Notes: generated from the sequence alone by a model not told the origin. Shown: positions 1 to 64,000, numbered from the stretch's first letter. The stretch: DNA of 64,000 bases from Trichoplax adhaerens (GCF_000150275.1 NW_002060947.1:1233199-1297198), one strand, 5' to 3'. Numbers and translations are program-made.

Positions 1-168
1 TATATCACGTTTATTAAATCGTATAAGGTAGAAACTGTTCCGGCTTGACATACGTAGTGTTCTACAGTACTACAGCAAACTTGTATGACTTCATTATACC
101 AACATTTGATTAAGGATACTTTACGAGTATACCCATAAACACGTACTGTCATTTTTTGCTATCAATAG

Positions 169-1253
<1,085 letters not shown>

Positions 1254-1673
1254 TTTAACTCTTTTAGATTTTAATAGCGTCCATTTCTTATAGCAAGAAT
1301 TTATAGCAAAGTCGACTAACATCGGTTATTTTGCATTGGCAGAATAATTTTGAAAAACTAATATAGTAATCGAATCGGCAAGCTCCTGGTGCCGTATTGA
1401 ATTGCTTAAATTGTGCTTCCTCATTACTATTGCCTTTACTTCATGTTAGCTTAAATAAAATCCGTTTTTTTATTTTCAAGTTGTAATCCTAATTTCCATT
1501 GATATAACAAAACGACTTTCTACATCATCAAACTAAACGTCCGCTATTTACATTGGTAGTGCTTTTATTATTAATTATTAAACTTAAGCAATAAAAATAT
1601 TCCTTCAATGTAATATTTTTACACATCGTTTATACGTGTATATCATTTCGTAGTAATCAGGATTCACTACTTA

Positions 1674-4600
1674 TTAGTGCTCCATGAATCCAGTAATAGT
1701 AATTGCACTATTAGATGAATATTTTATAGGTATGTAGCCATCAGGCGTAGGTGAAACAATGCACCATTTATTGCCAATTAAGATCTCCATGTTAGTGATA
1801 CCAAAAGCTTTCTCTACAACTGCCACATTCAACATGCCATCATTGAGTAAAAAATTCTTGCTCACGTCATTCCCATTCGTCTGGAGTGTTACTTGTATCA
1901 CTAGCAAACACATGCATAATCAAGTATTAAAATCAAAAGGATAACAAGTCCATCTGTTGAAGAGTAAATAAATGTTAGTTACCTGACGCATTCAATTCTA
2001 CTTTGTTAGGCTTTTCTGTTATAAACTTACTAGCAAATTAAATATTTTAAACAGGTCTTTAGAGGATATTAATTACGATATAAAGAACCAGTTGCAGATG
2101 TATGACTGCATGCAAATACTATTTACCTCAGATGAATAACTTCTTCGGCTATACGAGAAACTTCGCCAGCCTATTTTAAATATATCAATAACCTTACTGT
2201 GTACCACAAAATGTTAACAAATATATTTATTCATATACGTAAACATTAATTTAATTAATTGTACAGCAAGGATAACAACTATATATGGTGTGCTCATAGT
2301 AATATGTACAGATCAACATTGTCATACCTGAGTCTGAATCAAGCATTCTAGTTTATTCATACATTCAAACAGTTTATCTGAAGACAGCGGAACGATTACA
2401 TTGAGAAGAGTACTAAATATATTTGCAATATGGTAAATGCTAGTTAGGATTTCATATTTACCAATATTGGCTGGTATTTCGCTTGGATTGTTATAGTCTA
2501 ATTCCGTGTTGGAGGGTTTGGAGACGAAATTCATAAGATTGGCGTTTTGCAAATTGTCTGTTATCAACGTATCTATGGCTGGATTTCTAATAACGGGAAA
2601 AATACTGTCTTCGAAGCTATTACCACTATCGACGATCAACCTCCTCAGCAAATCTTCCTTCATACTGCGCCTCACTTCCACGTCTACCTCATTAATGAAT
2701 ACAAATAATTTGCTATCAGCACAGTGCAATTTAAAGAACAGAATGTATACCCATAGGGAGGCTATACTATAGCTATACCAAGCAGTCAATATGATGACTT
2801 ACCATTATTTAACTGTACAGTCTTTAACTTGAGATCATACTTTACAATCGTTTTCAACGACATAAAATCGGTTAGGAAATCCTTTTCTAATTGTCCAATT
2901 AATAATAAACCGATATTCTCCCTTATAAAACAAATTCCTTTCGCTCTTGAATCACTTAGAAGTTCCTTAGATCAAACCAAATGCCGTATTTATAAAATAT
3001 TGCAAACTTCAAATAAATTTCACCTTAGCTAGTACAGTACTGTATACACAAACGAAACTATGAACATTACCATAGTGCTACGCTTAGCAATGGCATAGGA
3101 ATTGTTTTCTTTTACTATGGCAAAAATGTGCAGCAAGTTGGTGGAATTACTGGACAGAATGATCGATTTAGAAGTGTCCTATAAATAAGAAATTTGTCGA
3201 AATTACGTGTTTTTAATTCCATATATTGACTACACATTTTGTTGTGTAACTGAATATAAGTTGATATACCTACATTATAATCGAGTATATCAGGGGTAAT
3301 AAATCCCAAAACATCGATACTGCTAATTTGATCGCATGAATCGCCATGAATTGATAATAGCGATATCTGAGCACACGCTTTCTTAGGAAGGCCATCCTAA
3401 TATTTCAATAGAATCATACTGTTTACACTAGAATTAACTTTTACCAACTGTAAGGTGAACAGGTAACAAAACGAATGCAAGTGATGTCTAGCATCAAGTA
3501 CTAGCCTGTTGTTTTCGTTTCAAGAATAATAATGGATTAGCTTGACTATTGTTACCAACAGAACGCAAATGGGTTAAGTCGATCATGTCAGATTGCGAAT
3601 TATTTTCTTCCCGTAAAGTAGAAGAACTTGAACATGCCATCTCTTCATCGAAATAATCCGATTGGGACAACATGCATAATTTCTCCAATGGTAATTCAGC
3701 AGATACAATGAAATGATGATCATCAATTACAGGTAAGATACATCGAATATTGCCACTGAGACTGAAAAATGCAACATAAACAATTGATAGTCAATAAAGG
3801 CAAAGTCATAAAAGGTCCAAAAATTACTAATATTTGTATTAAAGTATCATAAAGCCTGCAAGTTTCATCTTACTTTTCGAGTTTTCTTGTTTCTTTTATA
3901 TATTCTTTCATAGCATGATTGGGTGAATTAGACCAACGGAATAATACTAGCGTATCGCCGATTGCACAAATTAAAGCCAGTCCACTAGCCAGCCATGTAA
4001 TTTTAGAAAGCGAGCTGTTGTGGAAGGAATTTAAAGCAGTTGATTTACAATTCGCAATAACGTAACTTTTCCTTGATTATTATTGTTAATATTTTTCTGA
4101 GTTCCATTTAATTTAATATAGTGACCTTACTTGATTTTATTTGGTAGATTAATATGGCACTCTAATTTACAAGAATGATCGGCAAGCGAATAGTTATATA
4201 AGTCAACCATCTTAGATGAAACAAACGTAATAATAGGCAAGCTAGGATGCCAAAAGCAACCTTGAACAACGACAGAAACTAAATTAGTAACCATCTTAAG
4301 CTAAACGGTTTGTAATACTGATTTAGCTGCAACATTGTAATACAAGAAATACCTTTGATACTGACAGAGGTACCATTACAGATATCAGTGGTTAAAACGT
4401 GTATTAATTTTTCCACTCTTGCGTTGTCACTAATACAAGGTAAAAAATATGACAATAAAAAAATAGCTTGGTGTAACATAGATAGATACCTTGAGATCAA
4501 AGTGTCCCAATAATAATTTATTCATCGATTAAGCGTATAAAAATAAGTCTAACCTTTCACTGAATTGGAAGATGGATATTTTACTTTCGTGAGTCACGGC

Positions 4601-5672
4601 TAATATACCATCCGGATGTCTACTCCACGCTATACTTGAGACATCTCTTAATAAAATATGATTCGATATTTTTAGATACGAGTATACTTAATAACATGAC
4701 GCCTATTGACCATTATAATAGCTAAGTGGGGCATTCATGGCGCGAGTTGTGATTACAAGATTCTACGGTAGATGATGAGACTACGAACTGATCGGTATTT
4801 TTAATAAAGCGCAGAAGTTATGCATGCATGCATACCTGAAGTGTCCCAGATTAACAGCAGCAGTACGATCACCTTGTAGCTGATGATTCTGAAGACGAAT
4901 TTGCATATGCCAAAGGCATTCACCATCAAACCAGACTATGCCGCATCGATTGCTATAAGCTATCATGGTAATTATAATTGGTAAAATATACATTTGCATG
5001 CTAAGTTAATCTTTGTAAATGAGTGAAATACTGTATTTCATAGGCACAATAATCTTAACACACATTATATCAAATAATAAAACACATCCAATATTCTATC
5101 CTTGTACAATCATTTCTATACGCCATGATAGTTTAAGATCAATTCTCAGTCATTTGATGTTTGTAAATATAAATTACTGTATTGTAAGGGCTGATTATAT
5201 TAATGCTTACAGTGCATTTGCAATTTTGATTACCGTTTGAATACGTTCTAAGTAGCAATTATAATTACATATATTGCAAAATCTCTGTACCAATATAGCA
5301 GCTTTATGCTAAACTAGATACCATAATATAGAAAGTTTGTCATGTCTTTACTCAATACGCAGGTAGCTACTGTCTATAACAGCGTTAAGAAGCTGTGTTA
5401 CAAGCAATATTACTTTGATTTCAATGACTACAAGCAGTCCTTTCACCAAACCAATTTCTTACTATAGCTACTGTTACGATTCTACTAGTAGGTAAACCTG
5501 CACAGTGCACAATCATCATCATTTGCAGAACCGTACAGAATTTGCAGAATATGTGAGATTCGTGTATTGGAAACATTTGGATCTCACCTTGTCTTAGGTA
5601 ATTGACATTGACACGACGGAGCTGAGCTTGGCCTAAATCGATGCAATTGTCCATTGAATCCATGGTAATCAT
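1674..5672 (-). CDS. WDCP: WD repeat and coiled-coil containing protein (WDCP/C2orf44-like), multi-exon
   Basis: Exon translations match recalled WDCP motifs in order: IDLGQAQLRRVNVNYLRQA (~MELGKGKLLRTGLNALHQA), GIVWFDGECLW (~GLAWTDGNQVV), LAVTHESKISIFQ (~LAVQHEKHVTVWQ), QGCFWHP (~QGCVWHP), AELPLEKLC (~TELPLDKIC), IDLTHL, GFITPD and RAKGICF (~RPKGICF). Exon 1 ends at a GTGAG donor at 5587; last exon stop at 1674-1676. Which ATG in exon 1 is used is uncertain. Confidence 0.85.
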
Positions 5673-6138
5673 GGAAGTTTATTGATAGGGTAGATTTCCA
5701 GCTAGTTTTACAATCTGTTACGCGAGCAATTTACAGATAGAGAGTCAAGTTGATGGCATTAATTTTCAACGCGGCCCTTGGGCACTCTTGATATTAATCT
5801 AGTTGACAGTGTAGAATCACCTTTGATAGGTAGTACTGTAGCTCTTGAAACGATAGAAGGCATTAGTCTATTCTCCTCTATCTACTGCACAACCTTCAAG
5901 TTGTCCATAGCAGCTGTGCAGATATGTTGATGGACGAGCTGATTCCTCTCCAGGTCAACAAAGATTGAGTTGATTGCAATGGCCTTATCCTGCTGCAGCA
6001 GTCTATAGCGCTGTTATGAAGTAGCAGTTGGTAGGCGAATAGGATTGTATAAACTATCAAGCCAACAAGACAACTTACTATGGCAATTAGTCCTATTTCA
6101 GTAGTTGTACAGTGTCCACTATCGATGAACTCCTTGTC

Positions 6139-6673
6139 AGAAATGCAGCCTGGTGACTAGGCCTATGGAAACTTTTTCCAGCCTTTTCACAAACTAAATT
6201 CTTGGATGGATATCGTATCGTAAAGAAACTACAGCTAATTCTATCCTGATGTAATAGTAACTATATTAAAGAAGCAGTGACTTTATATTTTGGGGCCATA
6301 TGCAAAACTTGACGCCCTTAAGAAATGCAGCCTGGTGAGTGAGTGGTGACTAGGCTATGCAAACTTTTTCCAGCCGATTTACAAACTAAATTCTTGGATA
6401 GATATCGTATCGTAAAGGAATTGCAGCTAATTCTATCCTGATGTAATAGTAACTATATTGAAGAAGCAGTAACTTTATATTTGACCCCCTTAAGAAATGC
6501 AGCCTGGTGAGTGAGTGATGACTAGGCTATGCAAACTTTTTCCAGCCTATTTACAAACTAAATTCTTGGATAGATATCGTATCGTAAAGGAATTGCAGCT
6601 AATTCTATCCTGTTGTACTGGTAACTATATTGAAGAAGCAGTAACTTCATATTTTGGGGCCATATGCAAAACT
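6139..6673. repeat. Three-copy tandem repeat, unit about 170-180 bp
   Basis: Units begin AGAAATGCAGCCTGGTGA at 6139, 6321 and 6493 and share ...CAAACTAAATTCTTGGAT.GATATCGTATCGTAAAG...CAGCTAATTCTATCCTG...GAAGCAGT.ACTT.ATATTT. Confidence 0.92.
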
Positions 6674-8511
6674 GGATCCATTAGCTGCATACTAATAGTA
6701 TACCTACTCAAACATGACTAATTTGATATACCATCGGTAGGCAAAACATGATGTTGTCAATCCTTGCAGCATTAGACTTGTGATGATGCAATTGCTTGGC
6801 TGGTGCACGACGGCTTCCATCCGTAACGTAAACAGCAGCTGCAGACTGTAGCCAGACGACTGATTGCAGTCAGACATAGAGTACAAGTAGGCGCAGAGGC
6901 CTTGTTGAACAGCTTGAAACTAGATTGGAAAGAATTTCTTGAAAACAACTCCATCATTAAAGCTTTATTTGGCCCTATTTGAACTCGATTATTCTATCAT
7001 TAGGTATCTGATTAGAATTCTATCGTCAGTGCCGATGTTGAAGAGTTATTATCATGTATTGCTGTGCTTGTGAAAGGACTAAAAATGCCAATTTCTAATT
7101 ACGTCTTGTTGAAATTTGGGGAGTAGGATTGCCTTGAAGAAAAATGATGAGAATCCGTTGCGGTCCATCTGGTCAAAGATTGAATTTGGCCAGATTATGC
7201 TTTCGAATGTATTGCCAAGGAAAACCAGCTATTGATACTAGTCAAGTCACACAATCGGCTGCCAGTGTTGCAGGTAAGTTTAGCATTCGATGATTATTTT
7301 GGGGGCGAAATATCAATAACAAATACCGTCATCACACGGAAAACACCGTATAACAGAGTGCTGCATAACAACAAAATGGACGAGTGTTAATCCGCCTGAT
7401 TCACTACCATAGAATAAGGACTAAGAAGAAAAATTAAAAGAATTTTCGATAGTCCCTGCATAGAAAAAGCCATTCTGCAAGACATAATCAGTTTAGAAAA
7501 TGGATAAAAAGGCCATTCGGACTCAATACTGTACAGTACAGTACAGCCATGACGATAGTCTACTATGGCACTGAAAATGAGCACTTAGGATAAACATATG
7601 ATTAGTTTACCAGCACGCATACGCGTAGGCTAGCTCCTAAGCGTCTATATCATAACGTAGGCGCGATTAAGATTCCGTTAGCTTACCAGCAAATATCTGT
7701 TACTGTATATTCGTCTATATAAGTTCACGTCGATGCTGAACTTGCAAAATGTTATACTTGTACTGTAATACGAAGAAAGGAGGATTTTACGCTGAAGTCT
7801 ACTTTGTCGTGGCTAACCTTATTCAGATAGAAATCTTGCTTAATCGAGATATTGAAACAGTTCTGCAGGCAAAATACAACCGATAGAAGTTGTTACCAAT
7901 TTCTTATGTTTTATCCACCTTCAAATAGATTACATCTACGAATCAAATTATTTTATCCCATACAGGATGTACAGATAAATGAATCATTCATTCCAAGTTG
8001 AATTAACATTAATGACATCAATCATGATTTATATAGCCTACGAAACTTTTAATGATCGATGTATTCAACCGATTTGATACAAATTATTAGCCGGTGTCAA
8101 GTACTCTTGATACCTCTAACATGCTCCGGTATTGGAACAAATTAATCCTTGAAATGTTCTATGACTGACAGACGTATTTTCAACTTCATTCGGCCTGCTA
8201 TGAACAGTTTATACTATCTAAAATCACTCACTACGTTATTTGCCCAGACCCAATAAAATGTGCAATACTTGATCAGCGTTTCCAACACGAATACATGATA
8301 CAGAGTAATAACGGCTCAATTTTATAGTATGCTATCACCTTAAAAAATAGAGCACTCTAAATTTAGAATCCAACGTTCCTTATTGCACAATTTTTGAATA
8401 CAGTGTCTTAAAACGTAACAGTTGGGAAAGTCTTGCAGTTACCTTACCCCCAAGAATTACATGCTAACCAAATGCTAACATTGACATACAGTATTGTTGT
8501 CATCTTCCTAG

Positions 8512-8968
8512 GCAATGTTGAATCTGTCAAGATACCTTTAAGAACCCTAACTAAAATGGATCGTTTTGCATTGATTGTTACAAGAACAATGAAGGCGCAT
8601 GAAATACCCCTTGAAGCTAGGTAAGTTGCAAGTTATATAATATTGTGTTATACGGTAAGACGTTTTTAGTTTACCGTGTGCAAAAGCCCTATTGGATAGT
8701 TGTATATAGAGGAGGTAAAATATCTAATGTGGGTATGTTAACGTTTCTTGTTTAAAATAGCAAAGCTGTCGTAGAAAAAGCACAGGACAAAAGAAGAATC
8801 TTAATGAATGTTGGCTTGTTCGTATTTACTATCGTTGGTTCTATAATTGCTATCATTAGCGGTAAAAGATTGAGAAATTCTAAAAGTGGTGGCTATACGT
8901 TACAAGACCGAAATAAAGAAAGATACGAGAGAGTGAGACAAAGGGAGGCCAAAGCTAAAGAGCAATAA
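8512..8968 (+). CDS. FAM162: FAM162 (DUF1075)-like single-pass mitochondrial membrane protein, last two exons; 5' exons probably lie within about 7750-8330 but are not resolved
   Basis: Exons 8512-8620 and 8761-8968 give ...RTLTKMDRFALIVTRTMKAHEIPLEASKAVVEKAQDKRRILMNVGLFVFTIVGSIIAIISGKRLRNSKSGGYTLQDRNKERYERVRQREAKAKEQ*. This parallels the recalled FAM162A pattern (EIP motif, amphipathic helix, TM segment ending GK, basic C-terminal helix). Confidence 0.75.
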
Positions 8969-9120
8969 ACTTTAACCACTTTTCTTTACATTGCGGAGTT
9001 GCTCATTAGATTGTCGAGTTTCACTGCATGTAGACATTTTCGACAAAGTCGATAAAGCATAGTAAGAAGCCCGAGTAACAGCTATGTGCTTCTGTATTAC
9101 AAGTCTTCTCTATTATTTTA

Positions 9121-9311
9121 TTTGTATCTTAAAAGATCGCAGCTTTTAAGTATACCTTAGATTTCTATTGTCCGGAAAAAAGTCTGATACGTCGTAATAT
9201 CTTCTATATAATGAATTTGTATCTTAAAAAATCATAGTTTTTAAATATCCTTATATTTCTATGGTCCGGAAATAAATAATGTTATACGCAGTAATATCTT
9301 CTACAGAATGG
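9121..9311. repeat. Degenerate two-copy tandem repeat, unit about 96 bp
   Basis: TTTGTATCTTAAAA.ATC..AG.TTTTAA...CCTTA.ATTTCTAT.GTCCGGAAA...GTAATATCTTCTA occurs at 9121 and about 9217. Confidence 0.75.
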
Positions 9312-9748
9312 TATATGTTGCCTAGTATCATCTCAAACATATTACGAAAAGACAGTAGAGCCCTATCGATAATCCAATATAAATATTACTCGCCCCGAAA
9401 TCTCATGCCTGAAAGAATTTGATAGCAATACTTATATCCCAATTTATTTTATTATAACGAGTAGTCGATCACCAGGTCAAGAATTAAACACTACTCGTAA
9501 TGTTAGATAAGATAACTGACTGATATAATGTGTATAAGCAGCTATAACTTAGTTTGATACATTTTTAGCAATTTTTTAAACAATTACGTACTTGCTAAAA
9601 TCAAGTACTGTGGGCAATAGTTCAAATTGTAGATTCGATAGATCAGATTTCAACAGTATGTATAATATTTCATTTGAAAAGCACTTTTACTGCCGTTGCA
9701 GTAAAGCAATTATTTCAAGTAGAACATATAATTAATCAATTAAATCAT

Positions 9749-12700
9749 TCAACTTTTAGACTTCTTAGGAATGACATCCGCCAACTTTTCGTCAATATTC
9801 TCCAATTGAGTAATACTATATTTACCGAAAAATTTTCGCACAATACCACGTAGGGCTTCATCAACTAAAATCGACGCACAAGCAATTTATTACTTAATAT
9901 CTACGCAATGCCATCTGACACTCAATCGTGTTTAAATATAACATAGTAATGTATCATACTACGTAAAAGTGACCGAGATATGAACTTACAATTTGTATTT
10001 CTAGGAATAATGTCATTGATAAGTAAGGCATGTGTCATTTGTCGAGCAAATACTTTGAACAAGTCCTAAAAAAAATCATCCTCAAGTTACTTCAGTCATA
10101 GCAGCAATTTTTAAATGTCCAACAGTGCAACAATTTCGTACCTTACTAGATATTCTGCCACTTCTATAGTAGGGCGTTAATAACTTTACTACTGTTTTTG
10201 CAACTTGCTGTCGAGCAGCCTTGTCACATTCTTTTCGACATTCCATTTCACGTATTACTCGTACATTTTGCTGAGACTCATCAAGCAATGAAGTCTGGGC
10301 TATTAAATCTGACTTGATAGATGAGGCTTCGTCCGTTGCTATTCTTTCATTAACCTCTTTCTTATCTTCTGCCTCTTCGTCAGCACTCTCAGGTTCCTGT
10401 TTTATAACTGCTATAGATACTAATCGATCGTCAGTGACATTTTGGTTAAGAGAAGCTGTATATTGAAATTCAGTTGAGGTTTGCATAGTAGCGCTAGAAA
10501 CTGAAGCTTGCCTAGAAAATTATATAAGATACAGTAATTATAGCAATGCCACACTTAAATATTTCGATAGACCAAAAAATTGGGGAATTGAAACCCATAC
10601 ACATCGATTTCTGGTTTAATCATCTTCATTTCGCTACTTTCCGCAACTATCTCATCATGCTGTGTCAAATTAGATAACAGCAACTTAATATCGTTTAATG
10701 ATTTAAACTGTACATATTTATTATAGAACTTATAAATACTAAAATTTTAAACATTCGTACACTGCAATTGATATTAGGCTTAACTCCAATTGATAAATCG
10801 CTTCCTACGCTACCATTCACTGTTGTTAGTTCGTTTTTCGTACGGTTTGAATCCTGCAACAATAAATCTCCACTATTAATGGAATACAGTCTAATTACGA
10901 AGTTTAAACGACTATCATACTCCATATTCAATAAGTGAGACGTACAATTTCACTATAAGTATTCCCTGCCAAGGTGGCCGAACTAATATTTTGAACCTGA
11001 AACGATGACAGCATAAAGCTCTGAAATTACCATCTTTAGATTGACAGGTAATCAATGTCAACATGTTGTAAAGCCTGAGCTCTGTAGAATACTAGCGAAT
11101 ATTCCTTACCAATTTCCTAATCTTAACACGATATATGTTGCCCAACCGATTACTGCTGAAGATTTCATACTCTAACTTAATAGCCTCTTCACTATTAGAA
11201 TCATAAATATAATACAATTTATTGCACGATCCGCACTGATAAAGTACTACCGGCTGCATATTATTAACTGTCAAGGCCACTTCTACACTCAAAAGTAATG
11301 CACCTTGCTTGTTTATTGCTTCCACATTTGGTAAAATTGGCTTTTAAGGTATCTTCAATTGATTTTAAACAGTGCTCCCTAACCTACGATCGCATTTACG
11401 TAAAGTTAAAGTAGTGATCATTCATAATGGATTGCATAATGTAAGCTTCTACAACAGAACTTGGGCTACCTTTACTGGAAGAGAACGAATTCTACTTGTG
11501 CCACTAGCATCTATCAATCTACAGTCTTAAGATGTCAGAATGTAATAAAAATTACGGTTGATTAGATTGCTGTACTGTATACATTATGTAATACACATTG
11601 CACCTAATATGGATTTGAAAATGCATATCATTATCGACGTACCGGGCTGAATGGTATCACAAAGAGGCTTATTTCGTTGTGTTCCCTTATAAGCCAAGAG
11701 AATAATTAATCAACAACATTAAAAATCACGAAAGTATCTAACGACTTTACTACAAAGTCTGTTTACCTTTCGCCTTTTATCAAATTCTGTCTTGATAAAG
11801 GATGCTATATTATCATCTTGAGTGGATTGCTTATAACCCTCACTATCAATTTCACCATAGCGAAATCTATTCGAATGTTATTCAAAACGGTCAATCAAAT
11901 CGAATGAGTTATCTATGGTATTAACAAACAGCATTTGAAACCTTTTTTCTGAATATTCCTTATCTAAGTCCTCATCAAAAATTTCTCCATTGATTTGAAG
12001 AAGGCGTCGCAATCTTTTAGAATTCTTTCTCTTCGGTAGGCTAGATAAATCGAATAGACTGCAGTTCTCTTTTACCTCCTTAGGCTTTTTACAATAATCA
12101 CACGAACTAACACACTTTAAAAAAGCAAGTTAGACAAGAATCGCATCATACAGTACATTGGCGGTCAAGTAACGGATTGAAGAAAATCTTAATCAAATTA
12201 GCAACCCAAAAAGGAAATTTTTTGTAACACTTACCGAAGGATCGGTCTCATTAAAATATCTTGCTATTACCGCATGTCTACATCTACAGATAACAACATA
12301 GCATCGCAAACCTGTTATTTCATGTATGGAGACGAGCATTTTAGGTTTTTTGCAGCCTTTCATAAGCATTTTACGAGCAATAAATTCTTACACAAAAATG
12401 AACATCTACCTTGCTTCTTGACAATAATTGACAAGGTAATCGAAGCTTTTTTGGCTAGATTGCTCACGATTCTTAATAAAACGATATTTCAATTATGTAT
12501 ATTAAACAGTTGTTGTACTTTTATTAGCCTGCAGCTAAATCTCCAAGTCGGAGATTACGTATGGCATGTAATTACCAAACTCTGACGTTTTACTTCTTTC
12601 TTCAGTAAATATTGAACAACATTTCTTTCTTCTCGGGAATAATATAAACGACAAAATGCTAACTTGCCATCACGTCCAGCACGTCCAGATTCTTGATAGT

Positions 12701-14872
12701 AAGACTCCATTGACTTCGGGAGGCACCAGTGGGCTACAAATCTAATACAATGCAGTAGATTATGCGGTAACAAGGGAAAATTTGGAATGATGTTGGAAAT
12801 TTTAACTTTAAATTAAAATCATTAACCAGCTATACAAATTAAGAAACAGCTACGACTAGAGAAATGCATATGTAGATATGATACCTTACAGATGCCTTAT
12901 CGACTCCCATTCCAAAGCTAATCGTAGCCACAATAACTTTAACAATACCATCCATCCATTCTCGTTGTATCTGCTCTCGAATCTTACCACTTAATCCTAA
13001 ATGCCATGTTTGTCAATAATGCAAACAAAAGTTAATAACATTGAATTGTTGCTCCAAATAGCCAAAATGATTGGTTAATAAAGTATTAAAGGACATGCTT
13101 TAAAAGTTATTACAAAGACAAGCTACTTCAAGTTACCAGCATGATAAGACTTGCAAGAAATACCGTAACCAGCAAGTTTGTCAGAGATGTTATCGCAGTC
13201 ATCCCTTGTACGACAATAGATAATTCCACAACCTTGAGATGATGTGGAGTTAAGTGCAATGGAGCCACTTATAGATGATAACACGAAATTTCTTAAATTG
13301 TCTAGAGCGTCGGTAAGTAGGTCCTTAAATCTAATAAAAGGCAAAGTGACTTAGAGTATGTATAAAGGGTCGTCAATAGTCACATGATAAACGAAATAAC
13401 TATAATACTTACATCACGTCATAATACAAATTTGATCGAAAGCAACTGGACCTAAATGATTGAAAGGATGATCTAAAGTGCAAAGATTTTATAACATCTT
13501 CTTGCACAGTTTTGTTGGCAGTTGCAGTTAAGGCAATTATAGGAACTGAGGGAAAATATTCCCTCAGATTTCCCAACTTACGATAGTCAGGTCTAAAATG
13601 AAAATAAAAGGAAGTTAATTTGCGTGTTTACAAAATATCAAACATTCAACAATTACAGATATTCAGGATTAATTCATCATATCGTTAAGGCTTGTCTATG
13701 TGCTAGTGAAAAAGAGCAACCAGACCATAAGTAAATGATTGACATCCAAGCAAGTCTAGTATTAAAGTAGTTATTGCGCTGGTAATTTTTCAATGTTATC
13801 CAATTGATATTTTTGATAAAAGCATCAAAAATAGATTTATTAATTATAATAGAGGTTCAGTGATTCATGATAACTATAATTGCTACAGGCATCAGCAGGA
13901 GTTGACATTAGTAGAAATTCAAAGTGACTAAAAATCGTACCTAAAATCATGTCCCCAGTGAGAAACACAATGCGCTTCATCAATTGTAAAGTAGTTCAAT
14001 CGTGATCTGTCGAATAAATGCTTCAACAGTCGTTTGAAATCGCTAGTAGCGGCCAATTCAGGGGTAACGTAGAGCAGTCTAATAGTAGGTTCAGGATCGT
14101 GGAGATCTTTGATGACCGCATTGCGATCAGTTTCAGCCATTTTGGAATTAATTGTCTTCGAGCAAATACCAACATTTTGTAAATGATCAATCTGATCATA
14201 AATTAAAGCTATTAACGGCGAAAATACAACAGTCACTCCTGGATGGAGTATCGCCGGTAACTGATAGCATAATGATTTGCCTCCACCAGTTGGCATGGAC
14301 ACAAATACATCGGTTTTTCCTAAGTAGCAACATGCAGTAAGATGAATTTAGCATCAGTAAAAGTGTCAAAGCAACCATTCTATCAAGGTCAACCATGCTA
14401 CACTGAATGAAATTAACATTAAACTACTGTCTTTGCATATTACTCGTATGGTTACGATGTTCGGTTCCTTTGCATCGCCTTGTATTTACTATGCTCTCTG
14501 CTGCTATTTTATTTATCATTCCATTGATTCCGTTAGTCAAGTTGGATACATATAGTCTATCCATCTAGTCGTTAAGACATCGCAGAGCGCATTCATTCAT
14601 TTAATGAATGAATGCTCTCGCATAATCAATCTTGCTCAATTGAAACATGTGCAATTTAGCTAGCAATCAAGTCAGAGCCATCCATTTATCCTATCCTCTG
14701 TCACTAATACGTACATAATTCAACAATTAGTTATAGTACAATGATTATTTCCCTTACTGGCTGCAATCTCTATGACAGCTTTTTCTTGCACTGGAGACTT
14801 GAAAGAATCATAACCAAAGACAGTCTTTAACTTGAATAAGATACGTTTTACACCTGTATCATGACAAGCCAT
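9749..14872 (-). CDS. RECQL5: ATP-dependent DNA helicase RecQ5
   Basis: ATG at 14872 ([30 protein letters not shown]). Helicase motifs [51 protein letters not shown] and [15 protein letters not shown] Zn region [10 protein letters not shown]...CDYC. C-terminal SRI-like [29 protein letters not shown], which is characteristic of RECQL5. Stop at 9749-9751. Confidence 0.93.
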
Positions 14873-15479
14873 TTACGATCTTTCGAGTTAATCTTAAATG
14901 GGAATTTTGCAAAGTAGAGATTGAATCGATTGAAGGTGATCGATGTGGTGTAGAATAATATTGAGTTATGGTTGATCGGTTTACTGTGCGTAGTTTCTTC
15001 TCGATGATTTGATCTCTTATTACGGCTCTTCTTGGATGGATATTACATTCATTGGCTTACTTTTACAGTCAATTTTAAAACTTGCAGCGAACCATTTAAC
15101 TAGCATCTTCCGCTTGCCCCAACCAGTACTGCATTAGTGAACATTGCTGACTGACATCAGCATGTTCGACATTTCCACCAGGTAAAATGGTTCCCTTGCA
15201 ATCGTTAACACTTCTAGAAGATTGACTGACTGCTCGGTTCTATTCTACATATTCTTGTGAAGGAAAGCCTATTCTAGGTTAATATTTAGGAGCTATTTTG
15301 CACTTTTTTGATCTAGTCCTAGCAACTTTGCTGCACCTCCGCCTGTCCACGATACGTTCTATACGAGTACGTATGTCAATCTACACACGTCAACATGCAG
15401 TCAGCAGCAGCTTGCGACGTCATTCATTGAAGTTCAAGTCTTGACAAGTCATCCATCATTCGACTCATCAACAAGTCTG

Positions 15480-16040
15480 CAATGTACTGTACACTGTACA
15501 CTGTACACTGTGCAATACTGTACAGTACTGTCCACAGTGTACAGTAAACACACAGACTGTGCACTGTGCACTGTACTCTACAGTACAGTTTTCGAACTCT
15601 TCATGGTCTGGATGAGTCCGGATCAGATCCAGCCCGGACCAGACCTAGGTCTGAAGGATAGAAAGCAAAGTGTACAGTACTGTACAGTACAGGACAGTCA
15701 ACATACAGTACTGTACAGTACAGTACAGTACAGTACAGTACAGTAGTACCGTGCAGTTCAGTACTGTACACTGTAAAAAAAGGACAAAAACATTGGAGGA
15801 CTAGTAGAAGATGACCTTTTTTCTAAGTTCTAGCTGTACAGTACTTGGAGATCTTCCTTGGTCTGCAGACCTTGGACGGTTAGACCAGAACCAGACCATG
15901 AAGATCTTGAACCATACTAACTGTACAGTGTACAGTGTACAGTACAAGTACAGTACAGTACTGTACAGTACAGTAATTCAATCATTGCACCAATTTACTG
16001 TACTGTACTGTACTGTACTGTGTACACACAGTACACACAC
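15480..16040. repeat. ACAGT/ACTGT pentamer and ACTGTAC heptamer microsatellite-rich tract in the divergent RECQL5-importin-alpha intergenic region
   Basis: A pure (CAGTA)n run at about 15716-15745, (ACTGTAC)n near 15485, the reverse-complement (TACTG)n run at about 15997-16020, and many scattered copies continuing through 16460-16700 and importin-alpha intron 1. Confidence 0.9.
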
Positions 16041-16849
16041 ACTTCCACACTCTGGCACTCACAGTCAGGGTCTAGACTCAGGGACTCCTTGCTAGCAACC
16101 CGCCGTCCGTTATACTGGACTGGACGGAATGACTAACGTAGCCATACAGACTCCTACTAACATTCCACTGCCCATGTGGCATGTGTCAATGACACAGCAC
16201 TCTGTGATTGTGCTCAGGTGAACGCCATCCCTACGATAGAGGCTATCGCTTTATGAAAACTATTTTCCATTGAATACGATAGCAAAGCACTGCAGGAATA
16301 AAAATAAAAAGCTAGATGTCAAGGTGAAAGGCAGCAACTACTAAAAGAAAATCATTTGGGATCACGGTTCACTGTCAATGGGTAAGGCAGTAATATAGAG
16401 ATCTTCACGTCCAGCCTGGTTTTTCTTGATGGACCACTACAGAACCCCAATGGTCCACACAATGTCGAGTACAGTGTACAGTACGTAGTCTTGGATTGTA
16501 CCGTACTCAAGGACTTTTAATAAGAGAATTTCTCTTGAGAAAATCTCTCCAATACCGTACAATACTGTATTGTCCATAGCACTGTACATAGTACTGTACA
16601 GTGTACAGTACTATGTACTGTACTATGATCCACACACACTGCCATTGCCGCGCGAGGGTTACTACAGTACCGCACTACACTACTGTATGACCAGGGTCGA
16701 CTGTATATAGACTCAGCCTTGCCGGGTGGATTGACGAAAAGGCAACTTTGAAAAGTAGGTAGCGCATTCTTAGTCAAGGTCGATATCACGGCCATTGCTC
16801 TTACAGCCATCATCAAGATACAAATAGTTCACGGATACTAGAAATCACC

Positions 16850-19800
16850 ATGTCGAGTGACCAGCACCGTTGGAAAAATTACAAAAATAAAGGGCTCGAT
16901 CAACGAGAGATGCGACGTCGTCGCGAAGAAGAAGGAGTCCAGTTACGAAAAGTCAAGCGAGACCAACAGGTAAAATAAGTCATTTCATTGTCAAGAATAT
17001 CATTATGATACTGTGATGTCCAAGTGTCCCTATTTGGTTATTGGACGATAGAATTCAGTGCAGCATTGCACTCAGACTACTCCAAACTTCCTATTGAATA
17101 TCAAGTGAATATTTCAACTAGCGTTACTTTATCATAAGGGCATTTTGAAGATGTTATTGGCACAAGCCGGCCACTTGCATTGTTATTATTGGCAGTGTGC
17201 GTACATTTTATAAAAACGTCTTGTTGTTAGCCCAAACATTCGATTCATTTCATACAGTATTCATAATACTGTAGTAGCCATGTTCCTTGCATGAATCAGC
17301 AAGTGAAATACTCCGGCGGGTAGAGACTTGCTATGCTATTACGAACTTGCAGTAACTATGACTTCAAATAGACGATCAATCCAATAGCTAGCGCCGTCAT
17401 CAAGACAGTACTGTAACACTTTCTAATTTTAACACATCTTGTTATTGATTAACCCTTGGAATTTCGTGTTGGACAGTCAGTCATGTACTATGTATAACGC
17501 TTTTGTAGCATAGGTACATAGACTTAGTCGGGAATTGACTTGAAATTAGTGTATCGAGTTTCGACCAGGATCTCCAAATCAATGACCTCCTAGCAAGATG
17601 ATGTACACTGTACTGTACAGTATAGAAATTTGTATTACTTATACACCAGCACGCTTGGTCAAGGACCAGTAAGGGTTCCTTACGATGCATGAGCAAATAA
17701 GGCCCATGACATGCAGCTAACTGTACGGTAGTGATCGTTTTTCTCGTTGTCAATGCATGGTAACAAAGAGTATAGAATCACTAACTACTTTTACCCTCAG
17801 AGACGGAAAATTCCCCTAGAATCGTCGATTACTGTATAAATGAAATTCTCAATGATTAATTCCAATTTTTTTCTATTTCTGTGTACGGTACACCGATCAA
17901 TCGATCACTTCTCGACTAGAACTTATAGTACAGTACTGTGATTGTGTCCACTTGAAAAAGGAAACCTACAGTACTTGGCGACCACCCATGTGGTACAATG
18001 TGCTACTGTAGTCATTCTTAGGGTTTTAGTAGTAGCAGTATAGTCAGTGCAATTACACTAGCGTAGTACAGTATACTGTATGGGTACCTATGCTATCAAG
18101 CAGTCAGTACTCGGTACATTTTGAAGCCTGTTGTTTTGGAGGATTCCTTGCGTAGGCAAATACGTTTACTGTATCGTTTGAGGAGACCATAAACGACTCA
18201 TAATGATCATCCGACCTTAATTTACCTTGTGCAAGATTTCAGTCTAGTAGTATCGAATAAGCTGGATAAAGCATATTTTTTAGTACAACACAGCAATGTC
18301 TTGGGTGATCTAAAACGACCTAATTGCAAGCTGCATCAGTAGGAGTACTACACTGTGCGTAACTTAGTCTTATACCGCTCAGTCATTTGACTGCGTACAA
18401 AGCACAACTGTACTGCACAGTACATTGTACAGTACTTCGTACTGACGTACAGTACAGTACTGTACATCACTGGAGATCATGTACTGTAGTGACCAATTCT
18501 GATTTGCCCTGACTGTATCTGGCATACTCTACACTACTGTATGAATAAATATACTTTGGGGATACTATTTTCCAAGTAAAATAGTGGGCTTTCTTCTTGG
18601 TATTATTAGGTGGCAAGTATTGATTCTTGTACCTAATTTACCAGTAGAAATGATGATCTAGCATATAGCACCGAAACTCGTGACACACTTTTCCTGTAAC
18701 TGTCCACTGTATCTGCAGTATAAACTTCCGAACAAGATTGCACAGGGTTAGGGGTAGAGGTAGAAGTTAGGAATGAGCAATTAGAGTTAGCTTATTTGAT
18801 TCCATTGCTATAAGTGACGATTGCGATGATTTGGACCAATTAGCGCTTGATTGGGGTACGGTAATAATGTACAAGTACACTATTTCGTGCAGTTGGTGTT
18901 AGTCGGATATCTTCCCTCTATGCTATAAGAAAAGGCCAACAACCTAGCCAAATCGAACTCCTTAATCGAAAGGAAGAACTGTTCAACTAATCACACTGCC
19001 ATTACTTTGATAATCCTTTTAGTTGAGTAAGCGACGACAAGTTTCTGCAATGGTGGATGATGACGATACCGGAATGGAAATGAAATCGGAGATATCTCCA
19101 AAGGTAAAGGCAAAGTAACGCAACTGTCGAATTTCTGTCGTTTGTCTTGTCTATATTGTTTCACCTACTTACCACAAAGACTACATAACCACTTGTACAG
19201 ACATAGTTACTAGTAAAATGTTATCATTAAATGAAATCAAGTGAAGGTTTCTAATTGGCGAAATTTGTATTACCTTCCGTAAATTACAGAGGATAGCAAC
19301 AAATTTCTTAATGTATTAGTATCATTAATTATATACTGGTTATCTTGGCAGGGTAAATACGATTTAGAGTCCATGATGTCAAATATGTATTCTGCCGATT
19401 TGGACTTGGTATTAGAAGCTACTCAAAAATTTCGCAAGCTATTATCGAAAGGTTCGAATTTAAAGTGTTACTAATTCAGTCTGCTATGTAGTATCTACAA
19501 TAACATCACACAATGATGAAATGATCTTGAGCATCACCTTTCGTCAATGTTACGAATAATAAACGCCTACGTTAGATTTGTCTGATTATATGCTGATATA
19601 AATCGGTATAAAAATGATCGCAATATCACCCATTGCTTATAATTATAAAATATGTCATAAGCTTTGCGACCTGTTATCACTGGGAAAATATATTGGGTAA
19701 TTATTCATATTTGTTCAATTTTAGAACCTCATCCACCTATTCAGGAAGTTATTAACTTAGGAATTGTACCTAAATTGGTAGAATTATTGAAATGGCAGAA

Positions 19801-21825
19801 TGATACTTTACAATTTGAAGCTGCCTGGGCGCTAACTAACATTGCCTCAGGAACTTCACTCCAAACTGCTACAGTATTACAAGCTGGAGCAGTACCTGTC
19901 TTGATAGAATTACTGTCTAGTAGTAACGTTGATATTCAGGAGCAGGTAAAACTATCAATGATAATTAATTACACCGTAGTTGTACTGCCAATGTCATGAT
20001 CATGTCAGTCTTATTAATCTACTTTTAATTTTTATCAATTAGTCTGTATGGGCTTTAGGGAATATTGCTGGTGATAGCACTCCATGCCGTGATCATGTTT
20101 TAGGTCTTAATATTCTACCTTCACTACTGCAGTAAGTCTGACATCAGCGTCATCAAATACTACTAACTTTTCGCCCAATTAACCGTTCTCTTAATAGGAG
20201 AGAAATCGCTAATAGATATCATACAATTTGAATAGACGGTTTCGTGTCTTAGATTTCACTGAACAATTGATCGTGCAATTGACGCAGTGATAGACTTCTA
20301 ACGCTGTACTAATGTTTAATATTATCTAGATTAATTGCCAGTGCGCAAAAGTTATCATTAGTTCGTAACGCTGTATGGGCACTTTCTAATCTTTGCCGTG
20401 GAAAAAATCCTTTACCTGACTTTGGAATTGTACGTAGGATAGCTTTGTTTGTTATTGAAGAATGAAGTTACATATGTAGAAAAACGTTTCCCCTTTTAAT
20501 GTTATAAATTGGTAACTACACAATATACAGGTATCAATTGCTCTACCAACATTAGCGAGACTATTATATGCTGACGATAAAGAAGTATTAGCAGACACAT
20601 GTTGGGCTCTATCTTATTTAACCGATGGTCCAAATGACAGGATACAGAAAGTTATCGAAGTTGGTGTATGCAAGCGATTAGTCGAATTATTACTGTAAGG
20701 ACAATTAATACGGAAACTTCGTCAAGTTGTTTGGTCGTGTATTCGTTACAATGTGTTCTTTTCTTATTAGACATACGCACTCTTCGGTGCAATCAGCTGC
20801 TTTAAGAGCAGTAGGCAACGTAGTCACTGGTGATGACGTCCAAACGCAGGTAATTCCAATCTCCATACCGTTTAACAAGACCTATAGCAAGTAACTAAAT
20901 TAAATCCGAAAATCTGTCCTATTTAGGTAATAATTGAGTGCTCCGCTTTATCCAACCTTTCGACCTTATTGGACAGTTCCCGAGACAGTATTAAAAAGGA
21001 AGCCTGTTGGACAGTATCCAATATTACGGCCGGAAATAAGACTCAAATACAGGTAGCCTAAAGTAATCAGCGCAATATTTTTTATATCTAGTGAATGATA
21101 CTAGCGGAAACTATACTGATGTATTGCACTGATGATAATGATGCATTTATGTAACTAGGCGGTAATAGACGCTAATATCATACCTAAGCTTATTCATGTT
21201 GCAAGTATGTCCGACTACAAAACACAAAAAGAAATTACTTGGGCCATTACCAACGCTACAACAGGAGGAAACGAACAACAAGTGAGGTAATGACGGTACT
21301 CTACTTGTCAATATTTAGTAATTTCTGTTCGTGAAGGAAATTATTCAAGACTTACGTTATATTAAATTTTATCCCTTAGATTTATCGCTAGTCAGGGAGC
21401 AATTAGGCCTCTTTGCGAAATACTTGGCGTAATGGATGCTAAAATTGTCGATGTCGCTATGACAGGACTTGAAAATATATTGCGTGTTGGAGAACGCATT
21501 GGTAAAGCCGAAAATCGTCCCAATCCTTACGCTATTTTGGTAGAGGAAGCTGGAGGTAACTAAACAGACATGTAAATCGTCCTCTTAATATTCTGCCTAG
21601 AATCTAAATCAGATTTCTAATATTTATTGTCTATCAGGAATTGAAAAAATAAATTTTTTGCAACGCCACGACAATCAAACTTTATATAAGAAGGCATACA
21701 ATATAATCGATAAATATTTTCCATCAGATGAAGCTGATGGTGAAATAACACCAAGCATTGATCCAGCTAACAGTCAGTACTCCTTTGGTAATTTCAACGA
21801 ACATCATGGTAATTTCGACTTTTAA
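16850..21825 (+). CDS. KPNA: Importin subunit alpha (karyopherin alpha, alpha1/KPNA1-5-6 subfamily), intact
   Basis: Exon 1 (16850-16969) [40 protein letters not shown] followed by LSKRR gives a complete IBB domain of alpha1 type. ARM repeats carry [64 protein letters not shown] and KEITWAITN. Ends ...[12 protein letters not shown]...GNFDF* at 21823-21825. Confidence 0.96.
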
Positions 21826-24254
21826 TTGTGTTATGATGTAAGACCAATAACTTCAAGGCGTAGCCCATTACCCCATGTTGTTTAAAATTTTTGTCAGGCG
21901 AAAACCTTGACGTAGATATTCAGTTTAAGTATAAAATTCCTTTCATCGACGATTTCCGATATTATTGATAATTGTTGCTTCCGGTGTAGCTATTTTATAC
22001 GCGTACGCTGCACCATTTCCCAAAACATTTTCGTATTGGAAGATAGCGCATAAAAGGTGTTTGCGTTTATTATTTACCTCGTACCATTATCCGTTGGTTC
22101 TATCAAACTTATTGCAGAAAAGATAATGTGGATGATTAAGAATATTAGGTGATATCGATAAAGTAGTTTCGATCGCACGTCATGGTAAAGCAACAATTTT
22201 TATATGATATAAAATTGATTAGTCCGATATAAAAATATAGCTATTATTGTACATGCAACGGTATAATTCCTAATTATATGGGACTCGAAGCTAATTGATC
22301 TACTTCTTAACTGTGATATTTCTAGCATAATTTTTTGGCTTCTCGATACGCTTGTAACATATGATAAAAAATATTCGTACCGTTTTGTTTTTATTTGTAT
22401 AACAAATGCAAGACATACTTCAATAGTAGTTTTCAACATCCTGATGCAGCTAATTTGCTGAAAATAAGCAGTAATGGCTTACTATTCCTTATTCTTGGTA
22501 TATCCTGTGGAATGCTTACTTTTACTGCAGTTAAAGCAGTTCTGCTATCATGTGATTCTAATTTCAACATTTTCCACAAATTAAGAATTTGTTTCGGTCG
22601 CTTTTAATCTTTTGGCCATTATTACTGGTTTCTATCCCTGAGTATTCAATTATTGCATTATGCGTCAATGCCAAAAATGGATTTAATACGTGCCATAACT
22701 AATGCTTAAGTACAGTCATAAAAGTATTCTGAATTCGTATACATAAAAATATATATATATATGTTCACGGATACATCCACATGTAATTATTAATGTAATT
22801 ATTTACAACAATATCAAGCATGCGATCATGGAATAGGTAGCATACTACGTTATTAAAATGCAGTACTTGTAATATTCATATTTGGTTTTAGTATATAAAA
22901 ATTGCATACAATATATCAGCTATTCTAAAATCAATATGTTAATGATTTTTTTTGCCTGTTTTGAAGTGCAATATTAATCAATCTTAGAGTATACATCTGA
23001 TCTTTAATATTAATATAATATCGATCAAAATATTTGCTAACAACTGAAAATTGTTTAATTTTTTTGATTTTTGTTGGTCAGGAAGATACTATAATAATTG
23101 TATTAAACATTTATAAATAATAAAGATTACTTTACACTATTTTTTGTTTTTTGCCAAATTTTTTTCATACATTGATATTAAGTATAGGGACATCATCAGT
23201 TAGGACAATGTCTGCTACTTTCTAATGTTTGAGCCTTAAACATGTTCCTTGATGATTTATAATTAGTACCGGTAATATTTTGACTGTGATAAGACAACTA
23301 GATAGCTTTTCTAGAGATAGTACAAGTTGTCTATCAGAATTCATTACGAAACTCAAATACCTACGCGTATCTATATAGCACACGAGTCTAGTGCCGTGTC
23401 TTCAGCATACTGTAGTTTAAATATTTCAATCTCGTGTAGAATTTAGATGCAGCAAGATGCTAAGGCGAGGGCTAGCACATGCAAGGGGTGTTTCTAGTTA
23501 CCAAGTTTTCTATAAAGAATGCATAATTAAAATCCATAACAAGCCTCCACAACTGCAAGAAAGCTTCTCTGTAGTAATGTTCATATGTTACGGAGACACG
23601 CAAAATTGGGTACAACTGGTAATTTGGAATCAATTAAAAAAACTTTTTGTTACTATTGAAACACGTATGATTATATACGTATTTATAACACTTAACGGTG
23701 CAGTATTTTGCAACAATATAGCAGTAACTATCACCACTTTCATCAGTAACTTCACAATGATTTATTTGCGCTCATTCAATTACCCAATTAGTGTACAATA
23801 GTACTTGTTTCATTACAGCGGCATCGAAAATACTTATATTGCATTAGATACTTCAAATGAAAACATCTGATTGTAAAGTGTGAAATAAAATCGGTAATTA
23901 CCGTATCTTGGAACTATATTTCAGCAGAATAAGTTCACATCATGCGAGGAAAATAGGATTATTTAATGAATCTGACAATAAATTGGTTCACTCATCTTCA
24001 TTAAATCCATCACAAAGTCTTACTGATGATGGACGATATAATAAATCAAATGCGATAGAATAATAGCTCTACTGCATATAGTGCTGCTAATATCTGCAAT
24101 AGTAAGAGAATGACTACGCAACAGTTAAAAATTTGCTTGAGAAAAAGTTGTAGTTAACTATTTTTCATTTTCAGATTTCCTAATAAAAAATCACAGTTTG
24201 CTTAATAATGCAAACTCAATTACAGTCTTACATCTGTTGATCTAGGATTCAATG

Positions 24255-27200
24255 TCAAATTTGTGCTTTATGAATTAGAATATCTCTTTTGGGCTTTTCC
24301 TGTTGTATCAAATACATAAGAAACAAATTAGATATTGATGATCAATTTATGAAAGTATGAAGTAGAGGACAAACTTAACATGATACGTATAGAATAATAA
24401 AATGATAATATTGCATTTAAAGTACCAAATATATTTATATGCTCGTATAAGTCCCATTGCTTAGATCTTTAGTTATCACTAAGGTTACATGAATGTAACT
24501 GAAATGAAACTTGTAAAGACATTCAGGTAAATCCGCTATTATTTTAACATTAATTATAATTTTTGTTAACAAACAAGGAATAGTCAAATTTTAGAGCTAA
24601 TGCAATTCAGTCTATCAACTGATTTAGTAGCAAAGTTAATGCTAATAACAGCAATTCACATAATTCTCGAAGTAGTTTAGTTAATTTTTAACGCTATAAG
24701 TGATAAATGTAGGCTGTTTTTGTTAACTTCATTGTAACCTATCCTATCTCTAAATAGTGTTCAAAACCCTATTCAATAATTAAATAATTATAACTTACCG
24801 TAAAGAAATTTTTATATATTATTTCCAATAAGAGAAAAACGTAACCAAACGATAAACCAAGAAATAACGTCATAAAAATACCAGCTAAAAAATGTAATCC
24901 AATACCGCTATTATTGCCTGCTACTGCACCGTTATTATCACATTGGCTTCGATCAGTCCACCATTTTTTACGCAAATAATCCATATATCCACGATCTTGT
25001 AATGTTAAAATAGCCAAACTAAAATTTTTCACATATGGTGAACCTTTCTGTAATCCGATACCAAGTGGGCTATGACCAAATGGCTTACCAATAGTCAGTA
25101 AATTACATGGACGACGTAAAACATAATAATCAGCTGTAGCTTTATCAATTAGAAATGCGAACGATCCATTGCGAGTTCGTTTAATACCAGCTTGCAAAGT
25201 CGGCATTAGGCCATTACTCTCTTGTATTTTCTTCCATATTATTTTATCGACCGGACGACGCGATGAATTAAAATGGTAAGAAGTTTGTCCACCGCGGATA
25301 GCACCAGCAGCATAACTTGAATTAGATAATTCAGTTAAACTGTGGATAATAGGTTTCATTGGCGTAACCGATAAAAATGCAGTTAATTTAGCAGTATAAG
25401 TTTGAGTAATTATTAATACAAAAAACCACCATGAACCACCTAATATGCGGCTCGATAAGCCTCGAGGGGTTGTCTCGGAGCCTTGTTGTAATAAAGAGCT
25501 ATAAGTAAACCACATGCTGTTATAAAATGTTTGATCTTGTCCAGCTTCACGAACGTCTTCATTTTTGCCCCAACTGTATGGACTTAAGCGATTATACCAA
25601 CCAAGCAGTAGGCTCACTAATACCGACGATATAACTAGTGCTATCCAAACTTCGGTTTTAAATGGGAAGAAAAACTGGAATAGATCAGGTTCACGCTGGC
25701 CAGGATTGCTAATAAGAGCAGTTGAATGAGAGTATAAAAAAGGAACTGTAAAATCAGCCACAGTTTCTCGGATAAGGCTAATTGTCAAGTCAGCTAGGGC
25801 AACATCTGCTTTCTGATAAAATAATAACGAAAACATGTAGATATAACTTCTTCCTTACGAACAACAATTGAATGTAATATCAGCGTTAATATAATTTTTA
25901 TCATTATAAGTAAAGAAATTGTAACTCAATAATATTGTTTTTAATGGAACTTATTGAAGGTAATGATAAATTGATTTACTATCATTAATGTTCTATTAGT
26001 TGGGAACGATATATGCTACGTTACAGAATTACGACTAAATTCAATATATTCTACTGGTAAAGAAATAATAACTCAATAATATTATCTTTAATTAGATGTA
26101 TTGGCGGTAATGATGTATTAATGCACCATAATGAATATTATTCTAGTTGGAAACGATACATCGTAAATTATATTAATATTTCTAAATTCACTATATATAG
26201 TCTGCGCCGCTTCAAGGATTGATGAAAGGCAAGCCATCATCGAATTTGGGATATTTTTTCGATAGGAGAATTGTTTAAGAGTTTGGTATTAAATATTCTT
26301 GCTATCATACCATAAATCATAGCATCATTAACTACTAAGACTGTATACCGCATTAGATATACGCAATTATCGTAAAGGTATTAATAATTAATCATATGTT
26401 TTTCCTAATATTAGCAAAAATTGAGAAATAGACCCTGTCTTTACTCTTACCATAACTAGATTAGAGTGATCATGTGTAAAACTGAATCCGTACATGCATG
26501 GAATTGATAAAGATCACAACTAGAATGCAATAATGATTTACCTGTTCAACAAGCTGCCCGATTAAACCAGACCAGGAGCCATTATCATATCTAGCACCAT
26601 ATTGATGATCTTCGACAAGGTATAGTTCATAGTCTAGACCTAGCATTTCCTTTATTGCATCCATAATATCAATACAGAATCCTTCATAACTTTGACTGCC
26701 AGTAATTGGATCATAATCCTTGGTAAATACGAATGGCCTAGCCTACATTCAAACGTAGGTTTAATATTTTCGTTAGTTAGAATCGATATCGAGAGAAAAA
26801 TACAAATGGAAAGAAATTCAATTCGCAGCTTCAACTATTTCACAATAAAGTAGCTATACCAGCAACCAACCGCTTTACAATTTGCAATCCGTAATAAGTA
26901 AATAAATACTAACTATTGTGATAGAATACGACTAAATTATAAGGCTAGAAATATTTTTAATACTTACTATTATTGTCACCACTTTTAAGACTCTACGTGG
27001 AACATTAGACGTCCAAATCGCTTGATGTGAACCTGAGTAACGCGTTGCAATCTAATTTAAATATATCATAGAAATTAAAACCACGTTAAATGTATATTTC
27101 AAACATAATTTGATAAAAATGATTAAATTGACAAATCTGCAAATAAAGAGTATGAGTAATATGATTGTAAACTTACCACTGCAGGATTAGTCATAATTGA

Positions 27201-30200
27201 TTCAGCGGTTGCATTAATAATTTCTACGGTATAACCACGCCTAACCTTATTAGCATCATATTCTATTATCCCAGTTAAACCACGAATGTGAATCTATAGA
27301 ATTCATTTTAGATGAGCCAAAACTTATTATATTACCATAGCATATAAAACATTAAAATATTTAGAAAGGTTTACAAGAGGTACGCTGAGATTTCAATTGG
27401 GTTACTTAAATAGATTAGCAGAGCTAAATAGCATCCGCTATCAAAATTTTACTACGATTTGCTATTATATTATTACGTACATTTTGGATTCTTTGTATAA
27501 ATTCGTTAGTAGGATATCGTTTATTATCGTTGCAATTAGGTAATAATTTTGGACTATTTAAGGAAAAGACAGAATGATGGGTATCATAGATATCTTCTAT
27601 AACTTTCGATAAAACTTCTACCGAATCAAATGCGAGCTTGGCGCTAATCTAATTATAAAATAATAGAAGTTAGAATCACTCTAAAATTAAATTCTTAGCT
27701 AGTTTCGTTCAATATTAGTTATCACACAATAGATTTTTCCCGCCATTTAAAAGAAGATGTAGATAAAGGAATTAATGATCTATAATGTTGTTACTCGAAG
27801 GATGGAGCGATTTTCTGATCGAATTGGGTTTCGTTCTTTGTATTTTTTTAAAATATGCCTTTCGATTCTTTTTGCATCACGCATAAAAACGGGTTGAAAT
27901 CGCAATGTAGTAATTGTAGCTTCTCCAAATGATCCTACTATATCGTCATAAATCGACGGTAAATCCTAGCATAGTAAAATATATGATTTTTTACATAAGA
28001 TTAGATCTGAATAAAAAGCATTCCTAATGAAATTAATTTCATTGTGCTAGTAAGTTAATATACAAGCTAAACTTACTTGTAACTAATTTACTTACCACTG
28101 TCGACAGAATCCATTTGTATTTGGAATCATTTAACATATTGAATTCATATGCCTACCAAATATTAAGTGTTTAAATATTGATCACTTTCAAGAGTAACTT
28201 CAAAGATGCTACGCAAGAATTTACGACAATTACATGCAAAATTTTTGCCATAACAACAGATATTTACTGAGTTGGTTTATATGTTATCTATTAGCTAAAA
28301 GAACGAAAAGAATATTTATAAATTTCTACTCTCGGATATTAATTAAACAACTGTTGATATCTCGTATTGAACTTGCAATGAAGATATCATAATATAATCT
28401 ATCTTGAATCAGACGTGATGGAAAATATCTCAAAAAGCGTAAATGCAATGAGCTATAAAGGTTGAAACAAGAAGTGACCTATAATGTAAATCTATCGTGT
28501 GGTATTCATAATAATATTATAATTTTAAATGATTTTATTTGTCCTCTTTATAGAACGGGTACCCAATATTAGTAGCAATATTCATTTTTAACGTGTAGCT
28601 TGCAAAGTAAAGGCTGCTGATTTGTTTTCACGTAGACCACAATTCATCTTTTTGATATCCTTAATTGTATATTACTTTACTCTGTCATGTCTGAGCAAAA
28701 ATATGCTGCATTTCGTATCTATTCAGTCTATTTATATGCTATTTGATGCTAGCTACTGTAAAGAAATTAAAAAAAATTCACCAACTATGATAATTATAAT
28801 TCGATTGAAGTTTGCACCTGTTGAAGGATAACCACGACATTTGTTTCATCACAGTTAATCATAAATTTTGTTATATTTCTTTTTAGCGAAGACGTTAATA
28901 TATTTTTGGCCAGTATTCGCTTTTCAGCTTTTGTTGTAGCCAAAAATTCATGAGCTGTATAATGCCACGTATTGACCATTGGATCGTTGACTAATCTTTC
29001 AATCCTTAAAGCACCTATTTAAAGGGATTTATTGAAGCAGATTCAAGTACGCTTTTAAATTTTATTATTGATGCAAGAAAGCAGTTCAGGTTATTAGAAG
29101 CGCTAGAAATAAAATTCTGATGAAAAGGTGATCTTCTGTCTATTTCAAATCAACTGTAGCTCTTAAGTTGGCATTTGCAAATTGTTTAAACAAATTTAGC
29201 GCAGCTTTATTCCATAAATCATTAATACCATCGAATAAAATGTCGAAATGATGCCAACTAAACTGCTTAACGATATCTACGGCAATTGTATCCAGCATGT
29301 GTTCTGAAGGGGCCATATAGAAGGTGGTATCGTCTGTGTGGATTTCTTTGTCATCAATGCTAAAGCGTGGAATATTCAATGAGCTAGCTAACAAGGCAAT
29401 TATCGATGTTGCTACTCCATCCTTTACTAGTGGGCCAAATAATGCAACAGCTCCATTTGCAACTTGATCACAAACTAAAAGTAAATATAAAATCATGCCT
29501 ATTAGTAGCGAACTACAATAACATGGATTTTACATTTTGCGAGTTAGCGGCAATGAATATAATGAAATTGATAAAATACTAGCAATAGTGTAATAGCTAA
29601 TTTATGGTAATCTGAAAAAAAACTAAGCAATGGCTTATGGTAATAAAATCATGTATTTCTAGTCTTATTATAACAGTTCAAACAGAATATACGACTCCTA
29701 ATACCTCCAAAATTGAAAATATTGAGTTTGTAAATCAATATGCGTACTAATATAACTTTCTGATTGAAATAATTTAATCTTGACTGATTAAGTAAAAGTC
29801 ATTATTAAGACCAAATAATTTCTATACAAAGACCTCTAAAGATTATTAAATACGTAAAAACTATTTCGTAAAATAAGTCATATCTATACTTACTACCAGT
29901 GATTCACAGTTGTCATTAATCTTAATTAATTGGATTGCTAACTAAAACTATGGCCACTGTAAGGTTGATAGCAACCTATTCCATTTAGATAGATACTACT
30001 TAGACCAATAGGCATGATAGATGTAGTAACTGTTCTGAATATTATCTAATAATATAGAATGAATGCAACCATAGGTTATAACGATTCACCAATAGCAACT
30101 AAATGAGCTGTAATTCATTCACTATTCAATGTAGCACCTATCGCACGAATGATAATTTAATTTTATCAAATTAAATTGACAGTATTCAGCTTTTTGCGAT

Positions 30201-31118
30201 CAGTATATCACGCCTTGATCAGAGACGTTTGGAGCTAGGCCATAACAATGGTTATAATTATGATTTTAATTTCTAAATTTCATATTTGCATAATATTTGC
30301 TCCGGAAATTATTAAAAGTAAATTAAATTTAGACTATTGGTAATGATTTGTAACTGGCAATTAAATGAGCTACTCTGTAGTTCTCATTTAATATAGTAGC
30401 TACAGCATGAATGATAATTTAATTTCATCAAATTAAATTGAAATAATTTTGCATTTCAAAATCGGTACATTATGCAAGATCAGAGATGTCTGGTTTAGAA
30501 GTACAACTTTGTAGATGTATTCCAGGAGCTAGGGCATAACAATCGTAATGGCTATAATGTTAATTATTAAATTTGAGATATTTTGCTAATATCGATCTTC
30601 ATACTGATTTAAGATGACGAAAAAAGCAAATTCAAATATAACAATATTAAGGATTTGCAATTAAATTGAATCAAGATCTACCTGGATTTTGGACGTTAAG
30701 AAACTGACTTCGATCCACAATATTCAATATTGCGCTCAAATTTAATTGATATAATTGAAATAGCCTTTCATGAAAATAGTCGATGCCATACTCGAACGCA
30801 ACTTGTTCTTGTGTTACCTTATGGTTGGTTGTAGTTAAGCCCCCTATTAACATCCGAATTGAAATAAACAAGAAGGCGAAAGATTAATGAAGAATAAATC
30901 ATATTATATACGAAAATTAGTTCACTGTATGTACATTTTGTAGACCATTTCAATGTCAAAAAACTAAAAATGACAATATTTTATAATGATTGCAAATCTA
31001 TACCGGCAGTAATGGTCCTATCATCAGCTTGGCAGAAATGATTGCTTTCATTGATAGATAGTAATAGTAATATTCCAAGCGTTAACAAGATCCAATATTT
31101 GCTGTATAAGTACTTCAT
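24255..31118 (-). CDS. Ionotropic glutamate receptor family subunit (non-NMDA type), paralog 1; terminal exon uncertain
   Basis: Signal-peptide exon from ATG 31118 (MKYLYSKYWILLTLGILLLLSINES). ATD exons GAVALFGP, YKWILST and FRGLTGIIEY-like. S1 YEGFCIDIMDAI...YGARYDNGSWSGLIGQL and ADVALADLTISLIRETVADFTVPF. M1-M2 (LLQQGSETTPR)-M3-S2-M4 lie in one large exon, about 24799-25812. Tentative last exon EKPKRDILIHKAQI* ends at 24255. Confidence 0.93.
25910..26162. repeat. Degenerate two-copy tandem repeat (unit about 148 bp) in an iGluR1 intron
   Basis: GTAAAGAAAT..TAACTCAATAATATT...GGTAATGAT...TAGTTGG.AACGATA.AT occurs at 25910 and about 26057. Confidence 0.7.
30098..30546. repeat. Degenerate two-copy repeat (spacing about 260 bp) in an iGluR1 intron
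   Basis: TAAATGAGCT...GAATGATAATTTAATTT.ATCAAATTAAATTGA...GATCAGAGA...GGAGCTAGG.CATAACAAT occurs twice. Confidence 0.7.
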
Positions 31119-32558
31119 CTTTCCCGATTGCTAAGTTTTGCTGATCAAATTAAGAATTGTAGAATTATTGTAGCCACGAAGAGGTTCGTTGACGTTGCAA
31201 GGTATCACATTGAGCCAAGAATCTCACATAGCAAAGGGAAGAATGCTAAGCTATTAAAATATTAAAATAGGCAATAGACCTAAAATAATTAAATTCTTCA
31301 AGTAATGATGCAATAATAATTAACCAGTAGTCTCCTGTAGCTTCTCGATTATTTTCTTAATATATAGTGATAGGCCGAAAAGTAACAGAAAAGAAAAAGA
31401 ATTTATATGAATATCTAATATAATCAATAAAAATTCAGTAAGGGCAATATGAGACGTCGTATCTAATTAAAAATGAAGTGATAGTAATTTTATTTTTAAT
31501 CAGCAAATAGAACTTCTTATACCAGAATAGATGATTGAGGACGTAGAACTAAAAAGATCTTGAATGCTATACTCTAGCGTGGAATAAAGGAATTCAAAAG
31601 TAGGGATGATACAAAGTTTTTTAGTATTGGAAAAGATCTGGGTTTGCTTTAAGGAAGTAAGTCAACCTTATGATGAAAAGAAATTAAATCAAGATTTGCA
31701 GTACATTATTTCTAAAATATTAACTGGACACTTTCATTAATTAGAAGTGAGCGTGAAGTCGGTACTTCGTCGATATTAATGGATATTAAGTGCAAAAATC
31801 TGATCTAAAATAATTCTAATATCATAACCATTTCCATTACTTACCTCTTACTGTTATGTAAGCTTATCAAATGAAGGCAAGAAACAGGTTAACAGATGGA
31901 ACTAACTATCTGATATCTGGTACAACTTGATCATGACTTAGCATACGATCAATTATTATGAATAATATTCATTTCATAATTATAATGGAATATTACAAAT
32001 AAAGAAAACGTCTGTTCACTTGAATTAGGTCATCGTTTGCCTAATCCATATGTTGAATATTGATATAGAATCTATTAATTTATTGATAGTACACTTACAA
32101 GTAAATAATCAAAAGAGCGTTACCAATGCAAGGGTGAATTACATAAAATTTCTATTTAAATGATCGCATGCTGCATAAATGATATACTATTGTAGCAGTC
32201 TTAAATTTTTAGTCTAAACCTTGAAAATATTGCCTAATGTTCGCGTATAATTTACTTGTTTACACTTTCACAAGCAGATGCGGTAACCATCAAAAATTTG
32301 CAGTATAAGTCACACTAAAATTCTTGTTCTTATATCTGTACTCTAACAATAAACAGAAATGGAATGTTTTGCCATGGACTGCTACTACACGGTGTATTTT
32401 TGATGGAAGCGATTCGCTTGGTAATCTTCCACAAATAAAATATTCTGTACATTACTACGAACGTCTGGACAGGCAAGTATTATTCAACTACTACTACAAT
32501 ATGTATTCGTATAATAGTTACTATATGCAACCATCAAAAATTAGCAATATAAGTCACA

Positions 32559-35500
32559 CTAAAGTTCTTGTTCTTATATTTGTATTCTAAAACTTGACAA
32601 AAATGGAATGTCTTGTCATGGACTATAACCGGTACTACAGTATATGGTCTTATGTGCGTTTATGGGAGCAATTGATTACACAATCCTTCATAAATCACAT
32701 ATTTTGCATATTATTGCGAACTCATGGACGAATAAGTATTTTTTAACTACTAGTATATGCTCGTACAGTATAGCAGTTACAATAAGCGGGATACATTTAT
32801 GGGTCGACTGAGATAACTTAAATTACTTGATTAGGCTGTTGCATATATCTATATGTCTATTAGTGGTCTAATAATTTATATTAATTTCTGCTGTAACTAT
32901 TTCAAATACAGTGAAAGTCTATATTTAATTGTGAGTCAAGACTTTAATAACGAAAGTATTCAGATGCAATGGATTACAGAAATGGTAACGTAGCTTATAA
33001 CCTTAATCGGTTACAATGGCAATCATACATTCTCATTGACTTATTTGACTACCGGAATTTAAGACCTTGTAGTCAAAATATTTAATTTTATCCTAAATAT
33101 GCAGTCACTTCAATAATACAGAAATTTAATCAGCGCTGTAAAATTATGTTTGCGCAACTGAACTAATGATATTCCTGGCAACTGAAAAGAATATGAATTT
33201 TAAAGTATTACCATGCCATAATAATTACTCTATTCGTTTAACTTTCTTCACTAATTCCACTGCTACAAGATTTATAGCAAGAACCGATATTATTAGAAGG
33301 AGCTACTTTTTTTTCTAGGCAATATCTCAACAGATTCAACTTTTAAAATTAAATGCAGAAAAGCAATAAACTAGCTAAAGACTCCACATTTAAATGGTTA
33401 ATTTTAATGAATTTGATAATCTTGTCTCGTAATATGTATGTGAATAATATATTTCTTACTATATTTTACAATTAATTAAATCCCTTCCAGAGATTAAAAA
33501 ATGCGGTATCACTATANNNNNNNNNNNNNNNNNNNNNNNNNNNNNNNNNNNNNNNNNNNNNNNNNNAGGATGGTTACTATATACGGTATTAATGCTATGT
33601 TAAGGTTGGTGAGCGAAACTGTCAAATATACGTTTATGGTCAATTTGTTAATAAAATTAACAGATAGTATTATCATTCGATATTATATATATCCTAGTAA
33701 CAGTAATATACTATGCTATATTAAGATTAGTTAATGGTGCAGAGCACATTATGATAACTAATGTACGGTGATGGACATACCAAGTTAAGATTAGCAGGTA
33801 CTGTAAGATATCTACAGTGCGGTAGAATGTCCTTCGTACTGTGGTCAATTCTATACCAATCATTATAATGTGTCTAAGGATCGCTGTCGTATGCAAGCAA
33901 AGCTTGCTCTGTCGATAACAACCGTTATAAGAAAATGTAACAATCAAAATGGCTGTATAGAAAACTCTATAAAGATTCTATGTTTATTCAATTTTCATCA
34001 GAATATTACATGAAATCAAAATTTAAAGGCCCAGTGGCCACCCTTAGCGATATAACGAATACTATTTTAATAATCAGTACTCTGCAGAAATTACTACCTT
34101 AGAGCTATTCGTTTTACATGAAGAAATCTTGAGGTTAAAAGTACTGTAAGAATCTTATACTGACCTATTGAAATGAACCCATAATCAGAGTCATTTAACA
34201 GTAGTATAAATACCCCCGCGCTGCTCGTTTCAAGGGAGGGTGGCTGGGATAAGTCACCCTAAAGTTCTTGTTCTTATATTTGTATTCTAAAACTTGACAA
34301 AAATGGAATGTCTTGTCATGGACTATAACCGGTACTACAGTATATGGTCTTATGTGCGTTTATGGGAGCAATTGATTACACAATCTTTCATAAATCACAT
34401 ACTTTGCATATTATTGCGAACTCATGGACAAATAAGTATTTTTTAACTACTAGTATATGTTCGTACAGTATAGCAGTTACAATAAGCGGGATACATTTAT
34501 GGGTCGACTGAGATAACTTAAATTGCTTGACTAGGCTGTTGCATATATCTATATGTCTGTTAGTGGTCCAATAATTTATATTAATTTCTGCTGTAACTAT
34601 TTCAAATACAGAGAAAGTCTATATTTAATTGTGAGTCAAGACTTTAATAGCGAAAGTATTCAGATGCAATGGATTACAGAAATGGTAACGTAGCTTATAA
34701 CCTTAATCGGTTATAATGGCAATCATACATTCTCATTGACTTATTTGACTACCGGAATTTAAGACCTTGTAGTCAAAATATTTAACTTTATCCTAAATAT
34801 GCAGAAATACAGAAGAATATATGATGCTGGCAATCTGCTCAGAGTAAATATCATTGGATATTCGAGAGCAAGGTATATCATTTGAATTGCATCATAATAC
34901 GAAAAATATTTTATAGATGTATTTGTATTACTGCTGGCAGTTACAGAAAAATGTATCGATATTACATAACACAAACAAAAATTGCAACAAATTAATAAAA
35001 TATCCTTTGTGTCGATAATTTAATGATTATAGCAATATCGTTAACATTGGCTGTCAATTATACCCAATGAACAGGAGATTATAGCTTCTTTTACTTATAG
35101 ATGGCTTAGCAAAAACCACTAGCACCTTAGAAAAAAGTTGAAATCTAAATCATATTGAAATTCTACCTTTATTTTTAACTAGGCGAATTTTATCTAAATT
35201 AGCTTGGAAGCCGTACTGATCCGAATATGTCCAGTAAGGGAGGCTTTGAAGATGCTAGAAGAATACTCTTAACCGATATTGACCAAGTAACTCGTCAGTA
35301 ATTAGTAAAGTATTTATATAAGCTTACAATAGTGTTACGGTTTAAGATATTATGTGATAATGTTATTGAAGAAGAAATAGACGGTTACGATTAGATAATC
35401 ATAAATATTATGATCTGTTAATATTGTGAGATTCAATCGTTAATGGACTTCCATTAACGAATGTGTAGAAGTAAGGTACTTAATATGCCAATGACGTGTA

Positions 35501-36410
35501 ATAACCAAAACGGCGGTTGTCACACTTGTAGGGAATCTGTTAGATCTTAAATTGTTAATTGGCGCTATAATATCATTAGCACATAATAATATCAATTATC
35601 ACATATTTGTTCGATAGTAATTAATAGGATTACAAAGTTATAGAAAAGACTAAGTTATGCATAAGAATAATTAACAGGTGGAAAAGGTGTAGATTTGATA
35701 CAAGTATATAAGAGGTTGTAATTTACCTCGCTAGAGAGGAGGAAAATACGGAGACCTAATAAAGTTAGTTTAGTAAATTTATCCAGACGCTTCTAGTCCG
35801 CCTTTACTGTTGACTGAGGTCCTTCGCTGAAGTGGAGCGAGTAGTAACGCCTGGTGGCAGTTTTACTGTAGGACAGAGGAGAGTAGGATAAGTGTGGAAC
35901 GGGAATCCGATTGTTGCAAACGACGTTGTGACAAATAGTGATATAATTTTCTTTTCAATAATACAGAAATTTGATCAGCGCTGTAAAATTATGTTTGCGC
36001 AACTGAACTAATATTCCTGGCAACTGAAAAGAAGAATATGAATTTTAAAGTATTACCATGCCATAATAATTACTCTATCCGTTTAATTTTCTTCACTAAT
36101 TCCACTGCTACGAGATTTATAGCAAGAACCGATATTATTGGAAGGAGCTACTTATTTTTCTAGGCAATATCTCAACAGATTCTACTTTTAAAATTAAAAG
36201 CAGAAAAGCAATAATAAACTTCAGCTGATAAATTGCGGCATGAAAAAACATTAATCGATATTTCTCTACTAGCTAAAAACTCCACATTTGAATGGTTAAT
36301 TTTAATAAATTTGATAATCTTGTCTCGTAATATGTATATGAATAATATATTTCTTACTATATTTTACAATTAATTAAATCTCTTTCAGAGATTAAAAAAT
36401 GCGGTATCAA
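32559..36410. repeat. Near-identical duplication of about 950 bp flanking the N-gap: copy A 32559-33516; copy B 34259-34804 plus about 35954-36410, interrupted by an insertion of about 1.15 kb
   Basis: CTAAAGTTCTTGTTCTTATATTTGTATTCTAAAACTTGAC...CCTAAATATGCAG and TTCAATAATACAGAAATTT.ATCAGCGCTG...AGAGATTAAAAAATGCGGTATCA are present in both copies with scattered SNPs and small indels. Confidence 0.92.
35518..35933 (+). mobile_element. Probable LTR (solo or 3' LTR of a decayed LTR retroelement), 416 bp
   Basis: Termini TGTCAC (35518) and GTGACA (35933), internal TATATAA (35705) followed by AATAAA (35758). It lies in sequence absent from the other copy of the duplication. No flanking target-site duplication seen. 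Confidence 0.5.
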
Positions 36411-37968
36411 TTATAAAAACATTGCAAAGGCGAGTAAAATGACCTTGCGTGATGTATTTGAGCATATTTCAGTTAATTTCTATCAACTTGGGTCATTTAT
36501 CTGCAAATTCTTTTACGTCAAATAATGCATTAGGCTAATAGAATAGGATTAAACAAACAATCAGCTGAGAGCATAAATTAACCAATCCAAGCTTATCCAC
36601 TTTTAGTCTCTTAAAGTAGGAGTGAACATTAATTTTTCAGCAATAATATCTGATTTGCATGCTAATAGAATTAAGCCTAATTGTATTTCGGTTGTAAAGA
36701 TTTATAAATTGCTCCCAGATTGTTAGTCTTGCATACCTAAAATCACCTCGACTGGTTCGTAATCATTACTAGTTGGGCAGCCAGTTTGTCAACTGGTAAA
36801 ATTTATACCAGGTGAAGAAGTACAAGTCGGTAAGATACAATCACTAAGTTCTTGCGCTAAAATAAGAATGTTTTGGTAAAATCTTTGTAATTTGATATCA
36901 TCATCATTATCTATTGGTTAGTTTATAGCACTAAAATATAGTATAGTTAATATTTTTAATGTTGGTACTCTTTATTTTATCCCTGTTCTTAATATGCAGT
37001 TATCCAATCTCTTATAAATGAATAAACGTTTTCCTATTTAAATTCTGTTCCTTTGGATGACTAAATCATGATAATGCTATGTCTTCAATTAAGTAATGGC
37101 AGTCTTTATTATTAGATTTGCAAGTTGCGAACAAGCAATAACGAAATTTTTGAACTTAAAAACTCCAACGAAGAAGGTAAGGCAAAATTTTCAGTGTAAA
37201 CGTTGAAGAATCAACGAGCATTAATATACGACAGCTGAATTTGCTACATAGACGTACGATTATTCAATTACATAGATTACTTGGTAATGATTTTATCGCA
37301 TTGAATGATGATAGCTATTTCAAGTATCGTATAAATAACATTCAGAAAGATGGCCTAATCAGAGATATCTTTAGTAGATTATTAGCAGTATGTTTGTTGT
37401 TACCATTAAAATAAATTTGATATAGGAATGTAATTCGACTTGGTAAGTCAAAATGCATAACTAGGAACAACGCTGACTAAATCAATTTTCGGACATCTAT
37501 ACAGGTAATAATTAAATTTTATTGCAATGTCAGTAAACGTTTAAAATCAGTCCTACTGCTAACTTTTAGAATGAAAATCTATTCCATTAAATATTGATAG
37601 AATCGATCTTTGCAATATGAACTACATTATAGCTCCAACATCAACTAGTGATTTCTAGTTAGACTATAGCACAGTTGCTTATTTCTAGCTTCAGACTAAA
37701 GTAAATAAAAAACTGCTTAATCATATTTTATTCCAATGCTAATAAATAACAACGTAGAATATATTCGCGTAAGGCCAAGAAATCAAATCTCAGTTCCCAA
37801 GCAAAGCTTAGGAAAACGGAGGTACATCGACTATATAAAAATATGTTCATATATTCAAATCGATTGACTATGAAGTAACAATTTGGAGGTAAAGCAAAAA
37901 ATCTCCTTATGTAGTGCCGTGTAATGTATCATTATTTCCAAGTTTCTTTCCTAACCACTTTATAACAG

Positions 37969-40900
37969 AAGCCTGGAGAAACTCTACAGACAACCAGCAA
38001 ATTAAGAATCACGCGTGTTGCGCGCATACAGCTCAGAAAAAAAGAGGTAACTTTATTGCAAAATTCTCAATGTTCATTATAAAAATTCAGTTATATATAT
38101 AGACTTTGATAAAGTGATATTGTAAGATAAAGTGTAGCATGTAATATTGGAGAGTAAGAGTCAGAAATTTCTGTAAATGCAGTGATTGGAGCATTTTTTG
38201 CTGCCAACATCTACTAATTGCCTAAAATCACTTTCTTACTAGCATATTTGTCTACAAAATATAAATATAATTAGAATAACTTTGATTAAATGGTTGCAGA
38301 ATATTATACGAGGTGACCTTGAATTACATTTAAGAAATTTACATTCCAACGATGAAGCTTTAGTATTGAGTGCAGCTAAGAAAATTCTACAACCTACGAA
38401 AGGTAGATAGCAGTGATCCAATTATTTAATTTCTGATTCATTATTTCATACGGATATTCATTTTAAATAATTAACCTTAATAAATTTTACAAGATACAGT
38501 TAAGCCCAAATTAATTTGATAATACTTAATTTAATATTTCAAAAATGGTGTCAAACTATATCCAATGGATTCAATATCGTCTTGATATAAACTTGCTAAT
38601 AATGTAATGCTGGATTAAATTTTAGTTAGTTGTTAGCACTCTACTAGCCAGTATAACAATACAGTATTAGAAAAATGATTTAAATTCAAAAATAGAAGCT
38701 AAATTAAGAGGTCTTATCTGTGTGATCAGTAATCATTCCATAATAATAATAGGAATTAGTTTTACTTTTATACGATGATCTCATATGTCAATTTTGATTC
38801 TGTTCAGTATGGATAAAGTAATGATAATAAAAATTAAGAGCTTAAAGACTAAAGCTTTATTGGACAAGATCTAGTTCATTAAGAATCTATACTTTCAGTT
38901 CTGATAGATATCTAACTTTTTTCTACTTTTATAGATGCAAAGCCNNNNNNNNNNNNNNNNNNNNNNNNNNNNNNNNNNNNNNNNNNNNNNNNNNATAAAA
39001 ACAGGGCTATTTCAACTATAATAAAATTGACGTACACGGCCAATATCGATTTCCAAGTAGCGGTGTGACGGTAACTTAATTAAAAATGGAGCCTAGCCCT
39101 GCTATAATACGCTATTTGTGCTATAAATTTCAGGCAATTCGCGCGTTAAACAATTTATCATCAATTTGTTCTGAGGCCCGCAAAGGACTTGATAATTCTA
39201 TGCAAGAATTTTTGGAAGTGAGTGAATGATGATTATGGACATTAAATATCTTTAAAAGTATTTAGTATTCTAGTGTGATGATACGTTATCGAGAACATAA
39301 TTCGTTATAGATCCGAGCTTATTCCTTTTAACTGTGATATCACCTGGCTTAATTTAAAAGTTTGATTTATAGTATCGCGATATCTATTCATATTATTAAA
39401 ATTTAGTTTTCAGGATTCGAAAAACTTCAAAAATCCTAGAATAAAACGTGAAACAGCTAGATTAATTGTTACTATAGCGGAGACGGAACACATTCTTAAA
39501 TATGTAAGTTTAACCTCGCTATAATTCTTTAATTTGGTATTTATTCATTAAAAGTCCGTTTGCAACTTTTACCCTATAACCATTTCTATCTAAATCTAAT
39601 CATATTAACCATAATAAAGAGTCCAATATACTATTACTGTATATTTCTATGTCAGTATTAAAGGTTTCTATTTGTATAGTCTATTGCTTAGTAAACATCT
39701 ATTCGAAATATTAGATTACTGTTAAAACAGATATTATTCATATCAACTGTGTAAAATAACCTACTGTCAGCTATAATTCATTTTAACAATTAATACCCTT
39801 GTACCAAATTAGCGTGATGGAAAATAGATGGATGTAGACGAAGGAAGTATTTTTGTACCTTATTATTCAATTAGGGCGATAGTATCATTAAAATAATATA
39901 TAATCCCTGAATTAATCGCCTTACATTACAATTTGCAATCAAATTTTCTATTTACTGCTAAATATGAAATACTAGTAAAACAATTAATTCCAGTCTTGAA
40001 CTTTTACCCTATATTTCGACGTAATCATAATCAAAAATCTACGTTATAATTTTATCCCCAGCCTGGTGCTGTATTGAGGACCATACGCAATTTACTAGCA
40101 GCATCGGATAAAGAAACAAAAATAGATGCAATCCGTGCAATATCACTAATGATTCAAGGAAGCCATCAGCAGGCTGAACTTACTGTCGAAGTTATTGCAG
40201 ATTCCCCTCTCACCAATTTAATATGGTAAATTACATAACAAAATTCAAAGCTAGTACAGCTATTGCATTCCGTATTAATGTTTCTATGGTGTTTGCGAAT
40301 TGCCCGAGTAAGGGTAAGGGAGAAGTATTCTCGCACCTGTTAGACTTATTTTGTTAAATTTCGGAGCAAAATGATGATACAAATCGGGTGAAATATCCCA
40401 CTCGTATAATGTTAATAAATCTTCCAATAACAAACCTTAAATTAGAATTGAATTAATTAATAAAAATATATTTTATATACGAACGTGGGATATTCGAAAC
40501 TATGGTAAATCTATTCGATACTATCGAAGATGACAAAAGAAACCGCTTCTGTTATATATTCTCCAATATAGCTGCTAGTACGAAGCATGAACATGTCTGG
40601 GTAGTACTATAATAAAAGATCTATTGCATTTTCAGCAGAATAAATTTATGTCGTATACGAAATCGCAAATAATGTTTTCCCTCAACTAATTTAATGGAAA
40701 TTCATATGCATACGCTAAAGTTCCTTTAATTGAGCTATTTTGGTTAATAGGCTATAATAAATCCTAAAACTATGCAAAAATTGGTAAATTTGGCCAGAAA
40801 TTGCAGCAAAGAAACTTAAGAAAGCATCCTTTTTGCGATTCAGAATATAACATCGGTAAAAGACGAATACTTCCCATTTGCAAGGTCAAAAAATTAATTT

Positions 40901-41476
40901 ACTGAATCTCTGACGCTATATAGCAGGATTGACGCGAAGTGAAACAACAGTCTCGAAAGTTAATTTTTAATGTAGCCAAAATTATGTGCTGACGGCACAT
41001 ATATGATGGATCAAGGCTTTATTCAATATTTATCAAATTCCTTAAAAGTCAATATCCACAACAAGAAATTTCTAACTCTGACTTTGCATGGAATCCAAAA
41101 TATTTTAATTTGTGGTAATAAAATTTGTCAGGAAGAACAAATCTCCAATCCGTTTATAAGTTTATTTGAACTAGCCGGAGGTACACTTCTTTCGTTACTT
41201 ATAATATTTTACAGTACTTAGAGGCTTTAATAAGTTTATCATCAGATATTTGTTAGCGCATGGAACAGTATTTATTAAAACTAAAATAAATAAAGTGAAA
41301 TCTAACTTGTACTTTGATGTAATGAATACTATTTTACATCAAGGAATAGTAAACCTGAATCATATTCGAGAGAATGAAGATATTCAAGAAAATGAAGATA
41401 TGAAGATATTGTCGGTAGAGCTTTAACGATATGCGAGAGATATTTTTCATCAGATTTGAATGACAGTCGATATTAG
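37969..41476 (+). pseudogene. Highly diverged importin-alpha paralog, probably a pseudogene; contains an N-gap; further 5' exons possible at about 37100-37820
   Basis: Exons are colinear with the intact KPNA: ...RVARIQLRKKE; NIIRGDLELHLRNLHSNDEALVLSAAKKILQPTK; AIRALNNLSSICSEAR; LRTIRNLLAASDKETKIDAIRAISLMIQG; RFCYIFSNIAAS; YMMDQGFIQYLS...NPFISLFELAGG. Lesions: in-frame TAA at 40817-40819, AC instead of AG at the acceptor 40997-40998, and an 8-bp duplication frameshift at 41393-41408. Confidence 0.82.
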
Positions 41477-43199
41477 TGCTTGATTTAAACAGATTTTTTA
41501 ATTTAATAAGCGATGAAAAACCATTGCACTGTCTTAGAGACTATCTAATGTACCTAAGGTGCTTATTAAATTCATATCGTCATACCTATAAAAGCAAAAG
41601 ATGATACATAATTGTCATCTAGTTAATAAATTGCTCTAATTAGTTTCTGTAATCAATTTATTATTTTATTAGTTTTGACTACATATCAATCAGATCTTAG
41701 ATTTGATAAATGTTTTAATTTCATTTGTTCTTTCATTTTCAATGACAATTTAGTCTACCTAAATATTCTTCTAATCTATGAATACAGCTATATTACAGAT
41801 TAAGAGGACATGAAGTTTGAATAGTTTATTGTAAGTCACAATGAACATGTTGCTAGAGATACGTACGATAGGATAGTGTTTTGTTAACTTTAGTAAACAA
41901 AGTAAATTGTATCGGATTAAAGCGAGCAAGATCTTACAGGCCATGATCAATTCGTAAGAAAGAAGCAGCCTTGATTTATCTACCACCGTTAAAGCAAACT
42001 GCAGGTAGACTATTGACTGTGTATTCTGCTATAAGTGAAAAATTGATGGAAAGTTAACATTAGAGACCAAATCACCACATTCTGAAGTGATGAAATACAC
42101 TAAAGCTGATAAACAATAAAATATGTAATATAACCGCTAGTGTTATCACCGATATTAATATTTCCATTGCGACAATGATCATCAAATCTAAATACTCGTA
42201 ATTATGCAATTAGAAAAATATAGCTTCGGAGATACTAAAAATAAATTTTTTTCGACTTTGATTACTGTCATAATATTAAAATTTCTCTACTTTAAGATAT
42301 TATTCATCACAGGCAAAAACTCATGCAATAAGTAGATCTTCTAGTAACTTAAGCACACTTATTAATTCTATGAGCTCATTAATATTCACAACGAAGTTCT
42401 GTAATCTGCACCATGCTAAAGCCCAACTTTAAGCAAGAAATTCAAAATTAACATAACGTACTTGCTAACTTTTTTTTACTCGTTCTATTGTAATAGATAA
42501 AAATTTTTTGAAATGAAAACTATACTCGTATTATATCAAATTCTTACCTCGCTAGTAAATCATCTTTGAGTTTAAAGACGAAAATAAATAAATGAATGCA
42601 ATAGCTGTGCTTTAAATTGATATTAAACTTCAATCCACTATGCTGGAGCAAGATTTCCAAAGAAATTAATTAAAACTACTGCAATTTTAAGATTAAAGTT
42701 TCTTTTTACTTCATTAGCTCGGTAAATATTTAATAATTCATTGCATCACCTAATTAAAATAAGGGAGCCAATCTGCAAGAAATTTATCAAGTTGTCATTA
42801 TCGAAATTTTACAAAATCATTAAGCGATTTATTGCATGTATAATCAATCAAATCATAACATTTGATATTTTTCTACTAGACACAGGCTTCCTGCCAAGAT
42901 TGTCTATATCTACTATGCACCATTTATAATATGCAGATTTATACTTTGAGCTCTTTTATTGAAGAGATGATTGACATGACCAACCGCAGCATTATTTAAG
43001 CATCGTAAAAGAGCATTCCATTGGAGTCCTAGTAAATAGTTCACGCCTAGTTTGCAAATTAAGAAATTTTGGGCATGGCACGGAAAGCATATATTAATAA
43101 ATTATAATTATCTACCTTCATCGCTGAAATAGAATGGCCAGTTCTTAAGATTAATGGTGGCAGTATCTTAGAAAAATATTTCATGTTAGTTAGCGTGCC

Positions 43200-43445
43200 C
43201 AAGCATTTTGGCAAAAGTATTCTACGGTGGTTAGTCTGCTCAAGCATTTAGAATATATTGCCAGATTAGTTTCAGCTAGTAATTAATTCGTATTGCAATG
43301 CTAAATATCATTTAACTACAAGTTTGCAAAAGTGGTTTTTGGCAAAGTATTCCATATTTGTTACGTACCCAAACATTAAAAACATCGCTAGATCATTTTC
43401 AGCTAGTAATCAGCTACTAAGCAAAGCTAAATATCGTTTCACCTT
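43200..43445. repeat. Degenerate tandem repeat, unit about 130 bp
   Basis: TTTTGGCAAA(A)GTATTC...AA.CATT.A.AA...CAGCTAGTAAT...GCTAAATATC.TTT at about 43206 and 43337. Confidence 0.6.
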
Positions 43446-44636
43446 AATTATGTTCTGGTAATTTTTAAGCATTAACAATATCGATAGTTCTTAACAAAAT
43501 CTCTCCTTCTGGTTGGGTAGTCCATGCGGTTAGGTTGGAGACTGGGACAAAACTATTATCTTTGAATAGTGTATCATCACTACTGCAAATCTTTCCACAA
43601 ATTCCTGCGATAAAGAAAGATTGAGGTTAGAAGTTGTACTTGTTAGATCATAGCAAGCAAGTAAGAAAATTTTAACTAATGTTTCGGCTGGAATTATTTA
43701 AATATATAACGCAAATTTAAATGGAAATATTTCTTGCATCTTTAAATCCGACTTTACCCCTGACTGCTAGAAGACTAATGAAGCAGGTTCTGCGGAATAA
43801 GATTAATATACGATACAAGCAAGTTATGATTTATCTAGAAAGAGCAATGGAAACAAGGCAGAATAAAAACAACAATTTATAATTGATCAATGATAAATAT
43901 AACTAATCAACAAATTCAACTAAGTGCTACAAACATGTATTCGGGTCCTGCACTTGTCCATAAATATAGCTAATTATGCATTACAGTAACTTAATCATTG
44001 AATCCGTTATAAATTAGGCTTGGTTTTCAATATTTTTGTATCGGAAATAGTTGAATCATACTAAAGTTAATTCGGTGCTTATAAAAATCAATCACTTTGA
44101 AAAGAAGCAAATCGCAATATCTTAATCTAACTATATTTAATGAGCTAAAATCTGATTTAGAAAAGCAACTTAAAGCACACTGTCAGATTCATCTTCCACA
44201 GTATTTTGCCTAAATTACGATTGAAAACAGCATACTTTATAATCTATCGTCAACAGGCCACAGTAATTTAGAGCTACAAGTCTCCTAAGTTTAAAGCATG
44301 ACAGCCTAGGTCTAATAAAAATCTACCAGTTAATTTTACAGTTTAGCAAAGTAAATAGCAATTAGAACGATTTAAATGGCATAAAACAATCTAATATCTA
44401 TGCAACTTTGATTAAAGATCTTTTAAAAATTCCATCAGTAAATATAAAGCTGCTATTTCGAATGAGAACTATAACCACAGGTAACCCTTTAAAATCCTTG
44501 AATAACACTTGATAATTGTTTTTTTAGGGCCAATTTGGTTTCTTATATTTATTTTAAGGTGATTTTACATTCGGGATTTAATCAAAATTACCTACGAGTT
44601 AGTAGCTACAAGATAATTGCGGACAATAAAGAAAAT

Positions 44637-47600
44637 ATGAATGAAGGAACAGAATATAATCCGACTGAAGAAGAATACGATCGTAATGGTAAGAATTAGA
44701 CTTCAAGTTTTAAAAAACACGTTCATAATCAACTGATATTTACAATAATGTCATGACTTAAGAAATACTAGATGAAAAATATAATGCCTTAAATATGATA
44801 AAAGAAAGTACAGCTGGTAAGTAGATAAGTTATACTGATGGAAAGTTAAGTTTATTTTTTCATACGAACATATTCATAATCATACTACTAATAAAGAGAC
44901 TAGGAATGAAGAAAAGATTTATGAGGCCAGTGATATTGGATACGGTCCAGAAGGTAAGAAAATTTAAAGCAGGGTCTTGAAAATTTTAGTTTAACTTTGA
45001 TATGATCAGAATCTTTCAATAACGACAATTTACAATACTTTTGTTTAAAGTATCCAATCCACACTTAATAAGACCTACCTACTATTAGCATCAATCGTTA
45101 TCACAACAACAGAAAAGATTTCAAAATTATAGCGACATTGAATAATTCCACAATAAAACACGGAGTGACCACATTATAATTCTATTTATCAGCGAAATCG
45201 CCGACCTAATCTCACTAACCACAACTAAATAATGTTCTAAATATGGGGTCTTATTTTTGGCTCTAAATAACTTAGGGCCACTATTGCAGGAGCATAACAC
45301 TAGTAGGCAGGATTCTGTAATTTATGAACTTTAGTTGCTATCACTATTTGCTTTAGATTTTATTTGTGAAGTAATAAAGATTTACAGAATAATTTAAATA
45401 TCAGCCACATCGCGGTGAATAAACATGTATTTACAGCTTATCATCATGCTTTAAACTTATAATTTATTAATACAATCAGCAAAAGTTATGCGAGATCGAT
45501 TTATTACATTCGAATAATTGGATTGTAGATCCTCGAAGCTACTTTGTAGATATTTGCAATCAGCTTGGCTCATTTTGGCAAGATATTGCTGCAGAGTTAG
45601 ATAATACTATCAATATCAATGAAATTTACGAAAGCTACGATCAGAATTATCAAAGAGCGAGGGCAGTTTTGAAGCGTTGGTATCAAAATAATTCAGAAAA
45701 TGCAACATTTGATCGACTTATCGAAGCACTGATCAACATTGATCGAGGAGATATGTCAGACCATTTAGGTAAAACAATAATCATGATAATAATCATATGC
45801 CAAGGCTTAGTATTTTCCTGTTTTCTTAATTAATCACACTAACTATTATACTAAAGTACATAAACAACAGAGCTTGATATTTGTTTTATATCCGGAAGAA
45901 CAAGATTTGCCATGTATTAAATAAACATCATCGTGTAATAGCAGATCGCAATTAAATTGATTTTAAGCAATATGGATCGCATTTTAGTAATAAGATGAAA
46001 TATCCATCTTGCAATACTAAGTATAAGATAAATTAAATTACAGAAATTGCAATACAAGTTACCTGCTATTTCTTACTACTTTACCAAATCTACTTTAATG
46101 CCTATCCTATATCTGCAAATGCAGATCAAGCTTAAATGCTATATTTATTTATTTATATATATTTATATGTTATACGTATAACACCTACAATATGCTCTGT
46201 AAACCTTATACGCGTGCATTCAAACCTCAAAGATGGAATTTTATTTCAGCTTGTTAAATTCGTAATTAGTGCTTCTAAATAATATTATCTTGTACTTATA
46301 AACTATAAATAGATTTCGATCGGCAGATAATGAGATCAATACAAGGAAAAGGATTAGAAATAAGAACACGGAAACGAAATAAGCTAGTAAGCTGTTGAAA
46401 CAGAATTCAGGCCTATCTGCAAATTAAATTTATGGTTTAGCACCGACACATGCATTGTATCAAATAACTTCAATAGTGTAGTCTTTACAAGGATAACGTT
46501 ATCTATAAAACATTAATCTAAGCCAATATTATAAAACAGCTTCGGAAATCATTAGATCAATAAGCAATGTAATAGTATTCTGATATTATAATTTATAAAT
46601 GCCGTAGCTAAATAGACTGCAAGATGAAACATTTTCAGTAGTTGACGGCGTGGGATTTATATCCGAGAGGCCATCAAGAATTTCTACTCAGGTAAATACA
46701 CAAGATTCTTCTCCGTTACTTTAAACTTTTCCTACGGTACTCAGTGCTTACAAAATATCTCAATATTAATATACCTTTATTAAAAATTAAATTATACGTA
46801 ACTCTAGAGCGAAAAGGAGCTGAAATCTATCATGAATAGTATTCAAAAAAATGATTCAGATACTGTTCTAGATGCTACTCGACGTTTACGAAAACTACTA
46901 TACGCAGGTATACAAGATATAGCATTTACCTAAGTACGTCAAACAGCAAATTAGTATTTTCGCGCTGATTTACAAAACCTGACGAACTATTATTGCAATC
47001 CCTAATCACCGCGTATACAACCTTACTTCAAGAATGCGACAAATATATTATAAAGTTCATATTTCGTGCATTTACTACGTCTACTATTTGTAATTCTTCA
47101 ATCCTGGCAGCGAAACAGTACTTATACACATTTCTATAAATATCATAAAACATAAAATCAGAGTGAATTTTTGTAAATTTATAAAATTTGTGAATGGTTA
47201 GTAATCAATTTACTTCCCAATCAATATTGTTAAAGTCAACTCCTTAAAGTCGCCAATAATTCTTACGGCTAATCATCACCAGTTATGAGCTAGGAATAGC
47301 CCTAACTTGCAACAAGGGTCGAGAGAGTATTTTCTATTCTACCCTACTGTTCTTTGGATTACCAGTCAGTTAGTATTCCCAGACAGATAATGTTTAGCAC
47401 CGTGAGACCTTCAAACTATCTAGAAAATCACAATCTAATTTATTATGGGCGAAGCCTCTGTTTACGTAGGTTTCGGTACCTAAAGCCAGATTAACTACAC
47501 AAGTCACCTCGTCTATTAGAAATTAACCAAATTAATACTCTAAAGAGCCTGTATCTATACAGATTAAACACAGTCTTTTTTTGTCAAATTTACTGTATCA

Positions 47601-50293
47601 GTATTAAATTAATCAATTCTTAATAATAGTTTAATAAACACATATTAGGCTATTCTCCTATGATATTTTCTCTAAACTTAGAAATTATACTTTCAACTTT
47701 AAGATCCTTGGAGGTGATAGATATAATGCAGTTAAGCTAGTTGGCAATTACTATCTTAGCCTATCTAATCCTAAATTAAGAATTATTTAATAAGACATCA
47801 ACTGTTATCCATTAAAGTTACAATTAAGGAGACCATAAGCATTTCCCAGATATAAACAAATATAGAACGTAACATAGAAATAAAGTACATATCACGAAGA
47901 TTACTTTTGTGACATTACCATATCATTGAAGTGGTAAAGAAAGTATATAAGATCCGACATTAAATAGTATACTGATATTAAATTCATTTGCAGATCCATA
48001 TGTTCAAGATATCCTGGATTTAGACATCATAGAAAGACTTATCGATCTATTGAACGATGATGGCCAACAAGCTCAGCTGGAAGCCACGTCAATTATCGCA
48101 ATTATTTCCTCTGGGTCATCTATCCAAACTGCTACTGTTTTGCAAGCTGGTTCTGCACCTTTTTTAATCGAATTGCTTTCTAGCAGCAATACTGATATTC
48201 AAGAGCAGGTATTTTGATAGTATTCCAATCAGAATAATTGTCGCTATGATAGATAAATATCACGGCATTTTGTCATCTGTACCTCTATGCATCGTAGTCA
48301 GTTTGGGCTTTAGGAAATATGGCTAGTGAAAGTACCCAATGTCGTGATTACCTAATAGAGCTCGAGATTATGGAACCTTTGCTAAAGTAAATTTTATACC
48401 GAGATAGAGTGATCGTTTTCGGCATAAACCTTTCGATAGCACTTACAGAAGTAGAAATAAAGAATTTTAGCTTAATTCTTCATCGTACTCTAAAAGATAG
48501 TTTACAAACATTTAGATTAATTAAAAACAATCCAAGTTTACCCTTATTACGTAATGCAATATGGGCGCTTTCAAATCTTTGCCTAAGCTTTCATCGTATG
48601 CCGGACATGGATGAGGTAGGTGATTACGATGAATATAGAAAGCATCAGATTGGCACTAAAATATGTAATTATAACGTCTCACCAGTTGCTGCATATTGGA
48701 TAAATTAAATGAATACAATATGCTTTATTTCATACGTAGGCTTTTACTTCACTGCCAATCCTAGTGAAACTGTTGTCTCATGAAGATAATGAAGTTTTAA
48801 TTGACACTTGCACGGCTTTATCCAATCTAGCAGATGGTATCGAGATTTATATGCCTGTCCATTATCAAATAGGAGCTGTTGTTAACGCTGGAGCATGCGA
48901 ACCTTTAATAAAATTATTGCGGTAAGAGTAGCAAAACAGTTCACACAGGTCAGAGAGAATTTTTAGCAGACATCAGTAATTCTAAAAGCTTGATCTATCC
49001 TGAAAATATAGACATGAAGATGAAATAGTTCAATCTACTTCCTTGAAGGTAGTGAACAATATATCTATTGGCACTGAATCGCAGATCCAGGTAAAGCATT
49101 TTAAAATCCTATCCCTGCTATCAACATAATAAGTTAGATGGTATTCCATCACAAGTTATAAATTATAGTTTTGTGTCTTTATAGACACTGATTGATGCCC
49201 AGGTCTTGCCAAGCCTTTTACATCTACTGGATTCATCAGATGACGTTATTAAAATGCAAACATGTCGAATATTATCGAATTTTGCAGCTGGCAATAACAG
49301 CCAAGCTCAGGTAATTGGATAGGCTGAGATTGAAGCTCAAACAGAGTATTTTCAGTAATATAATTTAAATTAAATATTTTATCTTCTTAATATTTTAAAA
49401 TAAACCATTATCAATAAATTAAGTACTGTGTCTAATTCAACTCATTCTATCATTCTTATAATGTGTCAGTCTATAACATAATCAATATTTGCCTACGATA
49501 TTTCCATCAATTATTATATTCTACTGCGGTATAAGTCAAAAATAAACTTAAAAATATGTTGCATCGGAACAACTATCGGACTGTTAATTACTTTACATAA
49601 GATGATTGAAATTTAAAATTATTGCTACTTTTATCAAACTAGGCAGTACTTGATGCTAATATTTCTCCTAAACTTCTCATGATACGGGATACGGTCGATG
49701 CTAAAACCCAAAATGAAATCGTATTGGTTTATGCTAATTTAATCGAAGCAAGCACTAAACAAATTAAGTAAGAACATCGACAGATTAAGATTTTGTGTGC
49801 GTTTATTGGGAGAGCTAAATTAATAAGACTTGATACGCGGTTAATTCGTTGATTTCCCTTTGTTATATTAGAAATTTCGTCGATCATAAAGTCCTTAAAC
49901 TTCTATGTGATGTACTTACCATATCAAATACTGAAGTTGTACGAGCCTCGGTGCAAGCCTTAAGTAAAATGGTTACCACTGGTAGCAAATCGGTAGAAAT
50001 TGATAAGATATCTGATGAATTTCTAAGCTATCTTGAAGAAATAGGAGGTATCTTATTATGTAGACTTAAACGCAGCGTTAATAATTTAGCTTACAGTTGA
50101 AGCATTTAATATCCCATAGTCTGTCGACAGTTATGATAATCAAATAAATTGGAATGACTATACCTCTACTGATTTATATCGCTTAGGAATTACCAAAATA
50201 AAGGCTCTAATCAATCATAAGGACGAAAAAATTTGTGCAGCATCACAGAATATTCTCGATATCCAGTTTGCATCCAGTAAAGATAATAAGTAA
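44637..50293 (+). CDS. Death domain-importin-alpha chimeric protein (acidic N-terminus, death domain, degenerate IBB, full ARM repeat array); reading frame open; N-terminus may extend further upstream
   Basis: Phase-compatible GT-AG exons: 44637-44688, 44763-44816, 44897-44953, 45529-45768 (death domain) and 46313-46386 (IBB remnant). Eleven further exons from about 46608 match the intron positions of the intact KPNA, e.g. [28 protein letters not shown] / SVWALGNMASESTQCRD / LRNAIWALSNLC / AVLDANISPKL. Stop TAA at 50291-50293. No stops or frameshifts found. Confidence 0.85.
45529..45768 (+). other. Death domain-encoding exon (240 bp, phase 1-1)
   Basis: DPRSYFVDICNQLGSFWQDIAAELDNTININEIYESYDQNYQRARAVLKRWYQNNSENATFDRLIEALINIDRGDMSDHL has the death-domain pattern ICxxLGxxWxxLAxxL...IxxI...LxxW...ENATxxxLxxAL...RxD, as in FADD, RIPK1 and ankyrin death domains. 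Confidence 0.9.
47288..47313. repeat. Interspersed repeat fragment in an intron of the chimeric gene; second copy at 63959-63984
   Basis: AGCTAGGAATAGCCCTAACTTGCAAC is identical at both sites and followed by similar .AGG...GAGAGT sequence. Confidence 0.65.
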
Positions 50294-52960
50294 ATCGAAA
50301 CTAAATTTCATGATAAGTCTTGAACAGTTTACTGACTTTCTTCGATGTTTTCATCTTACCTAGTTTTTAGTAGTTAATATAACGATATTCCATATACTGA
50401 TGGCATATTATTAGTCCCAATAACATAAGCTAGTAGTTACTATTAAGAAAATTATAATGGTGGCGACAGAGTCATTAAGCTTTCGGGTTCTGAATGAAGT
50501 GTTGCATTCTCAGCTGAAGTTTCAGTATCATTTTTGATGATACATGGATAATGAATTAATAAGATGTGAGCTGGTCTCTAGCTATTAGATTATCATATCA
50601 ATCTCACATAAAAGAATTCATGGAGATATTGGTTACTATCTGATTACCGAAAGTTCTGCTCGAACTTTATAAGATGATTCTAACATGAAATAAACCACAC
50701 TTACTAATCTGGACAAAATCTTATTATCCATTATCGAATATCGACCTTATGAAGAAAAGATAGATTGCTTTACTTAAAACAGTCTTTCTTACAATCGAAA
50801 AGAGTAACAGCTCCATAGTTCGTCTAGCAAAGTAATCTACTACCGCTATTAATGTGTGTATACTTTTTGTATCGAAGATAAAAATTGCAATAAAATCGGA
50901 AAATTTCCGCATAAAATATGGTAAGGTATAGTTGCATTTGGCAATAGGTAAGCAGTAGCTTATGAATATATGATTGCTCAAAATACGAATTATACCCATT
51001 TTTATAGGCTTTAAAGGTCAGCTTAGTAGCATTAATGGCTTAAATCAAGTAAAGTACCTTTCAAATCTATTTCAAGCTCAAACTATTACATAAATTCAAC
51101 TACATGTCGCACATACCAGGAAGAATTGCTGCTAGAGTAGTTAAATTTATAGTTGATTTGCTATTAATAGCTGAATTTTAAAATTATTCTGAGCTCTGAT
51201 ATGGTATATCATAACGATCTGAAATTAGCCACTTAATTAGAAATAATCTCTAACGACATAGGCTACATTTATCCCAATATTTAAATAATGCTGATCAATA
51301 TACCTCTAAAACATTAAGTAAATTCATTTTACGCTAACAAATGTGACTGTGAAAGTACTGCAATCACGTATAAACGTACAGAAATAAATATCTGAAGTAT
51401 TTATATTGCAGTATAGTATTATTTATTACTAGTAAAGATCGCACATTTCCAATATAAAGTCAAGCCTAGCTTTTAAATTTAACATATATAGATACCTTTC
51501 TGCTTTCACAGCTATTAAGAGTATAAACTTGAAACTATTTGCCTTGTACCTATGCAAGAGACGATAGTAGATTATTGAACGTGAAGCTAGATTATATCAT
51601 TAAAAATACTTTTATCTTAATATGCTTGTGCAGTCATGACAAGTAGATTATTAAGGGGTCAATTTCATGCTATAATTGCTTGATAATTATAATCGATTAC
51701 ATAAATATATATTAAAGAAATGTAATTTTAATATTAAAGGAATTGTATAAGTTATACTTTGCTCAGGATCAGTTTTTAATTCAAATCACTGAATTAATTT
51801 GGCTATTGCAATCTTAAAAAAATTCAGAGTGAAAATTTGACCAATATAGTTTCTTGCACCTGCCGAAAAAGGTATAAAAGTAACAGACGACACTTTTGAA
51901 TATTTTGAGGTAGAAATTGAGATATGGATCAAATTCTTTCGGTCGATCCCATACATTTGAATTTCGCTTAAAAAATGAGCTATTGCCTTTGAAATATGGC
52001 TTTCTATCAGGCTAATTGACTATACGGTCACTTTAAGCATCATATTAACTTAAGCAGTATGCTATTAAAGCAGTAATCTGCCTATTCATGAATTATTCGA
52101 GCTTTGTTCCTACTATATATATAAATCATCTTTAAGCAATCAAAATTTACAAATCATGAAATTTATTGATAATATAAATATATCAAATTGTGTCTTTTCC
52201 AATTCAATATTATGCTAGATTAGCGATTAATTATGCCATTATAAATGACTTAAGCATGAACATGTGCTCCTAGCTGAATTTTATCATTCTGAATAGATAG
52301 AGCTGTTTATGATATAGGATCATCGCTAATAGGAATCAGCAAATTGCCAAAAAACAGAATGCAAAATTTACTTATAAATAACGACTAGTTTAATGCATGG
52401 TAAAATAATGAATGTTATATGTTAAGACGTGTAGGGTTAAATCTCTTCACTTCCAATCACTATCTAAAAATCTTTCTGTAATCTAGATATTGAAATCAGA
52501 AAGTGTCAGAGAAATCAGCTTTAGTTAATTTGATAAGCAGTGAAAGCACACGAGCATATAATAATTTCAAACCGATAAAGCGCGACTTGACATACGAGAT
52601 TGGCTAACTTATGTGTATATTAAATTAATTAATTTCACTATGGAAAAGTATCCTAAGTTTAAATTCTTTAACTAGGACATCATTAATATATTCGTGGTGG
52701 TGTAATATACTAATTTTAAATCCATGCTTTGCAAGCTTCTGTGATGAATAAAGGGATTGGTTAAAGCGCACCAACTTTTCGGCTTTATTTTAGTGTGAAG
52801 GATAATAATTTAATTAAAAAAGTTTTGGTAATTGGATACCAATACTCACTCTTAATTATTTGCACAAACAGATAAGATCAATTTTATTCTCAATTTTCAT
52901 CTTATGTTTGCAATATGGCAGGCAGATGATATACTATCATTCTATTTATTATCTCTCCTT

Positions 52961-54493
52961 TCACAATCGATCACGTAAGTAGATTTCTACATTATGTAAT
53001 TTTAATGTTAGTGGAGCACTGTATGATATTTCTTTTTTAAAATCAGTTATGAAATCAAATCGATGAACTAGTTTAGCTATTGCAATCTTTAAGAAATTCG
53101 TTGCAAAATTTTGACCTATACAATTTCTTGCACCGGCCGAAAATGGAATATAAGCAAATGGATGGCGATCACCAATATTTTCAGGTAGAAATCGAGACGG
53201 ATCAAATTCGTCTGGGTGATCCCAAACGTTTGGATCACGATGAACTATAAATCCTGAATAAATTATAATGGTTCCTTCAGGAACGATTTTGCCATCTATC
53301 TGTAGATCTTTATTGGCAGTTCGAGCATTAAAAGGTACAGGTGGGAAAAGCCGCAGAGCTTCTTTAATGCATAAACTAGTATATTTTAACTGCGACAAAT
53401 CATCCCATTCAATTTGCGATTTATTTTGTAATATGTTTGAAACTTCGTCCCTGATTTTACTTTGGTGCTCAGGATATTTTGCTAAACAATATAATGTAAC
53501 AGATAATGTACCGGCTGTAGTATCATGTCCAGCAAATAAAAATGTATCAACTTCATTTCGTATGTCAATTAAACTTAACTTTGTTCCATCTTCGTAACGT
53601 GCATTTAATAAAGTATCGAGAAAATCCAGTGATTTTCGCGATTTTACTTCATCATTTCCTACATTTTCAAGTTCTGCTTGGCGCTTTCTTATAATCCCTT
53701 CAGTAAATTCATGCGATACATTCACTTGCTGTTGAAATTGCTTACCCGCTGATGTGAAATTAAAGTAGATCCATGGATTATGATGTAAAAGATTGTATCC
53801 ACGCTTAACGATTAATTCTCCTAACGTTTGAACAGAATTGATATAAGGATGATTTTTACCGCTTGTTTGACAGTTTAAATGCATTGAAAACGCACATGGT
53901 AAGACGACATCGAGAGTGCAAAGACTGGCATCATAATATAAATCTAATGGCTCATGGCGTTCAGCCGATGCGGACCATTTCTCGATTAAAGTATCTGCAG
54001 TTTCGTTATAGATATTGATATAAGTCTTTAAGATATCGAAATGAAATGCTGGAGTGAGTAAACGTCGATTTCTAGCCCAATGATTACCGTTGGAAGTCAA
54101 TAATCCATGTCCAATCCAATCCGATAGAAATCGGTATAAATTGCTAATTTTGGGTGGTTCAGCTAAGATCACTTTTTTAATAACATCAGGATCATAGCAA
54201 ATAAATGCTGGCTGCGTTGAACCGTACCAAAGCATGAAATATTTATCATATATCTTGCTAGTATCAATCAAGAACTTGAAATATTTATCTGCACCGCCTA
54301 GCTGATGAGTGTTGCCAATAAGAAATCGATGCGGTGGTGCATTAAATTTGCTGCCATAATAGACCAGTCTTAATCGCTTATAAACCGATTTACATAATTT
54401 TTGCAGGAATAAACCAACTATGCAGCAAATAATAGAGTTGAAAAGGATGTATTTATAATCTAGCTTGGAAGATTCCAAAAACGGTAACTTCAT
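52961..54493 (-). CDS. Cytochrome P450, CYP4 clan, single exon, 510 aa
   Basis: N-terminal anchor, WIGHGLLTSNGNHWARNRRLLTPAFHFDIL, I-helix EVDTFLFAGHDTT, ExxR KEALRLFPPVP, FDPSRF and heme motif FSAGARNCIG. Confidence 0.96.
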   Translation of the reverse strand: MKLPFLESSKLDYKYILFNSIICCIVGLFLQKLCKSVYKRLRLVYYGSKFNAPPHRFLIGNTHQLGGADKYFKFLIDTSKIYDKYFMLWYGSTQPAFICYDPDVIKKVILAEPPKISNLYRFLSDWIGHGLLTSNGNHWARNRRLLTPAFHFDILKTYINIYNETADTLIEKWSASAERHEPLDLYYDASLCTLDVVLPCAFSMHLNCQTSGKNHPYINSVQTLGELIVKRGYNLLHHNPWIYFNFTSAGKQFQQQVNVSHEFTEGIIRKRQAELENVGNDEVKSRKSLDFLDTLLNARYEDGTKLSLIDIRNEVDTFLFAGHDTTAGTLSVTLYCLAKYPEHQSKIRDEVSNILQNKSQIEWDDLSQLKYTSLCIKEALRLFPPVPFNARTANKDLQIDGKIVPEGTIIIYSGFIVHRDPNVWDHPDEFDPSRFLPENIGDRHPFAYIPFSAGARNCIGQNFATNFLKIAIAKLVHRFDFITDFKKEISYSAPLTLKLHNVEIYLRDRL

Positions 54494-57204
54494 GATGCTT
54501 GCAAAGAATGATTCAGTCTAGCCAACCTAACCGATCGTTTTAATTCTAGTCGATACTGAGGAAAATCGCTTTAAGGTTTAACGAGCGAGATTATCGTGAG
54601 ACCAATGGGCAGACTTGACCGAAGATTCAGAAATTACTGTTATAATATATAAGCATACAAATAGGAGAGTTATAAATAAGCTACAACAAGCGATTTCAAT
54701 ACCTTAATGCTATTTTGAATATTTATCAGTACAATTAAGCCAAAGTATAAATAGATTGCTAAAGAAAAGTTGTTCTTGAAAGATGGCCTAGGTATAGAAA
54801 TAGGCTACAGTAGCCTACCAAATTATTTGCACTAAAATTTCGAGATTATACCAAATATTATCCCAATATAAATAACGCCAATCATGTATTCAAGTGACTA
54901 TTATCATAGAGCTAATATGGGTCATGGAATATTAAAAAAGTAGATACTTTACGGATTCGTTAAGCTGATACATAAATGGAAACTTACCTGAAGATTAATG
55001 AAATACAGTCAAGCCTAGGTAAGAAGGTATTGCCAATCTTACAAGAAACAGCTTATAGAATTGATTTCGTCGCCTATCAAGCAGTTTTATGTCTAAGCGA
55101 GAGCAAACTCCATTTTTACCTTTGGACTTAGATCATAATTTGATCATGTATAGCGAGAAGAAATCGTGATTGGTGGATGCACAATCAATCATGTTGACAA
55201 AACTTGTTGCTTTAACTATCAATAATATTTATCGCTATTATCACTAAAAATGAGAAAAAGGGATTGCCACACTCGTTATTGCTCCGCTATTGGCTTCCAG
55301 TAGCTGACGATGTTAATTTTGATGGTTATGATTGCGATCTTGATCGCATAATCAGGGATTCCTGGAAAGTAGAAGAATAGAGGAACGCGAAGTAGTTATT
55401 CAGTGCCTAATCATCTTGGGCCTTGTGGATTTTCGGGTTATTCTACTATATGCTACCACCCAAAGTGTGTACGATACTATATAAAATTAACCAAGTAGCT
55501 TCTGTTATGGACAACTATCGTCGATAGTCCAGTGGATCAATTTCAGATCTAAGTTCAGTTGAAATGATCAGCGAAATAGTGGGTCTCCCATTTTTAGTAG
55601 AGTATATCATCGTTCCTATCCCTCTCTTACTGTTGAGTAATCCTTGCCACCAATTATAAAATATCAGCAAAATCGGATAATTTGGGCGAAATTTGCATGC
55701 ACATTAGTCAATGGATCAAGTTTAATAATCACAGCTGGCCATCAACTTTTGTAAACAACAAATAGAACCTCTGCAATGCCAATGAAAGACGGTTTTCAAA
55801 GCAGTTCTCATTATTTTTGCAATTCAAAATTTGAAGTATTAAATTTTAGGACAGTATCATCGGGGTAAATCAAATTTTTTGATGTTTTATTGAAGTCGAA
55901 TTAATGTATTAAATGCTTATGACAGTATCCACTTCAAAGTTACTCCTAAAATTCCCGTTAGAAAGTAATTACATCTACAACATGATGAACGTTCGATGCA
56001 AGCACTCTTGCTCCACACCCCAATTCTGAGTAATATGTCCTTCAATTGCTGCTATCCCTTCATCATATTAATATCTAAAATAAAATAGTCGATATATCCT
56101 CCGCAAGATGCCACACATTATCAAACATAATAGAATTGGAGTAAGACTAATTTAGAATGAAATCCTATCAGAAATAATTTACAGTAACTATCTGAGATGC
56201 ATTAATATCATATCTTAATCGTTTGCCTTACTACAGAGGTATGGCAGACAATATTTGATATCAGGATATAGATTTATATTTTACATATCCTATTCCCAAA
56301 ATTAGATTGCTACAGCTGATCCTCCAAAGATATCATGCGTTTCGTATCCACTTTAGCCTCCAATTTTCTTTCTTTACCTTTTAAATTAATTTATTCTCCT
56401 TCACAGTAGAGTTAATTAAATGGAAACGGTAAATCATGATCATCCGTTCCCGAATTAGATGTGTCTTTATTCCTTTAAATCATCAACTCGTCGTATGGAG
56501 CGTATACGAAGCGAATTCTTAGGAGTAATATGCAATAAATTTCTTTGAACGCGAACCTATAAATAAGTAAATATCGAAAATTTCAATGTTAGCCAATAAA
56601 ATGAGAAATTTATAAATAGAATTCGGTAGTTTAGTTCACTTTCAGACTAGTTGGTAGCCACCATAGGCAAGTTTGGATATGCAAATAATTCAAGTAACAT
56701 AAACAATGGAGATTCATAAAAAACAAATACTGTACATTTAAATCACTTATAACCCAATTTTCTACATTATGTCGTTGCAAGATTGATATGAATTAGCCAT
56801 AATCGTTGCAAATTGTATTTTCACTATAAATTTCTATTCACAATCTGATGACGGTAACAGCAAATTGAACATTTTAAAATCATGCACCCGAGTATTCTAA
56901 TTTTGGTTGCTACCATAATAGCTAACGGGCGACAGTAAATTAAAATAATCGAACACAGTTTACTCCAAACTCTATTAGATTTTTCCAGCCGGTCATCCAC
57001 TGATAAAAGTGCTTAAAATGGAAATTAGACTTTGCAGTTTAACAAGTATTCAGAAATAACTGGAGTACATCAAAATAGGATACCCTTTGCCATTACATGA
57101 GCGGCATTGTTATTTCATATGTCGCTTAAGGATAATTTATAAAGAAGGAAATTTCGAACATTTTAGTTATAGGAATGGCTATAACAGTGGTGATTTAAAT
57201 TGGA

Positions 57205-57480
57205 TGCGAATTTGAAGGCGTATCATAAGTAATAAATAGAAAACTATAAGCTCTATCCTCGATAGTAACTGCAAAGAATGTTGACCATTACGACAAAGAT
57301 CAACCTTTTGACATAGCGGTGGAAATAAGTAGAAAATTGTAAGATCTGTACTCGTTAGCAACTGTAAAAATGCTGATCATTACGAAAATCAACATTCTGA
57401 CGTAGCAATAGAAATAAATTGACAACTATAAGACCTACAGTCGATAGAAATTGCAGAGAATGTTGATCATCATTACTAAG
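57205..57480. repeat. Degenerate three-copy tandem repeat, unit about 80-90 bp, downstream of iGluR2
   Basis: AAATA...AG.AAA.T.TAAG..CT....TCG.TAG.AA.TG.A.A.AATG.TGA.CAT recurs at about 57233, 57323 and 57412. Confidence 0.6.
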
Positions 57481-57700
57481 ATTGGATATTATAGGACTCT
57501 TAAACCATAATAGCTTAATTTTATCTTCCAAATAATTTACATCAAGCCCGAGATAGAACATTTTAATACAGTATAATGAAAATCTACATATGTTAGAAAG
57601 CAAGAGTTTCTACAGATTTAGAAAAGGAATCAGACATTTACTGCATTTCAGGATAAACTAGAGTTCTAAAATTTATAAGTAGAATGAAAATTTTATTATA

Positions 57701-60700
57701 TCATGCAGTAGTCAAGTCCCTGTAGAAATCGTTTGTTTCTTTCAATTTAGCAATCAACTTTCCTACCAAGAACTTAGCCTAGAATTGAATACTGTTGGAG
57801 TTATTTCTACAGTATAAGAACCGAAATCGAAAATAACTATTACCTCATTTCTTAGATGATAGTAATGCCACGCCATTTCAGCAAATAGAATAACATATCC
57901 AATAAAAAAGCCAATAAATAGAGTGATGAATATTCCGCCTAAATATCTTATAGTCATTTGACTAACATCAGAATCGATTTTGCTGGAGGATGTACATTGG
58001 CTACGATCACTCCACCACTTCTTTCTCAGATAATCAAGATATCCACGATCTTTTAATTTTAATATGGCTAAACTAAAATTTCGAAGGTAAGCCGAGTGCA
58101 TCGGTAAGCCGATTCCGAATGAGTTTTGATTAAAAGGTTTGCCAATAATCATTAAATCGCAAGGAAGTCGAAAAGTAGTATATTTCGCTTTAGGTCGATC
58201 CAATAGAAAAGCAAATGAACCTTGATGGACATTTTCTATACCTTCGCTAGTATTCTCGCATAACTTGCCACCTTTTACTATCTTATTCCACAGTTCTTGG
58301 TGCACCGAAGACGTAGAGCTTTTTACAAAATCTAAGGTTTGACTACCATTAGTAACGCCGACACGGTATTGGTGACTATTAGCTAATTGATGAATTGAAG
58401 AAATTGTAGGATTCGTAGGTGTCACCGAGAGATGAGCAGTTAGCTGAGCTGTGTACGTTTGAGCTATAATTAATGCAAAAAACCACCATGATAATCCTAA
58501 AATTCGACTAGATACTCCACGAGGTGTAGATTCACAGCCTTGTTGAAGTAATGCTGCGGATATAAACCATATGCTATTGCCCAGTGTTTGATCCATCCCA
58601 GCCTCACGAGCTTGATTATTAATATTTCCCCAGCTATACGGACTTAGATAATTATAAATAGCCAGTAGCAAGCTAACTCCAACAGCAGCGATAATAACCG
58701 ATATCCAAACTTCTAAGGTAAAAGGATACAAGAACTGAAAAAGATCCGGTGATCGCTGACCAGGGTGCCTGAGTAAGATAGCCGTGTGTGAATAAAAATA
58801 AGGCACAGTAAACTCAATCACTCTCTGTCTTTCTCGACTGATAGTAAAATCTCCTAGTGCAGCATCGCCTAACTGAATTTGATCAGATACGAGAAATTAG
58901 ATAAGATTTATTTCAAACAACATTTAATGGAAGCAATTATTAAGTTTCGATTTACAAGAAACTCCCTTTGATTGTCAGCAATTCCTTTGAATATATCATT
59001 TTTCAATATCAAAATAATAAGATGCTATAGAAACAGTATCATCTCAAATTTAGAGATCTCTTAAAGCAAAATTACTCATATGCTGCTATTATACTAGTAA
59101 AAGAAAGTATAGCTGTTAATTGTTAAATTGAACAGCGAATAAAATGAACTTAATAGGATTGGTATCTCATATAAATCTATATTGAACTTGTCTTAAGGAG
59201 ACTAAATAATTTATGTGTTTTGAATATCGTTTGTGTATGGACTAACCTATTAATAGTATATAAAGAGCTCCATAATTATCTAGCTAGAGAGGAAGTAGAT
59301 GAAACTGCAGTGAAAGTACTTTTTTAACAAAGGCTTTTTACCTAGTGTGGAACGTTTCATAAGTATTTAACTGACTAAGGTAGTGTAACTAGGCCTTAGT
59401 GACTAGAAACGCATATTAGCAACCAACCTAGAACTAGCTATACTTTCAATTGAAAGGTATCTGTGTTGCAATTGCGGTTATGATAATTAATATGTAATAT
59501 TATTATAATCTATATCTATAAGATCATCCTGGATTTCATCGGAATAATAATATTGCAGGTAATCGCCGTTATATAATAACTTACATGATCTTGTAATTGC
59601 CCTACCATACCAGTCCATTTACTGTTATTCAACTGACTACCGTATTGTCCATCCGGTGATACATATAACTCATACTTAAAACCAACAATTTCACTGATAG
59701 CATTAATTAAATCGATGCAGAATCCTTGATAAGATGGCTGACCAGTAAAGACATCATATTCTTTCATGAAAACAAATGGTTCAGACTAAATGTAATATTA
59801 AGCATTTCATCGATCAAACATAATTAGCTAGTTTCACAATTTAACCAAACGTAACCAATTTCTGTAGGCACGAAACATATAAATTATTTCTGAAACGTTA
59901 TAAAAACTACTATCTTACAGAAATCTGCCATTTATTTACTAATTTATAGCATCAAATTAAGCGAATATACGGTACTAAAGATAGAACTTGCCAAGACTGT
60001 GACGATTCGAAGCTTGTTTCTTCCGTCATTGGTAGGCCACTGCACAGATTTAATATTCGAGTCAAAAGTTGCGATCTAAGCAGATAGAAAATTCTATTAG
60101 AATCCATATTATAACGAGTGACCAAAATTGATGGAAATAGCCTACTATCTGAGGAGTAGACAATATGTTTTCAAAGGTGGAATTGATAATTTCAAGCATA
60201 TAGCCTTTTCTCTTCCGATGAGAATCAAACTCGACTACTCCCGTTAAGCCACGCGTTTTTACCTGAATGATATAAATTAATTTAGGAGATCAATAATTAT
60301 AATGGTCACAGCGAACAAATGCAATGATATCAGTAACTGTTGGGAAATATATAAAGTATTCATTAGCTATCATTGCTACAGTATAAGATCATCACTACAT
60401 TCAGAATTAGATTAAGATACTGATTTGATGTTGATCTATAATTATAATATCAAATTACATACTCTTCTTTTTAAGTATAATAACATGGTAACTTACCCGC
60501 TGAATTAGCTGAATTACTTCAGAATATGCAAATGGTTTGTCGGTTAAACAGTGTGGTAATAAACTGGGATTGGTTAATAAATTTATAGATTTATACAGCC
60601 TATACATCTTGTCTGTAATGTCCGCCATCACTTCAACCGAATCAAAAACTAATTTTGCACTAACCTATATTCATTAATTGAATAGAAAGGTAGACTAAGT

Positions 60701-62864
60701 TAAGAATTTTTTCATAGCAGGTTTTTGGTTAATCTTATTAACTTAATATACGCAAAAATTACAAATTCCGCGATATCCGTCATTATCGTTGTCATAATTG
60801 AGATTTGATAGCATATTGGTTATAAATGCTTAATATAGAAATACCACTAACATGAAGTTTATCGATGTCTTTATTAAGTGTAGTAGAGCTTCTTGACTTA
60901 TATCTTGATAAAATATCCCGTTCAATTTTTTCAAAATTTCTTTCAAACACTGGACTTAAGCGCAATGTCATAATTTTTGCATCACCAGGTTGAACGCTTA
61001 CACTACTGAATACTGCGTCAATGTCCTAAATCCATACAGGAAAGCATTGCTAATCAATCATGTAGGATAGCATCGTTCTATTTTTCAATATATCAGATCA
61101 CAACTTGATCTCGTTCGATTTTCAATGAATTGCTAATTACTCAATTTAAACTCTAGAAATAACATATTAAGAAAATCTTACGATCGTGGATATAATCCAA
61201 TGATAACCGGATGAATTCAACATATTTAATTGGTATGCCTACAGAATAAGAATTAATTTCATAATATTGTCTTATTACAAGTGTCTTTTTATGCTGTGAT
61301 CAAAGTATCCAAGAGCTTCCATATCCTTTGCGGCGTGCAATATTTTAATATTTCTTAAAATAAATACATTTTTCTTACTGACAATCTAATTACTTACATA
61401 ATCAAGTAGTAAAGCTGTATTATTGTCTCTGCATTTAATCAAGAAATGGGCAATTTTCTCTTCTTTAACACTATCGAAAACTTTCTTTAATGCCAACTTT
61501 TTACCCTGAATGGTGGCATCTCCATCAATATAATGTAGTCGCATTTCCCAAGAGGTAGTATAAACATCATTAACTAAGTTTTCAATCCGATGCATTTCTA
61601 AATATTTTAAAAAATGTAGTTCAAGCAAAGTATTTAATATACATGGATATATTCAAGATATTCAATTTCAACATATTATCGACACGATACAATGGCAAAT
61701 TCATCCTTTTACTCTCATACCATCAAATATTACTGCTATTTTGCGCCATTTAAATCGCTTAGCAATTTCGATTGTCGTAAAATCAATATCTTCTTGTAAT
61801 GGGGCCATGACAAATGTACTATCATCTTTATCCACAGCTCGGTTATCGGTAGAAAAATAGGGTAAATTGAGTGATTTGCATAGATAAATAATCAAGGATG
61901 GATGTAAATGGTATTTTGACAACGGGCCAAAAATTGCAATAGCTTTTCTTTCGACTTGTTGACAAACTATAGATGCAATTATAATAAATTAAGTTCGAAC
62001 TTATTTGATCTATATGATACAATTTCCTCTATGATATGATGACAACATAAAATGATCGACTGATAGACAATTTCCGGTTATACGAAATATGTACAACGAA
62101 AAAAAAGCACTCCGTACTCATGCTTTGCTCTAATAAAATTAGTAGCAAAATACATAGTGTCTATAAAATTATAGAGCTAGATTCAACCTGTTAAGGATTG
62201 ATAATTATCAATCGTGAAATAATACATATAAAATTTTTTTAACCGAGCCTCTCTCAGGTCTAATGGCAACGTCATTTAGAGCGTAACTTACTTGCATTTT
62301 GAATGCTTGTCAATTGGCTCATATCGACATCAGCCATAGTCGTAGTAATATTAATGTTATAAAGAGATTGAAGCTGGGAGCTAAAATGTTCCACAGCATA
62401 TTCAAAAGCTACTTGCTCTTGCGTAATATGAGGTGGGGAAGAGCTTAGTGTTATTCCTCCTGAATTAACAAAGTATCAGCAGTCAAAATTCGATATCGAT
62501 TAAAAGTTACTGAATTACTTAATTTAAATATGGTTCATATTCGTTATAAGGTTTGACTAAAAACATTTCATTTATACATATTGTATCTTCTAATGGTTAT
62601 GAGAAGTTTAAGAATAAGCCAGACAAAACGAAACTTTAAATTAAAATCTCTGATCTATGTTGTTAAATCTATGATATTTAGATATTACAAATAAATATAT
62701 AATTGATCCCGAGATGATTATCAAAGCTGCGTTTAGACTGCTTAAAAAAATATTGACCGACATTATCTGTCATTCTCACCAAATACAATTTCTTGATTTG
62801 ATGCCTTACACGTTGCAATCCATATTACAAAGGCATACAGTCCTATAATTTCCATTTTTTTCAT
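57701..62864 (-). CDS. Ionotropic glutamate receptor family subunit (non-NMDA type), paralog 2; terminal exon uncertain
   Basis: ATG 62864 (MKKMEIIGLYAFVIWIATCKASNQEIVFG) and the same exon layout as paralog 1: TQEQVAFEYAVEHF, AIAIFGP, YHWIIST, RGLTGVVEFD, YQGFCIDLINAI, GDAALGDFTISRERQRVIEFTVPY, LLQQGCESTPR, M3, S2, M4. Tentative last exon 57778-57701 AKFLVGKLIAKLKETNDFYRDLTTA*. Confidence 0.93.
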
Positions 62865-64000
62865 TAAATAAGAATAAAATGATTAAAATTTTGATTTCTT
62901 TGTGAAATTTGGCTTCTTAATGTTGATAATCTTATCTGGCTTCCTGATATGTAATGCATATGGTTCCAAGACTAATTCAAATTCGATACAAATGTTATTC
63001 TACCGTGATGATCTAATAATATCAATAAACGTCTGGCATCATAATGGATGCCATTCATATCTCTCCCAATCAGATAACGAATGGGGTAGAGCAAACTAAT
63101 CATATGTATCTATTTAGTACATCAAATACCTAAGAATAAAGATTACGAATAAGCTAGGATAATTATCCTACACGATCATAGCACATCACCGTAAGCCCGC
63201 TTAATGTGTTGCTACAGGAATAAAGTATTTTTATGTGCTGTACCAATAAAATGATTATTTTCAATGTCATTTGGTATTCCTATAGGCACCATAGACAAAA
63301 TATATGCCAATTTTTAATTGACGATGAATTTGTATTGCTAGAACATGATCTAGAATACCGAAATGATGACATTTAGTGCGATTTAAGATAAAAAAGAATG
63401 CTAGCATTAAACTGGCCCCCACCTACTTATACTTTAGCTTGTTTAAAAAAAGCAAAAGTAGATACTAATTCTTAGAAACTTTGGTAATTTATTAATACTT
63501 GTAAAAAATCATGCGAAAGTCTTTGTTTGATTTGTCAGAATCATTGCGGATCAACTAAAGTACCACCAATAGATCTGAATTACTCCTATTTTACCGAAAT
63601 CCGCTTTACATCTGCCGTATGTTAACAGCCTTGTGTCAATACTTAATATTATGTTGACAATTATCTGATTGTCCACCATCGCATGACCACGTTCTTTAAT
63701 CTAATTTCAAAATCAGAACTCATTTTTCATTCCAAATATTACCATATGAAAATGACAAACAATTAGCAAACAGAACAGCCGAGGCTTACTCAATTGGATT
63801 TTTCTAACATATGAAACAAAAAGAATTCTATTTAATTTCCATTAGCTAAGTTATGCAATGCCTAACAATTTTATGAATAATTAATTATTAGGGCCTAGAT
63901 GAAGATTCATTGTAATGAAAAGAGATTTTAAAATAAGCGATAGAAGATTTATTTTACCAGCTAGGAATAGCCCTAACTTGCAACTAGGTTTGGGAGAGTG

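What the first reader, a model, noticed from the sequence alone, without database searches (positions are those of the whole stretch)
44637..50293. Death domain fused to importin-alpha: candidate lineage-specific adaptor linking death-fold signalling to the nuclear-transport scaffold
Seen in the sequence: an 80-codon FADD-like death-domain exon (45529-45768, absent from the ORF track) splices in frame to an importin-alpha paralog whose exons are all open and share intron positions with the intact KPNA at 16850-21825. Established: importin-alpha proteins normally consist of IBB, ten ARM repeats and a tail, and death domains mediate homotypic assembly in apoptosis and innate immunity (FADD, MyD88/IRAK, RIPK, PIDD). 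I do not recall a described DD-importin-alpha. Inference: the architecture resembles sensor-effector proteins (compare the ARM-SAM-TIR protein SARM1 and integrated-decoy receptors). The ARM array could act as bait for pathogen or endosymbiont effectors that target importin-alpha and signal through the DD, or the protein could move DD partners to the nucleus. The open frame despite heavy divergence, next to a decayed sister copy, suggests selection.
Basis: partly seen in the sequence, partly recalled or inferred. Interest (0 to 1): 0.93.

Follow-up and report, generated by a model that had tools for sequence, protein, structure and literature searches.

The report
Death-domain importin-alpha fusion gene, Trichoplax
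In the simple animal Trichoplax, a fast-evolving copy of the nuclear-import adaptor importin-alpha has a cell-death/immune "Death domain" where its importin-beta-binding head should be. The gene is kept intact by selection and is already in public databases, but nobody has described it or tested its function.

Summary

**Structure.** Window 44637-50293 (+), in Trichoplax adhaerens, holds one 16-exon, 619-codon open frame. It has three short acidic exons, a 240-nt phase 1-1 Death-domain exon (Pfam Death, E 2e-13), a degenerate IBB remnant and a complete ten-ARM importin-alpha body. All 15 introns are GT-AG. All 11 introns of the intact neighbouring importin-alpha (16850-21825) recur at the same alignment column and phase.

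**Public record.** Public gene models make the same join (TRIADDRAFT_56253/B3RXL6; Trichoplax sp. H2 RDD41061.1). A published cell atlas lists the gene as Death/Arm/Arm/Arm_2 in a lipophil-cell co-expression module. I found no paper that discusses it.

**Origin and selection.** It is a tandem duplicate of the alpha5/6/7-type neighbour, on a branch 17-30 times longer. Selection keeps it open: a neutral simulation gives 12-40 stops, and none is seen.

**Likely function.** It has no Pfam IBB. It has lost the KRR autoinhibitory motif, the ARM2 W/N pair and the ARM5/7/8 tryptophans. It is probably a Death-domain-tethered peptide-binding scaffold, not a classical import adaptor.

Earlier scan notes report a CARD-importin-alpha-like fusion and IBB-less importin-alpha families elsewhere in this genome.

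The parts
44637..44688 (+). Exon 1: start codon plus 17 codons of an acidic N-terminal extension; ends in phase 1
   Evidence: same start as the H2 model P0001
44763..44816 (+). Exon 2 (54 nt, phase 1-1), acidic/helical extension
   Evidence: present in P0001 and P0059
44897..44953 (+). Exon 3 (57 nt, phase 1-1), extension; donor of the 44953->45529 junction
45529..45768 (+). Exon 4: Death-domain exon (240 nt, symmetric phase 1-1; residues 55-134)
   Evidence: Pfam Death E 1.9e-13. AF2 pLDDT 87-98. Nearest solved DDs are FADD and ankyrin
46313..46386 (+). Exon 5: IBB remnant, homologous to codons 17-40 of the neighbour's first exon. It keeps an RTRKR basic patch and has lost the RRRR run. It contains the in-frame Met (46331) that a separate-gene model would use
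   Evidence: no Pfam hit
46608..46691 (+). Exon 6: second IBB-homologous exon plus linker; the autoinhibitory KRRN position reads NRLQ; predicted disordered after residue 163
46808..46907 (+). Exon 7: start of the ARM solenoid (ARM1)
47994..48208 (+). Exon 8: ARM1-ARM3; the ARM2 H3 helix has lost both Trp and Asn
   Evidence: Pfam Arm 1.5e-08
48298..48386 (+). Exon 9: ARM3 with the W..N pair retained
48516..48615 (+). Exon 10: ARM4 with W..N retained. The H2 model uses an alternative in-frame acceptor at 48501 (adds 5 aa)
48740..48921 (+). Exon 11: ARM5 (Trp->Thr), with a 6-aa insertion relative to canonical sequences
   Evidence: Pfam Arm 1.5e-12
49012..49090 (+). Exon 12: ARM6
49185..49310 (+). 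Exon 13: ARM7 (Trp->Arg, Asn kept)
   Evidence: Pfam Arm 3.2e-06
49643..49767 (+). Exon 14: ARM8 (Trp->Leu, Asn kept)
49872..50047 (+). Exon 15: ARM9-ARM10
50187..50293 (+). Exon 16: end of ARM10 and stop codon; the canonical acidic/aromatic C-terminal tail is absent
   Evidence: Arm_3 scores 26.6 bits, below its 28.8 cut-off
16850..21825 (+). Parent-type gene: intact canonical importin-alpha (12 exons, 523 aa, alpha5/6/7 type)
   Evidence: It is 50-60% identical to canonical importin-alphas and is sister to the DD-importin in the tree
38243..41218 (+). Remnants of a third, far more diverged importin-alpha-like copy. Its last exon (41003-41179) is wrongly fused to the DD-importin in the 760-aa JGI model

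Best explanation
This is one real, selectively maintained, Trichoplax-lineage gene (TRIADDRAFT_56253; orthologue RDD41061.1 in Trichoplax sp. H2).

Origin. It arose by tandem duplication of the neighbouring alpha5/6/7-type importin-alpha gene. In place of the first 16 codons of that gene's IBB exon, the copy acquired three short acidic exons and one symmetric phase 1-1 Death-domain exon. The DD exon was drawn from this genome's repertoire of more than 110 DD exons.

Protein. It is 619 aa: an acidic tail, the DD (55-134), a helical basic IBB remnant (135-165), a disordered linker, and a complete ten-ARM importin-alpha solenoid (186-619).

Shown: the domains, the exon structure, the descent, the rate acceleration, the maintained frame, and listing in a lipophil-cell expression module.

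Inferred mechanism. The IBB no longer looks like an IBB. The ARM2 Trp/Asn pair, the ARM5/7/8 tryptophans and the C-terminal tail are gone, while ARM3-ARM4 keep their W..N pairs and the hydrophobic core is intact. So the protein has most likely left importin-beta-dependent transport. I propose that it works as a cytoplasmic adaptor. Its remodelled ARM groove would bind an extended, probably basic, peptide ligand. Its DD would dock that ligand-bound scaffold onto homotypic DD assemblies, for example those of the Apaf-1-like DD-NB-ARC proteins whose DDs are its nearest relatives.
For: Domains:
- Pfam Death on the exon and on the whole H2 protein, with Arm at 3.9e-44 and no IBB.
- AF2 mean pLDDT 85.8, DD 87-98, ARM body high.
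- Foldseek matches importin alpha7/alpha5/Kap60 delta-IBB structures at TMt 0.88-0.93.

One gene:
- A 16-exon frame with a single terminal stop and 15 GT-AG introns.
- Identical to the public T. adhaerens model, and the same join in the H2 MAKER model.
- The importin part lacks the ancestral start codon. Homology to the neighbour begins at the acceptor at 46313.

Descent:
- 11 of 11 introns shared with the neighbour.
- Sister to the neighbour in IQ-TREE (90/99 with L005, 70/98 without it), with an end branch of 4.4-4.7 against 0.14-0.28.

Selection:
- 0 stops observed against 12-40 (mean 26.6) in 200 neutral simulations.
- 3 of 619 aa differ between H1 and H2, against 5 of 59 in the decayed copy's remnant exon (Fisher p 2e-4).
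- Leu core kept at 20 of 23 conserved columns, against Trp 2/6, Lys 1/8 and Arg 5/13.

Loss of transport features.

Expression: Tadh_TriadG56253 sits in WGCNA module palevioletred3 (membership 0.642), which maps to the multi-species lipophil module (Najle et al. 2023, PMC10580291, Table S3).

Nearest DDs are Trichoplax paralogues, including the H2 'Apaf-1' at 47%.
Against:
- The two gene models are not independent. MAKER for H2 used T. adhaerens UniProt proteins as evidence.
- The atlas signal was counted on the whole JGI gene model, so it cannot show that the DD exon is included. If, as I recall but did not check, the data are 3'-biased, it would mainly reflect the importin end.
- An in-frame Met at 46331 could start a DD-less importin paralogue. 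The DD frame can also run through its donor to a stop at 45831.
- No small DD-only protein or transcript fragment is on record, but that blank is weak evidence.
- No orthologue outside Trichoplax H1/H2 was found.
- No binding was tested. The retained RTRKR patch and helical IBB remnant could still touch importin-beta.
Confidence: 0.6

Rival explanations
1. There are two separate genes that predictors have joined: a small DD-only gene (exons 1-4, reading through the donor to the stop at 45831) and an N-terminally truncated importin-alpha paralogue starting at Met 46331.
For: - The DD frame stays open 21 codons past the donor, to a stop at 45831.
- An in-frame ATG at 46331 lies 6 codons into exon 5, with an in-frame stop just upstream of the acceptor.
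- The gene models are predictions and are partly interdependent.
- The atlas expression was counted on the whole gene model and does not show which exons are included.
Against: - The read-through tail is hydrophobic, AT-rich sequence typical of intron translation.
- The donor GTAAAA and the acceptor (TAG) resemble the gene's other 14 splice sites.
- The phases match.
- No 66-210 aa protein matching the DD ORF exists among 5.8 billion clusters.
- The H2 model differs from the JGI protein at its start and at exon 10, yet keeps the DD-IBB join.
Confidence: 0.2
2. It is still a working nuclear-import adaptor. The DD recruits DD-bearing partners, which are carried into the nucleus through residual importin-beta binding.
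For: - The complete importin-alpha fold is kept.
- ARM3-ARM4 W..N pairs are retained.
- The IBB remnant is helical and keeps an RTRKR patch.
Against: - No Pfam IBB hit, whereas almost all of the other 119 listed relatives have one.
- 7 of 8 conserved Lys and 8 of 13 conserved Arg are lost.
- The KRRN motif and the C-terminal tail, which established knowledge of the family links to the cargo-release/export cycle, are missing.
Confidence: 0.12
3. It is a decaying duplicate, a transcribed relic with no function of its own. The DD exon would be a chance neighbour from the genome's large DD pool.
For: - Very long branch and loss of many family-invariant residues.
- A clearly decayed sister copy lies next door.
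- More than 110 DD exons are scattered in the genome.
Against: - Zero stops against 12-40 expected under neutrality.
- All 15 splice-site pairs are intact.
- The hydrophobic core is preferentially kept.
- The whole solenoid is predicted with high confidence.
- 99.5% aa identity between H1 and H2, against 92% for the neighbouring remnant.
- It varies enough across metacells to be assigned to a cell-type expression module.
Confidence: 0.05

Closest known systems
Canonical importin-alpha of the alpha5/6/7 (KPNA1/5/6) type; the intact neighbour at 16850-21825
   Same: - Ten-ARM solenoid: Foldseek TMt about 0.9 to human alpha7/alpha5.
- 11 of 11 intron positions shared.
- Sister position in the gene tree.
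- ARM3-ARM4 W..N pairs kept.
   Different: - Only 39% identical to the neighbour and 31-35% to other importin-alphas.
- No Pfam IBB.
- The N-terminus is replaced by an acidic extension plus a DD.
- The ARM2 W/N pair, the ARM5/7/8 Trp and the C-terminal tail are lost.
CARD-importin-alpha-like fusion and IBB-less importin-alpha-derived families reported by this scan elsewhere in the same genome (s1-766205, s1-766210, s1-742979, s1-786944)
   Same: - Importin-alpha-derived ARM bodies that lost the IBB and NLS residues.
- In one case a death-fold domain sits at the N-terminus.
- I independently saw two further divergent importin-alpha-like loci, L004 and L005.
   Different: - Here the death-fold module is a DD that passes Pfam, not a divergent CARD.
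- The parent is the alpha5/6/7-type neighbour.
- ARM3-ARM4 still keep their W..N pairs.
- I could not locate or verify the CARD gene myself.
SARM1 (ARM-SAM-TIR)
   Same: An ARM/HEAT repeat module is fused to a homotypic signalling or assembly domain of innate immunity. This is an analogy drawn from established knowledge.
   Different: - No SAM or TIR domain is present.
- The domain order is reversed, with the assembly domain N-terminal.
- The ARM body here is demonstrably an importin-alpha, not a SARM1-type ARM.
- No autoinhibition has been shown.
FADD and other DD adaptors (MyD88, PIDD, ankyrin DDs)
   Same: The DD is of the Pfam Death family, and the nearest solved sequences are the FADD and ankyrin-1/2/3 DDs.
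   Different: - No DED, TIR or ZU5 partner domain.
- Identity to solved DDs is low (E about 1e-4).
- The closest DDs are Trichoplax paralogues, including an Apaf-1-like DD-NB-ARC protein.
Experimental delta-IBB importin-alpha
   Same: An importin-alpha body without a functional IBB binds ligands but cannot be carried by importin-beta (established knowledge). The best structural matches are delta-IBB crystal forms.
   Different: This is a natural gene, with a partly dismantled groove and an added DD.

Membership tests
Importin-alpha (KPNA/Kap60) | N-terminal IBB domain (PF01749) with basic clusters and the autoinhibitory KRR motif | tested here: not met
   No PF01749 at E<=1e-3 in P0001, while almost all of the other 119 listed relatives carry it. 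RRRR->MRSI and KRRN->NRLQ; only RTRKR is kept.
Importin-alpha (KPNA/Kap60) | Ten armadillo repeats forming the importin-alpha superhelix | tested here: met
   Pfam Arm 3.9e-44. AF2 ARM body pLDDT mostly above 90. Foldseek TMt 0.88-0.93, rmsd 2-3 A over about 428 columns to importin-alpha structures.
Importin-alpha (KPNA/Kap60) | Trp/Asn ladder on the H3 helices of ARM2-4 (major NLS site) and ARM7-8 (minor site) | tested here: not met
   ARM3 and ARM4 are intact. ARM2 has lost both Trp and Asn. ARM7 has W->R and ARM8 has W->L, with Asn kept in both. 2 of 6 conserved Trp and 5 of 11 conserved Asn are kept.
Importin-alpha (KPNA/Kap60) | C-terminal atypical ARM and acidic tail | tested here: inconclusive
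   Arm_3 scores 26.6 bits against a 28.8 cut-off. The tail beyond ARM10 is absent in the alignment.
Importin-alpha (KPNA/Kap60) | Descent from an importin-alpha gene (gene tree and exon structure) | tested here: met
   11 of 11 introns shared in column and phase. Sister to the neighbouring KPNA inside the alpha5/6/7-type clade; the long-branch caveat applies.
Death domain (PF00531, death-fold superfamily) | Sequence match above Pfam's gathering score | tested here: met
   50.8 bits against 22.6, covering profile positions 7-79 of 86; 47.4 bits in the full H2 protein.
Death domain (PF00531, death-fold superfamily) | Compact all-helical (six-helix) bundle | tested here: met
   AF2 pLDDT 87-98 over residues 56-135. 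Helices at 56-78 (DSSP merges the first two), 84-90, 94-108, 115-124 and 128 onward. The fold was not separately searched.
Death domain (PF00531, death-fold superfamily) | Homotypic DD-DD assembly | not tested
   No partner was nominated strongly enough to justify a complex prediction. This needs a pull-down or two-hybrid screen.
FADD | DED plus DD architecture | tested here: not met
   No DED in P0001. FADD is only the nearest solved DD, at E 8e-5.
SARM1-like ARM-SAM-TIR sensors / integrated-decoy receptors | An enzymatic or NLR signalling module coupled to the repeat or decoy domain | tested here: not met
   Only Death and Arm/HEAT-type families are found. The resemblance is an analogy, not membership.

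The most novel reading that the evidence does not exclude
Placozoans may have turned duplicated importin-alphas into death-fold-coupled sensors of the nuclear-import pathway. In this reading, the ARM groove of the DD-importin (and of the CARD-importin-like gene noted elsewhere in this genome) acts as bait for NLS-bearing or importin-targeting molecules of food microbes or intracellular bacteria. Ligand binding would then nucleate DD/CARD assemblies with the expanded Apaf-1-like proteins and trigger cell death. That would be an animal counterpart of plant integrated-decoy immunity.
Probability: 0.1. Interest if true: 0.85.

Novelty: new variant of a known kind. Interest (0 to 1): 0.55.

Why it matters
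Importin-alpha is among the most conservative adaptors of the eukaryotic cell, and Death domains are the assembly modules of apoptosis and innate immunity. A natural, selectively maintained fusion of the two shows how a transport adaptor can be rebuilt into a signalling scaffold by duplication plus exon shuffling. It also adds to evidence that Trichoplax experiments widely with importin-alpha-derived and death-fold proteins.

The case is testable, because there is one gene, two clear domains and a defined cell type. It can address how new death-fold signalling nodes arise in early-branching animals.

Its weight is limited. It is so far known only from the two near-identical Trichoplax lineages. 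The sequence and its domain string are already public. Unusual DD combinations are common in invertebrate genomes.

Tried and rejected
**Reads.** As a result there are no junction reads, no H2 DNA and no dN/dS.

**Joined step.** No typed or joined spliced sequence was sent to any search tool. Exons were searched by reference. Whole-protein searches used the database entries P0001 and P0059. Exons were joined only inside scripts, by coordinates, for frame checks, alignment and trees.

**Transcript fragments.** I looked for a small DD-only protein or transcript fragment of 66-210 aa and found none. This blank is weak.

**Orthologues or other DD+Arm proteins.**
- The region 1-190 search found only the H2 protein.
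- None of the other 119 listed importin-alpha relatives carries PF00531.
- Of the 9 other DD hits scanned, none carries Arm or IBB.
- The ESM Atlas gave only ordinary Arm/IBB clusters, with scores at or below 0.86.

**Literature.** No paper holds Trichoplax + death domain + importin, or any of the accessions. The placozoan immunity paper, the amphioxus DD-shuffling paper and a placozoan secretory-cell preprint do not mention the architecture.

**CARD-importin gene of earlier notes.** I could not find it:
- No Pfam CARD hit lies near any Arm or importin-like locus.
- L001 is a SPAG6-like gene (by eye). L002 and L003 are canonical importin-alphas.
- L004 and L005 are divergent importin-alpha-like genes. 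No Pfam CARD turned up in the ten L005 segments scanned or at either locus in the genome-wide CARD search.

Full report
**Source and setting.** The window is G000:C1410:1233199-1297198 of a 105.6-Mb, 1414-contig assembly. Exact protein matches identify it as Trichoplax adhaerens. The region is about 30% G+C.

**Check of the observation.** I read 44500-50400 and listed stop-to-stop frames.
- The stretch 45531-45767 (+) scores Pfam Death at E 1.9e-13 (50.8 bits, cut-off 22.6). The downstream pieces score as Arm repeats exon by exon.
- tblastn with the open frames of the gene at 16850-21825 finds collinear matches from 47993 to 49762. It also finds weaker ones at 38261 and 41000.
- I built both gene models by hand from GT-AG sites and frames.
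- The intact neighbour has 12 exons and 523 aa. It is 50-60% identical to canonical importin-alphas of animals and fungi.
- The finding's gene has 16 exons, 1860 nt, 619 codons, one terminal stop and 15 GT-AG introns.
- All 11 introns of the neighbour recur in it at the same alignment column and phase. The four extra introns, all phase 1, lie in the N-terminal extension and flank the 240-nt DD exon.

**Public models.** A phmmer search of the DD exon against 1.84 billion representatives gave one near-identical hit, P0001 (624 aa), with the DD at residues 56-134.
- P0001 is RDD41061.1, 'Importin subunit alpha-7' of Trichoplax sp. H2. Its 90% cluster also holds XP_002112339.1/TRIADDRAFT_56253/B3RXL6 (760 aa, named 'Death domain-containing protein' by UniProt).
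- My model is identical to the last 619 residues of the 760-aa protein.
- The extra 141 residues of that JGI model come from an exon of the decayed upstream copy (41003-41179) and from read-through of the 5' region.
- The H2 protein differs by three substitutions. It also uses an alternative in-frame acceptor at 48501.
- The H2 models were made by MAKER from Trinity/Cufflinks transcripts, but also with T. adhaerens UniProt proteins as evidence (PMC6057997). The two models are therefore not fully independent.

**Expression.** I therefore have no junction reads.
- Indirect evidence comes from the placozoan cell atlas of Najle et al. 2023 (PMC10580291).
- Table S3B lists Tadh_TriadG56253 with the Pfam string Death/Arm/Arm/Arm_2, in WGCNA module Tadh.palevioletred3 with membership 0.642.
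- Table S3A maps that module to the multi-species lipophil module.
- Genes entered that analysis only if their fold change reached 1.25 in some metacell.
- This shows expression of the locus, not inclusion of the DD exon.

**Descent and rate.**
- The ARM part is 39% identical to the neighbour and 31-35% to other importin-alphas.
- In IQ-TREE (LG+C20) it is sister to the neighbour inside the alpha5/6/7-type animal clade. Support is 90/99 together with another divergent Trichoplax locus (L005), and 70/98 when L005 is left out.
- Its end branch is 4.4-4.7 substitutions per site, against 0.14-0.28 for the neighbour. Long-branch caution applies, but adjacency and 11 of 11 shared introns say the same thing.
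- The DD's nearest relatives are Trichoplax paralogues at 40-47% identity. They include the H2 'Apaf-1' (Death + NB-ARC + APAF1_C).
- The genome holds at least 110 Death-domain exon matches, most of them with an uninterrupted frame across the match.
- The symmetric 1-1 phase of the DD exon fits capture by exon shuffling. It would also allow in-frame skipping.

**Selection.**
- Intron sequence of this gene has 0.079 stops per codon, so 49 stops would be expected in 619 random codons.
- I drifted the neighbour's coding sequence with intron base composition down to 39% amino-acid identity. This gave 12-40 stops (mean 26.6) in 200 runs, against none observed.
- Between T. adhaerens and H2, 3 of 619 residues differ. 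In the only annotated exon of the decayed copy, which matches one place in this genome, 5 of 59 differ (Fisher p 2e-4). The H2 remnant lies on another contig, so its orthology is likely but not proven.
- Of 165 columns at least 90% conserved in 19 canonical importin-alphas, the neighbour keeps 152 and the DD-importin keeps 88. Losses are biased: Leu 20/23 kept, against Trp 2/6, Lys 1/8, Arg 5/13 and Asn 5/11.

**What is lost and what is kept.**
- P0001 has no Pfam IBB. Almost all of the other 119 listed relatives have it, and none of them has Death.
- In the alignment the RRRR run reads MRSI and the autoinhibitory KRRN reads NRLQ. An RTRKR patch remains.
- The H3 ladder is intact in ARM3 and ARM4. 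It has lost both residues in ARM2. It has lost the tryptophan in ARM5, ARM7 and ARM8.
- The C-terminal tail is missing and Arm_3 falls below its cut-off.
- AlphaFold2, run on an alignment of importin-alphas and short DD proteins (A2), gives mean pLDDT 85.8. The DD is confident. A helix runs from the last DD helix into the IBB remnant (128-164). Residues 163-182 form a disordered linker. The solenoid is confident.
- Foldseek places the solenoid on importin alpha7, alpha5 and Kap60 delta-IBB structures at TMt 0.88-0.93.
- The nearest solved DDs by sequence are FADD and ankyrin DDs, at E about 1e-4.

**Interpretation.** The domains, exon structure, descent, acceleration, maintained frame and locus expression are shown. 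That the DD exon and the importin body are one mRNA is strongly suggested by four points, but it is not shown by reads:
- the phases match;
- the ancestral start codon is missing;
- homology to the neighbour begins at the acceptor;
- both public models make the join.

From established knowledge of importin-alpha (the IBB is needed for importin-beta binding and autoinhibition, and the W/N ladder for cNLS binding), I infer that the protein has left classical transport. I propose that it acts as a DD-tethered peptide-binding scaffold. The lipophil assignment does not point to the fibre-cell module that holds bacterial-response genes.

**Context from the scan.** Earlier notes on this genome describe:
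- the same groove remodelling on this stretch (s1-792851);
- a CARD-importin-alpha-like fusion (s1-766205, s1-766210);
- tandem families of IBB-less importin-alpha descendants (s1-742979, s1-786944).

I confirmed the groove changes myself. I also saw two more divergent importin-alpha-like loci, L004 and L005. I could not locate the CARD gene. The DD-importin is thus one case of a wider Trichoplax tendency. That lowers its singularity and raises the interest of the family as a whole.

**Novelty.** The sequence, its name and its Pfam string are public. No paper I could search discusses the architecture. I found no other Death+importin-alpha protein. I rate it a new variant of a known kind.

Noticed in passing
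window 38243-41218 (+): There is a third importin-alpha-like copy. Collinear weak matches (23-35% identity) to ARM1, ARM5, ARM7 and ARM9-10 sit in open segments, with an N gap near 38950-39000. Its last exon (41003-41179) is fused onto the DD-importin in the 760-aa JGI model. In H2 it is annotated as a 60-aa ORF on a separate 25-kb contig, 92% identical. I did not resolve whether it is a pseudogene or an unannotated, very divergent gene.
   Followed up: partly
window 48501 vs 48516: Two in-frame acceptors lie 15 nt apart for exon 10. The H2 model uses 48501 (adds 5 aa). The T. adhaerens model and homology to the neighbour favour 48516. This may be alternative splicing.
   Followed up: no
window 44763-45768: Exons 2, 3 and 4 (the DD exon) are all symmetric phase 1-1 (54, 57 and 240 nt). 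Any of them could be skipped without breaking the frame, so a DD-less isoform is possible.
   Followed up: no
L005 = G000:C1410:974700-977500 (+), about 260 kb upstream of the window: This is a very divergent importin-alpha-like gene. Profile hits run along the whole ARM body and most ladder Asn residues are lost. It groups with the window's KPNA and the DD-importin in the tree, on a branch of 6.2. No Pfam hit for a death-fold domain was found in the 10 upstream segments scanned.
   Followed up: partly
L004 = G000:C1408:5053000-5056200 (-): This is another divergent importin-alpha-like gene. It keeps W..N in ARM2 and ARM3 and has basic IBB-like segments upstream. I built no model for it.
   Followed up: no
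window 15441-16816 and 17500-18500; also L005:1497-1934: Low-complexity sequence translates into runs of the T-V-Q-Y-S type in several frames and on both strands. It lies upstream of the intact KPNA and inside its 2053-nt first intron, and it recurs at another locus. It looks like a dispersed satellite-like repeat.
   Followed up: no
window 24769-25836 (-) and 57763-58821 (-): Two long open exons encode paralogous ionotropic-glutamate-receptor-like channel segments. I judged this by eye from the pore-region motif and ran no family search.
   Followed up: no
window 52961-54493 (-): A single-exon 510-aa ORF carries a cytochrome P450 haem-binding signature (CYP4-like, judged by eye) immediately downstream of the DD-importin on the opposite strand. 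No family search was run.
   Followed up: no
window 13928-14302 (-): An exon carries RecQ-type helicase motifs (judged by eye) upstream of the intact KPNA.
   Followed up: no
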